Source: Candidatus Uhrbacteria bacterium (GTDB lineage: Bacteria > Patescibacteriota > Patescibacteriia > UBA9934 > GWF2-40-263). From it: 64,000 bases of DNA. The notes beneath the pieces are model-generated. The model made no database searches and had not been told where the DNA came from. It was given only the letters and a program-made list of their open reading frames with translations. The translations under genes were made by a program, and so were the position numbers. How positions within the stretch are numbered: the first letter of the stretch is position 1; every line of letters begins with the position of its first letter. The stretch covers positions 18,606 to 82,605 of the forward strand of contig JACPHX010000003.1 in assembly GCA_016188425.1 (NCBI GenBank). Direction: 5' to 3'. This document shows, piece after piece, positions 1-64,000 of the stretch.

Positions 1-1645
<1,645 letters not shown>

Positions 1646-1652
1646 GTGTTTG

Positions 1653-1943
1653 TTATTCAATAACCGCCATCACATCCTCCATCTTGATCACGAGGTATTC
1701 CACCCCGTCGATCTTCACTTCATCGGGGGCGTATTTTTTGAAGACGACTTTCTCTCCCACCTTCACGTCCATCGTGCTGCGGGTTCCGTTCTCAAGCACG
1801 CGGCCGGGGCCCGCGGCGATCACTTCTCCACGCTCGGAGCGTTCCTTCTCCACCGTATCGGGAATAATGATGCCCGCAACGGATTTCTCTTCCTTGGGAA
1901 GCGGTTTCACGACCAAATGGTCGGCAATCGGACGAAGCTGCAT
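1653..1943 (-). CDS. groS: Co-chaperonin GroES (10 kDa)
   Basis: 96 aa MQLRPIADHLVVKPLPKEEKSVAGIIIPDTVEKERSERGEVIAAGPG... is a typical GroES; it sits immediately upstream of groEL on the same strand. Confidence 0.9.
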   Translation of the reverse strand: MQLRPIADHLVVKPLPKEEKSVAGIIIPDTVEKERSERGEVIAAGPGRVLENGTRSTMDVKVGEKVVFKKYAPDEVKIDGVEYLVIKMEDVMAVIE

Positions 1944-1969
1944 ACGGGGTCAACGGTTAAGAATCGATT

Positions 1970-1996
1970 TTGGCACTCGGTTTTCTCGAGTGCTAG
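1970..1996. promoter_or_regulatory. CIRCE-like HrcA operator upstream of groES
   Basis: TTGGCACTC-N9-GAGTGCTAG matches the CIRCE consensus TTAGCACTC-N9-GAGTGCTAA. It lies about 27 nt upstream of the groES start on the minus strand. Confidence 0.7.
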
Positions 1997-2072
1997 TGGG
2001 AGCATTCTTGCAATAATAAAACAACGCTGTCAAGACGGCAGTGTTTCTTGCTTTTTCCCAGTTTTTTGCGTC

Positions 2073-3344
2073 TTACCGTTCCTGTTTCGCCATCCTCCAC
2101 CCCATCGCCAGCACAAACCCCGTCAGCATCAGGCCTGGCTCCAAACTCCACAGGTAATGGTCGAACATCCCCAGCACAAACCAAAGCGACATCAGTGAAA
2201 GCGCGAACATGCCGCCGGACCAGGCGCGGTGACCCCAGAGGATATAAACGTAGCGGAAGAGCACCCATCCGAAAACCAACATTCCAATCACTCCAACTTC
2301 CGTCACCAACAAAACGAACGTGTTATGGATCGGCTGGTAGGCCCACGAGGGAGAATCTGGATGCGCCTGCGCGAGAATCAATGTATAGCCGCCCACACCA
2401 ACCCCCGTCCACGGCGCCGCGTACCACACGTCGTCCCACGCCGACCATTGGCCGAGCCGCTCTGCGAGGGAGTTCGCTTCCAGAGGAAGAGAGATGTTCA
2501 CGCGCGACACGATTGGCTTGAAAAAAAGGATGGCGGTGGCCGCCGTGACGCAAAGCAAGAAAACGATGGCGGGGATCGCGGTATGCGGCGGCGTCCTTCG
2601 TTCCCAAAGCATCAACAAAACAAAGACTATGACGCCAACCAAAAGGGCCACCCAGGAGCTACGAGAGAAAGTCAGAATCAACCCGCTGCCCACCGCGAGT
2701 GAACCCACCGCCAAAAATGGATCCTGCCAGGAACGACGATGAAAGAGGGCGATCAATGACAGAAAACCAACCGCCAAAAATCCGCCGAAAATATTCGGGT
2801 GCGGCAAGGGCCCATAGGCACGCAAGAGCCGGAACCCGTCTTCGAGTTGCACCACGGCGTCGCCAGGAACCGCGGCGGCATGTGAGGCGAGCCCAAACAG
2901 AGAGGAGGCCGGGCTTTCTCCCATAAGCAACTGCCACCACCCAAGGAGCACCGCCGGGATAAGGCCGCTCACAAAAGATTTGAGTAGGTGTGGCGAACGG
3001 ATCCTCGCATCAAGCAACAGCACGATGAAACCGGAGGCAAAGAGCAGATGCCCCCAGGAGGCGACCGTCAGCGTGGGGTCTGCAGAGCGGATCAGGCCAA
3101 GGCCAGGGAGAAGAAGCAATAACCATGGGTGAAAAAAACGACGGGTTGGTTCTTGGTTCGTAGGGCGTCCCGCGAGCATGCGAAGGCCCAGAGCGAGCAT
3201 GATCAGTATCTCGACGGCATAGAGGCTCAATTGCCCATATTCCCACCCCTCCCCGCTTGGGAGCGTCCGCCTTTCAAAAATCCATCGGGTCTGCCAGGGC
3301 AACAAAAAAACGGCGAGCAGGGTGGCCCATCGGAACAATCGCAC
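2073..3344 (-). CDS. Polytopic integral membrane protein, possibly O-antigen ligase/polymerase-like. Start uncertain.
   Basis: Long ORF with many hydrophobic helices. The first ~90 codons of the 516-aa track ORF are Arg-rich and overlap the neighbouring gene. An alternative GTG at 3344 or TTG at 3338 precedes the first TM helix (LFRWATLLAVFLLPW). Confidence 0.45.
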   Translation of the reverse strand: MRLFRWATLLAVFLLPWQTRWIFERRTLPSGEGWEYGQLSLYAVEILIMLALGLRMLAGRPTNQEPTRRFFHPWLLLLLPGLGLIRSADPTLTVASWGHLLFASGFIVLLLDARIRSPHLLKSFVSGLIPAVLLGWWQLLMGESPASSLFGLASHAAAVPGDAVVQLEDGFRLLRAYGPLPHPNIFGGFLAVGFLSLIALFHRRSWQDPFLAVGSLAVGSGLILTFSRSSWVALLVGVIVFVLLMLWERRTPPHTAIPAIVFLLCVTAATAILFFKPIVSRVNISLPLEANSLAERLGQWSAWDDVWYAAPWTGVGVGGYTLILAQAHPDSPSWAYQPIHNTFVLLVTEVGVIGMLVFGWVLFRYVYILWGHRAWSGGMFALSLMSLWFVLGMFDHYLWSLEPGLMLTGFVLAMGWRMAKQER

Positions 3345-3346
3345 TC

Positions 3347-4252
3347 TTATGGTGTCGCCTCCAATTTCTGGCACAGGACAAAAAATCGCCGGGCGAAATC
3401 CGCCCGCGCATCGGTCTCGTGTAATTTTATCATGCTTTCGTTCACGACCACGCGAGTGTCGATGTTCTGGAGGGATCGGACGGCGGAAGGAAACCGTTTC
3501 TGCTGGAACCAACGGGCGAGCCCCTCCATCCATCCTGGAAACCACAAAGACCATCCGGCGCGACGATCGAGCACAGGACGGATTGCCTTCCCAAAGGCGT
3601 TGGGGAATGAACGTGCGGCCCACTGGTTGGCCTCATGGAAGGATGAAAAAACGGCTTCCCTTTCAAGAACGGGAACAAGCGACCGGATCCAAAACGGCAA
3701 ATACGGTTCCGAGGGAACAAAACGTAAATTGGCCAAACCAAGGGACGTGTCGGACGTAAAAAAACTGAAACAAAAAGGATGCTCCTTTCCGGTGCCGGGG
3801 CGCAGACGAAGCAAGGCGAACGGTGTGACCAAGAGCAGCCGGGTGAGCCATACCGCTCCGCGGCGGACGATGACAAAAATATCTATGTCGCTTTTCTCTC
3901 CCGCGGAAAAATATGAGAGCGTGTTGGCGGCGGCCACCCCCTTCACCCAAGGGATATGGCGTGCCAGACAGCAGACCCAGGAAAGACGATGCCATTTCTT
4001 CATGGAAGAGAGGAAGCGTGCGTGCCGACGAGTCAGCAGATCAGATGCCCCATTGAGCGTGACAAAACCATGTGTCCATTCCGTTTTCTCGATAACAAAT
4101 GGAGAGGATCGGAGACACTCGCCTACTTGCAAAAGCGTGACATATGAAGGAGGAGCATGCAGCCACTTCCATACCTCAAACGTCGTGGCCGGGTATTCGA
4201 GGACAGAAAACCAGGCCAAAGTCCGCAGGATGCTTTTTTCAAGCGCGGACGG
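3347..4252 (-). CDS. Hypothetical protein with a possible degenerate Pol-beta-type nucleotidyltransferase motif
   Basis: ORF 3347-4411 trimmed to the internal Met (MPSALEKSILRTLAWFSVLEYP) to avoid overlapping yidC. The motif SYFSAGEKSDIDIFVIV resembles the GS...DxD of minimal NTases. This is weak. Confidence 0.4.
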   Translation of the reverse strand, partial: PSALEKSILRTLAWFSVLEYPATTFEVWKWLHAPPSYVTLLQVGECLRSSPFVIEKTEWTHGFVTLNGASDLLTRRHARFLSSMKKWHRLSWVCCLARHIPWVKGVAAANTLSYFSAGEKSDIDIFVIVRRGAVWLTRLLLVTPFALLRLRPGTGKEHPFCFSFFTSDTSLGLANLRFVPSEPYLPFWIRSLVPVLEREAVFSSFHEANQWAARSFPNAFGKAIRPVLDRRAGWSLWFPGWMEGLARWFQQKRFPSAVRSLQNIDTRVVVNESMIKLHETDARADFARRFFVLCQKLEATP

Positions 4253-4259
4253 CATAAAA

Positions 4260-5036
4260 TCAAGGCGCAGGAGGCGCAAGGGGCACAGACGGCGCAGGAG
4301 GAGGAACGGGAGAGGCATCCTTTTTATGGCGGAAGGCAACCATTTGTTGGAAGATGGAAATGGCATTGGTGGCGACCCAGTAGAGCGCCACGCCTCCCGG
4401 GAGCGTAGCACCCAAGACGGCGGTCATAAGCGGCAGCGCGTAGGTCATGGATTTGTTCATGGCGGCCATCATGTCCTCGTCCTTGGCTCCCTCTTTCTTG
4501 CGCAAAGCCGGAGGCGGGCGGCGGGCCATGAGCATGCGGGTCTGAAAATACTGCAGAACACCAGCAACCGCCGCCAACCAGATGTTCTTTTGCGTCAGGT
4601 CAATGAGGCCGAAAAAATGCGAGTTGATGTCCCCTGGGTTTTGGATGAATGGATAGAGCGTGTTGAGATTTCCCGGATTCAAGCCTGAGAGTAAAACATG
4701 ATAAAGCGCGATCAAGATGGGCAATTGGACCAGGATCGGCAAACAGGAAGACAAAGGATTCACTTTTTCTTTCGAGTACAGTTCCATCATGGCTTTGGCG
4801 AGCGCGTCCTTGTTCGCCCCATGTTCCGATTTAAGCGCATCGAGCTTGGGCTGCAAATCCTGGAGCCTCCGCTGCGATTTGAGCGAGGAATGGGAGAGTG
4901 GCCACAAGACAAGCTTAATGAGAATGGTAAGCGCGATGATCGCGAGCCCCATATCATGCCATGGCAGCACGTTATAGATTTCGATCAAAAGATTAAAGAG
5001 CGGACGCGTGAGTATCTCGTTGAAAAATGAGCCCAT
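4260..5036 (-). CDS. yidC: Membrane protein insertase YidC/Oxa1 family (short form)
   Basis: LAIIALTILIKLVLWPL...LQPKLDALKSEHG...ELYSKEKVNPLSSCLPILVQLPILIALY is the classic YidC core. It has a C-terminal Pro-rich tail. Confidence 0.85.
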   Translation of the reverse strand: MGSFFNEILTRPLFNLLIEIYNVLPWHDMGLAIIALTILIKLVLWPLSHSSLKSQRRLQDLQPKLDALKSEHGANKDALAKAMMELYSKEKVNPLSSCLPILVQLPILIALYHVLLSGLNPGNLNTLYPFIQNPGDINSHFFGLIDLTQKNIWLAAVAGVLQYFQTRMLMARRPPPALRKKEGAKDEDMMAAMNKSMTYALPLMTAVLGATLPGGVALYWVATNAISIFQQMVAFRHKKDASPVPPPAPSVPLAPPAP

Positions 5037-5044
5037 AGGTGAAA

Positions 5045-6349
5045 CTATTCGGTTGGTTCAGGAGCAAATTCCGACGCCGCCGGCTGTCCCTCTTCTTCTG
5101 TCCCCTCTCTTGTTTTATCCTCCCCCTGCGCCCCTTGGACCTCCTGCGCCTCCTCCTGTGCCACCCCCTCTGCTTCCACCGGTTTGGACTCGATGATGTT
5201 GATCTTCCACCCCGTCAGTTTCGCCGCGAGACGCACGTTCTGCCCGCCTTTGCCGATCGCCAAGGAAAGTTGTTCCTTTGGAACAATGACCGTGGCTGCG
5301 CGCGTCGCTTCATCTAGCTCGACCCGCTCAATTTTTGCAGGAGAAAGGGAGTTCGTGATGAACGCCACTTGGTTCTCGTTCCATTCGATAATATCGATCT
5401 TTTCTCCAGAGAGCTCATGGATGATGGTTTGGATACGCGTGCCGCGCTGGCCGATGCAGGCGCCAATCGGATCGATCTGTTCATCGTCGGTCCAGACGGC
5501 GATTTTGGAACGTGACCCGGCTTCGCGCGCGAGTTCCTTTATTTTGACGACGCCTTCCCCTATTTCCGGAATCTCGACTTCAAACAACTTCCGTACTAAC
5601 CCTTCCGCGGTACGCGAAAGTAAAATCTCTGGTCCGCGATTGGTAAGCCCCACCTGGCGGACAAACACCTTGAGACGCGCACCGGGAAGATATTTCTCGG
5701 AAGGGACTTGGTCTTCTGGCCGCATGACGCCGGCCGTGCGGCCAATATCGACAAGGACGATTCGGCCCTCGCGGCGCTGGACTGTGCCATGGATCAGCTC
5801 GCCTTCGTGGTCTTTATACTCGTTGAAAATAATCTCGCGTTCCGCCTCGCGCAATTTCTGCGTGATCACCTGCTTGGCCGTCATGGCAGCCATGCGTCCG
5901 AACTCGCCCGGCACCGGCATTTCCATGCGCAAAATGTCGCCAACCTTCGCCTCGCCATCCACCGACCGTGCCTCTTTGAGCATGATGTCGGTCTTCTGGT
6001 TGAACGTGGGCAAATCGTCGTCTGCCATCGTCCAAGAGGAAATATCCTCCCCTTTCGCGCGCGCCTGTTCCATCTGTTGCGTAAAGGCAAGCGCCCGCTG
6101 TGCCCGCGTGGCCTCTGCTTCCTCCAGGACCTTCGGATCAATATTCGCCACGACGGTTTTTACATCAAAGACGCGGACGCGACCGCTCGACGGATCAAAC
6201 TTCGCTTCGATGTTCTGCATCTTGTCGCCAAAATCCTTGCGATATGCGGCGGCGAGCGCGGCTTCGATCGCATCAATGACAGACTCGTAGGCAAGGCCCT
6301 TTTCGTCGCAAATCTGTCGAATGGCTTGTTCAATGGGAGACGTAGACAT
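5045..6349 (-). CDS. nusA: Transcription termination/antitermination factor NusA
   Basis: NusA N-terminal domain, S1 and KH domains are recognisable (e.g. GACIGQRGTRIQTI, LAIGKGGQNVRLAAKLTGWKINI) and the C-terminus is acidic. I chose the start at Met12 (MSTSPIEQAIRQI); Met8 at 6361 is also possible. Confidence 0.85.
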   Translation of the reverse strand: MSTSPIEQAIRQICDEKGLAYESVIDAIEAALAAAYRKDFGDKMQNIEAKFDPSSGRVRVFDVKTVVANIDPKVLEEAEATRAQRALAFTQQMEQARAKGEDISSWTMADDDLPTFNQKTDIMLKEARSVDGEAKVGDILRMEMPVPGEFGRMAAMTAKQVITQKLREAEREIIFNEYKDHEGELIHGTVQRREGRIVLVDIGRTAGVMRPEDQVPSEKYLPGARLKVFVRQVGLTNRGPEILLSRTAEGLVRKLFEVEIPEIGEGVVKIKELAREAGSRSKIAVWTDDEQIDPIGACIGQRGTRIQTIIHELSGEKIDIIEWNENQVAFITNSLSPAKIERVELDEATRAATVIVPKEQLSLAIGKGGQNVRLAAKLTGWKINIIESKPVEAEGVAQEEAQEVQGAQGEDKTREGTEEEGQPAASEFAPEPTE

Positions 6350-6446
6350 AGGGAGAAACATTACAAAACACGAAATAGACAAACGGGCAAAAAAGTACCT
6401 TTCGAAAAAATGAACTCGTCCGGTCGACGAGTTCTACCTGCATAAG

Positions 6447-6818
6447 TTACCAAGCGTCGACGCCGGCGTCAAGAGAAGAAATGTGGGTAATGATCTCCTT
6501 GGGAGGTACCCCTTCGACGAGCACGGCCTCCAGGCGGAATGCGCGGTCAGGCATATGGTGTTCGCGCAGGTACGCGTAGCCCGCTTTGAGGAGACGAAGA
6601 ACTTTCTGCCTTGTGATCGTCTCTTCCGGGTAGCCAAAACGCGTCGATTTCCGACGCGTTTTCACTTCGACAAATACAAGCTCGGTTCCTTCTTCACAAA
6701 CCAAATCGATTTCTCCCAACTGCGTGCGGTATTGCCGACAGACGACACGGTACCCGCGCGTAGCGAGCCACTCTGCCGCTCGCGCTTCGCCTGCGTCTCC
6801 CACTTCCTTGCGGTTCAT
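6447..6818 (-). CDS. YraN/UPF0102 family endonuclease
   Basis: 123 aa with GEIDLV...LVFVEVKTRR, typical of the YraN family. Confidence 0.75.
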   Translation of the reverse strand: MNRKEVGDAGEARAAEWLATRGYRVVCRQYRTQLGEIDLVCEEGTELVFVEVKTRRKSTRFGYPEETITRQKVLRLLKAGYAYLREHHMPDRAFRLEAVLVEGVPPKEIITHISSLDAGVDAW

Positions 6819-6821
6819 AGC

Positions 6822-7226
6822 TTATTCTCCCTTCGCCTGCGGAAGATATTTTTCCCGCTCGCGTCGCTCCAACACCTCGCGCGACACACCGGATGCGCGC
6901 GTACGAAAAATGACCACCAACCAAATCAATCCCCAAAGCCCGTAGATCGGATACCAGAAACGGGCACCCAGCAGACGAATCTGCTCGAAACTGAAGAAGA
7001 ACAGAATAAGACCAACAAACCCAAGCGTGAGACACCAGTTGGCAAAGTGCCTCCAACGAAAGGCGTTCTCACGTTTCGGTGAGTGGTGATTCCAAATAGT
7101 CAGACCAATTCCCGCGCTACACAAAGCCGCAAACACCACCAACACCACCCACCCGAGAAAGCCGGCAAGGTTGGGAGGATTCAAGGTGAGCCAGTAGTTC
7201 CACGAAAACAAAGCGGAGAAATCCAT
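6822..7226 (-). CDS. Hypothetical membrane protein
   Basis: Several hydrophobic helices. Start trimmed to an internal Met (MDFSALFSW) to avoid overlapping the methyltransferase. Confidence 0.4.
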   Translation of the reverse strand: MDFSALFSWNYWLTLNPPNLAGFLGWVVLVVFAALCSAGIGLTIWNHHSPKRENAFRWRHFANWCLTLGFVGLILFFFSFEQIRLLGARFWYPIYGLWGLIWLVVIFRTRASGVSREVLERREREKYLPQAKGE

Positions 7227-7260
7227 AGGGTTACGATAGTACAAAACCCGCGTCTGGCCG

Positions 7261-7812
7261 TCAAAAAACTCTCTCGAATAGAAAGGCCTCATGGTACCGA
7301 CCCGCCGGCAACACTCCAACCAATTCAAATCCCCTATCCCCCAAACCTTCCAAGCCCTTCCTGGCCCTTTCCAGTCCTTGCATCATCATTGCCCTCCCCC
7401 GTGGATTCCACTCCACGACAAGGAGCTTCCCCCTTGCCCCAAGAAGACGGCGCCATTCGGAAAACGCCTGCTGGGGCTGCGACAAGCCGTCCATAATATG
7501 TACGACGCTGATGACATCCGCCGTTCCATCGGCGATAGGCACCCCGCCGAGGCGCTCGGCATCGCCACGGACGACCCGGACATTCGATTGATTCCTCCGA
7601 CAAATTTCCCGATGCAAATGTTCAAGCGGACGCAAATCCACCTCAACCCCGCAGCACCATCCTTCCTCCCCGCAGAGGTGCGCCGCAGGGAACAAAAAAT
7701 GCCCCGTCCCTCCGCAGCCCAAATCCACATAACGGGAACCAAGCCCCACCCCTGCCATGCGCAGAAGCGGATACGGATCAAGATTGGCGCGTCCTCGGGT
7801 CAAGGCAAACAT
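7261..7812 (-). CDS. Class I SAM-dependent methyltransferase
   Basis: Motif I VDLGCGGTGHF, followed by an acidic motif II region. Confidence 0.7.
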   Translation of the reverse strand: MFALTRGRANLDPYPLLRMAGVGLGSRYVDLGCGGTGHFLFPAAHLCGEEGWCCGVEVDLRPLEHLHREICRRNQSNVRVVRGDAERLGGVPIADGTADVISVVHIMDGLSQPQQAFSEWRRLLGARGKLLVVEWNPRGRAMMMQGLERARKGLEGLGDRGFELVGVLPAGRYHEAFLFERVF

Positions 7813-7813
7813 A

Positions 7814-8092
7814 TCAGGGAGTTCGCTTGTTTGAAGGCAAAAAGAAATTGCCGACCGCCTCGATGAAACCGCCGATTAAATTGGTGTAAAACGCGAAGCC
7901 GAAAAAGATGAGAACAATGCCGACGAGTCTCAAAAACGGGTAGGTTCCCCCGGATCCCATCTTGTCTTCTGCCCAGCTGATGGGCCCCGTCCACGTAATC
8001 ATGGCTCCTGTCTTCACAACCAAAAGGACGCCGATGGCGACAAATATCGAACCGGCAATAAGACGGAACGGAAGGGAAACAACGACAGGCAT
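7814..8092 (-). CDS. Small hypothetical membrane protein
   Basis: 92 aa, two predicted TM helices. Tightly packed against the methyltransferase: its stop at 7814 abuts the MTase start at 7812. Confidence 0.45.
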   Translation of the reverse strand: MPVVVSLPFRLIAGSIFVAIGVLLVVKTGAMITWTGPISWAEDKMGSGGTYPFLRLVGIVLIFFGFAFYTNLIGGFIEAVGNFFLPSNKRTP

Positions 8093-8200
8093 AGGAGAGA
8101 GAAATGGATTCCTGCATAGTATATCCTAAAACGCATCCAGACCGACAATCGGCTTGCCTTTGCCTCATGGATGAGTTACTCTCATCCCACAAATGAGTCC

Positions 8201-8286
8201 GCGGACGTGGCGAAATGGTAGACGCACTAGCTTGAGGGGCTAGCGGGAGCAATCCCATGAGAGTTCGAGTCTCTCCGTCCGCACCA
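8201..8286 (+). tRNA. tRNA-Leu (anticodon GAG), with CCA encoded
   Basis: Cloverleaf read by hand: acceptor GCGGACG/CGTCCGC, D arm TGGCGAAATGGTAGACGC, anticodon stem CTAGC/GCTAG with loop TTGAGGG, long variable arm, T loop TTCGAGT, discriminator A then CCA. Confidence 0.8.
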
Positions 8287-8613
8287 CAAGAGACGCTGCG
8301 ATTTTTTGGCTAAGATGTCGAAGGACTTCTTGGCCGAAATGAGCAGCGTTTTTTGTTGAAGTTCAAGGTTTGAGAACACCGTTTCGGCGATTGAACGTCG
8401 AACGTGTCCGTCGCCTTCCTCGAAGCGAGAAGCTGCGGTTTTCCCAAAGGTAATAGCTTCGAGAAGAGGTTTGAGAAGAACGGACTTGTCGTGCATCCGC
8501 TCTTGTTTCTGATGGAGCTCGGTGCGTTCGAGCACGAGTTTTTCGCGGTCAGCCTTGAGCTCGTCGGCCGTGATCGCTCCGTCGGCACACAGGTCGCGCA
8601 GCCGCGTGATCCT
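8227..8613 (-). pseudogene. C-terminal remnant of a large serine recombinase (integrase). It overlaps the tRNA-Leu 3' end and is truncated by IS256.
   Basis: ADGAITADELKADREKL...VFSNLELQQKTLLISAKK aligns with the C-terminus of the intact 547-aa recombinase at 14037-15680 (LDGYFTSDEGLSRKNEL...LSSNRELKGQTLLIQA). The N-terminal catalytic part is missing; the reading frame runs into the IS. Confidence 0.5.
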
Positions 8614-9988
8614 GGGTCTGTACAATATTCTGTGTAAATGGCATTTAGATGGATAGCTAACCAATCCTCTATGTCAGACCAATCTATGTCTTCCATGCCA
8701 TCCGTCCCAGCTGTTTCCTCTCGTCCTCCCCGCCGCGTGAGTGCGGAAGAATTCGATGCCCGCATGAAAGGAATCAAGTCCGTGGAAGACGCCCATGCCT
8801 TCATCCGGGAAATGATGGGTTCCACTCTGCAAACCGTGCTTGAAGCGGAACTCACGGATCATCTGGGATACGACAAGCATGACAATGAAGGAGACGGGTC
8901 TGGAAACAGCCGAAATGGGTATTCGGAAAAAACCGTGGAGACGTCTTTGGGAAAGACGGTGCTTGCCGTTCCCCGGGATCGGGAAGGGATGTTCGAGCCC
9001 AGGATCATCCCCAAACACGGACGCAAGACTACCAATGAATTGGAGGACAAGATCATTGCCATGTATGCCCAGGGGATGACCACAAGGGATATCCATGCCC
9101 ACATGCAGGACATTTACGGAGTCGATGTTTCTGCCACCATGGTCAGTACCATCACCGACAAGCTGGAACCCCAGATCCGAGAATGGAGGGAGAGGCCGCT
9201 GGAAACGATGTACCCCATCGTATACCTGGATGGCATCCGGTTTAAGGTGAGGGACAATGGCAAAATGATGAACAAATGCGCGTATTCCGTTCTTGCCTTG
9301 AATATCGAGGGAAAGAAGGAAGTCTTGGGCCTCTGGGTCGCTCAAAGCGAAGGAGCCAAGTTCTGGATGGAGGTATTGAATGAGCTCAAAAACAGAGGAG
9401 TGGAGGATATCCTCATCTGTTGTGTGGATGGTCTCACGGGATTCAACGAAGCCATCGAAGCCGTGTTTCCACAGACAAATATCCAACGCTGCATCGTCCA
9501 TCTCATACGCTCTTCCCTGAAGTTCATCCCCCACAAGCTCAAGGACAAATTCTGCCATGATCTGAAACAGATCTATACGGCTCCCACGGAGGAAGCGGGA
9601 CTGCAGGCGCTCATGGATATGAAGGAGGCATGGAAGGACCACCCTGCTGCGCTGCAGGCATGGGAACAATTCTGGCCGGATCTCTCCACCTTTTTCATCT
9701 TTTCCCAGCCGGTCAGGCGTATCATCTATACGACAAACGCCGTGGAATCCCTCCATCGTCAATTACGCAAAATCACAAAAACAACCTCGACGTTTCCCCA
9801 CGATGAGGATCTCATCAAACTGCTGTACCTGGGGGTCTGGAATATTTCAAAACGCTGGACGGCTCCCATCACGAGGTGGAGCGAAATCCTGGCCCAGCTC
9901 ACCATCCAATTTCCAAACAGAATCAATTTCTCCTAACCCATTTCAAAACCTATCCACAGGCTATTTACACAAAAGATTTGACACACCC
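8614..9988 (+). mobile_element. IS256-family insertion sequence, about 1.37 kb
   Basis: A single Mutator-type transposase ORF. Imperfect terminal IRs with the IS256-like core TGTGTAAAT lie 17 nt from each end: 8614-8639 GGGTCTGTACAATATTCTGTGTAAAT and the reverse complement of 9963-9988. I saw no clear 8-bp target duplication. Confidence 0.8.
8638..9936 (+). CDS. IS256-family (Mutator-like) transposase
   Basis: 432 aa with typical IS256 Tnp blocks: YPIVYLDGIRFKVR, CCVDGLTGF, IQRCIVHLIRSSLKF, YTTNAVESLHRQLRK. Confidence 0.9.
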   Translation: MAFRWIANQSSMSDQSMSSMPSVPAVSSRPPRRVSAEEFDARMKGIKSVEDAHAFIREMMGSTLQTVLEAELTDHLGYDKHDNEGDGSGNSRNGYSEKTVETSLGKTVLAVPRDREGMFEPRIIPKHGRKTTNELEDKIIAMYAQGMTTRDIHAHMQDIYGVDVSATMVSTITDKLEPQIREWRERPLETMYPIVYLDGIRFKVRDNGKMMNKCAYSVLALNIEGKKEVLGLWVAQSEGAKFWMEVLNELKNRGVEDILICCVDGLTGFNEAIEAVFPQTNIQRCIVHLIRSSLKFIPHKLKDKFCHDLKQIYTAPTEEAGLQALMDMKEAWKDHPAALQAWEQFWPDLSTFFIFSQPVRRIIYTTNAVESLHRQLRKITKTTSTFPHDEDLIKLLYLGVWNISKRWTAPITRWSEILAQLTIQFPNRINFS

Positions 9989-10009
9989 GTCACAAACGCT
10001 TCAAACCTC

Positions 10010-10588
10010 GTGACCGGGGCTCAAGACGTAGAGCTGACCCATCGCGGGGTCGAGCAAGCTCGCCAGGTCGGGCGCGAGCTCGACCATGAATACCCAACGG
10101 CCTTCGCTTCGGCGCTTCGGCGGTCAAGAGACACGCTCAGACTTGCAATGGAAGCTGGAAGTGTCGTTGTCGGCAAAGTGCGTTGGGATGAGCGGCTCAA
10201 CGAACGAGGTCTCGGAAAACTTGAGCTTCAGCCCTCCCGCTTCGAACCTGCGTACGCGGCCGGAGATCTCAAGTACGCGCCCGAGGGTGGAGAGTCGTAC
10301 GAAGCGGTGGCGAGACGCACACTCTCTTTCTTGATCGATCTGACCGATCTGGTGAAAGAGTCTCCGGCGGAGACGATTCTCATATGCGGTCACATGGGAC
10401 CGCTGCGCATCCTTGTTGGGATTCTCGACGACGCGGAAGATCCAGTCGTGGTTCTGGCCCGTTCGTTCCCAAACGCGGAAATGATGCGGCTTCGACTCCA
10501 TCAAGTTTCCATACCGCCTTTCCTCGAGGACCTTGCGCGTGTCGGAAGACAAGCTCCCGTTCGCGCAGTCGCGATCGTGGCAGGTTGA
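10010..10588 (+). CDS. Histidine phosphatase superfamily-like protein, possibly degenerate. Start uncertain; IS256 lies immediately upstream.
   Basis: ELTHRGVEQARQVGREL resembles the PGM/SixA N-terminal motif but is non-canonical (THRG rather than RHG). ILICGHMGPLRIL resembles the C-terminal catalytic His region. The track ORF 9803-10588 starts inside the IS, so the true 5' end is unclear. Confidence 0.4.
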   Translation: MTGAQDVELTHRGVEQARQVGRELDHEYPTAFASALRRSRDTLRLAMEAGSVVVGKVRWDERLNERGLGKLELQPSRFEPAYAAGDLKYAPEGGESYEAVARRTLSFLIDLTDLVKESPAETILICGHMGPLRILVGILDDAEDPVVVLARSFPNAEMMRLRLHQVSIPPFLEDLARVGRQAPVRAVAIVAG

Positions 10589-10673
10589 ATCGGTACCTTT
10601 CTCCCGTTTCACCGCACTCTCCCATAATTGGAAGGCATCGACCGAGCGCTTCATCGCCTTGCGTGACATGCTC

Positions 10674-11561
10674 TCTCGATCTCCTCTCCCGCAAGAGATT
10701 GAGACGTTGGCCGCTGCGGGTTCTCTGGGTCGGATGGAAGCTTCCGACGCCTCGGATGGCGACATCATCATTGTCGTGAAGGATGGTACACCGGAGGATC
10801 GAGCTCAAGCAGTCTACGACGATGTCTGGAATCGGCTTGAGGGCGTCGAGCGTCCGAACGCAACCGGCGTGTTCTCGAACCATGCCACAGAGGGTCAGCT
10901 TCACAGTGACAGCGTTGGCGATCCACAAGAGAGCTCCAAGACTTTGGGCAAAAGACTCCTTTTGCTACTCGAGTCCCAACCGCTCTATAATGACGAAGCG
11001 TATTGGAGTCTCATCGAGCGCATCGTTGACCAGTACGCAAAGAACTACGTCGCGTTGGACTCGACGAAAGAGTGGGCATTCCTGATCAACGATTTGATCC
11101 GCTATTTTCGTTCGATCTGCGTATCTTACCAGTTCAGTTTCAACGAGCAGAAGGAGAAATGGGCCCTTCGAAACGTGAAGCTTCGACACAGCCGTCTCAT
11201 CATGTACTCTGGCCTTTTGTTTCTTCTCGGAGAAGCAAGCAAGGAGCGGAAAGACAAAGTCTCGTGGCTCAAGCGCCACCTTCGCTATACACCGCTCGAA
11301 CGCATTGCGCTCGCCTACGACGCAAATGGCGATCGGAGCTTCCACCGATTGATCGGGCTCTACGATGTCTTCCAAGCGGCCCTCAATAGCGAAGTGCGAA
11401 CGAAACTCAACGTTGAGTACGCACATCGGTACGACCACCCGGAGTTCGCGCGCCTAAAGGCGAATTCAGATGCCCTCGTCGCGGAGCTTCTGCGATTCGT
11501 GTTTGCGCGCCAAGCGAACGAAGACTGGAGCGCCCGATTCTTTGAATATCTCATTTTCTAA
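10674..11561 (+). CDS. GlnD/DUF294-like Pol-beta nucleotidyltransferase with a helical C-terminal domain
   Basis: AAGSLGRMEASDASDGDIIIV fits hG[GS]-x9-13-Dh[DE]h. The first ~47 aa of the track ORF look non-coding, so I chose the start at MLSRSPLPQEI. Confidence 0.5.
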   Translation, partial: SRSPLPQEIETLAAAGSLGRMEASDASDGDIIIVVKDGTPEDRAQAVYDDVWNRLEGVERPNATGVFSNHATEGQLHSDSVGDPQESSKTLGKRLLLLLESQPLYNDEAYWSLIERIVDQYAKNYVALDSTKEWAFLINDLIRYFRSICVSYQFSFNEQKEKWALRNVKLRHSRLIMYSGLLFLLGEASKERKDKVSWLKRHLRYTPLERIALAYDANGDRSFHRLIGLYDVFQAALNSEVRTKLNVEYAHRYDHPEFARLKANSDALVAELLRFVFARQANEDWSARFFEYLIF

Positions 11562-11572
11562 AGTTACCGTGT

Positions 11573-12118
11573 ATGCACGACACCTTCGCCCTCTTCGGGC
11601 TCGTCGATGAAAAATCTGGTCGACGGATCGACGCCGCGAGACAGCGTCTCTCTCTGAAGACCGGCAACGACCGCGCACTTCGGTTCCCGCCCCACGTCAC
11701 GATCGTCGGCCGAGTTCGCGCCGAGCGGAGACGCATGAAGGAGGTCGCCGAACCCCTCCTGCTTTCCCTCGCGAGACTGGCCGCTGAGCCGCAAGAACTG
11801 GCGCTCGGTAGCCCGAGTTTCGTTCCTCCAGATCTTCTCTGGCTACCGGTCAGTTCCAGTTCCGTGCTCAAGGGTCTTCACGAGACGGCTAAGGACCGAT
11901 TGGATCAGATAACTGAGGATCTGATGGACCCATCATTTCAGCGCACGGGCTACCAGCCACACATAACCTTGGGATGGGGAGTCACGAGCGACGCCTCGGA
12001 GCCACTACTCGACGCCTCCCTCCCTCGAGTCACGATGGTCGCATTAGCCGTCGCTCTATACCCCGAGACGTGGGAAAATTACGGAAAGGTTCGGGTATGG
12101 CGCACGGCCGAACTCTGA
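11573..12118 (+). CDS. 2H phosphoesterase (LigT/2'-5' RNA ligase-like cyclic phosphodiesterase)
   Basis: Two H-x-T-x motifs about 87 aa apart (FPPHVTIVG and QPHITLGWG) in a 181-aa protein. This is the hallmark of the 2H superfamily. Confidence 0.7.
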   Translation: MHDTFALFGLVDEKSGRRIDAARQRLSLKTGNDRALRFPPHVTIVGRVRAERRRMKEVAEPLLLSLARLAAEPQELALGSPSFVPPDLLWLPVSSSSVLKGLHETAKDRLDQITEDLMDPSFQRTGYQPHITLGWGVTSDASEPLLDASLPRVTMVALAVALYPETWENYGKVRVWRTAEL

Positions 12119-12394
12119 TGCAATCGATTGTTTGCATGTCCGATCCTGCACTTTTCGCGCATCGTCCGCCTACTCCGTCCAGTGGCGCAACGTGTACAGT
12201 TCCAGGCTGCTTCGCAATGCGACCACGCTCGATCATCGAGTTCCATGGTGGTTCGCCCTCCCCGTGTGCATGGACAATCGAAAGGCGACATGGCTTGGAG
12301 TTGCTCGCAGTGACGAGCCAGTGCGAGAGATCGTAACGCAATGGGCCTCTCGGACGATGGATAGGTAACGACCTCCCTTGCGAAAGGACCGAAG

Positions 12395-13126
12395 ATGGCC
12401 AAATCTACGATCGAATGGACGGAGTCAACCTGGAACCCCGTGACGGGGTGTACCAAGATCAGCCCCGGGTGCAAATACTGCTACGCCGAGCGAATGGCGA
12501 AGCGACTTCGAGCGATGGGTCAAAGGAATTACCGTAACGGCTTCCAACTCACCCTCCATCCGCACATGCTCGACCGACCGCTACGCTGGAGGAAGCCGCA
12601 GACGATTTTCGTGAATTCGATGAGCGACCTGTTTCACGCGGAGGTGCCAGTCGAGTACATCCAGCGTGTCTTCGACATCATGTCGCGGGCACACAGGCAC
12701 CGCTTCCAGATTCTTACCAAGCGCTCCGCGCGTCTCGCCGAGGTCAGCCCCAGCCTCCCGTGGCCGGAGAACGTGTGGATGGGCGTGAGCGTTGAAAGCG
12801 CGGCCTACAAATTCCGGAGCGACGACCTGAGAAAGTCAGAAGCCCAGACGAAATTTCTTTCGCTGGAGCCACTTCTGGGTCCGCTCCCGAATCTCGACCT
12901 TCACGAAATCGACTGGGTCATCGTCGGCGGTGAGTCAGGGCCCGGCGCAAGAGGCATCCGAGCGGACTGGGTGACCGATATTCGCGATCAGTGTCTTCGC
13001 GCGAATGTTTCATTTTTCTTCAAACAATGGGGCGGTGTGAACAAGAAGACTACCGGTCGGGCACTGGAAGGAAGGACTTGGAACGAATTGCCTCGCACCC
13101 GCCTTCTGCCCGTCATCACGTCGTAG
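12395..13126 (+). CDS. Phage Gp37/Gp68 family protein (DUF5131)
   Basis: N-terminal [20 protein letters not shown] Cys cluster and overall length match the Gp37/Gp68 family. Confidence 0.6.
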
Positions 13127-13127
13127 G

Positions 13128-13667
13128 ATGCAATCGATTGCATCTGTGTTGGAACGGTCGGAACCGATCCCGAAAGACTGGAACGAGGCAGCGCAAATGA
13201 AACCCAATATTGACGATCTTATCAAAGCTCGCGACGAGGATGAAACAGACCCTAAGAGAATTAGAGAGGAGGTCACCAGAAAATTGTACGAAGAACACCA
13301 TGATCAGTTGGGAAAAAGGATTGCCAGAGTCAAAGCATCAGATCCGGATCTCAATCAAGACGATATTGACGAAATCCGAAGCACCTTCGAAGCATCCCTT
13401 CGAAGGAAACATTCCGCGTACATAAAAGCGGAGACGCTTCGGTCTTTAGATTTACATCAAATCACCAAAACCAAGGCCGATTCGATTGGCAGAATCATCT
13501 TAGCGCTCGAAGATCTGGAATGGAGTCCTCATGATTTTTGGGAGAGGCTACGGGCATCATGGGACACGGAGCAACTCGATAGAGCCATATTTCATTTTGA
13601 GAAAACAGGAGATGTTTCGCCTTTTCGGTATCTCCGTCCACCACGATCTCTCGGTTCAACGAGATAA
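13128..13667 (+). CDS. Hypothetical protein
   Basis: 179-aa ORF starting ATGCAATCGATTGCA directly after the previous stop. Charged and helical, no recognisable motif. The region looks lower in GC than its flanks. Confidence 0.45.
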   Translation: MQSIASVLERSEPIPKDWNEAAQMKPNIDDLIKARDEDETDPKRIREEVTRKLYEEHHDQLGKRIARVKASDPDLNQDDIDEIRSTFEASLRRKHSAYIKAETLRSLDLHQITKTKADSIGRIILALEDLEWSPHDFWERLRASWDTEQLDRAIFHFEKTGDVSPFRYLRPPRSLGSTR

Positions 13668-13929
13668 CGAGGTAGCCGCAACTTTTGTGACCGCGCCTCA
13701 TGTGGTCCATCGCTCACCTACGTGATTTTTGCAAGGCCGAGAACCGGAACGGGATTGGTCTCGCTGTGGAAAGAAGTTCGAACGTCGTCAATACTGGGGC
13801 ACCAGCCGTCGCTCCATCAAGTTTTTATAATTGATGGACCGACGGCTGTCCTCCGTAGCTCGCACCGAGCGAAGGAGGACCTATGTCTTGATCCTGAGAT
13901 GGAGCTATGGCTGGCACGGCCAACAAGGA

Positions 13930-13957
13930 AGACACTTTGAAAGAAGTGTCTTTTTTG
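13930..13957 (+). terminator. Rho-independent terminator
   Basis: agacactt-tgaaag-aagtgtct followed by TTTTTT. Confidence 0.55.
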
Positions 13958-14017
13958 TTTCTTGCCTCCATAAGACTTGCCCACCTGTCCCATTCCCGTT
14001 AGCATGTCCGTGCCCAC

Positions 14018-14094
14018 GGACGCTTAGCTCAGCCGGTTAGAGCGACTCGTTTACACCGAGTAGGCCGCAGGTTCGAATCCTGCAGCGTCCACCA
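14018..14094 (+). tRNA. tRNA-Val (anticodon TAC), CCA encoded
   Basis: Acceptor GGACGCT/AGCGTCC, D arm GCTC-AGCCGGTTA-GAGC, anticodon stem ACTCG/CGAGT with loop TTTACAC, T loop TTCGAAT, discriminator A then CCA. Confidence 0.85.
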
Positions 14095-15680
14095 TAAAGA
14101 ACTTCTTCATTTTTGGAGGAGTTTTTTGTATTTGCGACAAGTGCTTTTTCCGCTAAAGGAAAGACTTTTCCGAGTACGTCCCCACCATTTGGCTCGTGGT
14201 TCAACAGCAACTTTTGAGCTTGAATCAAATAATTGGCTGCTTTCAATTTTTCAATCGCAGGAATGGCTTGAATTAGCAGAGTTTGACCTTTTAGCTCGCG
14301 GTTCGAACTTAAAACGTTCAATACTTTTCTTTTGACCAAAGGATTGAGTTCTTTGAATTTAAACGGAAGATAATCGAAGACCTGAATCATTTCCATGGTG
14401 AGCTTCCAGAGGACATCTTCCTTCACATCTTCCATCTCGCCAATTTGAAGCCGCAGCGCGTGACGCAGTTCGGTAAGCTCATTCTTGCGAGACAAGCCCT
14501 CGTCAGACGTGAAGTAACCGTCCAGAACGGCTTTGTTGAGTTTTTCAAGCTGTTGATCAATTTGACCGAGCTTCAAATCCAAAGCTTTGCGTTTTGCCTG
14601 ATTATCAACGCGAATCTTGGAAGATAAACGAGCAATGGCCTCTTTGGCATAAACCATGAATTCATCGGCCAGCTCGTACTTTGCCAGATACGCAATGATT
14701 TGATCCTCAATGCGATCCTCACGAATCGTTTGGCGACATTTTGGGTTATGGCACTCAAGATATGTATGGGCTTTGTGGATAGAAGAAACCAAAAAACGAC
14801 CGCACTCACACTTAATCATTTTGGCGTAAGTGAAGTCGTGCAGCACTTTATTTTTTTGAGTTCTTCCATCCAAAATTTCCTGAACCTGATCAAAGAGCTT
14901 TTTGCTGATGATGGTGTCTTGATTACCTTCGTAGAAAGTAGGCTCCGTAGCCCCCTTCTTTTTCCACCGCAACATTCCGTGATAAAAAGGATTTCGAAGC
15001 ATTATATAAAACATGCTCTGGCGAATCGGGTTGCCGCTCGTATTTGTCATGCCACGCTTTCGCATGTATTCGCACAGTGTCACCGCTGAATAGTTGCCAG
15101 TGGCAAACAGTTCGAAGCTCTCCTTCACAAAAGGGGCAACCTTCGGGTCGAGCTGTTTCTTTTTGTGATCCTCGTCAACGCCTTTAATACCGCTTCGATA
15201 ACCGATCGGTGGCGGAGCTGGAAAATATCCCCTAAGTAAACACTCTTCCATTTTTGTACTGACTTCCTCCGACAGGTTTTCCGAATACCAGACAGCCATG
15301 TTACAGAAATTGCGGAAAGCCAGACGCCCTGCGGCACGGCTCGTATCAAATTCGCCCTCGATCACGATCATCTTCTTTTTATTCTTCGTGACCATTTGAT
15401 CAAGTAATGCGAAGTCGGCGACGTTTCGAGAGCTGCGATCCAATTTATGAAAAATAACCCCTTCTATTTCAGGGGTTGAGAGACGTTCAAGCATTGCAGT
15501 GAACTGCGTACGCTTTCCTTTGAAGCCAGATTTGGCCTCGCTGTACCATTCCACGATTTCACATTCCTTGCGCTCTGCGTATTCAGTGATAATGCGTTTT
15601 TGAGCAGGTAGAGAATTGTCCATCTCGGCCTGCGCTTTTGTGGAAACGCGACAATAGGCTACATACTTCTTCATAGGCAT
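14037..15680 (-). CDS. Large serine recombinase (phage integrase)
   Basis: N-terminal resolvase domain with catalytic Ser (VAYCRVSTKAQ), a recombinase domain, a zinc-ribbon region (CECGRFLV...CHNPKC), and a coiled-coil C-terminus. The last ~57 nt overlap tRNA-Val. Confidence 0.9.
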   Translation of the reverse strand: MPMKKYVAYCRVSTKAQAEMDNSLPAQKRIITEYAERKECEIVEWYSEAKSGFKGKRTQFTAMLERLSTPEIEGVIFHKLDRSSRNVADFALLDQMVTKNKKKMIVIEGEFDTSRAAGRLAFRNFCNMAVWYSENLSEEVSTKMEECLLRGYFPAPPPIGYRSGIKGVDEDHKKKQLDPKVAPFVKESFELFATGNYSAVTLCEYMRKRGMTNTSGNPIRQSMFYIMLRNPFYHGMLRWKKKGATEPTFYEGNQDTIISKKLFDQVQEILDGRTQKNKVLHDFTYAKMIKCECGRFLVSSIHKAHTYLECHNPKCRQTIREDRIEDQIIAYLAKYELADEFMVYAKEAIARLSSKIRVDNQAKRKALDLKLGQIDQQLEKLNKAVLDGYFTSDEGLSRKNELTELRHALRLQIGEMEDVKEDVLWKLTMEMIQVFDYLPFKFKELNPLVKRKVLNVLSSNRELKGQTLLIQAIPAIEKLKAANYLIQAQKLLLNHEPNGGDVLGKVFPLAEKALVANTKNSSKNEEVLYGGRCRIRTCGLLGVNESL

Positions 15681-16204
15681 TATTTTGATTTAGAAGGCTT
15701 TTTCTTACCCTTCGGAATGCTCTCGCCTTTATTAATGACCGCATATAGCTCCAAGAGCTTCTCTTTTTCGTCTTTTTCAAGTTCAAGAATACGCAAAATC
15801 ATATCGCGCTCTTCCTTGTCCTTCTGCATGATCTCCTCGATCAGGCGCTTCGTGTCTGGATTCACAACCACATTATTGGCATGGCCGTTCACGATAACGT
15901 TTGAGTCACCGCCTCCAGCCAAAATACCACTAGCCTGAATCAGCGAAGAAAGCTCATCGAACTTCTTGGCTTTTTCGGCAAACGCGGTCAATTCAGGGTT
16001 ATCTTCCCCGAAAAAGTAAGAAAGGGGCTTTTGAAGAGCCTTGGCAACGTCGGGCACGTATTTCTCGGGGTTCTTGATAAACCCGCTTTCGACTTTTTGA
16101 ATTGTGTTGGAAACCGCGCCGATCTTGCGAGAAAGCTCCATCTGGGACATCCCAGCTTCCTCTCTCGCCCGAATAATGCGGTTAACGATGGCATTTAGAG
16201 ACAT
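15680..16204 (-). CDS. XRE-family HTH transcriptional regulator, likely the CI-like prophage repressor
   Basis: N-terminal HTH (GMSQMELSRKIGAVSNTIQKVESG). Divergent from the early + strand genes and adjacent to the integrase. Confidence 0.75.
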   Translation of the reverse strand: MSLNAIVNRIIRAREEAGMSQMELSRKIGAVSNTIQKVESGFIKNPEKYVPDVAKALQKPLSYFFGEDNPELTAFAEKAKKFDELSSLIQASGILAGGGDSNVIVNGHANNVVVNPDTKRLIEEIMQKDKEERDMILRILELEKDEKEKLLELYAVINKGESIPKGKKKPSKSK

Positions 16205-16328
16205 GTGAGTAAAGGTTAATGATTAAAGAATAAAGGCAATGTTCCCGTTCTGTATTGAAGTATAGGAAAGATTAGAATAATAGTCAAGACTAATAACGGA
16301 AAGTTATCAACAGTCATACCAATTTTTC

Positions 16329-16356
16329 TTGACAATCTATTCTAAAAGAGTATGAT
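16329..16356 (+). promoter_or_regulatory. Sigma70-like promoter in the divergent lysogeny switch region
   Basis: TTGACA - 16 nt - TATGAT, about 90 nt upstream of the Cro-like ORF. The intergenic region is AT-rich. Confidence 0.4.
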
Positions 16357-16444
16357 GAACAGTGAAGGAACAGGAAGATGGCTTAGAATGCATATATTTT
16401 TTACCTCCAACTGTTCCGAAATGGAATAACTAACTTGTAAGAAA

Positions 16445-16672
16445 ATGGGCAGACCCTACGCAACAACTTCAGAAACTAGACAAAAAATGTGGGCGCTTTG
16501 GCTCAAAGGCTTCACGTTTATTGAGATTGCCCGCCAATTTAAAACTTACCGTCAAAAGACAAGGTCGATTGTCCTTGCCTACGATCCCACGTTTGAACAA
16601 TTCAAGCAGCACGACGAAAACCGTCGGATCAGGCAAATGGCGGGAAAGCTTTCCCCTAACTTAAATCCATGA
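16445..16672 (+). CDS. Small putative DNA-binding protein (Cro/excisionase-like)
   Basis: 75 aa, basic, with a possible HTH (WLKGFTFIEIARQF). First gene of the rightward early operon. Confidence 0.45.
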   Translation: MGRPYATTSETRQKMWALWLKGFTFIEIARQFKTYRQKTRSIVLAYDPTFEQFKQHDENRRIRQMAGKLSPNLNP

Positions 16673-16675
16673 GGT

Positions 16676-16851
16676 ATGTCCAATACAACACAAGAAAAAT
16701 GGACTCCTCAAGAAGAGGAGATTATCGGGTTCTTCATGGATTTAATACCAGTCCTTCAAGAGGTAAAGGCCGACTTAGAGCAGAAAGGCCTCCTTAATAA
16801 AGCAGTATGTGTGAGCGGCGGAGAGTCTGCTCCGCAGCCCATTAACTCTTA
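16676..16851 (+). CDS. Small hypothetical phage protein (58 aa)
   Basis: ATG at 16676 (MSNTTQEKWTPQEEEIIGFFMDLIPVLQEV...) directly after the previous stop. Below the ORF-track size cutoff. Confidence 0.3.
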
Positions 16852-17115
16852 ATCATATGCAAATACAAGTTTTCTCAGACGAATGGTGGTTCCAGCTGAC
16901 AGTCATGCTCATCCTCATCAGCGGGTTCGCACTAACGCTCTGCATCATGGAACTCGCGGTCTGCATATGGGCGGAGCTGACTGGGCGGCAGACAGACCTG
17001 CCAACGCAAGAAAGCGTACACCGATTCTTCATGAGAATCAGGCTCGCGCTGATCCGAAGGCGGAGACGCAAAGCCTACAAGAACCAACCACTTAATAATT
17101 TAATCACCAAATCTT

Positions 17116-18036
17116 ATGACCAAAACACTAGCCATATCGGCACAAGACGCGGGCGCAATCTGGCAAGAACAGACAAAACTCGCCGAGGTTAAGAAAATTT
17201 ACGGCAAAGACCTGACGGACTCGGAATTCGCAATCCTCGTCCAGATAGGCCAAGCCACGCACCTGAACCCCTTCTTGCGGGAAATCTGGGCGGTGAAATA
17301 CGGAACCAGCCCCGCTCAAATCTTTATCGGGCGCGACGGCTACCGCAAGGCAGCCCAATCGAATCCAGACTACGACTACCACTTGGCGGACGCGGTCTAC
17401 CAAAACGACGACTTCAAGATCGAAGACGGCGAGGTTCGCCATACCTATTCAGGAAAGGATCGCGGAGCTCTGGTCGGCGCCTACTGCGTGGTGAAAAGAA
17501 AAAGCTCCACCAAGACAATGTTCAACTTCGTCGACATCAAGGAATACAGCACGGGCAAAAGCCTCTGGGTCGGCAAGCCAGCAACAATGATTAAGAAGGT
17601 GGCCGAAGCTCAAGGATTGCGCATGGCCTTCCAGCAACTCTTTGCGGGAACCTATGACGAAACCGAGGCTTGGGAAGAACCAGCAAAATCACTACCACAA
17701 CCAAAAGAAGAAAAGCGCATTCAGCCAAAAACTGGAGAGGCGCTTTTTGTGGCATGGAACGAACTCTGGGATTTGTACATGGAAAAGTATCCCGATGAAC
17801 GCACCGACACTGGCGAACTGAAATTCTCGCCCGAGAAATCCGAAGCTACCCGCAAGCTGACCTTCCTCAAGAACTACAAAAAGGAAAGCTCAACCGAGCT
17901 GACCGATAAGGAAGCCAAAGACTTCATCTGCCGCTGCGAAGAAAAAATCGCGGAACTAAAGAAACTTCCCGAACCGACTAAAGCGCAGGAAGTTTCCGTG
18001 AAGCAGATGAAGAAATCACCTGCCCTAGCAGGATAA
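17116..18036 (+). CDS. recT: RecT-family single-strand annealing recombinase
   Basis: 306 aa with RecT core (LTDSEFAILVQIGQATHLNPF...GKPATMIKKVAEAQGLRMAFQQ). Paired with a downstream PD-(D/E)xK exonuclease. Confidence 0.8.
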   Translation: MTKTLAISAQDAGAIWQEQTKLAEVKKIYGKDLTDSEFAILVQIGQATHLNPFLREIWAVKYGTSPAQIFIGRDGYRKAAQSNPDYDYHLADAVYQNDDFKIEDGEVRHTYSGKDRGALVGAYCVVKRKSSTKTMFNFVDIKEYSTGKSLWVGKPATMIKKVAEAQGLRMAFQQLFAGTYDETEAWEEPAKSLPQPKEEKRIQPKTGEALFVAWNELWDLYMEKYPDERTDTGELKFSPEKSEATRKLTFLKNYKKESSTELTDKEAKDFICRCEEKIAELKKLPEPTKAQEVSVKQMKKSPALAG

Positions 18037-18057
18037 CAATAATTAACCAATCCTACT

Positions 18058-18480
18058 ATGAAAAAACTTCATATTCGCCCAGTCGAGGCGAGCAACAACG
18101 GCAAAAAGGAACGTTGGTGGGCGGTTCAGGAAAAGGATGAACACGGAAACTTTGTGACACTCATCAACGGAATATTCTCGCATGCCTATCCTCGGCGCGA
18201 GATGGCGATGGAAGCCCGCGAAATGTTGCTTAAGAAAGCCGAGAGCAAACATCCTCGCAGCGTCTACACCCACCGCTACTACGAGGAAGAAGACTACAAC
18301 TACTTGAGCCAAAAAGGATATTCGGACGAAGAGATCGAGGAAATCTGGAACCGCGACATCAAGCACGACATCGTCTCGAATTTGCTCTGGCTCGAAGTGA
18401 ATGAACCAGAGGTGGCAAAAGACGTACTCGCCGAGTACGAACGCCTCAGAGAAAACAATCCTTACAAATCTAACTCTTAA
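18058..18480 (+). CDS. Hypothetical phage protein
   Basis: 140-aa ORF with coding-like composition and no motif I recognise. Confidence 0.45.
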   Translation: MKKLHIRPVEASNNGKKERWWAVQEKDEHGNFVTLINGIFSHAYPRREMAMEAREMLLKKAESKHPRSVYTHRYYEEEDYNYLSQKGYSDEEIEEIWNRDIKHDIVSNLLWLEVNEPEVAKDVLAEYERLRENNPYKSNS

Positions 18481-18484
18481 CACT

Positions 18485-19447
18485 ATGATCAGAACCGCTG
18501 AAAGCGTCAGCCCAATGCACCCCGACAAAATGTGCGACCGAATCTCGGACGCAATTCTCGACGCCTATCTCAAAGAAGATAAGAATGCGCGTTGCGCCAT
18601 CGAGGTCATGGGCGGGCACGAGCTCATCCAAGTGATGGGCGAAGTAACATCAAACGCAAAGCCAGACATTCGAGAGATTGTCCGCAGGATCGCTGGCAAC
18701 CTCGAATGCAATATCCACCTCGTAACCCAATCGCCCGAGATAGCCCAAGGCGTGGACAAAGGCGGAGCTGGCGACCAAGGAATCATGGTCGGCTACGCCT
18801 GCAATGAAAACGAGGCGCTCATTCCGCGAGAACTGTATCTTGCGCGAAGCCTTTGCAAGCACCTTTACGAACTTCATCCCGATGACGGCAAAACGCAAAT
18901 CACCGTGGGTGAAGACGGCAAAGTGGCCGTGATCATAGCCTCATGGCGAAACATCACATCGGCCAAGCTCTACAAGGAAATCATGCTCTGGGTCGAGAAA
19001 GAAAAGATCGCCTTCATAAAGAACGCGCAAATCACAATGAACTCCGCTGGCGACTGGGATAAAGGCGGATTCGACGCCGACACTGGACTCACGGGAAGAA
19101 AAATCGTCGTGGATGCCTATGGCAGCCGCGTGCCAGTCGGCGGCGGAGCCTTCTCAGGAAAAGACGCCACAAAGGTTGACCGCTCAGGCGCTTACAAGGC
19201 CAGACAGGAAGCCGTGAGACTGCTTAAAGAAAGAAACGCGAAAGAAGTAACCGTCTTCGTCGCCTATGCGATCGGACAAGAAAAACCAGTGCAAGCGACC
19301 GCGATAATTGACGGCAAAGAAGAGGAACTCGATTTGGAACGGTTCACACCGCAAGCCATCATCGAGGTTCTTGAACTTGATCAGCCCATCTATGAGCAAA
19401 CCGCCGAATGGGGACATTTCGGCAACGGCTTTAGGTGGGATTATTAA
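18485..19447 (+). CDS. metK: S-adenosylmethionine synthetase (MetK), short phage-encoded form
   Basis: MHPDKMCDRISDAILDA (GHPDK motif), GAGDQGIMVGYA, DTGLTGRKIVVDAYG, GGGAFSGKDATKVDRSGAYKAR and C-terminal EWGHFG are all MetK signatures. The central domain is shortened (320 aa in total). Confidence 0.85.
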   Translation: MIRTAESVSPMHPDKMCDRISDAILDAYLKEDKNARCAIEVMGGHELIQVMGEVTSNAKPDIREIVRRIAGNLECNIHLVTQSPEIAQGVDKGGAGDQGIMVGYACNENEALIPRELYLARSLCKHLYELHPDDGKTQITVGEDGKVAVIIASWRNITSAKLYKEIMLWVEKEKIAFIKNAQITMNSAGDWDKGGFDADTGLTGRKIVVDAYGSRVPVGGGAFSGKDATKVDRSGAYKARQEAVRLLKERNAKEVTVFVAYAIGQEKPVQATAIIDGKEEELDLERFTPQAIIEVLELDQPIYEQTAEWGHFGNGFRWDY

Positions 19448-19466
19448 TTTTTTACCAATCTTAACG

Positions 19467-20423
19467 ATGAAAAATATGAAAACTTTAATCACTAAATCGC
19501 AGCTCGCGAACTTCCCAGTACCGTACCTGTCGATGTCCGCGATCCGCAATTACCTGACTGACAGACAGTCGTTCTTCAGACGCTATGTGCGCCTTGAATT
19601 CGACGAGAAAGAAAGCCCCGCCCTACTCGAAGGCAAAACCCTTCATGCGATTATCGAAGGCTATTGGAAAGCCAAGCAGGAAGGCAAAGAATTTAACTGG
19701 AGCGAAGCGGTCGATCTGGCTCTGCAGGATTTTAGTCAACGAGATGTCGCAGGCGTGGTCGACTGGGGAAAAACAGGAAGCTTTGAGAAATCCGCAAAGA
19801 GCGTGATCCAAGCGGCTGAATTTTATCAGGCAGCTATACCCGACTACAAAGAAATCGTGGCCGTGGAAAAGAAATTCGTTTCCGACTTCGAAGACCTCGA
19901 CGGCAAAACCATGCCGATAGCCCTGAAAGGCTTCTGCGATTTGATCGTAAAAGACGGAGACGATTACATCATCGTCGACCACAAAACGGTGACCATGGTG
20001 AAAGAGCAAAATGAATTGGCGCCAGCCTTTGAAATGCAAGCAGCAGTTTACTGGTTCCTGATCCGCAAAGAGTTCGGAGTGAACCCTAAGAGAATGATCT
20101 TCGACCAGATCAAGAAGACAAAATGCCGCGACGGATCACCGCAGGTCGTGCCGTATGTGATCGAATACACTCCCGTGATTCTGCAACGCTTCCTCGAGAT
20201 TTACGGCCGCGTGGTGCGAGAGCTTGCTGGCCAACCGCTTATCGACGAAGAGACGGGCATCGTGCAATTCCTGCCAAACCCATTCGCCGCCTTCGGCTGG
20301 GAAGAGTCATGGCAGGACTTCTGCGAAGAGGTCGATACGCAGAGGCAGTGGACGCTCGGCGAAATCAAAACGATCCAGCAAAACCGCTACTCCGACAAGG
20401 GAGTGGAAGCTTTGGATATCTAG
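19467..20423 (+). CDS. PD-(D/E)xK family exonuclease (RecB/Cas4-like), probable partner of RecT
   Basis: GFCDLIVKDGDDYIIVDHKT is a D..E.K catalytic motif. Start at MKNMKTLITK. Confidence 0.65.
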   Translation: MKNMKTLITKSQLANFPVPYLSMSAIRNYLTDRQSFFRRYVRLEFDEKESPALLEGKTLHAIIEGYWKAKQEGKEFNWSEAVDLALQDFSQRDVAGVVDWGKTGSFEKSAKSVIQAAEFYQAAIPDYKEIVAVEKKFVSDFEDLDGKTMPIALKGFCDLIVKDGDDYIIVDHKTVTMVKEQNELAPAFEMQAAVYWFLIRKEFGVNPKRMIFDQIKKTKCRDGSPQVVPYVIEYTPVILQRFLEIYGRVVRELAGQPLIDEETGIVQFLPNPFAAFGWEESWQDFCEEVDTQRQWTLGEIKTIQQNRYSDKGVEALDI

Positions 20424-20444
20424 CAATTATCACTATGTAAACCT

Positions 20445-21248
20445 ATGGCGAGACCAGAAAAGAACACAGTCGATTATTTTCCTCACTACGTATACAGCGG
20501 TAAAACGCTGTTTACGGTTGAGCAGCGTTTTGGAAACGACGGCTATGCTTTTCTGTTCAAAATTCTGGAAGTATTGGGCAAGACCGAAAACCATTTTATT
20601 GACTGCAGAAAACCCGAGGATTACGAGTATCTGCTCGCAATAACCAAGGTGAGCCGAGATAAGGCGGAAGAAATCATGGCACTGCTCACGACTCTCGGAA
20701 CTTTTGATGCGGATTTGTGGAAGCATCGGATCATCTACAGCGATAATTTTATAAAAAATCTGGAAGGAGTTTACGAGAGGCGAAAAAGGAAAACGCTGAC
20801 GAAACAGGATTTATGCAAACAATTATCCATTAAATGCAAACAGAAACCCGCCTCAAGATCATTACCGTCCGCCGAAACACCACAAAGTAAAGTAAAGGAG
20901 AGTAAAGAAAAGAAAAGTGAAGGAGAGAAAAGTATAGGAGATAGTGACGGAATTTCTGACGAAATTCCTCCATCCCAAGAAGCGAGAGGTTATTTTGAAA
21001 AAATTTTGGGGATGAATTTACCCGAAGGCGATATGGAAAGACAGTTTGCGGAATATTGGACGGAAAAAAATAAAAACGGAAACAAACAAAGATGGGAATT
21101 GGAAAAAACTTTTGAGGTTAAAAAGAGACTGGCTACATGGCGCCGCAAAACCGAAGAATATAATTCAAAATTTTATGGAAAAAATCAGCGAGATAATCAC
21201 AGAGACGGACAAGTCTCAACCGAAGGACACGCAGACTTGGTCGTGTAG
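20445..21248 (+). CDS. Phage replisome organiser / replication initiation protein N-terminal domain (DUF4373-like)
   Basis: N-terminus DYFPHYVYSGKTLFTVEQRFGNDGYAFLFKILEVLG resembles the DUF4373 replisome organiser domain. Low-complexity Lys/Glu-rich tail. Confidence 0.5.
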   Translation: MARPEKNTVDYFPHYVYSGKTLFTVEQRFGNDGYAFLFKILEVLGKTENHFIDCRKPEDYEYLLAITKVSRDKAEEIMALLTTLGTFDADLWKHRIIYSDNFIKNLEGVYERRKRKTLTKQDLCKQLSIKCKQKPASRSLPSAETPQSKVKESKEKKSEGEKSIGDSDGISDEIPPSQEARGYFEKILGMNLPEGDMERQFAEYWTEKNKNGNKQRWELEKTFEVKKRLATWRRKTEEYNSKFYGKNQRDNHRDGQVSTEGHADLVV

Positions 21249-21993
21249 TGACTGCCGCGATCGCGGCTTTACCGAAACCTCCGTGTTCTATCAAGCCTTC
21301 GGCATGAGCGACAAACATTTCTGCCCTGAATGCGAGAGAGGCCGCGCCATGTACGAATCGTGGCGAAACGAACCCGAGAGGCAGGCCATACAGCGTGCAT
21401 GGAAACAGGAAAAAATTGAGCGCGCTCTGCGAATATCCGAGATCGATGGCCTATTTCGGGAAAAGCGGCTGAATAATTTAAAAAACTGCCCGAAACTTCA
21501 TGATGAAATCGCCAAGTACCTTAAGAACTGGAAAACCATGAAACAACACGGTTACGGCTTCTACTTCTGGGGCAATGTCGGTGCTGGCAAAACACACACG
21601 GCGATTGTACTGGCCAATGAACTCATGGAGCGAGAAATGGTTGAAGTACTCTTCCTAAACATTCCCGAGACGATCACGCGCATAAAAAATACCTTTGACA
21701 GCGAGATCAAATCCGAAGACTCAAGACTCTTTGACCGCATGAAGGAAATGGAAATGCTCGTACTCGATGATATTGGCGTTGAAAAGTATTCCGATTGGCT
21801 GTCTGACCAGATGTATCAAATAATCGACCACCGCTGGAAAAACCGCAAACCGATGGTGCTGACTTCAAACCTTTCCCTTGAAGACCTGAGCAAGAAATAC
21901 AAACCGCAGGTCGCTTCACGGATCAGGGGCTGCTGTAAAGCAATCCGTTTCAATGAGCAAGATCGCAGGCAACAATCAGCTCCTCTTTTTTAA
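21175..21993 (+). CDS. DnaC/IstB-like AAA+ helicase loader
   Basis: Walker A GNVGAGKTH and Walker B MLVLDDIG. Start at MEKISEI (ATG 21175) overlapping the end of the previous gene; the true start could be further upstream. Confidence 0.7.
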   Translation: MEKISEIITETDKSQPKDTQTWSCSDCRDRGFTETSVFYQAFGMSDKHFCPECERGRAMYESWRNEPERQAIQRAWKQEKIERALRISEIDGLFREKRLNNLKNCPKLHDEIAKYLKNWKTMKQHGYGFYFWGNVGAGKTHTAIVLANELMEREMVEVLFLNIPETITRIKNTFDSEIKSEDSRLFDRMKEMEMLVLDDIGVEKYSDWLSDQMYQIIDHRWKNRKPMVLTSNLSLEDLSKKYKPQVASRIRGCCKAIRFNEQDRRQQSAPLF

Positions 21994-22002
21994 CAAACTA
22001 CC

Positions 22003-22365
22003 ATGAGACATTTTTACCACAACAACGGCAACAAATTCGGAAACCGCAAAACAACGGTCGACGGCATCGAATTTGCGAGCGCCAAGGAAGCTCGACGCTA
22101 CATGGAGCTCAAACTTCTGCAAAGGACTGGAGAGATCAAGAACCTGAAAGTGCAACCGCGCTTCGAACTACTTCCATCGTTCAGGCATGAAGGCAAAGCG
22201 GAACGGAAGATCGAGTATGTTGCGGACTTCAGCTACACCACAAAGGACGGCGAAAAGATTGTTGAAGACGTCAAATCAATCATTACAAAAAACCATCCTG
22301 TCTACCGTCTCAAGAGGAAGCTTCTCCTCTTCAGGCATAAGGATTTTACATTCTTAGAAACTTAA
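22003..22365 (+). CDS. DUF1064 phage protein
   Basis: GNRKTTVDGIEFASAKEARRYMELKLLQRTGEIKNLKVQPRFEL matches the DUF1064 family common in phage replication modules. Confidence 0.55.
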   Translation: MRHFYHNNGNKFGNRKTTVDGIEFASAKEARRYMELKLLQRTGEIKNLKVQPRFELLPSFRHEGKAERKIEYVADFSYTTKDGEKIVEDVKSIITKNHPVYRLKRKLLLFRHKDFTFLET

Positions 22366-22370
22366 AGTTT

Positions 22371-22574
22371 ATGGAAAACATCCCTATCAAAACGGCTCGC
22401 GGCAACTACATTCTCTTCAAATATCTCGTAAAAGAAGGGGCTCCGCTAGTAGAAATCAAAGACCGAAATAAGAAATTTTGGTATTATAAATTCGAGAACG
22501 GAGAGTTCAAAGTCGTAACCGTCACATCAAAGTCCCTCTTCGAGGAACTTCCCGAACTGCTTGAAAATGCATAG
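22371..22574 (+). CDS. Hypothetical phage protein
   Basis: 67-aa ORF in the operon. Confidence 0.35.
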   Translation: MENIPIKTARGNYILFKYLVKEGAPLVEIKDRNKKFWYYKFENGEFKVVTVTSKSLFEELPELLENA

Positions 22575-22670
22575 GCTCGGCCTATACTCAAGCAAATATC
22601 GGAACCCAGTCTTAAAGACCATTTGCCCGCAAAAACGGGCTTCGCATGGTCTTTTTTTAATTTTACCCCT

Positions 22671-23927
22671 ATGAAAATCGAACAAGTAAACATCGAACAA
22701 CTCATCTTCGCGGATTACAACCCGCGCGCCTCGACCGAAAAGGAAGAGCAAGAACTCAAGAAATCCATTGAGCGTTTTGGCTTTGTGGAGCCTGTGATCG
22801 TGAACAGCGACGCCAAAAGAAAAAACATTATCATCGGCGGACACTTCCGCGTGCGCATGGCCAAGAAAATGGGCATCAAAGAAGTGCCCGTGCATTACAT
22901 CAAAATCAGCGACATCAAAAAGGAAAAGGAACTGAATCTCCGCCTCAACAAAAACTTGGGACACTGGGACATGGATCTGCTCGCGAACTTCGACGAAGAA
23001 ACGCTTCTCGACGTGGGTTTTGATTCGGCCGAGATTGATCAGCTCTTCCTGAACCTCGATCCAGACGACAAGGACGACGAAGTGCCCGAGCTGCCAGAAA
23101 CGGCCGTCTCAAAGCTGGGTGAAATCTACCTGCTCGGCGAACACCGCCTGATGTGCGGAGACTCAACCAGCAAAGAGGATGTGGCTAAGCTCATGAACAA
23201 CCAGAAAGCCGACATGGTCTTCACCGATCCTCCCTACAACGTGAACTACAAAGGGTCGGGCGAAAAGACCAAGAACCACATCAAGAATGACAACATGAGC
23301 GACGACGCCTTCACTGACTTTCTGACCAAGTCATTTCAGAACTACCGCGAATCAATGAAGGCTGGCTCGGGTATTTATGTCTTTCACAGCTCATCAACGC
23401 AACGGCAATTCGAAGGCGCCTTGGAAAAGACGGGATTCGAAGTGAAGAGCCAACTCATCTGGAATAAGCCGTCGAGCGCGCTCGGCTGGGGCGATTACCG
23501 ATGGAAACATGAACCGTTCTTTTACGCTGGAATCAAGGGCGAAAAGATACAGTTTTACGGCGACCGCTCCCACTCGAGCGTCTGGGACTTTCAGAAATCG
23601 GAAAAGGAATTGCTCTCATGGGCTCAACGCATGAAACGTTATGAGCAGCAAGGAAAAACCACAGTATGGAGTATGTCCCGCAGTAATGTGCAGGAATACG
23701 TCCATCCAACGCAAAAGCCCGTTGAGCTCGTCTCCTACGCCATCGTAAACAGCAGCAAATCTGGAGATATCGTGCTCGACCTGTTTATGGGCTCGGGCTC
23801 GGCTTTGATTGCCTGCGAGAAAACCCACCGCGTGTCTTACGGCATGGAACTCGACCCGAAATACGTCGACGTGATCGTAAAACGCTGGGAAGACTTCACG
23901 GGCAAGAAGGCCAAAAAATCCTCCTAA
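22671..23927 (+). CDS. ParB-like nuclease domain fused to a DNA methyltransferase (beta-class N6A/N4C)
   Basis: N-terminal ParB/Srx fold (NPRASTEKEEQELKKSIERFGFVEPVIV...GGHFRVRMA). MTase motif IV DMVFTDPPYNV, then motif I VLDLFMGSGSALIA in beta-class order. Confidence 0.85.
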   Translation: MKIEQVNIEQLIFADYNPRASTEKEEQELKKSIERFGFVEPVIVNSDAKRKNIIIGGHFRVRMAKKMGIKEVPVHYIKISDIKKEKELNLRLNKNLGHWDMDLLANFDEETLLDVGFDSAEIDQLFLNLDPDDKDDEVPELPETAVSKLGEIYLLGEHRLMCGDSTSKEDVAKLMNNQKADMVFTDPPYNVNYKGSGEKTKNHIKNDNMSDDAFTDFLTKSFQNYRESMKAGSGIYVFHSSSTQRQFEGALEKTGFEVKSQLIWNKPSSALGWGDYRWKHEPFFYAGIKGEKIQFYGDRSHSSVWDFQKSEKELLSWAQRMKRYEQQGKTTVWSMSRSNVQEYVHPTQKPVELVSYAIVNSSKSGDIVLDLFMGSGSALIACEKTHRVSYGMELDPKYVDVIVKRWEDFTGKKAKKSS

Positions 23928-23974
23928 CATGTGACGCTTGTTACACGGACGGGGGTGCTTACTAACTCACTTTT

Positions 23975-24325
23975 ATGCAAGGCAAGAAAACTACAGCTCG
24001 GGACAAAAAACTCTTCCTTGCGGCGCTACAACGCCGCAAAGGGATTGTTACGCTTGCCTGCAAAGAAGTGAACATAAGCTCAATGACCTTTTACCGATGG
24101 CAAAAAGACGATCCTGATTTTTACCAGAAATCAGAGGAAATCCGATACATCGAAATCGGCATTATCGCCGAAGACAGGCTTGCGGAAGCCATCATCGTAA
24201 ACAAGGACATGAACATGGTGCGCTTCTATCTGCAAACCAGAAATCATAAATACATGATGAAGCAACAACTTCAGTTCGAAGACCCAACCATCGAGCTGGC
24301 CAAATTATTATCCAAAGACGAATGA
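23975..24325 (+). CDS. Terminase small subunit (putative)
   Basis: 116 aa with HTH-like ITLACKEVNISSMTFYRWQK, directly upstream of and overlapping TerL. Confidence 0.5.
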   Translation: MQGKKTTARDKKLFLAALQRRKGIVTLACKEVNISSMTFYRWQKDDPDFYQKSEEIRYIEIGIIAEDRLAEAIIVNKDMNMVRFYLQTRNHKYMMKQQLQFEDPTIELAKLLSKDE

Positions 24326-25704
24326 TCATAGACCTGCCAAAAACTTACCGAGGGTTGAACCTGTTTGGGGAGAAATACTTCAAACGGCCATTCACGGAAT
24401 ACCAGCGGACGATCGCCGAACAGATTCTCCGTACTATTTTTGTGGGAGGCGGTGAAGAGGTGTTCATCGAGGTATCAAGGCAAGCGGGAAAAACCACGGC
24501 CGTCGTGGATGCGATCGCCTACCTCATGACGTTTGCCCACCACTTCTTCCCAACGCCTCTAGCGATCGGCATTTTTGCTCCTCAAAAAGAACAGGCAAAA
24601 ACGGACTTCGATCGTCTCAAAGAAAACCTGCGCATATTGAAAACCATCTACCGATTAGATTTTGAAGAGTCTAACGGAACCACTCTCAAGCTCGGCAACG
24701 GCAATACGATTTACTGTTTCTCGCTCTCGCCAACGTCACACTTGGAAAGCAAATCGCTCCATCTGGCCATTATTGAGGAAGCCCAAAAGATCGACGACGA
24801 AAAGGCGAAGAATGAAGTTTTCCCGATGTTGGCTTCAACCAATGGCAGCAAGATATTCATCGGCTCGGGCGGATATCAACTGTGCAATTTCTATCGAGGA
24901 ATTGAGAACGGCAAGAACGTATTCAAGTACGACTATCAGCAAGTGATCGCAGACAAAGAACGCCTGCACGCCAAAACAAAGAACCGCATGCACCTTAAAT
25001 ACAAAGACTTTATCGAGGGCGAAAAGGAACGCTACCGCGAAGACAGCGACTACTTTCAAACGCAGTACGCGCTTGAATGGAAAATAGGACGCGGAATGCT
25101 TATAACCAAGGTCGATCTCGAAAAGCTCAGGCGAGACTACAACGTGAAGCTGCCGTACGAAAACCCCGTGTATGTTGGCTGGGATATTGCCAAAGAGGAA
25201 GACGAAAGCGTGATGACTGTAATCGGTTGGGACGAAGACCTGAAAAAATACAAAATCCTGTGCTGGTTGGCGATGAAGGGCGATGACTATACCGAACAGG
25301 TCGAGATTGTGGCGAAGGAGCTTACCAAGTTTAAGCATGTCATGAAGATCTGCATTGACGCCACGGGCGTCGGCGATCCAGTGGTCGATAACTTCAAGAA
25401 ACAAACCCGCTACAACACCGAACCTGTGAAATTCAGCCTGCAGACCAAGGATACGCTCTACAAGAACTTGATCAAGGTACTGCGAGATGAAGAACTCACA
25501 TACCAAAACGGTCACAAGTACGCTCCTAAATTCGAGAATCAAATGCTGGACATGGTCAAGGAATACAAGGGCGAATTCCTGTCGTGCCATCACCCAGAGA
25601 AAGCGGGCGCGCACGACGACTTCCCAGACAGCCTCGCCCTCGCACTTTATAAAGCAAGAAAAATAACCGACGTGAATCTTAATCGTCACGATCTCGGACT
25701 TTAA
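24322..25704 (+). CDS. Terminase large subunit
   Basis: Walker A VSRQAGKTTAV, Walker B LAIIEEAQ, and a C-terminal nuclease-fold region. Position before the portal. Confidence 0.8.
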   Translation: MIIDLPKTYRGLNLFGEKYFKRPFTEYQRTIAEQILRTIFVGGGEEVFIEVSRQAGKTTAVVDAIAYLMTFAHHFFPTPLAIGIFAPQKEQAKTDFDRLKENLRILKTIYRLDFEESNGTTLKLGNGNTIYCFSLSPTSHLESKSLHLAIIEEAQKIDDEKAKNEVFPMLASTNGSKIFIGSGGYQLCNFYRGIENGKNVFKYDYQQVIADKERLHAKTKNRMHLKYKDFIEGEKERYREDSDYFQTQYALEWKIGRGMLITKVDLEKLRRDYNVKLPYENPVYVGWDIAKEEDESVMTVIGWDEDLKKYKILCWLAMKGDDYTEQVEIVAKELTKFKHVMKICIDATGVGDPVVDNFKKQTRYNTEPVKFSLQTKDTLYKNLIKVLRDEELTYQNGHKYAPKFENQMLDMVKEYKGEFLSCHHPEKAGAHDDFPDSLALALYKARKITDVNLNRHDLGL

Positions 25705-25721
25705 TCATTTAACTAACCCAT

Positions 25722-27137
25722 ATGAGCGACATCACAACACAATTCCCGACCAATGATGACTTTAACCGCGTTGCCAAACTGAACAATTACTACAACGTGT
25801 TCAAAGGGCTTCATAGCAAGGTATTCAAACTCAAAAGCTACTTCGAGGAAGACAGCAAGAAAAAGACGCTGCTCTATCTCGCGTACAACGTCGGCCAGAT
25901 AGTATCGCTGACCGCCGCCGACTTTCTGTTCGGCGAGCAACTAAAGATTCAGACCAACGAATCCGAAGATCAAAAGCCGATGGAAAAGAAAATCAATACC
26001 ATCATTCAAAACAACTACCTCGACGAAAAGCTCTATCAAAGCGCCGTCATGCAGGACGTGGCTGGCTTTGCCATAATTACCGTACGGCAAAAGGATAAAG
26101 CGGCAATCATCGAGGAAGTGCCATACGACAATTACTACCCCGACTTCACGGGCGTGCGTCTCGGCGAGGAGCCTCGGCAAATCGTGATCGCTTCCTACGT
26201 CGACCTCGTGAATCCGAAGAACCAAAAAAAGGAAACCTTCCTCTACAAGCAAATCCACAAACTTGAAAACAGCAAAGGCAAAATCGTGCATGAGCTCTGG
26301 ACGACCACGCCCGACATGAAGCAATCGCAACTGACTGAACTGGCATTATTCAGCGCCGATCTGCCAGCCGAGGAAGATACGGAGCTGGACTACATACCAA
26401 TTTTCCAGATTGATAACTTCAAGACGGTAAAGGAACGCTTCGGAATCTCCACTTACGAAAGCGTGATGAATTTGTTTGAGGAAATAAACGACCGCATTAC
26501 GCAAATCTCCGTGCAGCTTATTAAGCACCTGAATTCAAAGGTGGCTGTTGGCGAGGGCGTGCTCAGCAAAAAGGGCGAAATAGATAGTACTCAGGATATC
26601 TTCCTCGTTGAAAAGGGCGACATCATTCCGCAATACATCACCAATTCCAATCCGCTTATCGAGGAAGGATTTAAGCAGATCGAAGGACTCATTCGTCAGA
26701 TTTGCACAGTCACGCAGACACCTGCATCGTTTTTGGGGTTAGATGATAAAGGCGGAGTGGAAAAGGTTGAAACGGCAAAGCTCCGTATGGCCTCATTCCT
26801 CAAGAAGATCAAACGCAAGCAACGTAGTTACGAGGCCAAGCTGGTGGATATTTTGAAGACGGCGTTGTTCTTTGAAGGCGCCAAGAAATTTCCAGACAAC
26901 GTCGACATCTCTTTCGCATGGGACTTGGGATTGCCGCGTGATTTATTTACCGAAGCGCAAACGCATCAGATCATGGTTGAAAGCGGCATGGAAAGCAAAG
27001 AGACGGCCATTCGAGAGCTCAAAGGCTTTGACGGTGAGACATTGCAAAACGAGCTCGATAAGATCGAAAAACAAAATGAAATGTCGACCTACCAGATAGA
27101 TCAAGCACGCAAGCAGATTCCTGATATCAGCCTTTAA
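25722..27137 (+). CDS. Portal protein (putative)
   Basis: 471 aa, immediately after TerL and before the head morphogenesis gene. Call is by position; I recognise no strong motif. Confidence 0.55.
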   Translation: MSDITTQFPTNDDFNRVAKLNNYYNVFKGLHSKVFKLKSYFEEDSKKKTLLYLAYNVGQIVSLTAADFLFGEQLKIQTNESEDQKPMEKKINTIIQNNYLDEKLYQSAVMQDVAGFAIITVRQKDKAAIIEEVPYDNYYPDFTGVRLGEEPRQIVIASYVDLVNPKNQKKETFLYKQIHKLENSKGKIVHELWTTTPDMKQSQLTELALFSADLPAEEDTELDYIPIFQIDNFKTVKERFGISTYESVMNLFEEINDRITQISVQLIKHLNSKVAVGEGVLSKKGEIDSTQDIFLVEKGDIIPQYITNSNPLIEEGFKQIEGLIRQICTVTQTPASFLGLDDKGGVEKVETAKLRMASFLKKIKRKQRSYEAKLVDILKTALFFEGAKKFPDNVDISFAWDLGLPRDLFTEAQTHQIMVESGMESKETAIRELKGFDGETLQNELDKIEKQNEMSTYQIDQARKQIPDISL

Positions 27138-27342
27138 CCCGATACCGTATGAGCTACAACACCCATCCTAATCCTTACCAAAAGCACCTCACCTCCGAGG
27201 AAGTGCTGCAAAAGCGACTTGAAAACATAGATCGCAATTGGCTGAAGTACGCAAAGGTCGCGTTGATTTGCCATCTTCTGTTGCTAGTCTTTCTATTCAC
27301 GGTGATCGTGACGGTGCGTTTCGCATTCTTAATTTTTTAACT

Positions 27343-28113
27343 ATGGCCAACGAAAGTAAACTCATCAACATATACCGCCGAGCGACGCGCCAGCTCGAGA
27401 CGACTGTCAGGCGTGCCGATCCAAGGAAACCAATAATTCTGATTCGGAAAGTGATCATGGGAGACATCAACAAGATTGCTGCAGACCTTGAGCGCGAAAC
27501 AAAGAACTGGCTCGTTGTTGAAATTCCACAGGAATACAAAAAAGGCAGTCAACAAGCCGTGGACGACGCTGGGAAACTCGGACTTACATTCGACAAGACT
27601 GGCTTCGGACAAGTTCACAAAGAAGCCATTCAAGCTCTGACCGAAGACGCTTATCTCGACTTTGCATCTGGCATCGAGGGTGTGCGACGCGCTGGCCGAG
27701 GATTTGTGAGCGACATCGTAAAGAAGAAAATCAATGAACGTATCGTCTCAGGGCAACTCGAAGGCAAAGCTTTGGACAACGTGAAGCGCGAAGTAAAGCA
27801 ACTCGTCGAAGACACTGGATTCACCGCGCTGGTAGACCGAGGCGGAAAGCATTGGGCTATCGATAGTTACGCCGAAATGCTCGTGCGCACGCATGTGATC
27901 AAAGCCAACGGTGAAGGGACAAGAAATCGCTTATTGAGCAATCGGGTGGACTTGGTCGAGATCTCCACTCATGCCACAGCGTGCCCGATCTGCCAGCCCT
28001 ATGAGGGCAGAGTTTATAGCCTGACTGGGAAAAGTGAGGGGTACGATAAAGCGCCTGAATTGCCGATCCATCCGAACTGCAGACACAGCTATATGCCTTA
28101 TATAGAGGATTAA
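27343..28113 (+). CDS. Head morphogenesis protein (Mu F / SPP1 gp7-like minor capsid protein)
   Basis: C-terminal CPICQPYEGRVY...HPNCRHSYMPY is the characteristic Mu F-like motif. Confidence 0.7.
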   Translation: MANESKLINIYRRATRQLETTVRRADPRKPIILIRKVIMGDINKIAADLERETKNWLVVEIPQEYKKGSQQAVDDAGKLGLTFDKTGFGQVHKEAIQALTEDAYLDFASGIEGVRRAGRGFVSDIVKKKINERIVSGQLEGKALDNVKREVKQLVEDTGFTALVDRGGKHWAIDSYAEMLVRTHVIKANGEGTRNRLLSNRVDLVEISTHATACPICQPYEGRVYSLTGKSEGYDKAPELPIHPNCRHSYMPYIED

Positions 28114-28228
28114 CGGATTTCCACAGGCATAAGCCCCGAAATGGGGCTATTTTGGTCTTGAAAAATAATCTCAAAGTGGTACTATAATGATGACGCTGTC
28201 CTGCAAACACTTAATTACATGCAATATT

Positions 28229-28450
28229 ATGGCAGAGAATAAACAACCCGAAAAAACCATAGGGCAAAAAATCAAAGAATTGCGTAAAAAAAAGGATTTA
28301 ACGCAAGAGGGTTTGGCGCGCAAAGCTGATCTTCCGTATACCACTCTTGTTAAAATTGAAGGCGACGCGATTCAGAATCCTACGCTCGATACTATTACAA
28401 AAATAGCAGCGGGATTGGAAGTCTCTTTGGATGATTTAATAAACTCATAA
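28229..28450 (+). CDS. XRE-family HTH regulator, candidate controller (C-protein-like) of the downstream Type I R-M genes
   Basis: IGQKIKELRKKKDLTQEGLARKADLPYTTLVKIEGDAIQNPTLDTITKIAAGL is a textbook XRE HTH. Its stop lies 3 nt before the hsdM start. Confidence 0.7.
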   Translation: MAENKQPEKTIGQKIKELRKKKDLTQEGLARKADLPYTTLVKIEGDAIQNPTLDTITKIAAGLEVSLDDLINS

Positions 28451-28453
28451 TCT

Positions 28454-30718
28454 ATGGCAAAAGATTCAAACAATAAAACGGTCGAAACATTTGAAAAGCA
28501 ACTTTTTAAAGCTGCAGACAAACTACGCAAAAATATTGATGCTGCAGAATACAAGCACGTTGTGCTCGGCCTTGTTTTTCTTAAATATATTTCGGACTCC
28601 TTCGAAGAACTCTACAACAAATTGAAGGAAGGCAAGGGCGAATACGAAGGCGCTGACCCAGAGGATCAAGACGAGTACCGTGCTCAGAATGTTTTCTGGG
28701 TGCCACAAAATGCTCGATGGTCTTACCTCCATTCTCGTGCAAAGCTTCCAACGATAGGAACTGATCTCGATGAAGCAATGGAACTTATCGAGAAGGAGAA
28801 CCCAACCCTAAAGGGCATTTTGGCAAAGGTCTATGCAAAACCGAATCTTGATAAAGCTGCGCTTGGCGGACTGATTGACCTAATCAGCAATACTGCGCTT
28901 GGAAGTGAAGCTGCGAAGTCAAAAGATCTTCTCGGCCGAGTCTATGAATATTTCCTCGGTGAATTCGCTAATGCTGAAGGTAAAAAAGGCGGACAATTCT
29001 ATACACCGAAAGCAATTGTAAGACTGCTGGTTGAAATGATTGAACCATACAAAGGGCGTGTATATGACCCTTGCTGCGGATCAGGCGGGATGTTTGTTAT
29101 GAGCGAAAAATTCGTACTCGAACATTCTGGGCGTCTCGACGATGTATCTATTTACGGACAAGAAAGCAATCAAACCACATACAGATTGAGCCGTATGAAT
29201 ATGGCTATTCGCGGTATTGATGGTTCACAAATCAAATGGAACAGCGAGGGTTCATTTTTGAAAGATGCACATCCTGATTTGAAAGCAGATTATATTATTG
29301 CAAATCCTCCATTCAATCAGTCTGACTGGGGGCAAGAAATACTGCGAAACGATCCTCGTTGGCAATTCGGGCTTCCTCCTGCAAGTAATGCCAATTTTGG
29401 CTGGATGCAACACATGATTTACCACCTTGCTCCCCACGGAGTAATGGGTCTTGTTCTCGCAAACGGCTCGTTATCATCCAACTCCTCTGGGGAGGGTGAA
29501 ATTAGACAACGAATGATCGAGGCGGATTTAGTCGATTGCATAGTAAGTCTTCCTACTCAACTTTTCTATAATACTGGAATTTCGGCATGCTTATGGTTTA
29601 TATCTAGGAAACGCAGTGGCAATGGTGATCGTAAACGTACAGGAGAAATACTATTTATAGATGCGAGTGAAATGGGTCACATGATTGATAGCACCCATCG
29701 CGAATTTACTGACGCTGATGTTGCTAAGGTATCTAGTATTTATCATGAATGGAGAAAGGACGGAGGAAGTTATAGCGATGAAAAGGGATTGTGTAAATCA
29801 GGCTCAATTAAGGATATCGAAAAACATCACTTCGTGTTGACTCCAAGTCGATACGTTGGAGTGGCAGATGATCAGAATAGCAAGATACCCTTTGAGTTTC
29901 AAATTGAAAATCTGAATAAATTCGGCAAGGAGCAAGCTAGAATTGAATCAATATTAAATCAGGAAATAATTGAAAGTATTAAATATTTCTGCCCAAATTA
30001 CGATTGGGCGAATACCAATTTTTTGTCTACTGAAATCTTAGAACAAATTACACAGATGCTGTTCAAAGAATGGTTTCTCGAATTCAATTTTTTGGATGAT
30101 AACGGAAAACCTTATAAAAAAAGTGGTGGGGAGATGATAGAAAATGATTTCGGCCTGATTCCTAAAGGATGGAGTATTGGGAAAGTCGGAGAGATTATTG
30201 ATATTTTTGATTCACAAAGAATCCCGTTGTCTTCACGAGAAAGAACGAAGCGTAAAGGTGAATACCGCTATTACGGGGCAACGTCAATAATGGATTATGT
30301 GGACGACTATTTGTTTGAGGGAATCTATCTCCTTTTAGGAGAAGACGGATCGGTTATCGATGATAAAGGATATCCAATCTTGCAGTATGTTTGGGGGAAA
30401 TTTTGGGTCAACAATCACGCGCATGTTTTGCAAGGTAAGAATGGTTACAGTACAGAGATGCTTTATTTGCTTTTCAAAAACACGAGAGTGGCTGGCATTG
30501 TTAACGGCGCCGTGCAGTTAAAAATTAACCAAGGGAACTTACTAGGTTTGGAGATCGTTATTCCTGAGAGAAAAATCCTAGATACCTTTTGTGAAAAAAT
30601 TTCTCCAATTTTTAAGAAAATTAGGTTCATGCACGACCAACTAAAAAATCTTGCATCAATCAATAAAAATGAAGAGCCTCAGTACGTTGAAGGACAGAGT
30701 AAAACTAATATTTCATAA
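28454..30718 (+). CDS. hsdM: Type I restriction-modification HsdM (N6-adenine MTase) fused to an HsdS-like target-recognition domain
   Basis: HsdM N-domain (HVVLGLVFLKYISD), motif I DPCCGSGGMF, motif IV IIANPPFN. The C-terminal ~300 aa carry an HsdS TRD-like region (KGWSIGKVGEIIDIFDSQRIP...). Confidence 0.85.
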   Translation: MAKDSNNKTVETFEKQLFKAADKLRKNIDAAEYKHVVLGLVFLKYISDSFEELYNKLKEGKGEYEGADPEDQDEYRAQNVFWVPQNARWSYLHSRAKLPTIGTDLDEAMELIEKENPTLKGILAKVYAKPNLDKAALGGLIDLISNTALGSEAAKSKDLLGRVYEYFLGEFANAEGKKGGQFYTPKAIVRLLVEMIEPYKGRVYDPCCGSGGMFVMSEKFVLEHSGRLDDVSIYGQESNQTTYRLSRMNMAIRGIDGSQIKWNSEGSFLKDAHPDLKADYIIANPPFNQSDWGQEILRNDPRWQFGLPPASNANFGWMQHMIYHLAPHGVMGLVLANGSLSSNSSGEGEIRQRMIEADLVDCIVSLPTQLFYNTGISACLWFISRKRSGNGDRKRTGEILFIDASEMGHMIDSTHREFTDADVAKVSSIYHEWRKDGGSYSDEKGLCKSGSIKDIEKHHFVLTPSRYVGVADDQNSKIPFEFQIENLNKFGKEQARIESILNQEIIESIKYFCPNYDWANTNFLSTEILEQITQMLFKEWFLEFNFLDDNGKPYKKSGGEMIENDFGLIPKGWSIGKVGEIIDIFDSQRIPLSSRERTKRKGEYRYYGATSIMDYVDDYLFEGIYLLLGEDGSVIDDKGYPILQYVWGKFWVNNHAHVLQGKNGYSTEMLYLLFKNTRVAGIVNGAVQLKINQGNLLGLEIVIPERKILDTFCEKISPIFKKIRFMHDQLKNLASINKNEEPQYVEGQSKTNIS

Positions 30719-30726
30719 TAATTCTT

Positions 30727-31251
30727 ATGGCAGAAATTTTTCAAAGTATCATAAATTTTTTTAACCACCCTGTCTTCATTATTGTTGGAGGTGTCACTGT
30801 TACCTTGGGTTTTCTTGGAATTATCTACAAAATACTTTGCTGGACTTTCGGGATCACTCCTATCGTCATCAGATTAGGCATCGCTTTATGGAAAAGAAAG
30901 GTTGCTATTTTTGGATCAGCTGATGCATACGCAAGCCTAGAGGCAACCCTTACTGATTCTGGAATATTTAAAAAATCAATCCACATTACTTCTGATAATG
31001 TTGATAAAGCTAAGAGCGAAACGATCTTCCTAGTGGACTGGGAAACATTCGGCGACAAAATAGATCAGGTATTCACCGCTAGAACCAACCACCAAACGGC
31101 AATTGTTATTTTTGCAAAACCAGCAAGCATTCCGAACGATAAAATGGCCGACATAGCCAATCGTGCAAATACGGTTGTCGTAAATTTTAGAGGACGTCTT
31201 TTGAACGATATTCTGACCTCATTAATTACAACGAGTTATGAAAAGAACTGA
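30727..31251 (+). CDS. Hypothetical protein with an N-terminal TM segment
   Basis: VFIIVGGVTVTLGFLGIIYKILCWTFGITPIVIRLGIAL is hydrophobic. The gene overlaps the downstream NTase gene by 14 nt, suggesting one operon. Confidence 0.45.
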   Translation: MAEIFQSIINFFNHPVFIIVGGVTVTLGFLGIIYKILCWTFGITPIVIRLGIALWKRKVAIFGSADAYASLEATLTDSGIFKKSIHITSDNVDKAKSETIFLVDWETFGDKIDQVFTARTNHQTAIVIFAKPASIPNDKMADIANRANTVVVNFRGRLLNDILTSLITTSYEKN

Positions 31252-32560
31252 GTTTAATACAAAATTCCGCCAGCACACACGAGAAAAACTTTCTCCTACA
31301 CAAAGAGAGAAAGATTTTGTTAGCGCGCTGTATGCAGAATTACAAAAGGTGCTTGGTGTAAATAATTGTATTCAAATCGGTTCATATCCAAGATTCACTG
31401 CTCATACGCCGCTTCACGACCTAGATGTGTTGTATTTTGCTGGGCAGTACGACCCTCGCGGAGTAAATCCAACAAATATTCTCAGTGATTTGAAAAAAGC
31501 CATTGATAGAGACTTTGTTAACCCGACCAGTTACAACGTGAGTTCTTCTCTCCAAACGCATTCTGTCACAATGAGTTTTGCCTCTAGTGGTCAGGAAGTA
31601 TTTGCAATTGATATCGTCCCTGCATACATTTCTGAAACAAAAAATGAATTCGGAGACGATACTTATTGGGTTCCTGAAATAATGACAGTGGGACATTCGA
31701 AACGTAAATCAATGTACGAGCAGCACTTGAGGGATCATATGGCGATTGAATGGATCAAGTCTGATCCACGAGGCTATATTAAAGTCGCTCAGGAATTAAA
31801 CTCTCAAAATGACGATTTCCGAAAAGCCGTGAAATTCGTTAAGGCGTGGAAACATGGTTGCAAAAAAATAGACGATACTTTCAAACTGAAATCTTTTCAT
31901 GTTGAGCAGATAATTACACAATATTTTCAGCAAGATAGTAGTCTCGATCTGATAGGTGCAATCTTTAAATTCTTTTGTGATCTTGAATCAATTATTTCTC
32001 AACCTCAAATTCGCGATCGAGCAAATTCCACGAAATATATTGATGATTATTTGAATGAATTAAATCCCGAACAAAAACGTAAAATACTGGAAGCTCGAGA
32101 CTTCTTCATGAACAAACTCGAAAGGCACACGGAAGCCTCACCTATGCCGATACTACTCGTGGGCGGTTTTTATGAACGGAAGAGTGATTCTGAACAATTC
32201 CTATACGACCTTAGCATCCCCACTTTTATCGAGGATCAATACGATTTTGTCGTGGATGGTAAGGTTGAAAAAAAAGATGGATTTAGGGGTGGTTATTGGT
32301 TGAGTGAAAACCAAGACAAGGCTCCGACTGGATTAAAGATTTATTTCCAATTAAGAAAAGATAATACAGGCGCTCCACTCTGTAAGTGGAAGGTCAAAAA
32401 TCACGATAATTGTGAACAACCACGCGGAGAACTAAATGATCACAGAACGAGGAATCATCCTGAATCTACAGCCTACAAAGGTGAACATTATGTCGAATGC
32501 TATGCCATTAAAAATGGGGCATGCGTGGCACGACATAAACGCAGTGTAATAATCCATTAG
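31238..32560 (+). CDS. Pol-beta superfamily nucleotidyltransferase, cGAS/DncV/OAS-like candidate (CD-NTase-like)
   Basis: IGSYPRFTAHTPLHDLDV (GS-x11-DxD). Third acidic position EVFAIDIVPA. The helical-domain motif KAVKFVKAWKHG resembles the hhKhW of OAS/cGAS-like enzymes. Family assignment is tentative. Confidence 0.55.
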   Translation: MKRTEFNTKFRQHTREKLSPTQREKDFVSALYAELQKVLGVNNCIQIGSYPRFTAHTPLHDLDVLYFAGQYDPRGVNPTNILSDLKKAIDRDFVNPTSYNVSSSLQTHSVTMSFASSGQEVFAIDIVPAYISETKNEFGDDTYWVPEIMTVGHSKRKSMYEQHLRDHMAIEWIKSDPRGYIKVAQELNSQNDDFRKAVKFVKAWKHGCKKIDDTFKLKSFHVEQIITQYFQQDSSLDLIGAIFKFFCDLESIISQPQIRDRANSTKYIDDYLNELNPEQKRKILEARDFFMNKLERHTEASPMPILLVGGFYERKSDSEQFLYDLSIPTFIEDQYDFVVDGKVEKKDGFRGGYWLSENQDKAPTGLKIYFQLRKDNTGAPLCKWKVKNHDNCEQPRGELNDHRTRNHPESTAYKGEHYVECYAIKNGACVARHKRSVIIH

Positions 32561-32564
32561 TCTT

Positions 32565-34076
32565 ATGAAAACTTTACAAATCCCATCGCCAAATTCTGGA
32601 GGAATGACCTCTCTCTCAATTGAGAAGAGCTTAGTTGTTGTTGGAGCGAATGGATCTGGAAAAACACGATTTGGTTCTAAAATTGAACAATCAAATAACC
32701 CTTCAAAAAGAATTTCTGCACAAAGATATTTACAGCTCAACGAAACAGTTCAGAAACAGGACTTTGAGACGGCTTTCAACCAATTGAATAGTGGCTATAA
32801 GAATCAGTCACCCATTCAACCACAGAACGACTATCAGCAAGTACTGGTATCACTTTTTGCTCAGGAATCACGAAGAAACGAAGAGGTTGTGATGACTATT
32901 CAGCAAAAAGGAAGCGTCTCAAAGGAGAGCCTTGCAAAATCCATCAAAGAACAGGTGGTTGAAGTTTGGAACTTTGTTTTCCCATACCGAACATTAAAAT
33001 TAGAAAAAGATAGGATTCGTGCTGTTAGCGAGTCGGGCGAATTCTCTGGAGCCGAAATGAGCGATGGCGAAAAGGTTGGGTTATATTTAATTTCCCAGAC
33101 GCTTTTAGCAGAAAAAGATTGTTTACTTATCATCGATGAGCCTGAACTTCATTTGCACAAGGCTTTAATGGTGAGGCTTTGGAATAAACTTGAAGAATAT
33201 AGAAAAGACTGTGCCTTTGTTTATATAACCCACGATCTTGATTTTGCTGTTAGTAAACCATCAAGCAAATTGATCTGGATCAAGAGCTTTCAGAATTCAA
33301 CATGGAACTGGAATGAGTTAGAAGCCAATGGAATCATTCCAGAAAATCTTTATCTTGAAGTTCTTGGTAGTAGAAAATCAATACTGTTTGTAGAAGGAGA
33401 AAAAGGCTCATTGGATGCGCAGATTTACCAAGCATACTATGATAATTTCACAGTTATCCCAAGAGGGTCGTGCGAAAAAGTAATCGAATCGGTTAAGGGG
33501 CTGAGAGAGAATGCGGGCTTGCATGACAAGCAAGTTTTTGGATTAATCGATCGAGATTTCCGCTCCGAAGAACAGATTCAATCTCTACAAGCTGATAGCG
33601 TATTTAGCATTTCTCTTAACGAAATAGAGAATCTTTTTTTGCTACCAGAGGTAGTTCAGTTAGTCTGTGATCACCTTTCCAAATCAGACAAAAAAGAGGA
33701 GATATTCTCTCAGATTAGAGGACATTATGAGACCAATAAGGAGCAGATAAATTTTGCTGCATCGAAATTTTCTATTCAACGCATGTTGAATGAAAGATTT
33801 GGTTCAGTAAAAAACCAAGAACAGTACAACAGCTTCAAGGAAACTATTGTAACTGAAATGGACAAGCTATTGTCATCGGGAACGCTTCCAGAAAAAGATG
33901 CTGAAATAATTGAAATATTGAAGATATATCCTCACAAGGGGCTTGTAAGGCAGGTGCAAACAGTGATCGAACTCTCAAAAAATGGATTTACAAACCTCGT
34001 GCTAAGTTTTCTCTCCTCTGACAAGCGACAGAATCTTATCGAGATTTTGAAATCACATTTTCCAGAAATTAAATAA
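32565..34076 (+). CDS. OLD/PARIS-like protein: ABC-type ATPase fused to a TOPRIM/DUF4435-like nuclease domain
   Basis: Walker A GANGSGKTR, signature-like MSDGEK, Walker B LLIIDEPELHLH, H-loop YITHD. C-terminal ILFVEGEKGS (Glu), GLIDRDFR (DxD) and EIENLFLLPE are typical of OLD-family TOPRIM / DUF4435. Confidence 0.65.
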   Translation: MKTLQIPSPNSGGMTSLSIEKSLVVVGANGSGKTRFGSKIEQSNNPSKRISAQRYLQLNETVQKQDFETAFNQLNSGYKNQSPIQPQNDYQQVLVSLFAQESRRNEEVVMTIQQKGSVSKESLAKSIKEQVVEVWNFVFPYRTLKLEKDRIRAVSESGEFSGAEMSDGEKVGLYLISQTLLAEKDCLLIIDEPELHLHKALMVRLWNKLEEYRKDCAFVYITHDLDFAVSKPSSKLIWIKSFQNSTWNWNELEANGIIPENLYLEVLGSRKSILFVEGEKGSLDAQIYQAYYDNFTVIPRGSCEKVIESVKGLRENAGLHDKQVFGLIDRDFRSEEQIQSLQADSVFSISLNEIENLFLLPEVVQLVCDHLSKSDKKEEIFSQIRGHYETNKEQINFAASKFSIQRMLNERFGSVKNQEQYNSFKETIVTEMDKLLSSGTLPEKDAEIIEILKIYPHKGLVRQVQTVIELSKNGFTNLVLSFLSSDKRQNLIEILKSHFPEIK

Positions 34077-34083
34077 TAAATCT

Positions 34084-37000
34084 ATGACTCACATCTACGA
34101 ATCAGACGTCGAACTACTGGCTATAGAAACCCTAGAATCACTTGGGTACGGCTATCTTGCACCCGAAGTCCAAGAAGCAGAACGCCAAGGGCTTACTGAG
34201 GTAGTTTTGAAGGATCGGCTTATTAGCGCCATCGCCAAGATCAATCCGAAGGCAACAAACGATGCTCGTCAGCAAGCGCTCCGTGCCGTTTTGAATATGC
34301 CAAGCCAAAACCTCATTGATAACAATGAGGCGTTCCACCGCATGCTCACCGATGGCGTGGAGGTTGAGTCCTATGCAAACGGTGAAACAAAAGGCGACAA
34401 GATTTGGCTTGTTGATTTTGAGCACCCAGAAAACAATGAATTCCTCGTCTGTAGCCAGTTCACTGTAATGCATGACAATAACCATAAACGTCCAGACATC
34501 GTCCTGCTTGTGAACGGTTTGCCGCTCGTAGTTATCGAGCTCAAAAACCCTACGGACGAAAACGCTACGGTCAAAAAAGCTTTCACACAGCTACAAAACT
34601 ACAAGACGGCCGTGCCTCAACTGTTCAACTACAACGGCATTCTCGTGGCGTCTGATGGACTCGATGCAAAAGCAGGTTCACTGACTGCCTCCTTTTCCCG
34701 TTTCCTCGCGTGGAAAACCATTGATGGTGTCAAAGAAGATAAAGTTACCATTCCGCAAATGGAGACGTTGATCAATGGAATGCTCCGCCCAACCGTACTA
34801 CTTGACCTCATCAAACAATTTACGGTTTTTGAAAAAAGCAAAAAGGAAGATGCTGTCACGGGCTTAACCCAGATCGAAACTGTAAAGAAAATCGCTGCAT
34901 ATCACCAATATTACGCCGTTAATAAAGCGGTCGAATCCACTCAGGGAGCAGCCAGCGAAAAAGGAAGCCGAAAAGCTGGTGTGGTTTGGCATACGCAAGG
35001 ATCTGGAAAATCGTTATCGATGGTTTTTTACGCAGGCAAAATTGTTCTAACGTTGAAGAACCCCACAATCGTTGTTATTACCGACCGTAACGATCTCGAC
35101 GACCAGCTCTTTGATACTTTTGCGGGTTGCAAACAGCTTCTGCGTCAAGACCCAGTGCAAGCGGAAAACCGTGGACAACTCAAAGAATTACTCAAGACCT
35201 CTGGTGGCGGCATCATCTTTACCACCATTCAAAAGTTTTCACCTGAAGATGGGTCTACGGTGTTTGACATGCTCTCCGATCGCAAAAATATTGTAGTCAT
35301 CGCTGATGAGGCACATCGCAGTCAATATGGATTTGGAGCGAAGACGCACATTAAGGATGGTGAAGCGCACACGAAATACGGGTTTGCTAAATACCTACGT
35401 GATGCTCTTCCAAGTGCGTCCTTCATTGGATTTACTGGAACGCCAATCGAAAAAGAAGATGTTTCTACGCCTGCAGTATTTGGCCACTACATCGATGTAT
35501 ACGATATCGAGCAGGCCGTTGAAGACGGTGCAACTGTTCGAATTTACTATGAATCACGATTAGCGCGAGTTCACCTCAAAGAGGAAGAGGCAGCTAAACT
35601 CGATGCCGAAGTTGAAGCGCTCACTGAAGGCGAAGAATCTACATCAAAAGATAAGGCCATGGCTAAATGGACTCAGCTTGAGGCCATTGTTGGGCATAAA
35701 GATCGCCTGAAAATTATCGCCAAAGATATTGTTGATCACTTCAGCAAACGTCAGGAAGTCTTTGAGGGTAAAGGAATGATCGTGGCCATGAGTCGCCGCA
35801 TTGCTGTTGAATTGTACGAAGAGATTATCAAACTGAAACCTGAATGGCACAGTGACGACAAGAAAAAGGGTGTGATTAAAGTCGTCATGACTTCCAGTTC
35901 TAGCGACCCAGAAAACTGGCAGAAACATCACACCACCAAACAGGAACGCAAAGAACTTGGCGATCGAATCAAGAATCCAAATGATGAGCTTCAATTGGTG
36001 ATCGTTCGTGACATGTGGCTTACTGGCTTCGATGCGCCGTGTCTCCACACCATGTACATCGATAAAGCCATGGAGGGACACAACCTCATGCAGGCGATTG
36101 CCCGCGTGAATCGAGTATTTAAAGATAAACCTGGTGGTCTTATCGTAGACTACATCGGTATTGCCTCCGATCTTAAAACCGCGCTTGCTACCTACACCGA
36201 AAACGGTGGTCAGGGTGCACCAACTCTTGATCAAGCAGACGCCGTTGCAACCATGCTCGAAAAGTTCGAGGTCGTTACTCAAATGTTCGATGGCTTTGAA
36301 TATCGGCCATATTTTACGGCCAATACCAAAGCAAAAATGACAACCATTCTCGAGGCGCAAGAATTCGTGCTCGGTCTTGATGACGGCAAAAATCGTTTCA
36401 CCAAACAAGTAGGACTTCTCTCAAAAGCTTTTGCCCTTTCGGTGCCAGATGAAAGAGCCATGGAGATCAAGGATGACGTCGCATTCTTTCAGGCCGTAAA
36501 AGCACGCCTCACAAAGTTTGAACCGACCGATGGCGAACGGAGCGATGATGATATCGAGACAGCTATTCGCCAAATCGTGGACAAGGCTGTAGTGGCCGAG
36601 GGCATGGTTGATATCTTCGATGCTGCAGGTATTAAAAAACCTGACATCTCCATTCTCTCCGATGAGTTCATGGAAGAAATTAAGGGCATGGAACGTAAGA
36701 ACCTCGCGCTGGAACTCTTGAAAAAGATTCTTGGTGATGAAATCAAAAGCCGAGGAAAGAAAAACTTCATTCAGAGTAAGAAGCTTTCTGAGATGCTCGA
36801 GATGGCAATTAAGAAGTACCAAAACAACCTTCTTACTGCAGCGCAAGTTATTGATGAGCTTATTAAGCTGGCAAAAGATATCAAAGAATCTGATGCGAGA
36901 GGCAGCGGACTCGGACTCAACAGCGATGAAATTGCTTTCTACGATGCCTTGATGATCAATGGAAGCGCCATGGCCATTCTTGGCGATGACAAGTTGCGTG

Positions 37001-37200
37001 ATCTTGCTCGCATTCTTGTCGAAAAAGTAAGAGCAAATACTACGATCGACTGGACAATAAAGGAAAGCGTTCAGGCACGTCTTCGAGTTATTGTTAAGCG
37101 CATTCTTAATCAATACGGATATCCACCAGACAAGCAGAAACTCGCTACAGAAAACATCCTGAAACAAGCAGAGCTTCTTGCTGAAGACTGGGGTAACTAA
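34084..37200 (+). CDS. hsdR: Type I restriction enzyme R subunit HsdR
   Basis: 1038 aa with N-terminal nuclease domain, helicase motif I HTQGSGKS, DEAH box IVVIADEAHRSQ, later helicase motifs, and a C-terminal helical domain. Confidence 0.9.
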   Translation: MTHIYESDVELLAIETLESLGYGYLAPEVQEAERQGLTEVVLKDRLISAIAKINPKATNDARQQALRAVLNMPSQNLIDNNEAFHRMLTDGVEVESYANGETKGDKIWLVDFEHPENNEFLVCSQFTVMHDNNHKRPDIVLLVNGLPLVVIELKNPTDENATVKKAFTQLQNYKTAVPQLFNYNGILVASDGLDAKAGSLTASFSRFLAWKTIDGVKEDKVTIPQMETLINGMLRPTVLLDLIKQFTVFEKSKKEDAVTGLTQIETVKKIAAYHQYYAVNKAVESTQGAASEKGSRKAGVVWHTQGSGKSLSMVFYAGKIVLTLKNPTIVVITDRNDLDDQLFDTFAGCKQLLRQDPVQAENRGQLKELLKTSGGGIIFTTIQKFSPEDGSTVFDMLSDRKNIVVIADEAHRSQYGFGAKTHIKDGEAHTKYGFAKYLRDALPSASFIGFTGTPIEKEDVSTPAVFGHYIDVYDIEQAVEDGATVRIYYESRLARVHLKEEEAAKLDAEVEALTEGEESTSKDKAMAKWTQLEAIVGHKDRLKIIAKDIVDHFSKRQEVFEGKGMIVAMSRRIAVELYEEIIKLKPEWHSDDKKKGVIKVVMTSSSSDPENWQKHHTTKQERKELGDRIKNPNDELQLVIVRDMWLTGFDAPCLHTMYIDKAMEGHNLMQAIARVNRVFKDKPGGLIVDYIGIASDLKTALATYTENGGQGAPTLDQADAVATMLEKFEVVTQMFDGFEYRPYFTANTKAKMTTILEAQEFVLGLDDGKNRFTKQVGLLSKAFALSVPDERAMEIKDDVAFFQAVKARLTKFEPTDGERSDDDIETAIRQIVDKAVVAEGMVDIFDAAGIKKPDISILSDEFMEEIKGMERKNLALELLKKILGDEIKSRGKKNFIQSKKLSEMLEMAIKKYQNNLLTAAQVIDELIKLAKDIKESDARGSGLGLNSDEIAFYDALMINGSAMAILGDDKLRDLARILVEKVRANTTIDWTIKESVQARLRVIVKRILNQYGYPPDKQKLATENILKQAELLAEDWGN

Positions 37201-37207
37201 AATAACT

Positions 37208-37969
37208 ATGTCGGAATACTACACACCACAACGCACTCGAAATCTGTACGATCCAAAAGATACTGAGCCGTTCAAGCTCAGCCGCTCGAAGATCGACCTG
37301 TTTTTGAGCTGCCCTCGGTGTTTCTATTTCGACCGCAAACTTGGCGTAGGTCGCCCGCCTGGTTTTCCGTTTTCACTGAACAGTGCAGTGGATGCATTGC
37401 TAAAAAAGGAGTTCGACATTCACCGTAGCGCTGGGACTAAACACGCTTTGATCGAAAAATACGGAGTCGACGCACGCCCTATTCCCCACGAAGACTTGGC
37501 CAAGTGGCGCCATAACTTCACTGGCATTCAGTACGTCCACGAACCGACAAATCTTCTCATTTACGGTGCGATCGATGACCTTTGGCAGAACTCCAAGGGT
37601 GAATACATCGTCGTGGATTATAAAGCCACTGCAAAAGAGGGCGATATAACCGAACTCGATAAGGCTTGGCATGACGGCTACAAGCGCCAGATGGAAGTGT
37701 ACCAATGGCTGTTGCGGCGAAGAGGGCTCACGGTGTCTGATACAGGCTACTTCGTGTATTGCAACGGCAAGGCCGATCGTGTCGCCTTTGATGGCAAGCT
37801 GGAGTTTGATGTGACACTCATTCCCTACACGGGAAATGATAGCTGGGTAGAAAATGCCGTTATCGGTGCCCATAACTGCCTTAATGCCGACATTATTCCC
37901 GAAGCTGCGGAAGGCTGTGACTACTGCGCCTACGTGAACGCTATTAACCAACAAAACTATGGACGATGA
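37208..37969 (+). CDS. Cas4-like PD-(D/E)xK nuclease with terminal Cys motifs
   Basis: AIDDLW...GEYIVVDYKA is a D..E.K motif. N-terminal CPRCFYF and C-terminal GCDYCAY are Cys pairs typical of Cas4/DUF83 Fe-S nucleases. Confidence 0.6.
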   Translation: MSEYYTPQRTRNLYDPKDTEPFKLSRSKIDLFLSCPRCFYFDRKLGVGRPPGFPFSLNSAVDALLKKEFDIHRSAGTKHALIEKYGVDARPIPHEDLAKWRHNFTGIQYVHEPTNLLIYGAIDDLWQNSKGEYIVVDYKATAKEGDITELDKAWHDGYKRQMEVYQWLLRRRGLTVSDTGYFVYCNGKADRVAFDGKLEFDVTLIPYTGNDSWVENAVIGAHNCLNADIIPEAAEGCDYCAYVNAINQQNYGR

Positions 37970-38106
37970 AGAAATCCTTCAGATGGTAACCGACGGCGAA
38001 TTGGACTCCTCTCAAATCGAGGACTTCAAAGGACTGAGCGACGAAGTTCAAGAGCTCGTAACCAACGGCGATATCGACATCGATGAGGCTCTGGAACTCG
38101 AGTAGA
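37960..38106 (+). CDS. Small highly acidic hypothetical protein (48 aa)
   Basis: ATG overlaps the previous stop (ATGGACGATGA). Product is MDDEEILQMVTDGELDSSQIEDFKGLSDEVQELVTNGDIDIDEALELE. Below the ORF-track cutoff. Confidence 0.3.
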
Positions 38107-38127
38107 CTTTTTCCACAGCCAAACCCC

Positions 38128-38155
38128 TTGCATTGCCATACCGAATTGGTATAAT
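38128..38155 (+). promoter_or_regulatory. Near-consensus sigma70 promoter upstream of the late structural genes
   Basis: TTGCAT - 16 nt - TATAAT. Confidence 0.5.
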
Positions 38156-38178
38156 TGAATAGTAAGAAATAGTCTTAA

Positions 38179-38228
38179 AGACCAGTTTGTCCCCGCATGT
38201 CGCGCGGACACCGAACTGGTCTTTTTTC
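38179..38228 (+). terminator. Structured hairpin plus T-tract immediately downstream of the promoter (6S-like terminator, attenuator or small RNA)
   Basis: Perfect 9-bp outer stem agaccagtt/aactggtct enclosing an inner gtcc...ggac stem, followed by TTTTTT. It starts about 24 nt after the -10 element. Confidence 0.45.
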
Positions 38229-38276
38229 GTTACCGCCAACACTAAGGCGTAAAAATGTTTATTAATCACCCCAGCT

Positions 38277-38942
38277 ATGACAACTCAAAACCCCGCCAAT
38301 GAGGACGGCGTAAAAACTCCTCCCGTCAACAATGAAGGTAAAGACGATAAAACACCTTCACCGTCTGGTCAGGACGATAAAAAGACCCCGTCAGGCGAAG
38401 ACGATAAAAAGCAGGAGCAAATGGTTCCCATGAGCCGTTTCCGCGAAGTCATCGACGAGAAAAACAAGTACAAGGACGAGATCGATAAACGCGATCAAGC
38501 AGAGGAAAAACGAAAGCGCAAAGAACTCGAAGAGCAAGGAAAGTACAAAGAAATTCTTGCCGAAAAGGACAAAGAGCTTGAGTCCGCTGGTAAAACCAAA
38601 GAGCAGCTGACCCAATACGAAGAAACGGTACAGGAAGTCTTGGCTCAGGAACTCGAAAAGATTCCCGAAGACAAGAAAACTCTCATTCCCGATGAGCTTT
38701 CCACGGTGGCGAAACTGAAATACATCGCCAAGAACCGCGCACTGCTCATGGGAGAGAAAAGCACGACAGGCGCTCCTATTCCGCCTAACAGCAAGAACCT
38801 CTCAGAGGTCGAAGCGAAGAAACAACGCTACGACGAACTCATGCAGAAACGCCAAAAGGGCGAATTCCTGTCTGAACCTGAACGCAGAGAGATCATGAAG
38901 CTGGGGCAAGAAATCGTGGCTCTGAAAAACCAGACCACTTAA
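38277..38942 (+). CDS. Scaffolding protein (putative)
   Basis: 221 aa, highly charged, Lys/Glu-rich and helical. Immediately precedes the major capsid gene. Confidence 0.5.
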   Translation: MTTQNPANEDGVKTPPVNNEGKDDKTPSPSGQDDKKTPSGEDDKKQEQMVPMSRFREVIDEKNKYKDEIDKRDQAEEKRKRKELEEQGKYKEILAEKDKELESAGKTKEQLTQYEETVQEVLAQELEKIPEDKKTLIPDELSTVAKLKYIAKNRALLMGEKSTTGAPIPPNSKNLSEVEAKKQRYDELMQKRQKGEFLSEPERREIMKLGQEIVALKNQTT

Positions 38943-38967
38943 CGCCTTATTCTTTAATTTTAATAAC

Positions 38968-40098
38968 ATGATTACCGCAGGAAAATATACGACCTACGAC
39001 AGTCCCTACCTCGACGAACTCGTGAAAGGGATTGCGGTCATGATCGACCCGAAACTGACCACTTCTCTGGATTTATTCCCAGAGTTTGAGCCGATCAACA
39101 CAACTAAAATCAAGTGGTACGACGCCAAAACCTACGCGCTGGAAGGCGAAGTAGGCGGTGCTGGCTGGAATGATACGGACACTTCCGCTCTTCCTGTAAG
39201 CGCCGAGTTTTCGCAGCTTGTAAATGTCGGTGACGTTTTGCGAGTGGAAGACGAATACGTCGTCGTGAAATCCGTGGATCGCACGGGCAACACGATCGAT
39301 GTATACGGACGCGGCCATGGCGGAACTTCTGCAGCTTCACATGCCGCTGAGGCAGCCGTCTTCATTCTCGGCAACGCGAATGTGGAAGGAACCGTAAACG
39401 GCGACAGCTTGCTTGAAGACTCAATCGAACAATTCAACTTCACCCAGATCGTGGAAGAGCCGATCGAGATCACTCTCACCGCCCAAAAGCAGAAATATCT
39501 CGATGTCACCGACAAGCTTAACGATGAGCGCACCAAAGCCATGACCCGAGCCTTGAAAAAGCTCAATCAGGCCGTGCTCTTCGGCAAGCCATCGGCTGGC
39601 AGCAAAACCACTCCGCGCTCATTCGGCGGATTGAAACACTTCCTTGAGAACACTGCCGAAGGTTTGAATTACAACGTCGGCGGAAGTTTCACTGAAGACC
39701 ATCTTAAAAACGTGCTTCTCGAAATGGCGAGACGCGGCGGCAGCCCAGACACCATTCTTTGCTCTCCAGACATCAAGAGCGTAATCAACGGATTCAACGC
39801 GTCTAATACGCGCTACTCCCGAGAGGAACGCATGGCTGGCGTGCTGGTTGACCAGTACGAAGGCGAAGGCGTGGGCGTCCTGAAGATCGTTGCCGATCCG
39901 TTCTTGCGTCATTCATTCGGTGAAATGTACGTCGTGAATACGCGCAAGCTCGGCAAGACATGGTTTGTGGACGACAAGCTTCGCTTTGAAGCGGAACCTG
40001 CCAACTCTCGAACCTTGAAAGAAACCCTACAGGGTCAACTTACCGTCAAAGTGAAAGACGTTGTCACCGACTTCGCCCGCATGTACGGCATCAGCTAA
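38968..40098 (+). CDS. Major capsid protein (HK97-fold)
   Basis: 376 aa at the canonical position after the scaffold, followed by a strong terminator. Composition and length fit a siphovirus MCP. Confidence 0.65.
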   Translation: MITAGKYTTYDSPYLDELVKGIAVMIDPKLTTSLDLFPEFEPINTTKIKWYDAKTYALEGEVGGAGWNDTDTSALPVSAEFSQLVNVGDVLRVEDEYVVVKSVDRTGNTIDVYGRGHGGTSAASHAAEAAVFILGNANVEGTVNGDSLLEDSIEQFNFTQIVEEPIEITLTAQKQKYLDVTDKLNDERTKAMTRALKKLNQAVLFGKPSAGSKTTPRSFGGLKHFLENTAEGLNYNVGGSFTEDHLKNVLLEMARRGGSPDTILCSPDIKSVINGFNASNTRYSREERMAGVLVDQYEGEGVGVLKIVADPFLRHSFGEMYVVNTRKLGKTWFVDDKLRFEAEPANSRTLKETLQGQLTVKVKDVVTDFARMYGIS

Positions 40099-40104
40099 AG
40101 ACAA

Positions 40105-40140
40105 GGGGGAGATTTTCTCCCCCTTCTTGGCTTTTATTTA
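40105..40140 (+). terminator. Rho-independent terminator after the capsid gene
   Basis: gggggaga-tttt-ctccccc followed by ttcttggcttttattta. Confidence 0.6.
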
Positions 40141-40154
40141 TTAACGCAACCACC

Positions 40155-40403
40155 ATGAAATTCATCATCAAATCATCAGCCGTTGCGATCTCGGAAAAGA
40201 AATTCGCCAAGCGCGGCGAATATGAAACCGAGGACTCAAAAGAAATTGAACGGCTAAAAAATACCGCAAAGAAATTCCCGAAAGACGTTGAAGAAGTGTC
40301 TGCCAACGGTTCAAAGAAAAAAGAAGAACCGAAGGAAGACACCGACAGCGAGGACACGACCGTCGTTGATGAACCCAAAGAGGAACATCGACGCAGACGC
40401 TAA
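40155..40403 (+). CDS. Hypothetical acidic phage protein
   Basis: 82-aa ORF, Lys/Glu/Asp-rich. Confidence 0.4.
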   Translation: MKFIIKSSAVAISEKKFAKRGEYETEDSKEIERLKNTAKKFPKDVEEVSANGSKKKEEPKEDTDSEDTTVVDEPKEEHRRRR

Positions 40404-40422
40404 TTATTAACCATTAACCCGC

Positions 40423-41079
40423 ATGGAAGAGATACTTAAATACATTCAGGACTACGGATTCATGACCGTGTTTGCGGGCGCGGGCATGTTTTTCCTGATC
40501 AAGTTCGCACTGCTCAAATACCAGCAAATGGAACGCAGCATGTTGGAACAAAGCGTCGCCGAACCAAGGAAACACGCCTTCTTCCAAAAGGTCGATTACA
40601 TCCTGCGCTACAAACTCCCAGACATTAAGCTGAGCTCGAAAGGCACTTATTGCGAAGGCAGGACGGCCATGTTCCGAGACATGTTGAAGACAAAATTCGA
40701 ACTCTGGCGCGATATGGTCGCAAAGATTTGCTCCATGGATTACGAGCACATGTCGAGCGGAGACATCAGGCAGACGTTCACCCAAGAAACGCTTGATCTG
40801 GTGACCGAGTATGAGAGCGAATGGCAGAAAAACGGCGTACCAAAAATCGTGGTTTCAAAATTCCACGAATGGCACGACAACCATGCCGAAATGTTCTTGG
40901 GGACGGTCGACAGCATTACGCTCGGCGCCTGTTTCGGAAGCCAGCGCGAGATCATCAACGCCATACTGGAAATGAACATGCTCATGGTGTTGCTCACCCT
41001 GCTGGACGCCGAAAAGACTCTTGGAGACCTGAACGGAGAAATCTCTGGACTGGAATACAAAGGTTTGAAACTTCTCTAA
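40423..41079 (+). CDS. Hypothetical phage protein (head-tail region)
   Basis: 218-aa ORF in the structural operon. Confidence 0.45.
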   Translation: MEEILKYIQDYGFMTVFAGAGMFFLIKFALLKYQQMERSMLEQSVAEPRKHAFFQKVDYILRYKLPDIKLSSKGTYCEGRTAMFRDMLKTKFELWRDMVAKICSMDYEHMSSGDIRQTFTQETLDLVTEYESEWQKNGVPKIVVSKFHEWHDNHAEMFLGTVDSITLGACFGSQREIINAILEMNMLMVLLTLLDAEKTLGDLNGEISGLEYKGLKLL

Positions 41080-41089
41080 TCCTAAAAAG

Positions 41090-41746
41090 ATGCCTTACAT
41101 TCAATACGAAAACATCACGGGAGACGGAAGCGCAACCGAGTTCACGCTCGGGCAAAACTTTCGCAACGGCACTTGCCGCATTGAATACAATGGCAGGCTC
41201 TTTTATGAATATTGGGAAGTTTCGCCGAACAAGATCAAATTTGATTTCGCTCCTTCGGCCGATGACTTGGTGAAAGTTTCGTACTACACCGCCAATGAAG
41301 CTGGCCGACTCAACGCCGTCCGTTACCTGACGCCAAAACAGTATTTGGAATTGAGCGATTCTGGAAACGAAACCCCGCCCGAGGATGAAGCGATCGAAAA
41401 GAAAATCCGCGAGGCGGAAATGTTCATCGACGCATTCTGCGGATTCTGGGAAAAAGCCGACGAAACCCAGCAACTCCTGTTCCCGCGCATTGTCGATATT
41501 GATAATGAGGAAAAGTACCCAGTGATTCCCAAAGAGATCACCAAGACCACCGCGTTATTTATCGACATGATCCTGAACGGAAACAACGGCGGAAATGAAG
41601 AGATCGTCGAGGAATCCATCGGCAACTACAGCTACAAGAAATCGACCAGCGCGCAGGCCGAGACAATCGACGACAAACTGCTGCCGATCAAAGTCATGCT
41701 CAAGGGCTTCCGCAAGCTCACGGGCAAAATGAACATTAACCTGTAA
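41090..41746 (+). CDS. Hypothetical phage protein (possible head-tail connector/adaptor)
   Basis: 218-aa ORF; call is positional. Confidence 0.45.
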   Translation: MPYIQYENITGDGSATEFTLGQNFRNGTCRIEYNGRLFYEYWEVSPNKIKFDFAPSADDLVKVSYYTANEAGRLNAVRYLTPKQYLELSDSGNETPPEDEAIEKKIREAEMFIDAFCGFWEKADETQQLLFPRIVDIDNEEKYPVIPKEITKTTALFIDMILNGNNGGNEEIVEESIGNYSYKKSTSAQAETIDDKLLPIKVMLKGFRKLTGKMNINL

Positions 41747-41750
41747 AACC

Positions 41751-42047
41751 ATGTCATTTTTTGAATTGCTCACACAAACGGCGACAATCCAAGAACAGCA
41801 TGCTTCCAATGTCGGGGGCGCTGTGCAAAAGACATGGACTGACCGATTAAGCGCTCCAGCCCGTCTTGTCGCCAACGGCGGCAGCATGCGCAAAGGCGCC
41901 GAGACCTTGGAAAAGTACACTCGCGGAGACTTCACGCTCTTTCTCGGATATCACCCAGAGGTCACCGAAAAAATGCGCGCCGTCATCGAAGGGATCGTGT
42001 ACGCAAACAAAATTACGACCACATGGAGCTTCAGCTTAATAAAGTAA
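41751..42047 (+). CDS. Hypothetical phage protein (head-tail joining region)
   Basis: 98-aa ORF in the operon. Confidence 0.4.
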   Translation: MSFFELLTQTATIQEQHASNVGGAVQKTWTDRLSAPARLVANGGSMRKGAETLEKYTRGDFTLFLGYHPEVTEKMRAVIEGIVYANKITTTWSFSLIK

Positions 42048-42057
42048 CCGCATAACC

Positions 42058-42414
42058 ATGGCCATACGAGTAACAGGAATCGCAGACGTTCTGGAATCCC
42101 TTACCAAGGGCATTCAGGGCTATAGCGAAAAAACTGCAAAGGCGACCATGCAGGCGGGACTCAAGACGGAATACTTCGTCAAACAGATCACGCCAGTGCG
42201 AACTGGAAACCTTAAATCCAACATCAATACGCAAGTGATTTCCAAGGCAAAAGATAAAGTCGAAGCCTTCGTAGGCACGAACGTCTCGTATGCGCCTCAT
42301 GTGGAATTCGGAAACAAAAACATGGAACCTCGAGCCATGTTCAGAAGAGCCATCGACGAACACGGCAAAGAAATCTGGGAAACCTTTAATAACTCACTTA
42401 AGAAACAATCATGA
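42058..42414 (+). CDS. HK97 gp10-like head-tail joining protein
   Basis: TGNLKSNI...VSYAPHVEFGNK resembles the HK97 gp10 family. Confidence 0.55.
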   Translation: MAIRVTGIADVLESLTKGIQGYSEKTAKATMQAGLKTEYFVKQITPVRTGNLKSNINTQVISKAKDKVEAFVGTNVSYAPHVEFGNKNMEPRAMFRRAIDEHGKEIWETFNNSLKKQS

Positions 42415-42635
42415 ACCTAAAAACCGCCATCTTCGAACAGCTGACCAATGACCCTGCGATCACTGCGATCGTGGGCGAACGCGTTTACCGCACCTTTGCT
42501 CCCGAAGCGACCCTGCCATTTATTTCTTTTCAGCGGATTACCGCCGTCAACCAAAACGACATCGACTGCATGACCGAGCGTTATCAGTTTGACCTCGTCG
42601 GCTCGGTTGAGAGCGACGACACGCTGGAAGGGTAA
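42411..42635 (+). CDS. Hypothetical phage protein (tail completion region)
   Basis: 74-aa ORF overlapping the previous stop. Confidence 0.4.
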   Translation: MNLKTAIFEQLTNDPAITAIVGERVYRTFAPEATLPFISFQRITAVNQNDIDCMTERYQFDLVGSVESDDTLEG

Positions 42636-42856
42636 AGAACACGTGGCTCGAAATCATTGCGGACGGCTTCAGCGAAGACAATACTTTGCGCCGAATCACA
42701 GTCGACTTCAAGTTCGCGTATCTGCGCCAAGAACTTGAGCAATAAATTTCACCCGTCCGCGAGGTGGAAAAACTGAGGCATATAGCCCGCTTACGCTTGG
42801 AATGAATTCCAATGCTAAACGCGGGCATTTTTATTAACCATTTAACTCTCATCACT

Positions 42857-43624
42857 ATGTCACAAACGAACATTCAACGAAACGAGGCGCTGCGCTACGG
42901 CTCAGTAACTCTTTTCATCGGAGACGACTTCGGATCGCTCATCAATGTGGGCGCCATCCGAAACATGTCCTTCGAACACAAGGCGGAAAACATCGAGGTC
43001 GCCTTCGATAACGTTCCTTCCATCAAGAAATTCAAAAACGGTAACAAGGCGTCATTCGTCTTCGACTTGGCTGAAATCGACCTGACCACTTTCGCCTACA
43101 CCGACGCTGGGCTGGTCGTGCAGACCAATACCGCAGGCGCGCCCGTGAATATCACCAACGAAAACCTCGTCTTGACTGGCGTGCTTGGAAAAGCTTTGCA
43201 GAACAAGAACGGCAACGGCGCGGTAGTCACTGGAATCGTGGTAACCGACGAAGGAGGATCAATCACATACGTTCTCAATCAGGATTACACCGTGCAGATC
43301 GGAGCCGACGGCTACACCAGAATCGCCCGCATTGAAGGCGGAGACATCGACGAAGGCGACACTCTGCTAGTGGATTACACTTACACGCCGAACGCCAGCA
43401 AGAAAGTGACCTTCTACACAGGCGGAACCAAAACTTACAAAGTCGCGCGGATTGTGAACGTGAACAATGACGGCAAAGAATTCCGCATTGATCTCGAAAA
43501 CGTCACCAACATCAAACCGCTCACCACTCCGTTCCAAGCCGATGACGGCGACGGAATCATGGTCTGCTCCATCGAGCTTTCGGGAACCGTAAAAGAAATC
43601 GTCGATGAGCAAAGCGTCTCTTAA
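42857..43624 (+). CDS. Major tail protein (putative)
   Basis: Start at MSQTNIQRNE. Ser/Thr/Gly/Val-rich beta protein sitting before the chaperone pair and tape measure. Confidence 0.55.
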   Translation: MSQTNIQRNEALRYGSVTLFIGDDFGSLINVGAIRNMSFEHKAENIEVAFDNVPSIKKFKNGNKASFVFDLAEIDLTTFAYTDAGLVVQTNTAGAPVNITNENLVLTGVLGKALQNKNGNGAVVTGIVVTDEGGSITYVLNQDYTVQIGADGYTRIARIEGGDIDEGDTLLVDYTYTPNASKKVTFYTGGTKTYKVARIVNVNNDGKEFRIDLENVTNIKPLTTPFQADDGDGIMVCSIELSGTVKEIVDEQSVS

Positions 43625-43641
43625 CATTTAATCCTTAACCT

Positions 43642-43980
43642 ATGAGCCGAATATTCGATGCAGATAGCCACGCGCTCCTCTCCGACCATGACGTCTTCAA
43701 GGTCGGCGGCAAGGAGTACAAAGTGCCAGACATCAAAATGAAAACAATGCTTCAGTTCGAAAAACTGGAGCAATCGAATGCGAGTAAATTCCAGACTATG
43801 GTGGATCAAATCCACTTGGTCTTGAAGGATTGCAACAAGATCACCAAAGACGAAATCGAAGGCTGGGGCTTCAAGACGTGTCTCGCCTTCATCATGTGGC
43901 TCTTTGAGCCGCTCAAGGAGCTGGGTCTAAAAAAAACGGAAGAGCTCTTAAAGAGCGAGAAACCAGCCGAAAAGGAGTAA
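43642..43980 (+). CDS. Tail assembly chaperone (putative)
   Basis: 112 aa, immediately upstream of the tape measure gene. Call is positional. Confidence 0.45.
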   Translation: MSRIFDADSHALLSDHDVFKVGGKEYKVPDIKMKTMLQFEKLEQSNASKFQTMVDQIHLVLKDCNKITKDEIEGWGFKTCLAFIMWLFEPLKELGLKKTEELLKSEKPAEKE

Positions 43981-43991
43981 GGCTCGGCGAG

Positions 43992-44189
43992 ATGTTCGCC
44001 CAGATGATCAGGTACTACAACGGCGGATTCGATCATTGGAAACTCCTTCGGCTCACGTACAAGCAATTCCTCATGTACTACTCCTGCCTCATGGACATGC
44101 TGGAATCCGAAAACGGCAAGAAAACCGACAGGCCGAAAAAAGACCCGCTCGAGGCAATGAAGGAAGTTAAAAACATTATTCAATCTTAA
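43992..44189 (+). CDS. Small ORF between chaperone and tape measure (possible second chaperone / frameshift partner)
   Basis: 65-aa ORF in the G/GT-equivalent position. Confidence 0.3.
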   Translation: MFAQMIRYYNGGFDHWKLLRLTYKQFLMYYSCLMDMLESENGKKTDRPKKDPLEAMKEVKNIIQS

Positions 44190-44194
44190 ACACC

Positions 44195-46564
44195 ATGGCA
44201 TTCGGAACTGCAAACATCGTCGGAGAACTTGGGGTCAAGATCACGGGTTATACCGCAGACCTCGAGTCCTCGCTCAAGAACGCAACCAAGGAGATCAAGA
44301 CCTTCGGCCTCAGCGCCGAGTCAACGGAAAAGATCGCCAAAATCGCGTTCACAGGCATTGCCGCCGCAGCAACTGCGCTTGCGGCTGGTTTGACGATCTC
44401 GGTGAAAAACGCCGTGGAGTTTGAGAAAGGAATGACCAATATCGCGACGATCGTCGACACCAACACTGAAAGTTTGAAAGACATGGGAAATGCGGTCTTG
44501 GATATTTCCAAACGCACGCCCGTGCAAATTTCGGAACTGACGGCGACTCTGTACGAAATCCGCGACGCTGGCATCTCAGCCGATGACGCCATGGAAGTGT
44601 TGGAAAAATCTGCGCAACTCGGTGTCGTTGCGCTTGGTACCACGGCTGAAGCAGCTGATATCGTCACGAGTGCAGTGAATGCATTTAAGCTTAATGGTGA
44701 GGAAACTCAAAAGGTCTACGGATATGTTTTCGAGGCAGCCAAAGCTGGCAAAACAAACCTGTCCGAGCTTGCAAATGGGTTCGGATCAGTGGCCGCCATG
44801 GCGGCACAAGCCAATATCGAACTGCCAGAATACTTAAGTGCGGTCGCAGCTCTCACCACAACTGGCCTCCCAGCTTCGCAGGCAAATGCCGAATTGAAGT
44901 CGGTTATTGCTGGTGTCACCCGTGAAGGAAAAGAACTAACTAAAGTGCTTGATAATTTGGAAGCGAAATCATTCAAAGAGCTGATGGATAAAAAGGGCGG
45001 CATGGTGAATGCCTTTAAGGCGATCACTGAGTCCGTGAAAAACGACGATGCCGCAATAATTTCCATCTTTGGATCGATTAGGGCATACAACGCGGTCGTC
45101 CAGCTGTCGGGAGACCTAAACGGCGTGTATAACGAATCCCTTGCGAACATGGAAAACGGCGCGCAAAGCGTCACTGAAGCATTCGAAAAGCAGAAAGCTA
45201 CCGTATCGGCTCAGTGGCAGACGATGAAAAACAATCTCGAGGCGCTCAGCATTCAAGTCGGCAGCGCATTGCTTCCCGCCTTGAACCAAGCTCTTCAAGC
45301 GGTAACCGCATTCATCGATAAAATTCCAGCGATAGTCGATCAACTTAAAGACTGGGTGGAAAACAATGATTGGGTACAGGGTGCGCTCATTGCGCTGGGT
45401 TCAATCCTGACTGGTTTGGCAATTTCCGTGATCCCTTCGCTCGTTGTTTCCCTTGGCAGTTTGATTGCAACCGTCGCCGTAGCGGCCGCGCCCTTTGTGG
45501 CGATCGGCCTGCTCATTACGGCAATTTACGTCGCAATCAAGAATTGGGATCAGATCACCGCATTCGTGCAGGACGTTTGGAATAAGGTCGTGGATTACAC
45601 CATGAAGGCATGGGAATGGATGAAGCCTTACGTTGAAGGCGCTCTTCGAGTGGTCTTAGCAATTATCACGGGCGGACTGAGTGAAGCTGTGATTTATTTC
45701 GTCCAGAATTGGGACAAGATCAAACAAGCCGCGATCAGTTTCTGGGAATGGATCAAGCCATACGTGGAAGCCTCGCTTCGCGCGGTGCTCGCCGTGATCA
45801 CTTTCGGTTTAAGCGAGCTGGTTATCTTCACCGTTAAGAACTGGGATCAAATCAAGGCGACTACTATTGCAGCATGGGAAGGCATTAAAGCCTCCGCTGT
45901 CGCAATCTGGAATGCCATCGTCGGATTCTTGGAAGGCATTTGGCAGAGCATCAAGAACCTGTTTAACGCAGGGCTAGACGCCGTCAACAAAGCATGGACT
46001 ACGACATGGAACGGAATCAAAGACTTCGCCGTGAATACTTGGACTTCCATCAAAGACCTCGTCAATCAAGGCATTGAGGCGGTCGCTGGTATTTTCCAAG
46101 GCGGAATCAGCATTATCGGAAACGCTTGGCGGTCTATTTGGGACAACGTCGTGAATATCGTGACGGGCGTTTTCAATACGATTCAAAACACCGTCAACAA
46201 CATCATCTCGTGGGTTCAACGCGCCCTCGATAAGATCAATATTTTCAAAAGTGAGCAAGCTTCCGTGAATAAAGGAAGTTGGGCTTTTGGCGGATACACC
46301 TTCGGTGGAGTGAATCAGGTCGCAGGCATCGTGCACGGCGGAGAATGGGTCGCCCCTGCGTGGATGGTCGATAAATACTCTGGACTCATAGGGCAACTGG
46401 AGGCGGTTCGAACCAGAGGCTTCAAATCAGGCGGACACGTAAGGAACGGCGTCACGAACAACAATCAAAGAACCGTCACGCAAAACATCACCCAAAACAT
46501 TCGGGAAGGTGTTGATTTTTCAATTGCCGCAAGAGAGCTCTCGTGGCGCGCTCGATTCAGCTGA
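44195..46564 (+). CDS. Tail tape measure protein
   Basis: 789 aa, Ala-rich and helical with a TM-like central stretch and repeated KNWDQI/QNWDKIK/KNWDQIK motifs. Classic tape measure position. Confidence 0.8.
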   Translation: MAFGTANIVGELGVKITGYTADLESSLKNATKEIKTFGLSAESTEKIAKIAFTGIAAAATALAAGLTISVKNAVEFEKGMTNIATIVDTNTESLKDMGNAVLDISKRTPVQISELTATLYEIRDAGISADDAMEVLEKSAQLGVVALGTTAEAADIVTSAVNAFKLNGEETQKVYGYVFEAAKAGKTNLSELANGFGSVAAMAAQANIELPEYLSAVAALTTTGLPASQANAELKSVIAGVTREGKELTKVLDNLEAKSFKELMDKKGGMVNAFKAITESVKNDDAAIISIFGSIRAYNAVVQLSGDLNGVYNESLANMENGAQSVTEAFEKQKATVSAQWQTMKNNLEALSIQVGSALLPALNQALQAVTAFIDKIPAIVDQLKDWVENNDWVQGALIALGSILTGLAISVIPSLVVSLGSLIATVAVAAAPFVAIGLLITAIYVAIKNWDQITAFVQDVWNKVVDYTMKAWEWMKPYVEGALRVVLAIITGGLSEAVIYFVQNWDKIKQAAISFWEWIKPYVEASLRAVLAVITFGLSELVIFTVKNWDQIKATTIAAWEGIKASAVAIWNAIVGFLEGIWQSIKNLFNAGLDAVNKAWTTTWNGIKDFAVNTWTSIKDLVNQGIEAVAGIFQGGISIIGNAWRSIWDNVVNIVTGVFNTIQNTVNNIISWVQRALDKINIFKSEQASVNKGSWAFGGYTFGGVNQVAGIVHGGEWVAPAWMVDKYSGLIGQLEAVRTRGFKSGGHVRNGVTNNNQRTVTQNITQNIREGVDFSIAARELSWRARFS

Positions 46565-46576
46565 TAACCAAAAACT

Positions 46577-47518
46577 ATGCTCGGAATTTCCTACACATAC
46601 AATGGCATTACCATTAACGACCTTGAGAAAGACGCTCTCACGGGTGTGCCTTTTGCGTCTGAACAGGAACGGGCAAACGGCTCCGTTATCAGCATTATTG
46701 AAACACCGAGCGGATTCCATTCTCCCGAACTCAGACATTCAGAGGAAGCCAGACAAGGCCAGCACGGCATTCTCGATTACGACACTTTTGTCGGCAAGCG
46801 AGCCTTGGTATTCACTGGTCAGCTTATCGCTCCAGATCGGGAAACAATGGTCGCATTGGTCGATAAATTCCAAAAGGCTTTTACCGTGAGTGCCGTGCCC
46901 AGCAAAGATGACGGCTACCGCGAATTGCTTTTTACCGAAGAAGACGACATCGCCAAAAAGGTATTCGCGAAAGTCGACAAAATGCCCGACTACGCCGAGG
47001 AACTGGGATTTCCGTTCGTGCGCAACTTTATCGTGGCGCTCAAATGCAAAGAACCTCGAAAGCTCTCGCAGTCAATAAAAACCCAGCCAGAAATCAAAGC
47101 GGATATTCTGGGCGGGCAAATCATCATCCCGTTTAAACTGCCTTTGAAAATAGGCTGGAATTACGTTTATAAAAAGACCTTGGTAAACGCGGGAAATTTC
47201 GCAGCGTCTCCCGTTATCACGATTTACGCGCCATGCGTTAACCCTAAGATACTGAATCGCACCTACGACGTTTTCATGCAGTTTATCTGCACCCTCGAAG
47301 GCAATGATTACCTGAGAATCGACGTCCTTGAAGGAACGGCGACCGTGCACCGCGAAGACGGCTCGACCGAAGACGCCCTGCTTGTGCTTACCAACAATAG
47401 CGAGTTTTTCTATCTGCTCTCTGGCGAAAACGAGGTCGTGTTTTTGGAAGAAAGCGGAGTGCCGCCCGTAAACAATTATTCATACGCGCAGATCGAGTGG
47501 TCTGACACGTGGCTTTAA
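46577..47518 (+). CDS. Distal tail protein (Dit-like, putative)
   Basis: 313 aa directly after the tape measure. Confidence 0.45.
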   Translation: MLGISYTYNGITINDLEKDALTGVPFASEQERANGSVISIIETPSGFHSPELRHSEEARQGQHGILDYDTFVGKRALVFTGQLIAPDRETMVALVDKFQKAFTVSAVPSKDDGYRELLFTEEDDIAKKVFAKVDKMPDYAEELGFPFVRNFIVALKCKEPRKLSQSIKTQPEIKADILGGQIIIPFKLPLKIGWNYVYKKTLVNAGNFAASPVITIYAPCVNPKILNRTYDVFMQFICTLEGNDYLRIDVLEGTATVHREDGSTEDALLVLTNNSEFFYLLSGENEVVFLEESGVPPVNNYSYAQIEWSDTWL

Positions 47519-47528
47519 CTTTGTCCGT

Positions 47529-48617
47529 ATGTACACAATCGACATCCTCAACAAGAACAATACGGCCTTCAGCAAAATCCTCAATCCGCAGGGGTTGAAT
47601 TTCAAGCTGACACTTACGGGCAAAGACACGGCCAAGTTCAACTTGCCGCTCACTCATCCGCGCGCGGACGCGGAAAATCTGAAGAAGCATAACCGTATTG
47701 TCATCAACCGAGTGAATCCGAAAGACCGCACCGATGTACGGAGAATCTGGGTTGGCTACATTGAAGCCGTGCGGATCGTGGACGACAACAACCTCGAAGT
47801 CGGCTGCAAGGGAGTATACCAACTGTTCGATAAGCGCGTCGTGACCCGAAGTTTTACCAACTGGCAAGGCGGATTAGCGGTTTTTGAAATTCTGAACGTC
47901 AAACTGAATCCAACTGATGACACTGGGATAACTCAGGGTGACACTGACGTTACCGACATTTTCTCGCATGACTTTTTTCAGATGCAGGCCAGCAAAGCCT
48001 TTGAAAAAATCGAGGAAGCCACGCTCTGCGAAATACTCACCGACACCGACTTCAAGCTGAACTGCAAGAAGCAGATCGGCGAGGATAAAAGCTCAAGCGT
48101 GATTTTCCGTTTTATCAGAAATCTGCAAAACGCCAACTCGATAGACGGCTTCACCTTGCTGCAGGAAGGCAAGGAACTTTTCAACAAAATTGTCTGCTAC
48201 GGAAAGAACAATCTCATCACGGCCGTTCGGCAGGACAACGCATCGATTGCCGAATTCGGACTGCTGGAAAAAGTTCGCTACTTCACCGAGATCGAAGACC
48301 AAAACACATTGAATAAAAACGCCGAGGCGCTTTTGGCATTTCATAAACCGATCAAAGAGATTCCGAGCATCAGCCCGAACAAAACCAAGATCGACCTTTT
48401 CGAGTACGGCATCGGCGACCGCGTGCGCGTGATCATCAAGCACGGGATTCTGGATTTCGACCAGATTCACCGCATTTTATCGATCACCGTTACCGTCGGC
48501 CGCAATAACGAAGAGTCCATCAATATCGAGATCGCTCAGGAAGGCACGAAGAGCGTGAAGAGCGATGAAGAACAGCTGGCGGAGCTCGCTCAACGGGTGG
48601 AAGAGCTCGAATCCTAA
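47529..48617 (+). CDS. Tail/baseplate protein (Tal-like, putative)
   Basis: 362 aa after the Dit-like gene. Confidence 0.45.
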   Translation: MYTIDILNKNNTAFSKILNPQGLNFKLTLTGKDTAKFNLPLTHPRADAENLKKHNRIVINRVNPKDRTDVRRIWVGYIEAVRIVDDNNLEVGCKGVYQLFDKRVVTRSFTNWQGGLAVFEILNVKLNPTDDTGITQGDTDVTDIFSHDFFQMQASKAFEKIEEATLCEILTDTDFKLNCKKQIGEDKSSSVIFRFIRNLQNANSIDGFTLLQEGKELFNKIVCYGKNNLITAVRQDNASIAEFGLLEKVRYFTEIEDQNTLNKNAEALLAFHKPIKEIPSISPNKTKIDLFEYGIGDRVRVIIKHGILDFDQIHRILSITVTVGRNNEESINIEIAQEGTKSVKSDEEQLAELAQRVEELES

Positions 48618-48635
48618 TTTTTAATAACAAACACT

Positions 48636-51600
48636 ATGGCAACAAGAGTCTCATACTTAAATGCACTAAACACCTACTGGCAGGATATCGACATTAAAAA
48701 CGTCGAGCGGGATTTTTTTACCGACGGCGTGGCTGATTTTTCCAAGTCCGCGCTGTCTCCCGAAGATGTCGGCGATGACCTGCAGGTTCTGGCGCAAGCC
48801 GTACCCGATAAGACCGTAAAGATCAAAGCGGGCGTTTCATACTTCACTGTGCTCCGCAGTACGGACGTGGACGGAGACGGCACAAACGATGAATTCGTCC
48901 TGCGGTTTCATAATCTGGAAGACATTGTCCTTACCATTCCCGACAACACATCAGGGTCGCCAAAGACATACGAAATTTGTTGCTCAATCCCAGACGCGAA
49001 CATGGATGCGGAAGACATCAACTCGACCGCCTCGAATATCGGTTCTCTTATCGTGCAACTGCAAGGCTCTGATTTGCAAAACAAATATCTCTTGGCCACG
49101 GTGACGGTAGAGAGCGGGTTCACGCAAGTGACGAACGCCAAAATCACCGACCAGAGGAAGAGGGTTCAACTCAAAGCAATTCCCGAAGGACTGACGGCTA
49201 ATATTGATGAGATAAACCTCGCATTGGACGGCATTCTTGCAAGCGCTGAAGACTTGAACATACTTGAAAATACCACGGTGACCAAAGAGGAATTCAATAA
49301 TGCTCTGACGGGCATAGAATCAAGCGCTGACGAACTCAACCTCCTGCACGACGTCGCTGGTCTTGAGAAAACTGACCTCGAAAAACTCGCTGACGTTGAC
49401 GCTTCCGCCGATGAAATCGACCAAGCGTTAGAAGGAGTCTCTCCCGACGTGACTGCCGCAAACCTGAACATTCTCATGGGTGGCGGATTTACGAATTTGC
49501 ATAAACACGCAGCCGATCCGCTATTGAGCGGGATCACTGAAAGCCCGAACTATTTCTATCTTCCGTCTGGAGACGTGGAGGCCGTCTCGGAAAAAGGAAT
49601 CATGACCCGATTCGGTTATGAGGAAGACACAGTGCAAGAAGACTCACAAAACATCGAGGTGGTAAATGACAATTTTCAAGGTTATGAGAGCAATTACAAA
49701 GTCATCACCAACTTTGATAACGAAGCTGGTGAAACCTACACGGGCGGATCGTTCGACACTTCAGAATATAAACAAGGAACTCAAGCCAGAAAATTAAGCC
49801 TCACGACCGACAGCACGGCGACGCTCCTCATTGATATTCCGAGCAAAAACATCTCAGCCTTTTCTGGTTCCGACAAAATTGAATTCTGGGTCTACATCAG
49901 CGCGCTGGCCAACATCGACATGGCCACACTTCAGCTCGGGTCAACCACGCCATCAACAAATTATTTCCAAAACAACTTCCTTTCCCAGCTCACGCAAAAC
50001 GGCTGGAACCACGTATCGATTCCAATGAGCAGTTTCACTCAGGGCGGATCGCCGAACTGGAATAACATCATTCGTGTAAGGCTTGAGTTTTCAACCAGTA
50101 CTGGCGGGGCTTCCGATTTTATTGCTGACAGCATGAGAGTAGTGAAGGCCGCGAATACAACAAACGCCTTCTGGTCGAATGACGCTGGCTTCTGGGAAAT
50201 CCACGACCTCAGCGGACTGAAGCGATACGTCAAAACCGATGAGGTGACGGGAGACAAAAACAGCGTTCTCTCCCTTGGAAACCAGAGCCGTAATTATCAG
50301 AATGGAATATTCACCGCGCGCATCAGACGCTTGCAAGGCTCCTCGAACTCAGGAATCAAATGGCGCTACACGTCACCGACCAGTTGCTATTGCGCCTACT
50401 TCACGGGTACGGAACTCAAATTCGCAAAGAATGCGGGTACTGTGATCCTAAGCGTCGCTTATGTGATAAGCGCCAACACGGATTACTGGTTGCGCGTTGC
50501 CTTCAACGGGGCTTCGGTCATTATTTCCACCTCGCTTGACGGCATCACATTCACAACTCAAATCTCAACAACCGATTCAAGCATTACGACTGCAGGACAA
50601 GTCGCATTGTTCGATAACGGAAACATCACGGCTTTCGACAAGGTCATTCTTCAACAAACCTCAATCACTTATGAGCGCGATGTCGCCGATCGTCTCTTTA
50701 AGATCGAGGAAAATACGGGAGAGGGTGAAAAGTTTGACGGCTTCGGTTCATTCTTCAAACGAATTGCCACCTTTGAGACCGAGGAAAACACCATGACTGG
50801 CGGTGCAGCGGATACGACGAACTACAAGACGGGAAGCCAAGGATGGAAAGTAAGTGCGGCCTCTTCTTACGCATACGACAACACGCTGAACCTCGATCTG
50901 ACAAAATTCGAAGACGGGATCAGCTCAGCCAACACCGATGTGATTGCTTTCTGGGCTTACATCGCAACGGAAATACCGACATCGATTCGTCTGGAACTCT
51001 CAGTGACTCAGGATGTGAAAGAAGCGGAAGCAACGATTAACACGGCCAGCTTGGCGCTCGGCTGGAATTATATTGAAGTGGCAAAGTCTGCATTCACAAC
51101 GATTGGCGGATTCGATTGGTCATCAGTCAAACAAGTCCGCTTCTGGTATGTCCACGGCAATAGCAATCCAAAGGTGACATTCGACTCAATTCAGCTCGTG
51201 AAAAGCAACGGAATAGTTACGAGCAAATACGATACGACAAACGGCAAATGGTTGATCGAAAAGGACATCGAAAACAGCAATCAATATTTGGTGCAATCGG
51301 ATGAAGCAGCTGGTGAAAAATTCCTCGCTCTGAAAACCGATGGCGAAAAGAATATCTTCCAAAACTTTACGTATCGGGGAGCCTTCAACGCTCGACGCGG
51401 CAATGCCTGTGCATTGATCTTCAAGTATCAAAATTTCACCAACTTCCTGAGACTGCAAACCAAAGACGGCAGGATTTCATTCGTGAAAAGAGTGGCTGGA
51501 ACCGACACTGTCTTAGGCGAAGAAATGGCATTCACGCCGACTACGGCCGACTTCTTCTATCTAAAAGTCGAGTGCGACAGCAATAGCTTCAAGTATTACT

Positions 51601-51818
51601 ACTCCGAAGACGATGCTGTCTGGATTTTAATTGATGAAGTGACAGCATCCGATTTTACGGAAGGACAAATCGGAGTGCTATCCGAAGGCATGTTGCTGAG
51701 AGTCGATCAGCTCTTCGTTTACGAGCACAACCAAGGCGGTGACACCTTCTACGAACTTTTTTACGACGATGACGGCAATGTTTCTTCGATCGTAAAGAAG
51801 CCAATAATCGCATCTTAA
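48636..51818 (+). CDS. Large tail fibre / host-specificity protein
   Basis: 1060 aa with repeated (A/E)DELNLL / EDLNIL coiled segments and beta-rich domains. Confidence 0.55.
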   Translation: MATRVSYLNALNTYWQDIDIKNVERDFFTDGVADFSKSALSPEDVGDDLQVLAQAVPDKTVKIKAGVSYFTVLRSTDVDGDGTNDEFVLRFHNLEDIVLTIPDNTSGSPKTYEICCSIPDANMDAEDINSTASNIGSLIVQLQGSDLQNKYLLATVTVESGFTQVTNAKITDQRKRVQLKAIPEGLTANIDEINLALDGILASAEDLNILENTTVTKEEFNNALTGIESSADELNLLHDVAGLEKTDLEKLADVDASADEIDQALEGVSPDVTAANLNILMGGGFTNLHKHAADPLLSGITESPNYFYLPSGDVEAVSEKGIMTRFGYEEDTVQEDSQNIEVVNDNFQGYESNYKVITNFDNEAGETYTGGSFDTSEYKQGTQARKLSLTTDSTATLLIDIPSKNISAFSGSDKIEFWVYISALANIDMATLQLGSTTPSTNYFQNNFLSQLTQNGWNHVSIPMSSFTQGGSPNWNNIIRVRLEFSTSTGGASDFIADSMRVVKAANTTNAFWSNDAGFWEIHDLSGLKRYVKTDEVTGDKNSVLSLGNQSRNYQNGIFTARIRRLQGSSNSGIKWRYTSPTSCYCAYFTGTELKFAKNAGTVILSVAYVISANTDYWLRVAFNGASVIISTSLDGITFTTQISTTDSSITTAGQVALFDNGNITAFDKVILQQTSITYERDVADRLFKIEENTGEGEKFDGFGSFFKRIATFETEENTMTGGAADTTNYKTGSQGWKVSAASSYAYDNTLNLDLTKFEDGISSANTDVIAFWAYIATEIPTSIRLELSVTQDVKEAEATINTASLALGWNYIEVAKSAFTTIGGFDWSSVKQVRFWYVHGNSNPKVTFDSIQLVKSNGIVTSKYDTTNGKWLIEKDIENSNQYLVQSDEAAGEKFLALKTDGEKNIFQNFTYRGAFNARRGNACALIFKYQNFTNFLRLQTKDGRISFVKRVAGTDTVLGEEMAFTPTTADFFYLKVECDSNSFKYYYSEDDAVWILIDEVTASDFTEGQIGVLSEGMLLRVDQLFVYEHNQGGDTFYELFYDDDGNVSSIVKKPIIAS

Positions 51819-51836
51819 TTATTTAACTAAAATATT

Positions 51837-54251
51837 ATGGCAAATATCACTATCGGTGGCGGATCTGGTTCAGTCTTCAAGGACGCGATCCCGTCCGCGC
51901 TGCAATTCACGAGCTGGGATATCTATCAGTGGTTTCAGCAAGGCGGTCAGGGGTTTAACCTCAACTACCAAAACTTCAACTACAACCCTGTTTATTTCAA
52001 CCACGTCTTTGATGTGGCAAACAAGAAATTCTTCGCGTTGCCTCAGGGAATGGGAAATAAATACGACTACAAGTACGACAAGCAAAGTCCGATCGGAGTT
52101 TACAAATATGATCATCAAACAGACACGAGTACGTGGATTGAGTTCAATAAAACGGATGTTTATAACAACCGAAGCCGATTCAACAACTCGAATAATTACA
52201 CCTACAACAACATCGTTTACGATGAGACCACAAACAGACTTTTCTTTTTGTGCTATAGCGACAAAACCCTTTGGGAAATCGACCAAACTACTGGCGCGAT
52301 TACGCAAAAAACTACCTGTACGGCAGCTGGTACGATAGCATCAGTCGTTGCTTGCAACGGGATTCTTTATGTTCTTGATACAAGCAGAAACTTCGTCAAA
52401 TACACCATCGCGAGCAATGCTTGGGCATCGCTAACAACATTGACTGGATCGCACAGTCTTAGTCAAGGATATGCCCGTTTGCTTACTGACGGTACCGCTT
52501 GGGTTATCTTCGTGCCTTATCAAAACATGCAGAGCGCTGGGCTGGAGTTAATGAAATACAGCATCTCTGGAAATACTTGGACGGCAGCCATAGGAACAAG
52601 CGCGCCAAGCAGCACGAATTATTACATTTCCGAAGTGTTCAACGGGTTTGTGTATGTTCAGTACCTAAATTCCAGCGACAACTACAGCACGATCTGGAAA
52701 TACAACATCACTGGGAACACGTGGACTGCAAGCGCGCTGAACCTCAGAACAAAAGGATTAACGAATGGCGGAGCTTACGGAATGTTTCGAGCCAACAGCA
52801 AACTTTATTGGATCGGCTCCTACCAAGTAAATGACTACACCGACACCCGTGCCATGCAAAAATACGGTATATGGGAAATGGATACGGCGGAAAACTTCAC
52901 GCTTAATGCGAACAAGTTCATGCCAGTTCAGATTGGCCAGTGGTGCTACAACCAGCAAACTGGATACGAACAAGACATGATGGCGGTCAGTAAATCCAAC
53001 GGGAGATACCAGATTTATTGCGGATTCCATTCTTATGCCCGAGGTTACCGCTATTTTCCATACATTGATCCAACGCTGAAAACCGTCGAATGGGTGAAAG
53101 TCCCAATGGAATCAGGAAAGGAAAAAGAATGGAGCGGTTGGGGCGCCGTTGTGAAAAACGGAAAGCTCTACATGATTGATCCCGTATCGCTAGATATGTT
53201 TGTTTGCACGATCGGAACTTGGACTTGGACGAAGAAAGACAACATTTACACGCGCATCGGAAACAAAATGCCATACAGCGTCCATGGGGACGAATGGTAT
53301 TACGGGTGCGGTCTTGCCAATCAAAGCGGTTGTACTCCTCATCAGCTTGTCGGTGGGTTATTTACCGTAAAAGAAGATGCCACCAACATCTACCTGATGG
53401 CGCCACGATACGGATCAAATGACTACGTTTTCGTCTACAAATATGATGTTGCAGCAAATCAATGGAGCGTCTTGAACACATCAGGCTCAATGCCGAACGC
53501 TTATCTTGGAAACAACACGTCGCAAAGCAGTTATGCGATGTGGAAGAGCCACTTGATCTCATCAAACGAAGCCAGCACATGGCTGCTTCTGACATCTCAT
53601 TGCTATAACAGCACGACTCAATACTTCGTTCAGAGATATTACGCGTTCAATCCGACCGATGGTTCATTCGAGGCCGTGGTTGGATATAACCACACAAGCC
53701 AATGGTACGGAGTTTACGGATTCACGCTTGAAGGAAAGCCAATCTGGCACACAAGCACTGGCGACAGCAAGCTCTACTACAATGACATGAGCACTATGGC
53801 TTATGACGTTACAAATAAGCTGCTCGAGCAATTCCTGAATGACCAAAACAAATATATCTGGATGCAAAGCACGTTCTGCCAAAACGCTGTGGCTATCTTC
53901 AATTTGGATTCTAGCAACTTCGAAAAGTGCTTCATGCTTCGAATGGACATCAGTAGCACGCTAGGAGCGGTAAACCAGATTTGGGGATTCTATCAGCAAA
54001 TTGATGCAGTGAAGGGCGGGTATCTTCTCGGTTGGGCAAGAAGCGCTTCGTTGAGCTCGCCTTACCGTTACGGCCGAATCATGATCGATAACGACAATGT
54101 TCGATCAGTGATCGTAAATGACGCACTGCCGTCATCAGTTGTTGATTCAGCCACAGTCTTCACAACCAAAGTGAAGAAAAACTTCAAACTTTATCTCGAG
54201 TATTGGTGCTACAACAACGGTCTAGTGACCTTCTTTGCGCCAACCAATTAA
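51837..54251 (+). CDS. Receptor-binding / tail fibre protein (putative)
   Basis: 804 aa, very Trp/Tyr/Asn/Thr-rich, suggesting repeated beta-propeller-like blades. Last large structural gene. Confidence 0.5.
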   Translation: MANITIGGGSGSVFKDAIPSALQFTSWDIYQWFQQGGQGFNLNYQNFNYNPVYFNHVFDVANKKFFALPQGMGNKYDYKYDKQSPIGVYKYDHQTDTSTWIEFNKTDVYNNRSRFNNSNNYTYNNIVYDETTNRLFFLCYSDKTLWEIDQTTGAITQKTTCTAAGTIASVVACNGILYVLDTSRNFVKYTIASNAWASLTTLTGSHSLSQGYARLLTDGTAWVIFVPYQNMQSAGLELMKYSISGNTWTAAIGTSAPSSTNYYISEVFNGFVYVQYLNSSDNYSTIWKYNITGNTWTASALNLRTKGLTNGGAYGMFRANSKLYWIGSYQVNDYTDTRAMQKYGIWEMDTAENFTLNANKFMPVQIGQWCYNQQTGYEQDMMAVSKSNGRYQIYCGFHSYARGYRYFPYIDPTLKTVEWVKVPMESGKEKEWSGWGAVVKNGKLYMIDPVSLDMFVCTIGTWTWTKKDNIYTRIGNKMPYSVHGDEWYYGCGLANQSGCTPHQLVGGLFTVKEDATNIYLMAPRYGSNDYVFVYKYDVAANQWSVLNTSGSMPNAYLGNNTSQSSYAMWKSHLISSNEASTWLLLTSHCYNSTTQYFVQRYYAFNPTDGSFEAVVGYNHTSQWYGVYGFTLEGKPIWHTSTGDSKLYYNDMSTMAYDVTNKLLEQFLNDQNKYIWMQSTFCQNAVAIFNLDSSNFEKCFMLRMDISSTLGAVNQIWGFYQQIDAVKGGYLLGWARSASLSSPYRYGRIMIDNDNVRSVIVNDALPSSVVDSATVFTTKVKKNFKLYLEYWCYNNGLVTFFAPTN

Positions 54252-54270
54252 TCACTAACCACATAACATT

Positions 54271-54747
54271 ATGAAATTCTACAAAGCAAAACACTCAACC
54301 GTCGGCGATGGCGTCGAAGCCACCGTCGTTTACCACAAAGACAATGGCGATGAGCTCGTGCACGTTCGCGAGGGATTCGATGAGTTTGAGAAACTCAATC
54401 CAGACGCCAAAGCCCAGACTACCGAAGAGGCCGACAAGCTTATAGAAAAAGCGGCCATCAGACTCGCGGTTCCAACTAAGACGGAACTCCGCAAGGAAAA
54501 CAAGCTTTCGTTACAGGAAATTGAGGCTGAAATCCAAAATGAGGCAACTTCGACCGCTGATATTTCAGTGGTCGAAGAAAAAGACGATGAAGGCAAGCCC
54601 GTTCAAAAACTGACCTATTTCGAGCATCGGGAAATCAAATCGGTCGAGGATTTTCTCGCAGCTCAGGAAGGACAGAAAAAGGAGCTTGCCCACGAACCAG
54701 TGGAAGAGCCGATTGAAACCAAAACAGATACTGAAGAGAAATTGTAA
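54271..54747 (+). CDS. Hypothetical acidic phage protein
   Basis: 158-aa Glu/Lys-rich ORF between the fibre and lysin genes. Confidence 0.4.
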   Translation: MKFYKAKHSTVGDGVEATVVYHKDNGDELVHVREGFDEFEKLNPDAKAQTTEEADKLIEKAAIRLAVPTKTELRKENKLSLQEIEAEIQNEATSTADISVVEEKDDEGKPVQKLTYFEHREIKSVEDFLAAQEGQKKELAHEPVEEPIETKTDTEEKL

Positions 54748-54766
54748 TCATTAACCCCGTTATCGT

Positions 54767-55492
54767 ATGCCAAAATTATACTTAATTGCTGGGCACACTC
54801 AGGGCAAAGATGAAGGTGCCCAGAACCTGAAAACCAAGGAAACCGAAAACCTGATCGCAAGGAATATCCTTTTGCAGGTATTCCCAAAGATCAAAGAGCA
54901 GATATTTACCGATCTCTGCCCGTTTGACCTGACTCTTGACGAGCAGACGAAGTGGATCAATAAGAGGGCGAGCGAAAACGATTACGTCGTTTGCTGCCAT
55001 TTAAACTCCTCGCCCGAGCGCAAAGAAACAGGCGCCCTCTGCTTTTATTACGGCGGAAGCGAGGAAAGCAAAGAAAAAGCCGATAAGTTCCTGAAAACCT
55101 ACTGCCAAGAGATTGGCCTGCGAAATGCTGGGCTATTGGCCGACACTCAAAGCCGCTTCGGCCGACTCGGGATTGTGAGGGATACCAAGGGTTGGTCATT
55201 TCTGTTGGAAATGGGCTCGATCAATAACGACGTTGAAACCGTGAAGGTCAAGGGAGCTCAAGCCCTAATTAAGGCTTTGCAGACGCTTGTTGGCTTTTCT
55301 GACGCCCCAGTGGCAGTAAACCAGCTGTTTGCCGATGTTCCCGCCATACACCCCGATTTTGAGGCAGTTAAGTGGGCAAAGGAAAAGGGTGTGGCCGCAG
55401 GATACCCAGATGGCAGGCTTGGAGTGGATGAACCGCTTAAAGTAGGGCGATTCTTGTCATTTCTAAAAAAATATGATAACTTACTTAAGTAA
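54767..55492 (+). CDS. Endolysin: N-acetylmuramoyl-L-alanine amidase (Amidase_3-like) with a C-terminal SLH-like cell-wall binding domain
   Basis: N-terminal LIAGHTQG Zn-amidase motif. C-terminal FADVPAIHPDFEAVKWAKEKGVAAGYPDGRLGVDEPL resembles an S-layer homology domain. Confidence 0.7.
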   Translation: MPKLYLIAGHTQGKDEGAQNLKTKETENLIARNILLQVFPKIKEQIFTDLCPFDLTLDEQTKWINKRASENDYVVCCHLNSSPERKETGALCFYYGGSEESKEKADKFLKTYCQEIGLRNAGLLADTQSRFGRLGIVRDTKGWSFLLEMGSINNDVETVKVKGAQALIKALQTLVGFSDAPVAVNQLFADVPAIHPDFEAVKWAKEKGVAAGYPDGRLGVDEPLKVGRFLSFLKKYDNLLK

Positions 55493-55650
55493 ACGGGCGG
55501 TTTTTTCCGCGAAGTGTTGGCAAAGTTGCTGGTACGGCACAAGATCGACGGAAGCGAAATATTCCTTGATTCCGAGCACAACTTCCTCCACAATTTGGGG
55601 CAACCATTTGGTTAGCGGTTCCAATCGCGTTAATGACCCCCCACCAAAAA

Positions 55651-55685
55651 CACCCAGGATTTTTTCCTGGGTGTTGTTGTTTCCC
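55651..55685. terminator. Bidirectional Rho-independent terminator near the prophage right end
   Basis: cacccagga-ttttt-tcctgggtg flanked by T-tracts on both strands (ttgttgttt on +, AAAAA read as TTTTT on minus). Confidence 0.55.
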
Positions 55686-55839
55686 CCAAAATGCGAAGGC
55701 CCCCGGATCTCATTGAGATACGGGGGCTCGTGGACGTGACGCCGGCGTCGAAGGTCGGACGCGGCGCGATAATACCGACTCTGTCAAGAGGCGGCTTGCG
55801 TCTCGGGGCGGGGTGCAGGGACCCCGCCTATTTGGAAAA

Positions 55840-56586
55840 TCAGAACACCCTCCCCTTGCCCGTAATCACCTTCAAAACCCCGGGAACAATGCCGATTTCA
55901 AAACGGTTTCCTTTCAGTATTTCCCCGTCGACCATCAGCTCGGTTTCCCCTTCAATGACGAATTGCTTGTCTTTCCAGCGGGTGACCCCCATTTTTGAGC
56001 GTTTAAAAATACCCCAACCGCTCTTTACTGGAACCGTCAGGGTCAGGTCCAGAAGGCCATCCCGCGGATCCGGGGCTGTCTCCCGATCGGGGGCGAGCGC
56101 CAGGTTAAAAATATCCAACACGGCGGCACGCTCTGGTGTGAGGCGGAATGATCCGCCAGCACACGCAACGGATCCGATAAAATTTTCTGCGTGGACGCCC
56201 CCCATGAAACGACGAGTATTGATGTGCCCCATGTCGATGGTCTCGATAATACGAGCCGAGAGAACGTCGCAGGCCGCGACCCCGGCAGGGACGCCGAAAA
56301 TCTTGGCGAGCGTCGTTTCCTCCCCCATGGGGATCATCCCGAAGGTCACGGCGGTGTCCGCGACAAGGTCGATGACTTTGCGGGTCGTCAAGTCGTTTCC
56401 GACAACGATGATGTTCTTGATGCCGCGACGGATTTCATCGCGCACCATTTCCTGGGGGTCGCGAAACAAGGCCAAGCGCACGATTTTGCCGGCGATCCCA
56501 AGGTCGGTCAACCGATTCTCGACAAGCAAGAGGTCTTTTTCGAACCGCTTATCGGAAACGAATTCATCGTAGATGTAACAATACAC
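55840..56586 (-). CDS. DAGK_cat-fold (diacylglycerol/NAD kinase-like) protein, possibly with a degenerate GGDGT motif
   Basis: 248 aa. NIIVVGNDLTT sits where lipid kinases and NAD kinases carry GGDGT. Overall size and hydrophobic pattern are consistent. Confidence 0.4.
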   Translation of the reverse strand: MYCYIYDEFVSDKRFEKDLLLVENRLTDLGIAGKIVRLALFRDPQEMVRDEIRRGIKNIIVVGNDLTTRKVIDLVADTAVTFGMIPMGEETTLAKIFGVPAGVAACDVLSARIIETIDMGHINTRRFMGGVHAENFIGSVACAGGSFRLTPERAAVLDIFNLALAPDRETAPDPRDGLLDLTLTVPVKSGWGIFKRSKMGVTRWKDKQFVIEGETELMVDGEILKGNRFEIGIVPGVLKVITGKGRVF

Positions 56587-56594
56587 ATGTGGAG

Positions 56595-56936
56595 CTATTC
56601 ATCGCCGCGACCCGTACGCCCCATGCTGACCCGACCATTAATCGAGGCACCAGGAGTAACCGAGAGTATTTGCGTATTGATATCTCCGGTGATCTTCGAA
56701 GATTCCGTTACCTCCAAGCGATCGGCTATCTCCATATTCCCAATTACCTCCCCGGCAATCACCGCCTTGGCCGCCGTCACATTCGCCTGGATCTTCGCGG
56801 TCTCGCCCACCCGAAGCGCGCCCGCGGCTCGCACGGTTCCGACCACTTCCCCGTCGATGATGACGTCTCCTGGCGATGTAAAATCCCCCTCCACCTTTAC
56901 CCCCTGTGCAATGATTGTTTCTTGTTGAGATCCCAT
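56595..56936 (-). CDS. Bactofilin family cytoskeletal protein
   Basis: 113 aa with repeated G-x-V-x-G / IxGxV beta-helix repeats (VKVEGDFTSPGDVIIDGEVVGTV...). Confidence 0.7.
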   Translation of the reverse strand: MGSQQETIIAQGVKVEGDFTSPGDVIIDGEVVGTVRAAGALRVGETAKIQANVTAAKAVIAGEVIGNMEIADRLEVTESSKITGDINTQILSVTPGASINGRVSMGRTGRGDE

Positions 56937-56969
56937 AGAAAATTGATATGGTTTGATTGTAACACCCCC

Positions 56970-58682
56970 CTACATCTCCCGCACGGGCTTCATCCCCAGG
57001 ATGGAAAAACCGTTTTCAAGGACCCGAGAGACAACAGCACACAAAGCGAGGCGCCCCGCACGGACGTCCTTGTCCTCGGCCTGGACGATCGGCAGGCGGC
57101 CGTAAAGGTCGGAGAAGGCCTGGCAGAGGGTGAAGAGATGAAGGGTCAGCAATTCTGGCGCATAGTGAGCCGCGGCGGTACGCACGACGTCCGGATACGA
57201 CCCCAGCAACATGAGGAGCGCATGCTCTGCCGGGTCTTTGAGTGCCGCCACCATTTCCGGTTTGATCTTCTCCCGGCCCGCCCTTTTGCGCACGCTTTGG
57301 ATACGGGCATAGGTATACAGGAGATACGGGCCAGTCCTTCCCTCAAACGAGAGGGCCTTCTGCGTATCAAACGTCAGCGCCTTTTTCCGATCCTGGTCGA
57401 GCATGGTAAACCGCATGGCCGTGAAGGCGATGGCATGGGCCACGTCGCGCACCTGGGCGTCGGTCCAATCCGCATGACGGTCACGCGTGCTCGTCTGCGC
57501 GGCCTCAAGCAGCTTGTCGCGTAAATCCTCGTAGCGCGGCACATTCCCCTTCCGGCTGGAGATCGCCCCTTCCTTCATCGAGACATGGGCGTAGGAGATG
57601 TGGCTGTATTCTTTTTCGTGACCGAGTTTCTTTAAGCTCGCGAAAAGCTGCTTGAACACAAGCGCCTGGCGGTCGTCGACGACGATGAGGTTGCGATGCG
57701 GATGAACGTCTGATTCTTTCTCATAGGCAAGCGCCAAGTCCTTTGCGTTATACAAAAGCGTGCCGTCAGATTTGACCAACAGGTTCACGCCGAGTTTTTC
57801 CGTCTCCAAATCGATGATCCACGCTCCTTGGCTATGCGTCACCACTCCCTTCTTGATCCCCTCGTCGATGATCTCTTTCGCCGGCTTGATCATCTCGCTC
57901 TCGTAGTACTTCCGGTCGATGACAAGACCAAGCTCGTCGTACACCTTGTGAAGGTACTCAAGCGACCAGGCGCGCGTCTCCTGCCAGAGCGGGAGCAACG
58001 GCCCCTTCATCTCTTCCAGGTCTCGATGGATCGCGGAAATGACTTCCTTCACCCGTGCGTCCGCTTCCGATGTTTTCACTGCTTCCGCGTATTTTGCCCC
58101 GAGGTAGACCATCCGTTCCGTCGCATCCACTGGTGGCGTGCCACGATCGTTGGAGATGGCCCATAAACAGGCGGCCACATGTGCGCCCAGGTCGTTGATG
58201 TAGTAACACGGGATCACGTCGTATCCGTTCGCTTTCAAAAGGGAGATAAGCGAGAATCCCAAAAACAAATTCCGCAAATGCCCGACATGGACATCCTTGT
58301 GCGTGTTGAGGTTGGCATACTCGACCAACACCCGTATCCCCTTCCCGATGTCGTTGCTGCCGTAGTTCTCCCCCTCCTCGTGGATACGATTGACGACTTC
58401 CACGCCAAACGTCTGGTTGGAAAGGAAAAAATTCACATACGATCCCGCCGCGCGGATGTCGACAAGGTATTCCTTCGGGTTCATCTTAGCCGCGATCTCA
58501 CTCGCCATCTCGTTCGGCGGTTTCCCCTGCGCCTTCGCGACCGCAAAACACGGAAACGCCAAATCCCCCATCGCCACATCGGGCGCAGGGGCAAGATCAT
58601 CCATGCTCGGCGCGAACTCTTTGCCGATGGCAGCTTTGAGATCGCGGAGGATTTGTTGTTTGGCCAGCAAGAGCACGTCCAT
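56970..58682 (-). CDS. argS: Arginine--tRNA ligase
   Basis: Class I aaRS HVGH motif and C-terminal anticodon-binding domain. Start trimmed to MDVLLLAKQQIL. Confidence 0.85.
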   Translation of the reverse strand: MDVLLLAKQQILRDLKAAIGKEFAPSMDDLAPAPDVAMGDLAFPCFAVAKAQGKPPNEMASEIAAKMNPKEYLVDIRAAGSYVNFFLSNQTFGVEVVNRIHEEGENYGSNDIGKGIRVLVEYANLNTHKDVHVGHLRNLFLGFSLISLLKANGYDVIPCYYINDLGAHVAACLWAISNDRGTPPVDATERMVYLGAKYAEAVKTSEADARVKEVISAIHRDLEEMKGPLLPLWQETRAWSLEYLHKVYDELGLVIDRKYYESEMIKPAKEIIDEGIKKGVVTHSQGAWIIDLETEKLGVNLLVKSDGTLLYNAKDLALAYEKESDVHPHRNLIVVDDRQALVFKQLFASLKKLGHEKEYSHISYAHVSMKEGAISSRKGNVPRYEDLRDKLLEAAQTSTRDRHADWTDAQVRDVAHAIAFTAMRFTMLDQDRKKALTFDTQKALSFEGRTGPYLLYTYARIQSVRKRAGREKIKPEMVAALKDPAEHALLMLLGSYPDVVRTAAAHYAPELLTLHLFTLCQAFSDLYGRLPIVQAEDKDVRAGRLALCAVVSRVLENGFSILGMKPVREM

Positions 58683-58683
58683 A

Positions 58684-59889
58684 TCAAGCGATGATGCGTA
58701 AGAAATGGTGCTTCCCTTTTTGAAGAACGAACGGAGCCTTGGAAGGGTCGAGCTGCAGGTTCTCATCTGCTACAACTTTCTCCGCTATCTTCACCCCTCC
58801 TTGGCGGATGGTGCGGCGGGCGTCGGTTTTGGACGAGACGAGACCGCTCAAGACGAGGATGTCGATGATGGCGGCAGGGCCAGACAAACAGAATTCAGGC
58901 ATCTCGGAGGGTATTTCTCCTTTAGAGAAGGTCGAAACGAAGGCCTCTTTGGCACTCATGGCAGCTTGCTCCCCATCGAGGGACTTCACAAGCTCGAAGG
59001 CGAGGCGCATCTTGTGCTCCTTGGGGTTTGCGCCGTCGCCGATTTCGATATTGGCTTCTTTGATTTCTCCCATCGACATGTCGGTCAGCAATTCCATTCC
59101 GGGAACGATGAGCCCGTCGGGCCAGGACATCACCTTGCCGAACTTGTCGGCGGGTGCATCCATGAGGCGAACCATGTTCCCCCCGGTCTTGCCCATTTTC
59201 TTCCCCGTTGAGTCGACGAGGAGCTTGGTCGCGACCACAAATTTTTCCTTCCCTTTCACCGACTTCATGAGGTCGCGCCCCATGAGCATGTTGAAGGTTT
59301 GGTCATTGCCGCCGATCTCGCCGTCGACATCCATGGCGATGGAATCCTGGCCTTGCATGAGGGGGTAGAGAAACTCGTGGATGTAAATCGGTTTGTCGTC
59401 GTCGATGCGCTTCTGGAACATGTCGCGTTCCAACATCTGTTGGACGCTCGCATGCGACGCCAAATCAACGACGTCCGCAAAAGACATCTTTCCGAGCCAA
59501 TCCGCGTTGAATTTGATCTGCACGGGATTCTCTCCGCCGAAATCCAAAATCTTGCTGGCCTGTTGTTTGTATGCTTTGGCGTTGTCCATCACTTCCTCGG
59601 CCGTCAGGCGCTTACGAGCCGCCGACTTGTCTGTAGGGTCGCCGATCATCGCGGTGAAGTTGCCGATGAGGAGAATGACCTCATGGCCCAGACGCTGGAA
59701 CTCGCGCAGTTTGCGCAACTGGATGCTGTGGCCGATGTGGAGGTCGGTGCCCGTGGGGTCGATGCCGAGATAGAGACGAAGACGCTTACCTTCCTTGAGT
59801 CGCGCTTCGAGAAAATCGAAGGAGGGGTACACGTGCTCGACGCCGCGGGTGAGGAGATCGGTTATGAGCTGAGTGTCAATTGATGGCAT
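58684..59889 (-). CDS. tyrS: Tyrosine--tRNA ligase with C-terminal S4 domain
   Basis: HIGH motif (TDLHIGHSIQ), KMSKS motif (KMGKT), and a C-terminal S4-like domain. Start at MPSIDTQLI. Confidence 0.85.
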   Translation of the reverse strand: MPSIDTQLITDLLTRGVEHVYPSFDFLEARLKEGKRLRLYLGIDPTGTDLHIGHSIQLRKLREFQRLGHEVILLIGNFTAMIGDPTDKSAARKRLTAEEVMDNAKAYKQQASKILDFGGENPVQIKFNADWLGKMSFADVVDLASHASVQQMLERDMFQKRIDDDKPIYIHEFLYPLMQGQDSIAMDVDGEIGGNDQTFNMLMGRDLMKSVKGKEKFVVATKLLVDSTGKKMGKTGGNMVRLMDAPADKFGKVMSWPDGLIVPGMELLTDMSMGEIKEANIEIGDGANPKEHKMRLAFELVKSLDGEQAAMSAKEAFVSTFSKGEIPSEMPEFCLSGPAAIIDILVLSGLVSSKTDARRTIRQGGVKIAEKVVADENLQLDPSKAPFVLQKGKHHFLRIIA

Positions 59890-59894
59890 ATCTT

Positions 59895-59931
59895 GTTGTG
59901 TGGCCAAGTGGCACGCCCCTTGGCCACACAA
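59895..59931. other. Perfect 13-bp stem-loop between valS and tyrS, 6 nt upstream of the tyrS start codon on the minus strand
   Basis: ttgtgtggccaag - 11-nt loop - cttggccacacaa; no U-tract follows. Confidence 0.5.
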
Positions 59932-59953
59932 TATAAGAATCTGAATAAAACTA

Positions 59954-62602
59954 TTACAAGGATTGCAGCTGTCCCGCCAGCAAAGCCACCTTTTCCTGCG
60001 CCTCTGCAATCAACTTCTTCGTCTGTTCAATAATCTCCACCGGCGCGTTGGCGGCAAAATCCTTGTTCGCGAGACGAGCCGATGTCGAGGTGATATATTT
60101 CTGCGTCTGTTCCAGCTCTTTGGACAAACGCGCTAGCTCGGCCGCTGGGTCGATGAGTCCCGCCAGGTCGACATACACCGAAACCGTGCCCGCCATGGCG
60201 CAGGCCAATCCTTTCTGATGAAGTGGAGTTTCCAGGAACGTGAGCGACTCCGTCTTCCCCATCGTTTCAATGACGGCTGATTCTTCTTTGAGGATCGTCG
60301 CATCTTTTGCAAAGACAGACACGCGGACGCGCTGGCCTGGAGGGAGGCGATACAAGGAACGGAGCGTGCGGATCGAAGAGACGACGGACATGACTTGGTC
60401 GAATTCCATGACGGCCGGCGCGACCATCTCTTTGGGCCAAGCGGCAGCAAGCAACAAATCCTTGTTCCCCATTTTCTCCCAAATCACTTCCGTCACGAAC
60501 GGCATGAAAGGATGCCAAAGGCGGATAAGTTTATCCAAAACGTACAGCAATATCTTTTCTGTATTCGCAGATGACTGCGTTTTGGCAATTTCAAGATACC
60601 AATCAGCAAATTCCGACCAGGTAAACTCACGCAACGTTTCACCGGCGGCCGACAATTCGTAGGCGGCCAAATGACGCGTGACCAGATAATGAGTATTCGC
60701 GAGGCGAGCGATAATCCATGCGTCTGCGCGCGTGGCCGGCTCAACCTGTTCTGGAACCATCGTTTGTTCAACCTTCGTAAGAACAAACCGAGAAATATTC
60801 CACAGCTTATTCGTGAAATGTTTGTATCCCGCGATCTTCTCTTCGTTCAGTTTCGAATCATTCCCCGGCGTCGATCCAATCAAAAGCGACAACCGCGTCG
60901 CATCCGCACCGTACTTATTAATCATCTCCAAAGGATCGATAATGTTCCCCAGCGACTTGCTCATCTTCCTTCCCTTCTCATCGCGGACGAGTCCGTGCAA
61001 ATACGCATCCTTGAACGGAATGTCTCCGAGAAGATACGTCGTCATCAAAATCATCCGGGCGACCCAGAAAAAGAGGATGTCGTAGCCTGTTTCGAGAACC
61101 GTCGTCGGATGGAACGTTTTGAGATCGGATGTTTCATCTGGCCACCCAAGGGACGAGAATGTCCAAAGCCCGGAGGAAAACCAAGTGTCGAGGGTGTCGG
61201 AATCCTGTTCCCATCCATCCCCGGACGGCGCGATGCCCACCTGTATTTCCTGTCCTCCCCCCTCCCCCCTCCCCCCTCCCCCCTTGCAATACCAAACAGG
61301 TACCCTGTGACCAAACCAAATCTGACGGCTGATATTCCAGTCGCGGAGGTTATTGATCCAATGGAAGTACGTTTTTTCGAAACGTTCGGGGAGAATCTTG
61401 ATCTGTCCGTTCTTCACGACCGTCTGCATGAGCTGTTTGAGCGTGACCTGATCGCCCGCTTGGATGCCGTCGAGTTTAGATTGCCGCATTTTAAACGGCT
61501 TGTTCACATCGATGAACCACTGCTCCTTGATTTGCGGCTCGATAATGCCTTCCCCACGACTGTTTACCGCCACGCGGTGGATGTATTTCTCATCGACCTT
61601 CACGAGCAACCCTTTCTCTTCTAATTTTTTGACGATTTTCTTTCTCGCTTCCTTGATCGGAAGACCTGCAAACCCACCCGCGATTGGGAGAAGCTTACCC
61701 TCCATATCGATAACGGGTTCAATCGCGAGACCGTGTCGTTTGGCGATTTCAAAGTCGGTCGCGTCGTGTGATGGAGTGATCGTCATGACACCGCTCCCAA
61801 AAGCCATATCGATCGCCTCATCTTTGATGACCGTTGCGGTGATGGGGCCGTTGATCCATTCCAAATCGATCTGCTGACCGTCTTTGTACTGGGCGTACCG
61901 TTCATCATTTGGATGCATGACGACGTGTTTGTCACCAAATTTCGTCTCAGGACGAGACGTGGCGATGACGAACGGACCGTATTGGAAATAATAAAACGGG
62001 GCGCGTTCTTCTCTGTAATCGACTTCGTCGTCGGAAACGGTCGTCTGAAGCACGGGATCCCAATTCACTATTCGTTTCCCTCGATAGATGAGTCCGTCCT
62101 CATACATCCGTTTGAACGCCTCATTGACCGCCCGGTTACGAGCATTGTCCAATGTATATGCCTCGCGGGACCAATCGACGGAGGCGCCCATCTTTTTCAT
62201 CTGGTTGACGATGGTGTCGTGAGAATCGGAGGCGAACGTGCGGACGCGATCCAGAAACGCTTCACGCCCGAGGTCGTGGCGCGACTTCCCTTCCTCCATG
62301 AGAATCCCCTCGACTTTGCTCTGCGTGGCGATCGCCGCATGGTCGGTCCCTGGAAGCCAAAGGGTCTTCTTGCCTTGCATGCGCGCCGTGCGTGTCAGTA
62401 CATCCTCAACCGCCAGCATCACTGCGTGGCCCATGTGGAGGGTGCCGGTGACGTTTGGAGGGGGCAACATGATCGTAAAGGGCTCCTTCCTCTCCCCTGG
62501 AAGTTTGTCGGGATTAAAAAACCCGCTGTCCATTTCTTGTTTATAAATACGATCCTCATGCTCGGCTGCCTCGTACGCTTTGGGAAAGTCCTTTTCATCC
62601 AT
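59954..62602 (-). CDS. valS: Valine--tRNA ligase
   Basis: HMGH motif (GTLHMGHA), KMSKS, editing domain and C-terminal coiled coil. It carries a Gly-rich insertion encoded by a (CTCCCCC)4 repeat. Confidence 0.9.
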   Translation of the reverse strand: MDEKDFPKAYEAAEHEDRIYKQEMDSGFFNPDKLPGERKEPFTIMLPPPNVTGTLHMGHAVMLAVEDVLTRTARMQGKKTLWLPGTDHAAIATQSKVEGILMEEGKSRHDLGREAFLDRVRTFASDSHDTIVNQMKKMGASVDWSREAYTLDNARNRAVNEAFKRMYEDGLIYRGKRIVNWDPVLQTTVSDDEVDYREERAPFYYFQYGPFVIATSRPETKFGDKHVVMHPNDERYAQYKDGQQIDLEWINGPITATVIKDEAIDMAFGSGVMTITPSHDATDFEIAKRHGLAIEPVIDMEGKLLPIAGGFAGLPIKEARKKIVKKLEEKGLLVKVDEKYIHRVAVNSRGEGIIEPQIKEQWFIDVNKPFKMRQSKLDGIQAGDQVTLKQLMQTVVKNGQIKILPERFEKTYFHWINNLRDWNISRQIWFGHRVPVWYCKGGGGRGEGGGQEIQVGIAPSGDGWEQDSDTLDTWFSSGLWTFSSLGWPDETSDLKTFHPTTVLETGYDILFFWVARMILMTTYLLGDIPFKDAYLHGLVRDEKGRKMSKSLGNIIDPLEMINKYGADATRLSLLIGSTPGNDSKLNEEKIAGYKHFTNKLWNISRFVLTKVEQTMVPEQVEPATRADAWIIARLANTHYLVTRHLAAYELSAAGETLREFTWSEFADWYLEIAKTQSSANTEKILLYVLDKLIRLWHPFMPFVTEVIWEKMGNKDLLLAAAWPKEMVAPAVMEFDQVMSVVSSIRTLRSLYRLPPGQRVRVSVFAKDATILKEESAVIETMGKTESLTFLETPLHQKGLACAMAGTVSVYVDLAGLIDPAAELARLSKELEQTQKYITSTSARLANKDFAANAPVEIIEQTKKLIAEAQEKVALLAGQLQSL
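61255..61283. repeat. Tandem heptanucleotide repeat (CTCCCCC)x4 inside the valS coding sequence
   Basis: ctcccccctcccccctcccccctcccccc. On the coding strand it reads (GGGGGAG)4 and encodes KGGGGRGEGGGQ within a variable ValS loop. Confidence 0.6.
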
Positions 62603-62641
62603 ATGGGGAGTAGGATAGGAAAAAAATGAAGCATTGGCAAA

Positions 62642-62732
62642 CAGGGTCGCAAGTGTTTCAAGTGTCTCAAGGGTAGCAAGGGCACGTACTTCCGAATGCC
62701 CTTGAAACCCTCACCACCCTTCCCCTTGACCC
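62642..62732. repeat. CAAGGG-repeat hairpin element, copy 2, in the valS leader / divergent valS-DHH intergenic region
   Basis: cagggtcgcaagtgtttcaagtgtctcaagggtagcaagggc - 14-nt loop ending cgaat - gcccttgaaaccctcaccacccttccccttgaccc. Shares its core with the element at 1546-1645. Confidence 0.55.
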
Positions 62733-62768
62733 ACTTTCCTGCTCCCTGTACGCTCCTCCTCTTCTCCT

Positions 62769-63914
62769 ATGGCTCTTACACCCGTAGAACAAGCGTTTGA
62801 TGCTTTGTCTCGATCTAACCGGCCCCTCATTGTCCTCCCCGCTCATGCGGCCGAGGATGAGTTCGCGTCGGCGCTGGCGCTTGCAGAAAACGGCCGCGTG
62901 CAGAACAAAACCATTGAAATCGTCAGTGCCGCTTCTTTTCCCTCCTCGCTCTCTTTTTTGAAAAAAAACCAGGATATCCGTTCCTCGCTGGGCTCCCTGC
63001 GCCGATTCGCCCTGGAAGTCGACCTCTCCCGCGTCCCAATCCAGGAACTTTCCTATGAACAGAAGGAAGGGAAGCTCCGCGTCCTGCTCACGCCAAAATC
63101 AAACCTCTGGAAACAAGAAGAGGTAGCGATCAAGCCGGAATCCTATAAGCACGACCTCGTCATCGCGATCGGAACGCCTGATCGTGAGTCCTTGGGCCCC
63201 CTCTTTGCTGCCGAGCGCGATTTCTTCTTTGAGACGCCGACGATCCTCATCGATCACCGCCCCGAGAACAGCCGCTTCGGACACTACGACCTTGCGGACG
63301 TGACGGCCGCGTCGTGCGCGGAGGTCTGTTATCGGCTGCTGACGCACAAAGGCGCCAAGGTGAACGCCGACATCGCGACTTTGCTCCTCACTGGCATCAT
63401 CGCGAAGACCCGCAGTTTTACGAAGCCGCAGACAACCCCGCGGACGCTCGACATAGCGGGCGCGCTCATGTCCGCCGGCGCGGACCGCGACCGCATCGGC
63501 CACGAGCTGTTCCGCACGCGCTCGGTGGCGGACTTGCGCCTGTGGGGACGCGCGCTTGCGCGCCTTGTGCTCGAGAAAGACATTCCGCTGGTCTGGAGCG
63601 CCATCTCCCAACAAGATCTCCTCCAATCCGGCGTCCCGCATCCAGACCTTTCGACCCTCGCGCGCGAGCTCATGATGAGCTCCAAGGACGCGCGGCTCTC
63701 GCTCATATTCCTGGAAGAGGGTCCCCAGATGATCCGCGTATCGCTCCTCACCGAGGCGCCACTCGATGCCCGCCTCCTCCTGGAACCTTTCGGTGGCATC
63801 GGCCATCGAGAGGAAGCCAGGGCGACGATTACATCGACGATCAGCGACGCGGTAGAGCGCGTGCGGACGAGTGTGGCAGCAACGATGAAACGCCTGTATC
63901 CTTCTCAAACATAA
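62769..63914 (+). CDS. DHH/DHHA1 family phosphoesterase (NrnA-like), with the DHH motif as DHR
   Basis: ILIDHRPENS sits in the DHH motif position. The C-terminal GGIGH matches the DHHA1 GGGH motif. Confidence 0.7.
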   Translation: MALTPVEQAFDALSRSNRPLIVLPAHAAEDEFASALALAENGRVQNKTIEIVSAASFPSSLSFLKKNQDIRSSLGSLRRFALEVDLSRVPIQELSYEQKEGKLRVLLTPKSNLWKQEEVAIKPESYKHDLVIAIGTPDRESLGPLFAAERDFFFETPTILIDHRPENSRFGHYDLADVTAASCAEVCYRLLTHKGAKVNADIATLLLTGIIAKTRSFTKPQTTPRTLDIAGALMSAGADRDRIGHELFRTRSVADLRLWGRALARLVLEKDIPLVWSAISQQDLLQSGVPHPDLSTLARELMMSSKDARLSLIFLEEGPQMIRVSLLTEAPLDARLLLEPFGGIGHREEARATITSTISDAVERVRTSVAATMKRLYPSQT

Positions 63915-64000
63915 AACGGGGATCTCTCCCCGTTTTATGTTTGCTTATGGCGTGACAGGCGCTGGCTTGGGCGCCGGTACCGGTTTTGGAGTAGATGCTG

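What the first reader, a model, noticed from the sequence alone, without database searches (positions are those of the whole stretch)
28187..38106. AT-rich 10-kb defence moron inserted in the middle of the prophage structural module
A block between the head-morphogenesis gene (ends 28113) and the scaffold/capsid genes (from 38277) is visibly more AT-rich than the rest of the prophage. It encodes only defence-type functions: an XRE controller, an HsdM-HsdS fusion, the NTase/ATPase cassette, HsdR, a Cas4-like Fe-S nuclease and a tiny acidic protein. It ends with a consensus promoter plus terminator. A full Type I R-M system carried as a moron inside the late operon of a temperate phage is unusual and suggests a more recent horizontal acquisition.
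Basis: partly seen in the sequence, partly recalled or inferred. Interest (0 to 1): 0.7.

Follow-up and report, generated by a model that had tools for sequence, protein, structure and literature searches.

The report
Swappable defence slot in CPR prophage
A prophage in a tiny-genome (CPR/Patescibacteria) bacterium carries a 10-kb stack of three anti-phage systems in a slot where related phages each hold different cargo; every part is a known kind, but this slot in this phage lineage appears to be undescribed.

Summary
The block at 28.19-38.11 kb is real and sits between the MuF-like head gene and the scaffold gene of a ~42.6-kb integrated siphovirus-like prophage. The host is a Patescibacteria MAG that NCBI labels Candidatus Uhrbacteria.

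Only 28.19-34.08 kb is clearly AT-rich (GC 0.38-0.40, GC3 z about -4). HsdR is intermediate, and the Cas4-like and acidic genes look like phage backbone.

- an XRE controller;
- an HsdM fused to half an HsdS;
- a Type I CBASS (1TM effector plus CD-NTase with AGS-C);
- a fused PARIS-like AriAB;
- HsdR.

So this is a Type I R-M with two abortive-infection systems embedded in it.

It is not a one-off insertion. About 12 related phages carry different low-GC cargo at the same junction: Type I, II or III R-M with second-line effectors, copper or metal resistance, and metabolic genes. Two relatives with identical MuF carry different cargo, and a distant relative has the site empty.

A conserved promoter on the left and a conserved promoter-plus-hairpin on the right belong to the phage backbone. 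The island is a mosaic whose breakpoints fall at gene boundaries.

Verdict: a new member of known kinds (phage defence hotspot, embedded defences). Interest is moderate.

The parts
27238..28113 (+). MuF/SPP1 gp7-like minor head protein; left anchor of the cargo slot
   Evidence: Pfam Phage_min_cap2, 2.2e-22. 54-94% identical in all related loci. Homology with relatives ends at its stop codon.
28132..28153 (+). Terminator-like hairpin plus T-run that ends the packaging and head-assembly transcription unit
   Evidence: Terminator scan. Fold dG -11.7 kcal/mol, z only -1.5. A hairpin plus T-run sits at the same place in L018, L004 and L005.
28158..28188 (+). Cargo promoter (TTGAAA-16-TGgTACTAT), a phage backbone element that drives whatever cargo is present
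   Evidence: Promoter scan. The motif TCTTGAAAAAWAM-N8-TGGTA is found after MuF in L021 (the exact copy of this island), L004, L005, L007, L012 and L018, whatever their cargo.
28229..28450 (+). XRE/HTH_3 controller (C-protein-like), 73 aa counted from the ATG at 28229
   Evidence: Pfam HTH_3, 8e-13; PADLOC Control_protein, 9e-12. The independent gene call in L021 gives 73 aa. Homologues (40-73% identity) precede Type I, II or III R-M in L001, L004, L005, L007, L012, L018, L022 and L025.
28454..30718 (+). HsdM fused in frame to the C-terminal half of HsdS (central conserved region, one TRD, distal helix), 754 aa
   Evidence: Pfam HsdM_N, N6_Mtase and Methylase_S; PADLOC MTase_I 4.9e-208 and Specificity_I 2.6e-55. 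Residues 1-505 are 77-79% identical to stand-alone HsdM of L018 and L022. Residues 527-748 align to the second half of L022 HsdS. The same ORF appears in the independent assembly L021. Full-length fused relatives exist: P0241 (714 aa) and P0385 (717 aa). The DPCCGSGG and NPPF motifs are present in the sequence.
30727..31251 (+). CBASS 1TM effector: N-terminal membrane helix or helices plus a small cytosolic alpha/beta domain, 174 aa
   Evidence: PADLOC Effector '1TM' PDLC00664, 1.6e-75, full length; also a type III CRISPR-associated TM family, 1.6e-33. It always sits directly upstream of the NTase, overlapping it by 14 nt, in L004, L028, L029, L030 and L031.
31238..32560 (+). CD-NTase (SMODS core) with a C-terminal AGS-C sensor domain, 440 aa
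   Evidence: PADLOC Cyclase PDLC00785, 1.5e-175; Pfam AGS_C 2.1e-15; SMODS 2.7e-4, below Pfam's cut-off. The AF2 model (pLDDT 90.9) matches CdnC, cGAS, CdnD and CdnB (Foldseek E down to 6.5e-11). G48, S49, D61, D63 and D125 are invariant in 38 homologues.
32565..34076 (+). Fused PARIS-like protein (AriA-type ABC ATPase plus AriB-type DUF4435 TOPRIM), 503 aa
34084..37200 (+). HsdR restriction/translocase subunit, 1038 aa
   Evidence: Pfam HSDR_N, SWI2_SNF2, T1R_D3-like and T1RH-like_C; PADLOC REase_I E = 0. 75% identical to L018 HsdR and 78% to L022 HsdR. Intermediate GC of 0.46.
37208..37969 (+). Solo Cas4-like PD-(D/E)XK nuclease with Cys clusters, 253 aa; semi-conserved right-edge gene, role unknown
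   Evidence: Pfam PDDEXK_1, 1e-13; PADLOC Cas4, 1e-9; PHROG 31195 of unknown function. 94% identical in L002, which has entirely different cargo, and has phage-like GC. PDDEXK_1 or DUF2779 genes recur at the 3' end of R-M islands in L005, L022, L023, L027 and L028.
37959..38105 (+). 48-aa very acidic ORF (18 Asp/Glu, 1 Lys); function unknown
   Evidence: Read directly from the sequence. Called as a gene in L021. 87% identical in L002. No significant family match.
38128..38227 (+). Backbone element: promoter-like TTGCAT-16-TATAAT, then the AGTCTTAAAGACCA...TGGTCTTTTTT hairpin plus T-run, upstream of the scaffold gene
   Evidence: Conserved in L001, L002, L005, L016 and L018 with compensatory changes in 2 pairs. 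Fold dG -26.9 kcal/mol, z -5.85. No Rfam match.
22561..22658 (+). Second copy of the same promoter-plus-hairpin element (TTGAAA-16-TATACT, then AGTCTTAAAGACCA...TGGTCTTTTTTT), upstream of the ParB-MTase gene at the start of the packaging unit
   Evidence: Fold dG -19.1 kcal/mol, z -3.2. Two copies at equivalent positions in L001, L002, L005 and L018.
38277..38942 (+). Scaffold-like protein; right anchor of the slot
   Evidence: 77-97% identical in relatives and followed by the major capsid protein (PHROG major head protein).

Best explanation
The region is the current occupant of a variable cargo slot in a lineage of temperate siphovirus-like phages of CPR/Patescibacteria bacteria.

The slot lies between two late transcription units. 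The first runs from ParB-MTase through terminase, portal and MuF and ends at a terminator. The second starts with its own promoter and leader hairpin in front of the scaffold gene. The phage backbone supplies a conserved promoter just after the MuF terminator, and this promoter reads into whatever cargo is present.

Here the cargo is a mosaic, three-layer anti-phage island.
1. A Type I R-M under a small XRE controller. An HsdM fused to a half HsdS should dimerise into an M2S-equivalent methylase, presumably with a symmetric bipartite target. HsdR should cut unmethylated incoming DNA.
2. A Type I CBASS embedded between hsdMS and hsdR. A CD-NTase with an AGS-C domain would make a nucleotide signal on infection, and this would activate a small membrane effector.
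3. A fused PARIS-like ABC-ATPase/TOPRIM protein, also embedded. By analogy with PARIS it would fire when a phage deploys an anti-restriction protein.

Shown here: the parts, their families, the intact motifs, the mosaic ancestry, the hotspot and the conserved borders. Inferred: expression in the lysogen, enzymatic activity, the triggers and protection of the lysogen against superinfection.
For: Prophage and host:
- Serine integrase, CI-like HTH, RecT, exonuclease, ParB-MTase, TerL, portal, MuF, major capsid protein, tape measure and endolysin.
- Flanks carry NusA, ArgRS and ValRS at GC 0.56.
- ValRS and the CD-NTase are 100% identical to NCBI proteins of 'Candidatus Uhrbacteria bacterium' on a 109-kb contig.

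Family assignments.

Hotspot:
- 12 distinct low-GC cargos at the MuF|scaffold junction.
- L004 and L006 have 100% identical MuF but different cargo.
- The site is empty in L034/L035.

Borders: sharp homology breakpoints at gene boundaries; conserved left promoter; conserved right promoter plus hairpin, also present before ParB-MTase.

Mosaic:
- XRE-HsdM and HsdR are shared with L018 and L022 at 73-79% aa.
- AriAB-HsdR is contiguous with L022.
- The CBASS pair is shared with L004 (54%) and L028 (66%).
- The Cas4-like and acidic genes are shared with L002 (94% and 87%).

Embedding: AriAB lies between hsdS and hsdR in 3 of 4 other contexts examined and after a Type II R-M in the fourth.

Literature: embedding of defences in Type I R-M (bioRxiv 10.1101/2024.01.29.577857); PARIS and PrrC as R-M guardians (PMC12707154).
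Against: - There are no expression, methylation or phenotype data.
- The promoters are only consensus matches; the promoter count in the region equals the shuffle expectation.
- The MuF terminator is weak (z -1.5).
- The M-S half fusion could be a crippled specificity subunit.
- The fused AriAB is only marginally similar in sequence to the characterised E. coli AriA (E 0.09) and shows no sequence match to AriB. In E. coli PARIS, AriB is released from AriA, which a covalent fusion cannot do in the same way.
- All relatives are metagenomic and several contigs are cut inside the cargo.
- L010's two-component genes could be host DNA rather than cargo.
Confidence: 0.8

Rival explanations
1. One reading: one recent horizontal acquisition of a single 10-kb AT-rich defence moron inserted into a late operon.
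For: - Low GC and GC3 over 28.19-34.08 kb.
- Close backbone relatives lack this cargo.
- MuF and scaffold are adjacent in L034/L035.
Against: - Composition is heterogeneous: HsdM part 0.42-0.44, S part and CBASS/PARIS 0.35-0.39, HsdR 0.46, Cas4-like 0.50.
- The segments have different nearest relatives.
- The site is occupied by other cargo in every close relative.
- The terminal promoter and terminator are backbone and mark a separate transcription unit.
Confidence: 0.1
2. The TM protein plus NTase pair is not an activating CBASS. It is instead a guard-type system such as Hailong, in which HalB constitutively makes oligo-dA that holds the HalA channel shut, or Panoptes-like decoy signalling.
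For: - The gene order (membrane protein first, NTase second) is the same as the HalA-HalB order described for Hailong (PMC13434031).
- No infection sensor is known for this cyclase family.
- The effector has no solved homologue.
Against: - Both proteins match PADLOC CBASS models over their full length (1.6e-75 and 1.5e-175).
- The nearest solved sequences and folds are CdnC, CdnD, cGAS and CdnB. No HalB appears at E <= 1 in the sequence search or in the top 50 Foldseek matches.
- The effector family is also linked to type III CRISPR signalling loci.
Confidence: 0.12
3. The Type I R-M is defective or serves mainly as an addiction module. The HsdM-half-HsdS fusion would be a deletion scar, with restriction lost or the system acting only to stabilise the prophage. 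On this reading the working defences are CBASS and the PARIS-like protein.
For: - Relative to L018 and L022, the window has lost the stand-alone hsdS first TRD and the gene between hsdM and hsdS (Ymh or PD-T7-4).
- The fusion junction coincides with the change in ancestry at about 29.87 kb.
Against: - The ORF is intact in two independent assemblies.
- All catalytic motifs of HsdM and HsdR are present.
- The S part keeps a TRD flanked by both conserved helices, as in half-HsdS proteins that act as dimers (established knowledge of Type I enzymes).
- Fused M-S proteins of 680-750 aa recur among database representatives.
Confidence: 0.2
4. The block is a host chromosomal defence island that merely abuts phage remnants. 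It would not be cargo of one intact prophage.
For: - A highly similar XRE-HsdM...AriAB-HsdR cassette sits in a non-phage neighbourhood in L022.
- No att repeats were found.
Against: - The gene order TerL-portal-MuF-[cargo]-scaffold-capsid is collinear in about 20 loci, including IMG/VR viral contigs.
- The flanks on both sides have the same phage-like GC and a complete set of phage modules.
- A serine integrase needs no long repeats.
Confidence: 0.03

Closest known systems
[quoted passage not shown] 2022, PMC9122126)
   Same: A fixed locus between conserved phage genes holds a different anti-phage system in each relative. Turnover is fast relative to the backbone. PARIS is among the cargos.
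   Different: - The host phylum differs (CPR/Patescibacteria), as does the phage type and position (between the MuF-like head gene and the scaffold gene).
- The cargo is much larger: 10 kb against about 3 kb. It includes a Type I R-M, which that paper reports as lacking from P2/P4 hotspots.
- The slot also takes metal-resistance and metabolic genes.
- The backbone supplies a conserved promoter on one side and a promoter plus leader hairpin on the other.
Defence systems embedded in Type I R-M, BREX or DISARM (Payne et al. 2024, bioRxiv 10.1101/2024.01.29.577857); PrrC in the EcoprrI locus (PMC12707154)
   Same: Second-line abortive-infection genes are nested between hsdM/S and hsdR. An ABC-ATPase-based effector is placed where it could respond to anti-restriction.
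   Different: - Two unrelated systems (CBASS and a fused PARIS-like protein) are embedded together.
- The whole composite rides on a phage.
- The inner genes differ between otherwise homologous frames: PD-T7-4 plus AriAB in L022, Ymh plus AAA_13/PDC-S06 in L018, and CBASS plus AriAB here.
PARIS (AriA/AriB) of E. coli B185 (PMC10802454, PMC9122126)
   Different: - It is a single polypeptide, so release of AriB from an AriA hexamer cannot work in the same way.
- Sequence similarity to the characterised proteins is marginal (E 0.09 to AriA).
- The trigger and the RNA target are unknown.
Type I CBASS with a transmembrane effector (family catalogued in PADLOC-DB; the attribution to Millman et al. 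2020 is from my own knowledge)
   Same: A two-gene cyclase plus TM effector with no Cap2/Cap3 or HORMA/TRIP13 genes. The cyclase has the cGAS/DncV-like fold and catalytic residues.
   Different: - The effector gene is upstream and translationally overlapped.
- The cyclase carries an AGS-C domain.
- The signal made and the activation cue are uncharacterised.
Liberibacter prophage P-JXGC-3 (KY661963.1), a phage record annotated with a Type I R-M
   Same: A temperate phage of a reduced-genome bacterium that carries hsdR (28% identity over 74% of the query).
   Different: - The phage and the R-M family are unrelated.
- No embedded CBASS or PARIS was seen in the annotated features under the match.
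- It was not examined further here.

Membership tests
Type I restriction-modification system | HsdM: N6-adenine methyltransferase with the HsdM_N domain and catalytic motifs | tested here: met
   Pfam N6_Mtase 1.1e-104 and HsdM_N 2.1e-24. DPCCGSGG and NPPF are present in the sequence.
Type I restriction-modification system | HsdS specificity subunit with two TRDs | tested here: inconclusive
   Only one TRD with its two flanking conserved helices is present, and it is fused to HsdM. This is compatible with half-HsdS dimers, and fused relatives exist. Activity is untested.
Type I restriction-modification system | HsdR: PD-(D/E)XK nuclease, SF2 translocase and C-terminal assembly domain | tested here: met
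   Pfam HSDR_N 5e-53, SWI2_SNF2 5e-82, T1R_D3-like and T1RH-like_C 4e-130. The D..ELK, GSGKS and DEAH motifs are present in the sequence.
Type I restriction-modification system | Methylation of a bipartite target and ATP-dependent cleavage of unmodified DNA | not testable with these tools
   Needs a methylome or biochemistry.
CBASS, type I | CD-NTase (cGAS/DncV-like fold, GS...DxD...D) | tested here: met
   PADLOC Cyclase 1.5e-175. The AF2 model matches CdnC, cGAS and CdnD. G48, S49, D61, D63 and D125 are invariant. The Pfam SMODS score of 21.6 is below the cut-off of 26.5.
CBASS, type I | Adjacent effector gene and no Cap2/Cap3 or HORMA/TRIP13 ancillary genes | tested here: met
   1TM effector PDLC00664, 1.6e-75, overlapping the cyclase by 14 nt. 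No ancillary genes in the block. The same pair occurs in L004, L028, L030 and L031.
CBASS, type I | Infection-triggered cyclic (oligo)nucleotide that activates the effector | not testable with these tools
   Needs enzymology or phage assays.
Hailong (HalA/HalB) | NTase homologous to HalB, and a channel protein homologous to HalA | tested here: not met
   No HalB chain at E <= 1 or in the top 50 Foldseek PDB matches. No HalA match for the TM protein at E <= 10. Only the gene order is alike.
PARIS | ABC ATPase (AAA_15/AAA_21) together with a DUF4435 TOPRIM, as two genes or one fusion (detection rule in PMC9122126) | tested here: met
   Pfam AAA_21 35.7 bits and DUF4435 52.4 bits, both above cut-off. 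PADLOC fused AriAB 4.6e-120.
PARIS | Structural correspondence to the characterised AriA and AriB | tested here: met
PARIS | Activation by an anti-restriction protein and tRNA cleavage | not testable with these tools
   Needs Ocr- or Stp-type trigger assays and RNA analysis.
Phage defence hotspot | Conserved flanking core genes with different content among related phages, enriched in defence genes | tested here: met
   12 distinct cargos, 8 of them R-M based, between MuF and scaffold. Identical MuF with different cargo. Empty site in L034/L035.
Moron (independent transcription unit added to a phage) | Own promoter and terminator, expressed from the prophage | tested here: inconclusive
   There is a conserved promoter-like site at the left border and a strong hairpin at the right. 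Both are backbone elements and no expression data exist.
C-protein-controlled R-M | Small HTH protein upstream of R-M genes that binds C-box operators at its own promoter | tested here: inconclusive
   The HTH_3 and Control_protein match and the position are met. No operator conserved across the upstream regions was evident by eye.
Cas4 (CRISPR adaptation) | Association with cas1/cas2 or a CRISPR array | tested here: not met
   No cas genes were recognised among the window proteins scanned against Pfam, PADLOC and PHROGs; no dedicated repeat or CRISPR-array search was run. Only the PDDEXK_1 fold and the Cys clusters are present, so this is a solo Cas4-like nuclease, as reported to be common in CPR (PMC5704561).

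The most novel reading that the evidence does not exclude
This phage lineage keeps a dedicated, promoter-equipped cargo slot that works like an expression platform. Cassettes (R-M frames, embedded abortive-infection modules, metal-resistance operons) would be swapped at gene-boundary breakpoints between phages and CPR chromosomes. The hosts involved are labelled as different CPR phyla (Uhrbacteria, Peregrinibacteria, Gracilibacteria).

If that is right, temperate phages would be a main vehicle of the pan-immune system in bacteria with genomes of about 1 Mb. The duplicated promoter-plus-hairpin element would be an antitermination-type late switch that insulates the cargo from the structural genes.
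Probability: 0.3. Interest if true: 0.65.

Novelty: new member of a known kind. Interest (0 to 1): 0.5.

Why it matters
CPR/Patescibacteria have genomes of about 1 Mb. They mostly lack CRISPR and are reported to have few defence systems per genome but a high density of them, much of it on prophages (PMC12259885).

A concrete, anchor-defined slot (MuF-like gene | scaffold gene) gives a simple handle for cataloguing what these phages carry into such cells. Here the cargo is about 23% of the prophage.

The locus also gives natural comparisons for how layered immunity is built. The same Type I R-M frame occurs with three different embedded second-line modules. A fused PARIS-like protein is repeatedly wedged between hsdS and hsdR. 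This bears on the open question of whether such guardians work with the R-M they sit in.

None of the parts is a new kind of system, so the value is comparative and ecological rather than mechanistic.

Tried and rejected
- Megablast of 22-44 kb against 50,697 phage records found nothing, so no cultured relative exists. Protein-level hits to MuF were all below 35% identity.
- A search for att direct repeats of 12 nt or more between the prophage ends found none. This is expected for a serine integrase, so the exact ends remain approximate (about 13.1 and 55.7 kb, from GC).
- Rfam with permissive thresholds over 27.8-38.6 kb gave no match.
- I tested whether the two borders are a long direct repeat. 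Only a 19-nt stretch aligns (score 21 against shuffles 15.6 +/- 2.3, maximum 30), so I rejected it as a significant repeat. The 10-mer TTCCACAGSC does occur exactly twice in the window, once at each border; I left this as an observation.
- Alternative genetic code (UGA = Gly) for the loci labelled Gracilibacteria: no in-frame TGA in the cargo ORFs, so rejected.
- Hailong reading of the TM/NTase pair: not supported.
- Exact-match look-up of the flanking ArgRS found nothing on record. The host label came from ValRS and the CD-NTase instead.

Full report
**Setting**

The window has host-like flanks at GC 0.55-0.58 and a central segment at 0.45-0.52, from about 13.1 to 55.7 kb. The central segment is a siphovirus-like temperate prophage. 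It encodes the following:
- a serine integrase (14037-15680, minus strand) and a CI-like HTH protein;
- RecT and an exonuclease;
- a ParB-methyltransferase fusion;
- large terminase (24322-25704), portal (25722-27137) and a MuF/SPP1 gp7-like minor head protein (27238-28113);
- a scaffold-like protein (38277-38942), major capsid protein (38968-40098) and tape measure (44195-46564);
- an amidase-SLH endolysin (54767-55492).

The flanks carry NusA, ArgRS, ValRS and an IS256 transposase. ValRS and the island's NTase are each 100% identical to NCBI proteins of 'Candidatus Uhrbacteria bacterium' (locus tag HYV73_00710 for the NTase) on a 109,272-bp contig. The named ValRS relatives are Uhrbacteria, Magasanikbacteria, Moranbacteria and other Patescibacteria, at 55-60% identity. 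The host is therefore a CPR/Patescibacteria bacterium (lineage).

**The observation**

Nucleotide homology to the closest backbone relatives stops at 28100-28113, the MuF stop codon. It resumes at 38110 (L001) or 37197 (L002).

The composition claim holds for only part of the block. Twenty-six prophage genes have GC 0.483 +/- 0.021 and GC3 0.586 +/- 0.054.
- HsdMS, the TM effector, the NTase and AriAB have GC 0.38-0.40 and GC3 0.34-0.37, with z between -3.8 and -4.9. XRE has GC 0.38 and GC3 0.39 but was too short for the z-score set.
- HsdR has GC 0.46 (z -1.1; GC3 z -2.2).
- The Cas4-like gene has GC 0.50 (z +0.7).
- Inside hsdMS, the HsdM part is 0.42-0.44 and the S part is 0.35-0.375.

**What the genes are**

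- 28229-28450 is a 73-aa HTH_3 protein that matches R-M control proteins.
- 28454-30718 is an HsdM fused to the second half of an HsdS (central conserved region, one TRD, distal helix).
  - Residues 1-505 are 77-79% identical to stand-alone HsdM proteins in L018 and L022.
  - Residues 527-748 align with the C-terminal half of the L022 HsdS.
  - The ORF is the same in an independent Logan assembly.
  - Fused relatives of 680-750 aa recur among database representatives, for example P0241, which matches residues 2-722.
- 30727-31251 matches the PADLOC '1TM' CBASS effector over its full length (1.6e-75).
- 31238-32560 matches a CBASS cyclase model over its full length (1.5e-175) and has a Pfam AGS-C domain.
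  - An AlphaFold model built on 38 homologues (pLDDT 90.9) is closest to CdnC, cGAS, CdnD and CdnB.
  - The catalytic G-S and three Asp residues are invariant.
- The effector and cyclase pair, always with the same 14-nt overlap, recurs in L004, L028, L029, L030 and L031. I considered Hailong because of the gene order, but neither sequence nor fold search finds HalB or HalA.
- 32565-34076 matches the PADLOC fused AriAB model (4.6e-120), Pfam AAA_21 and DUF4435.
  - Its sequence is remote from the characterised E. coli proteins.
- 34084-37200 is a complete HsdR.
- 37208-37969 is a solo Cas4-like PD-(D/E)XK protein.
- 37959-38105 is a 48-aa ORF with 18 acidic residues and no family match.

The 'NTase/ATPase cassette' is therefore a Type I CBASS plus a fused PARIS-like protein, both embedded between hsdMS and hsdR.

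**Relatives: a hotspot, not a one-off**

I used the MuF-like protein and the capsid protein as bait and retrieved about 30 loci from genomes, IMG/VR and metagenomes. Core proteins are 54-98% identical to the window's.

Wherever sequence downstream of MuF is available, it is a different low-GC block (0.27-0.46):

| Locus | Cargo between MuF and scaffold |
|---|---|
| L001 / L012 | PDC-S18 (DUF5655), XRE, Type III Mod/Res, a 1277-aa TPR-PIN protein |
| L002 | C5 methylase, BpuJI-like REase, second C5 methylase, 922-aa SMC-like ATPase, then the same Cas4-like and acidic genes as the window |
| L003 / L008 | CsoR-like repressor, CopA P-type ATPase, beta-propeller protein |
| L004 | XRE, HsdM, Ymh, HsdS, HsdR, then the 1TM effector and a CD-NTase 54% identical to the window's |
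| L005 | XRE, C5 methylase, HpaII-like REase, 1270-aa TPR-PIN protein (56% identical to that of L001), DUF2779 |
| L006 | C5 methylase, HinP1I-like REase, EVE, AAA_13 |
| L007 | XRE, methylase, AlwI-like REase, methylase, AAA_13 |
| L010 | a two-component system |
| L016 | oxidoreductase, glycosyltransferase, seryl-tRNA synthetase |
| L018 | XRE, HsdM, Ymh, HsdS, AAA_13/PDC-S06, HsdR |
| L033 | multicopper oxidase, ArsR, cation efflux |

Sources for the table.

L004 and L006 encode 100% identical MuF proteins yet carry different cargo. In the distant relatives L034/L035 (capsid 58%, MuF 27-31% identical), the MuF and scaffold genes are about 105 nt apart.

It also shows a standing, fast-turnover slot that accepts non-defence cargo as well.

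**Borders**

Left border. After the MuF stop there is a short hairpin plus T-run (28132-28153) and then TTGAAA-16-TGgTACTAT (28158-28188). The motif TCTTGAAAAAWAM-N8-TGGTA is present at the same place in L004, L005, L007, L012 and L018, whatever their cargo.

Right border. TTGCAT-16-TATAAT (38128-38155) is followed by a long hairpin plus T-run (38171-38227; dG -26.9 kcal/mol, z -5.85). It is conserved in all relatives examined, with compensatory changes in two pairs.

The same arrangement, with the same AGTCTTAAAGACCA...TGGTCTTTTTT arms, occurs once more in the window, at 22561-22658 just before the ParB-MTase gene. It also occurs at the equivalent position in L001, L002, L005 and L018.

My inference is that these mark the starts of two late transcription units whose leaders contain a terminator, which would be antitermination-type control. 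The cargo slot lies in the gap between the units, not inside an operon. That would explain why 5-10 kb of foreign DNA is tolerated there.

**Mosaic ancestry**

Relative to L018 (a phage from the other backbone clade), the window is collinear over 27597-29871 (MuF end, border, XRE, HsdM) and over 34066-37191 (HsdR). Everything between differs.

Relative to L022 (a non-phage neighbourhood in another metagenome), it is collinear over 28251-29764 and over 32563-37194 (AriAB plus HsdR). L022 has PD-T7-4 and a full HsdS where the window has the S fusion and CBASS.

Relative to L002, it is collinear from 37197 onward.

So there are at least four segments: [XRE-HsdM] | [half S, effector, cyclase] | [AriAB-HsdR] | [Cas4-like, acidic]. 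The joints fall at gene boundaries. The composition steps fall at the same joints.

'Recent acquisition' fits the inner, most AT-rich segment best. The R-M frame is about as diverged from its L018 counterpart (75-79% aa) as terminase and portal are (79-80%).

**Embedding is recurrent**

Homologues of the fused AriAB (55-89% identical) are abundant in CPR MAGs. I examined four other contexts. In three, the gene sits between hsdS and hsdR (L022, L023/L024, L027). In the fourth it follows an NgoPII-type R-M (L025/L026).

A PDDEXK_1 or DUF2779 gene often follows these islands. This fits the published note that solo Cas4 is common in CPR and lies next to R-M in DPANN archaea (PMC5704561).

**Comparison with what is known**

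- Phage and satellite hotspots are established. P2/P4 hotspots are reported to lack Type I R-M, and PARIS fusions are part of the PARIS definition (PMC9122126).
- Embedding of defence genes in Type I R-M, BREX and DISARM is established, with PrrC as the classic case and embedded PARIS discussed as a possibility (bioRxiv 10.1101/2024.01.29.577857; PMC12707154).
- CPR genomes are reported to have few defence systems per genome but a high density, with prophages as their main mobile elements (PMC12259885).
- HsdR homologues occur in only 15 of 50,697 phage records, six of them near full length. One is a Liberibacter prophage annotated with a Type I R-M.

The finding is therefore a new member of known kinds: a hotspot in a phage lineage and host group where I found none described, unusually large, and holding a composite of known systems.

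**Mechanism and confidence**

Shown: the parts, their intact motifs, the hotspot, the borders and the mosaic.

Inferred:
- transcription from the border promoter in the lysogen;
- dimerisation of the M-half-S fusion to give a symmetric target;
- restriction by HsdR;
- nucleotide signalling from the CD-NTase to the membrane effector;
- activation of the PARIS-like protein by anti-restriction factors.

I put 0.8 on the overall reading and much less on any single activity.

Noticed in passing
window 22561-22658 and 38128-38227; L001, L002, L005 and L018 at about 5.3 kb and just before the scaffold gene: A promoter-like site followed about 15-20 nt later by a hairpin plus T-run with conserved arms (AGTCTTAAAGACCA...TGGTCTTTTTT). 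It occurs twice per phage, before the ParB-MTase gene and before the scaffold gene. It looks like late-gene control of the promoter-plus-leader-terminator (antitermination) type. It has no Rfam match.
   Followed up: partly
window 28119-28128 and 38111-38120: The 10-mer TTCCACAGSC occurs exactly twice in 64 kb: 6 nt after the MuF stop and 6 nt after the acidic ORF stop, that is at both cargo borders. Similar motifs flank the cargo in L002, and one is at the right border in L001. The longer alignment of the two borders is not significant. It could be a recombination scar, a recombination site or chance.
   Followed up: partly
window flanks versus L001 (DBRL01000014.1), L002 (CP064978.1), L005 (OY760177.1), L003 and L004: Phages whose core proteins are 85-97% identical sit in genomes labelled as different CPR phyla: Uhrbacteria here, Peregrinibacteria for L001 and L002, Gracilibacteria for L005. 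Some are in bins labelled Francisellaceae or Woesearchaeota. This reflects either broad host range or transfer, or else loose MAG labels and binning. It could not be resolved here.
   Followed up: no
L004 (406-1188) versus L006 (632-1414): The MuF proteins are 100% identical but the cargos are entirely different: Type I R-M plus CBASS in L004, Type II R-M plus EVE plus AAA_13 in L006. This is direct evidence of very recent cargo replacement.
   Followed up: yes
L003 3348-7063, L008 5849-8412, L033 26-2766: The same slot can hold copper or metal resistance operons instead of defence genes: CsoR-like repressor plus CopA plus beta-propeller, or multicopper oxidase plus ArsR plus cation efflux. 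L016 holds an oxidoreductase, a glycosyltransferase and a seryl-tRNA synthetase.
   Followed up: partly
window 14018-14094: tRNA-Val (anticodon TAC) lies inside the low-GC prophage segment, next to and slightly overlapping the 3' end of the longest integrase ORF. It may be phage-borne or part of the attachment region. Phage tRNAs can counter tRNA-cleaving defences.
   Followed up: no
window 22672-23927: A ParB-like domain fused to a DNA methyltransferase is the first gene of the packaging unit (PHROG 498, 3e-145). It is probably an orphan methylase that protects phage DNA from host restriction, separate from the island's HsdM.
   Followed up: no
L021 (Logan SRR12113421, 10,298 bp): The only other exact copy of the island is a contig that starts in the last 80 codons of MuF and ends just past the acidic ORF, so the assembly breaks at both slot borders. 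This is expected if several cargo variants of the phage coexist in that sample.
   Followed up: no
L028 7645-11174: A second, short cyclase (260 aa, PADLOC Cyclase 1.4e-71) sits directly upstream of the 1TM effector plus AGS-C cyclase pair. It follows an XRE, SNF2 helicase, methylase and ResIII set and is followed by a Cas4-like gene. This is a two-cyclase variant of the same module.
   Followed up: no
L022 7142-7738; L018 12694-13518; L004 3281-3988: The gene between hsdM and hsdS also varies: PD-T7-4 (DUF4145) in L022 and Hypoth_Ymh proteins in L018 and L004. Homologous Type I frames therefore have two embedding positions.
   Followed up: partly
window 8201-9936 and 12395-13126: In the host flank there is a tRNA-Leu (GAG) followed by an IS256-family transposase. 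A DUF5131 (phage Gp37/Gp68-like) gene with host-like GC lies immediately left of the prophage.
   Followed up: no

Follow-up and report, generated by a model that had tools for sequence, protein, structure and literature searches.

Our study of a 64-kb stretch of Candidatus Uhrbacteria DNA (64 000 nt, hereafter the window) revealed a prophage-borne island of seven genes, which very probably represents three separate immune systems, namely restriction-modification (R-M), PARIS and CBASS, rather than one new system. An earlier, sequence-only reading had proposed a single novel three-gene system embedded between hsdM-S and hsdR; however, all three of the proteins concerned were found to match existing PADLOC models over approximately their full length. 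Our confidence in three separate systems is drawn from the gene identities, the intact catalytic motifs and the modular pattern of co-occurrence described here.

Prophage setting and gene layout

The prophage was recognized by a large serine integrase gene beside a tRNA-Val gene, followed by terminase, portal, minor-head, major-head and tape-measure genes, and GC steps were seen near 13.5 and 55.5 kb of the window. The island lies between the phage minor-head and scaffold/capsid genes. The hsd flanks, the integrase and the head and tail genes bear out the earlier placement of a type I R-M operon on a prophage. A repeat search for direct repeats of at least 18 nt at the prophage ends found none that was convincing, and the 10-kb island had no megablast match in E. 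coli genomes or among GenBank phages.

All features of the island are on the forward strand. A terminator-like hairpin (28132-28148) just 3′ of the phage minor-head gene and a promoter-like site (28158-28185) just 5′ of the first gene of the island, each of which is a consensus match only, are followed by a gene for a small Xre-type HTH protein (28187-28450; Pfam HTH_3, 8e-13). The second gene encodes a 754-aa protein in which HsdM is joined to the C-terminal half of HsdS, with one target-recognition domain (28454-30718; Pfam HsdM_N, N6_Mtase at 1e-104 and Methylase_S at residues 570-729), and its PADLOC Specificity_I matches fall on the second half of the S profiles. The three embedded genes encode a 174-aa CBASS membrane effector (gene 1, 30727-31251), a 440-aa CBASS CD-NTase with AGS-C (gene 2, 31238-32560) and a 503-aa merged PARIS AriAB (gene 3, 32565-34076), ahead of a 1038-aa HsdR (34084-37200; Pfam HSDR_N, SWI2_SNF2, T1R_D3-like and T1RH-like_C; NCBIfam hsdR, 2.9e-197). 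The ORF listing confirmed the junctions previously described for these three forward-strand ORFs between hsdM-S and hsdR, with a 14-nt overlap of effector and cyclase and a 4-nt gap between cyclase and AriAB. The final gene of the unit encodes a Cas4-like PD-(D/E)XK nuclease (37178-37969; Pfam PDDEXK_1, 1.3e-13, with PADLOC and NCBIfam Cas4 matches) and overlaps the end of hsdR by 23 nt. Cas4-like homologues of 56-60 % identity were also observed near similar islands in the related lineages L002, L012/L014, L060 and L113.

Gene spacing of ≤8 nt and a lone upstream promoter-like site fit a single operon, and a consensus scan identified no convincing forward-strand terminator between the promoter-like site and position 37969. 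The seven-gene island is probably one transcription unit. The Xre-type HTH protein is likely to be its transcriptional controller; in relatives L007, L010, L011 and L015 the R-M genes likewise come after a comparable HTH gene, and RptR, in the EPEC island RptR-HsdM-HsdS-[DarTG2]-HsdR, is a published analogue (PMC12255303).

The embedded genes have a GC content of 0.38-0.39, compared to 0.46-0.49 for hsdR and the phage, which suggests a recent foreign origin. Each of the three has hundreds to thousands of full-length homologues, so they are not chance ORFs. The lower GC content, together with an hsdS part that has been cut down to one half and fused to hsdM, might be taken to indicate decaying passengers without current function. 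We consider this highly improbable, as the three ORFs are full length against their family profiles, all family-invariant catalytic residues have been kept and translational coupling is intact.

The CBASS pair

Gene 2 matched the PADLOC Cyclase model PDLC00785 (E=1.5e-175; residues 1-439, in a 443-position model), and its C-terminal AGS-C domain was located at residues 331-439 (Pfam AGS_C, 2e-15). The Pfam SMODS match was below threshold, and the NCBIfam CBASS cyclase matches were real, yet under their equivalog cut-offs. When the family profile was compared to solved structures, CdnD and CdnC were recovered at 6e-15 and 2e-11. Residues G48, S49, D61, D63, D125, K199, K202 and W204 are invariant in the family alignment. 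The motifs that the sequence-only reading had listed for the nucleotidyltransferase and for the ATPase-TOPRIM protein were all present and conserved in family alignments, and its nucleotidyltransferase call for the middle protein, here identified as cGAS/DncV-like, is upheld by the CD-NTase profile matches. Assignment of gene 2 as an antibiotic nucleotidyltransferase or AbiEii was dismissed on the Pfam, PADLOC, NCBIfam and solved-structure profile results.

Gene 1 matched the PADLOC '1TM' CBASS Effector model PDLC00664 over its full length (E=1.6e-75). The protein comprises N-terminal hydrophobic helices (approximately residues 15-55) and a cytoplasmic five-stranded alpha/beta domain (residues 59-170), for which a CheY/receiver-like fold is predicted from a match of approximately 10 % identity to a very common fold. 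Membership of the receiver family was not accepted, given how common the fold is and the identity of approximately 10 %. A gene of the effector family adjoins the cyclase on its 5′ side in 67 of 72 non-redundant cyclase lineages, often with the identical 14-nt overlap. A literature search found no experimental study of this effector family, which is widespread; its receiver-like putative sensor domain could seed real work.

Judged from sequence, genes 1 and 2 make up a minimal Type I CBASS, and the two-gene layout was also found in relatives. Cap2/Cap3, HORMA/TRIP13 and other signature regulators were absent, all neighbours across 28187-37969 having been identified as something else. AGS-C fusions have been reported for approximately 40 % of Type I CBASS cyclases, whose usual partners are membrane effectors (bioRxiv 10.1101/2023.05.21.541620). 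The pair here shares with the described systems (Millman 2020; Richmond-Buccola et al. 2023 preprint) a two-gene operon in which a transmembrane effector accompanies a CD-NTase-AGS-C fusion, with a Pol-beta-type core, a small membrane-protein effector and a C-terminal AGS-C common to both. It differs in being nested in a type I R-M system, in a candidate-phyla-radiation (CPR) host. Characterized sensors of CBASS effectors include SAVED, STING and the beta-barrel of Cap15, whereas that of the present effector is predicted to be receiver-like. Searched against contigs, the single cyclase sequence matched one short contig, and the cyclase profile matched one locus among viral contigs.

The merged PARIS protein

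Gene 3 matched the PADLOC AriAB model PDLC02982 (E=4.6e-120; residues 4-502 against positions 29-567 of 570). It consists of a compact ABC ATPase (approximately residues 1-255), a DUF4435 TOPRIM domain (approximately 270-400) and a helical C-terminal region. The DUF4435 match scored 52.4 bits in Pfam (cut-off 27; residues 271-397), and the PADLOC AriB profile matched at 1.6e-13. Walker A, signature, Walker B and H-loop are all intact, and the family-invariant ATPase residues are G27/N29/K33 (Walker A), S166-D167-G168-E169 (signature), D191-E192 (Walker B) and H223. In the TOPRIM domain the invariant residues are E277, D329, D331 and N356, with E355 almost invariant. By its profile matches, gene 3 is a merged PARIS AriAB combining an ABC ATPase with a DUF4435 TOPRIM, and the AriAB and DUF4435 matches agree with the earlier identification of an OLD/PARIS-type ABC ATPase-TOPRIM protein.

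The full chain aligned with the ATPase-TOPRIM proteins GajA and Ts OLD, and the predicted TOPRIM fold draws its structural support from these whole-chain alignments only. Against E. coli AriA, the family profile gave E=0.034, and AriA ranked in the top three structurally, in fold searches dominated by the ATPase half. Neither the whole-protein nor the C-terminal-half AriAB profile matched E. coli AriB in sequence, and the latter matched no other TOPRIM. The single sequence matched nothing among solved structures, and the family profile reached ATPase domains only. A class 1/2 OLD nuclease (P2 Old, GajA) was also considered and set aside, as PF20469 was not among the Pfam matches, DUF4435 being found instead; PADLOC GajA matches were weak (approximately 1e-5) and confined to the ATPase, the overall fold architecture being common to both. 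PrrC and RloC models were absent among the best 25 of 38 PADLOC matches, and the analogy with these anticodon nucleases is one of operon position only.

Earlier publications describe merged AriAB clades as well as PARIS nested in BREX or R-M systems (PMC9122126; PMC11464382; PMC11341690; bioRxiv 10.1101/2024.01.29.577857), and PARIS detection rules are given in PMC9122126. A literature search found no experiment on this locus or on any merged AriAB. The merged ariAB clades of PARIS (Rousset 2022; Burman 2024) are class 4 OLD-family systems with the same AAA_21-type ATPase and DUF4435 in one polypeptide. The present system resembles them in its carriage by a mobile element and in lying alongside a methylation-based defence open to attack by anti-restriction proteins. 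It differs from PARIS in size (approximately 500 aa, compared to approximately 800 aa for AriA plus AriB), in resembling the solved E. coli proteins only marginally in sequence and in a nuclease tied to the ATPase, which would imply activation in cis or by oligomerization. The fused protein cannot release its nuclease, so the activation step must differ from that of E. coli PARIS, the only PARIS for which an anti-restriction trigger and tRNA cleavage by the nuclease are known (PMC11464382).

Co-occurrence across relatives

The earlier reading had suggested a single integrated system, with a nucleotide signal or modification made by the NTase gating the OLD-like ATPase-nuclease, and had itself named a lack of co-occurrence elsewhere as grounds for refutation. 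Conserved co-occurrence of the two genes was looked for in relatives. Of 58 cyclase lineages with sufficient flanking sequence, only one had an AriAB gene near the cyclase, and a cyclase was absent from all seven independent AriAB lineages. The single positive, L010, is an 89 %-identical relative that holds the same tightly packed trio and belongs to the same lineage, so it does not provide independent support. The arrangement hsdS-ariAB-hsdR without CBASS was seen in L011 (73 % identity), L012 (70 %), L112 (65 %), L113 (64 %) and L116 (43 %). In L015 an AriAB relative lies 3′ of a type II R-M system, again without CBASS, and one further relative is alone on an integrative element. Conversely, the CBASS pair occurs alone in the hsdS/hsdR slot of L060, and it lies between hsdM and hsdR in L090, L092 and L094.

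The very tight packing (14-nt overlap, 4-nt gap), the retention of the trio in L010 and the independent case of L093, in which an OLD-family ATPase-TOPRIM gene also adjoins a CBASS pair, are in keeping with an integrated system. However, the gene beside the pair in L093 is of another family (Old, with an OLD-like TOPRIM) and lies in another defence island, AriAB is missing from 57 of the 58 cyclase lineages, no cyclase accompanies AriAB in lineages as distant as 43 % identity, and no SAVED, CARF or STING sensor domain was detected in AriAB by Pfam or PADLOC. In addition, the cyclase already has a dedicated, conserved partner, the membrane protein found in 67 of 72 lineages. Gating of AriAB by the cyclase is thus extremely unlikely. 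The CD-NTase beside an OLD-like nuclease represents no new signalling pair here, and a false lead is removed. Three separate systems remain the preferred explanation, in which CBASS and AriAB are neighbours because defence genes repeatedly settle at the hsdS/hsdR junction.

In operons that share only 31-37 % identity with the island in HsdM and HsdR, AriAB retains 64-70 % identity, which points to a portable cassette and not to a subunit that has evolved together with the R-M enzyme. An idea taken from L011, that AriAB and its hsd genes had diverged together, was dropped, as AriAB is far better conserved than the flanking hsd genes in L012, L112 and L113. The persistence of the merged AriAB gene at the hsdS/hsdR junction, even where the R-M families are only approximately 31-37 % identical, could seed real work.

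Comparison with PrrC and a proposed order of action

In EcoprrI, prrC sits in the hsdS/hsdR slot, the same slot as AriAB here. Rather than a free-standing PARIS with direct sensing of an Ocr-like protein, AriAB could be a PrrC-style guardian, kept inactive by the R-M enzyme and firing upon inhibition of that enzyme. In five lineages, the most distant at 43 % identity, its gene keeps this place between hsdS and hsdR, and the stop and start codons of adjacent genes overlap or abut. This is consistent with such a role, as are the coupling of one AriAB lineage to a type II R-M system and an ATPase half of approximately 255 aa, compared to 464 for AriA; with so much shorter an ATPase half, AriAB need not have kept the architecture by which E. 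coli AriA binds its trigger. Set against this are the identity values that mark AriAB as a portable cassette, its occurrence with type II R-M and alone on an integrative element, and the lack of a match to the PrrC-type nuclease domain among the best 25 of 38 PADLOC matches. On balance, we regard this direct form of guarding as rather unlikely. PrrC, which is embedded in the EcoprrI locus (review PMC12707154), resembles AriAB as an ABC-ATPase-type abortive-infection gene at hsdS/hsdR and a proposed R-M guard, and PrrC and E. coli AriB both cut tRNA-Lys. AriAB differs in having no PrrC nuclease domain among those PADLOC matches and in a wider range of settings, which takes in unrelated type I families, a type II R-M system and a stand-alone case.

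Under three separate systems, the triggers, signal molecule, tRNA target and membrane killing may be modelled on characterized relatives. Type I R-M would act first, cutting unmethylated incoming DNA. PARIS would probably be triggered once restriction is inhibited: as the guardian, AriAB would use its ABC ATPase to sense a phage anti-restriction protein or related cue, by analogy with E. coli PARIS, and would switch on its own TOPRIM nuclease, so that tRNA is cleaved and translation stops. The earlier idea of a back-up layer for R-M is compatible with this published PARIS biology. CBASS would follow later, the CD-NTase, aided by AGS-C, sensing an infection cue and making a cyclic oligonucleotide. 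The target of this signal would be the membrane protein and not AriAB; binding to the cytoplasmic alpha/beta domain of the effector is assumed, since a receiver-like domain is not among the characterized CBASS sensor domains, and would lead to membrane damage and death before phage release.

A more specific proposal, which we offer tentatively and hold to be doubtful, is that the compact merged AriAB clade is a specialized R-M guardian that reads the state of the R-M system and not an Ocr-like protein, and that it is stacked here with a CBASS whose effector has a receiver fold, giving three layers under a single promoter in a CPR host.

Nesting of defence genes in R-M or BREX systems is already published, as in Salmonella D23580, where PARIS is embedded in BREX (PMC11341690). 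The island shares with described embedded islands (PMC12255303; PMC11341690; Payne 2024 preprint, 'guilt by embedding') a small HTH gene in first place, nesting at hsdS/hsdR and a single operon. It differs in that two systems are nested in tandem, that a half-S is fused to HsdM and that the island lies within a phage head-morphogenesis module. The locus is a clear natural case of stacked defences, in which one operon combines restriction with a predicted anti-anti-restriction guardian and abortive-infection signalling, carried in the head-gene module of a temperate phage whose host is labelled a CPR bacterium.

Island organization

The three genes embedded in the type I R-M operon encode a CBASS effector (30727-31251, 174 aa), a cyclase (31238-32560, 440 aa) and a merged AriAB (32565-34076, 503 aa), all on the + strand, with a 14-nt overlap at the first junction and a 4-nt gap at the second, and our ORF calls agreed exactly with the positions, strand and junctions reported by the sequence-only reading. 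Also on the + strand, an Xre-type HTH gene (28187-28450) lies 3 nt before a gene for HsdM fused to one HsdS recognition domain (28454-30718, 754 aa) upstream of the trio, and HsdR (34084-37200, 1038 aa) follows downstream, its end overlapped by 23 nt by the gene for a Cas4-like PD-(D/E)XK nuclease with four Cys (37178-37969). The seven island genes overlap or are separated by gaps of ≤8 nt, and a terminator-like hairpin and a promoter-like site are found immediately 5' of the HTH gene.

The HsdM reading frame runs on into the C-terminal half of a specificity subunit, and the operon has no separate hsdS gene. The same fusion was seen in two related loci (L010, 1097-3241; L001, 3-962; coordinates of each locus), and is therefore unlikely to be an assembly artefact. 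Such a protein would need to dimerize, and its target is probably symmetric. Copies of the Cas4-like gene, 56-60 % identical to that of the window, are found again at the downstream edge, or close to it, in related R-M/CBASS/PARIS islands (L002, 9431-10174; L012, 15260-15991; L060, 14927-15682; L113, 1158-1748), and this gene may have a further defence or accessory function.

Two modules in one insertion slot

Profile searches used PADLOC and Pfam, and each protein of the trio covered its PADLOC model over essentially the whole length. The 174-aa protein matched the '1TM' CBASS effector (PDLC00664, E=1.6e-75), the 440-aa protein a CBASS oligonucleotide cyclase (PDLC00785, E=1.5e-175) and the 503-aa protein merged PARIS AriAB (PDLC02982, E=4.6e-120). 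These full-length matches bear out the initial recognition of an NTase and an ATPase-TOPRIM protein, but not the proposal that they form one novel NTase-to-nuclease system, as existing models describe all three proteins and the partner of the cyclase is the TM gene. A census of 91 cyclase loci gave 77 non-redundant lineages, of which 72 had sufficient upstream sequence to score a TM gene and 58 sufficient flank to score AriAB. A TM-family gene abutted the cyclase in 67/72 lineages, and the 14-nt overlap was also present in L002 and L009. AriAB lay beside the cyclase in 1/58 lineages, namely L010, a near-identical relative of the window (AriAB 89 %, HsdR 98 %). Seven independent lineages were examined from the AriAB side. 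Without a cyclase, AriAB filled the hsdS/hsdR junction, its codons overlapping or abutting those of its neighbours, in L011 (73 % identical to the window's protein), L012 (70 %), L112 (65 %), L113 (64 %) and L116 (43 %); it followed a type II R-M system in L015 (67 %) and stood alone on an integrative element in L114 (53 %). The CBASS pair occupied the hsdS/hsdR slot by itself in L060, and lay between hsdM and hsdR in L090, L092 and L094 and after hsdR in L007. The conserved co-occurrence on which the single-system proposal depended was decisively lacking, and this pattern of joint and separate occurrence indicates that, as judged from gene neighbourhoods, CBASS and AriAB are independent modules in the window, each of which arrived at an already known insertion slot.

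The one finding that speaks for a single system is L093, a further, independent case of CBASS next to an OLD-type gene. There, a gene for a 566-aa OLD-family protein (5404-7104) follows a CBASS pair at a distance of 64 nt, beside genes for a serine recombinase and an EcoEI-type HsdR. Its product carries AAA_21/AAA_15 and a sub-threshold OLD-like TOPRIM match, with 'Old' as the best PADLOC match (1.9e-20). However, two adjacencies in ~58 lineages, involving different nuclease families and situated in defence islands, are what co-localization would give, and we regard an integrated NTase and OLD-like nuclease system as very improbable. The L060 island (4674-16981) is larger, comprising HsdM-HsdS-TM effector-cyclase-HsdR followed by a GmrSD-like protein (HEC-05/PDC-M55C), a Cas4-like nuclease and a protease of trypsin-like type, which has a match to the protease portion of RT-protease defence models.

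Merged AriAB

In L012, L112 and L113, AriAB was 64-70 % identical to that of the window, compared to 31-37 % for HsdM and HsdR, which argues for a portable cassette reused at one junction in distant type I families rather than a co-evolved subunit; parallel divergence was seen only in L011 (HsdM 77 %, AriAB 73 %, HsdR 78 %). The slot is kept even with flanking subunits this distant, AriAB there being 43-70 % identical, and this placement across R-M families resembles that of PrrC. The merged protein is only remotely similar to the solved AriA and AriB of E. coli, and no experimental study of a merged AriAB was found in the literature.

Every component of the island is of an already known kind, since merged PARIS, embedded PARIS and nested R-M islands have been published. 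Eleven PARIS clades are described, two with merged ariAB genes (PMC11464382), and Rousset et al. had already detected single-gene fusions (PMC9122126). PARIS is embedded in BREX in Salmonella (PMC11341690), and Payne et al. reported that nested defence genes are frequent in type I R-M, BREX and DISARM, proposing embedded PARIS as a response to Ocr (bioRxiv 10.1101/2024.01.29.577857). The RptR study described an HTH-hsdM-hsdS-[DarTG2]-hsdR island and called the hsdS/hsdR site a likely hotspot (PMC12255303). What remains of interest is the PrrC-like placement of AriAB, an as yet unstudied CBASS effector with a receiver fold, and the occurrence in a CPR prophage.

CBASS pair

The cyclase carries an AGS_C domain (Pfam, residues 331-439), its family profile matched CdnD/CdnC CD-NTases among solved structures (6e-15 and 2e-11), and its catalytic G48-S49, D61, D63 and D125 are invariant in the family alignment. 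The effector family is strongly conserved (>100 relatives at 62-90 % identity), with a near-invariant C-terminal motif, ANRxNTVVVNF[RK]GRLLND. The soluble domain is predicted to have a receiver-like fold in which strand 3 retains its terminal Asp (D104) and the acidic pair after strand 1 is absent; no experimental work on this family was found in the literature. Effectors are swapped within the family, as the L001 pair (959-2786) has a cyclase 84 % identical to that of the window (pair at 30727-32560) but a membrane effector only 41 % identical, and the reverse is seen in L026, L035, L037 and L038 (effectors 62-72 %, cyclases just 47-49 %).

Proposed mechanism

By analogy with characterized relatives, the island most likely provides three layers of defence from one promoter. 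Restriction would act first, on entering DNA. AriAB would probably fire upon phage use of an anti-restriction protein. In the PARIS system of E. coli, Ocr is recognized through binding to AriA, and the TOPRIM of AriB cuts tRNA-Lys (PMC11464382; PMC12707154). The nuclease of a fused protein cannot be released, and so activation would have to occur in cis or by oligomerization. In the third layer, the CD-NTase-AGS-C protein would sense an infection cue and respond with a cyclic oligonucleotide, which would switch on the membrane effector. Type I CBASS typically has such AGS-C fusions, and escape mutations map to virion assembly proteins (10.1101/2023.05.21.541620); PMC12480259 gives membrane disruption as the predominant CBASS killing strategy.

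Prophage setting

The attribution of the island to a prophage holds. A large serine recombinase (integrase; 14037-15680, - strand) lies beside tRNA-Val (14018-14094), terminase, portal and minor head genes precede the island, and the genes that follow it encode major head, tape-measure and tail proteins. GC content steps from ~0.56 in the flanks (1-13500, 55500-64000) to ~0.48 in the phage (13500-55500), and is 0.37-0.42 across the genes that run from HTH through ariAB. An identical cyclase protein is recorded from a 109-kb contig under the label Candidatus Uhrbacteria; provided that this binning is correct, a CPR bacterium here carries a prophage of siphovirus type that looks intact. The island (28114-38276) is flanked by a MuF-like minor-head gene on one side and the scaffold/major-capsid genes on the other. 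In a related phage (L007/L008), the same site (minor head protein/capsid gene) holds a different arrangement, HTH-HsdM-Ymh-HsdS-HsdR-TM-cyclase, which suggests that phages of this group have a cargo hotspot within their head-morphogenesis module. Immediately upstream of its packaging genes, the prophage of the window encodes a ParB-like domain fused to a DNA methyltransferase (22623-23927; phrog_498, 3e-145), probably a self-protection or anti-restriction methylase.
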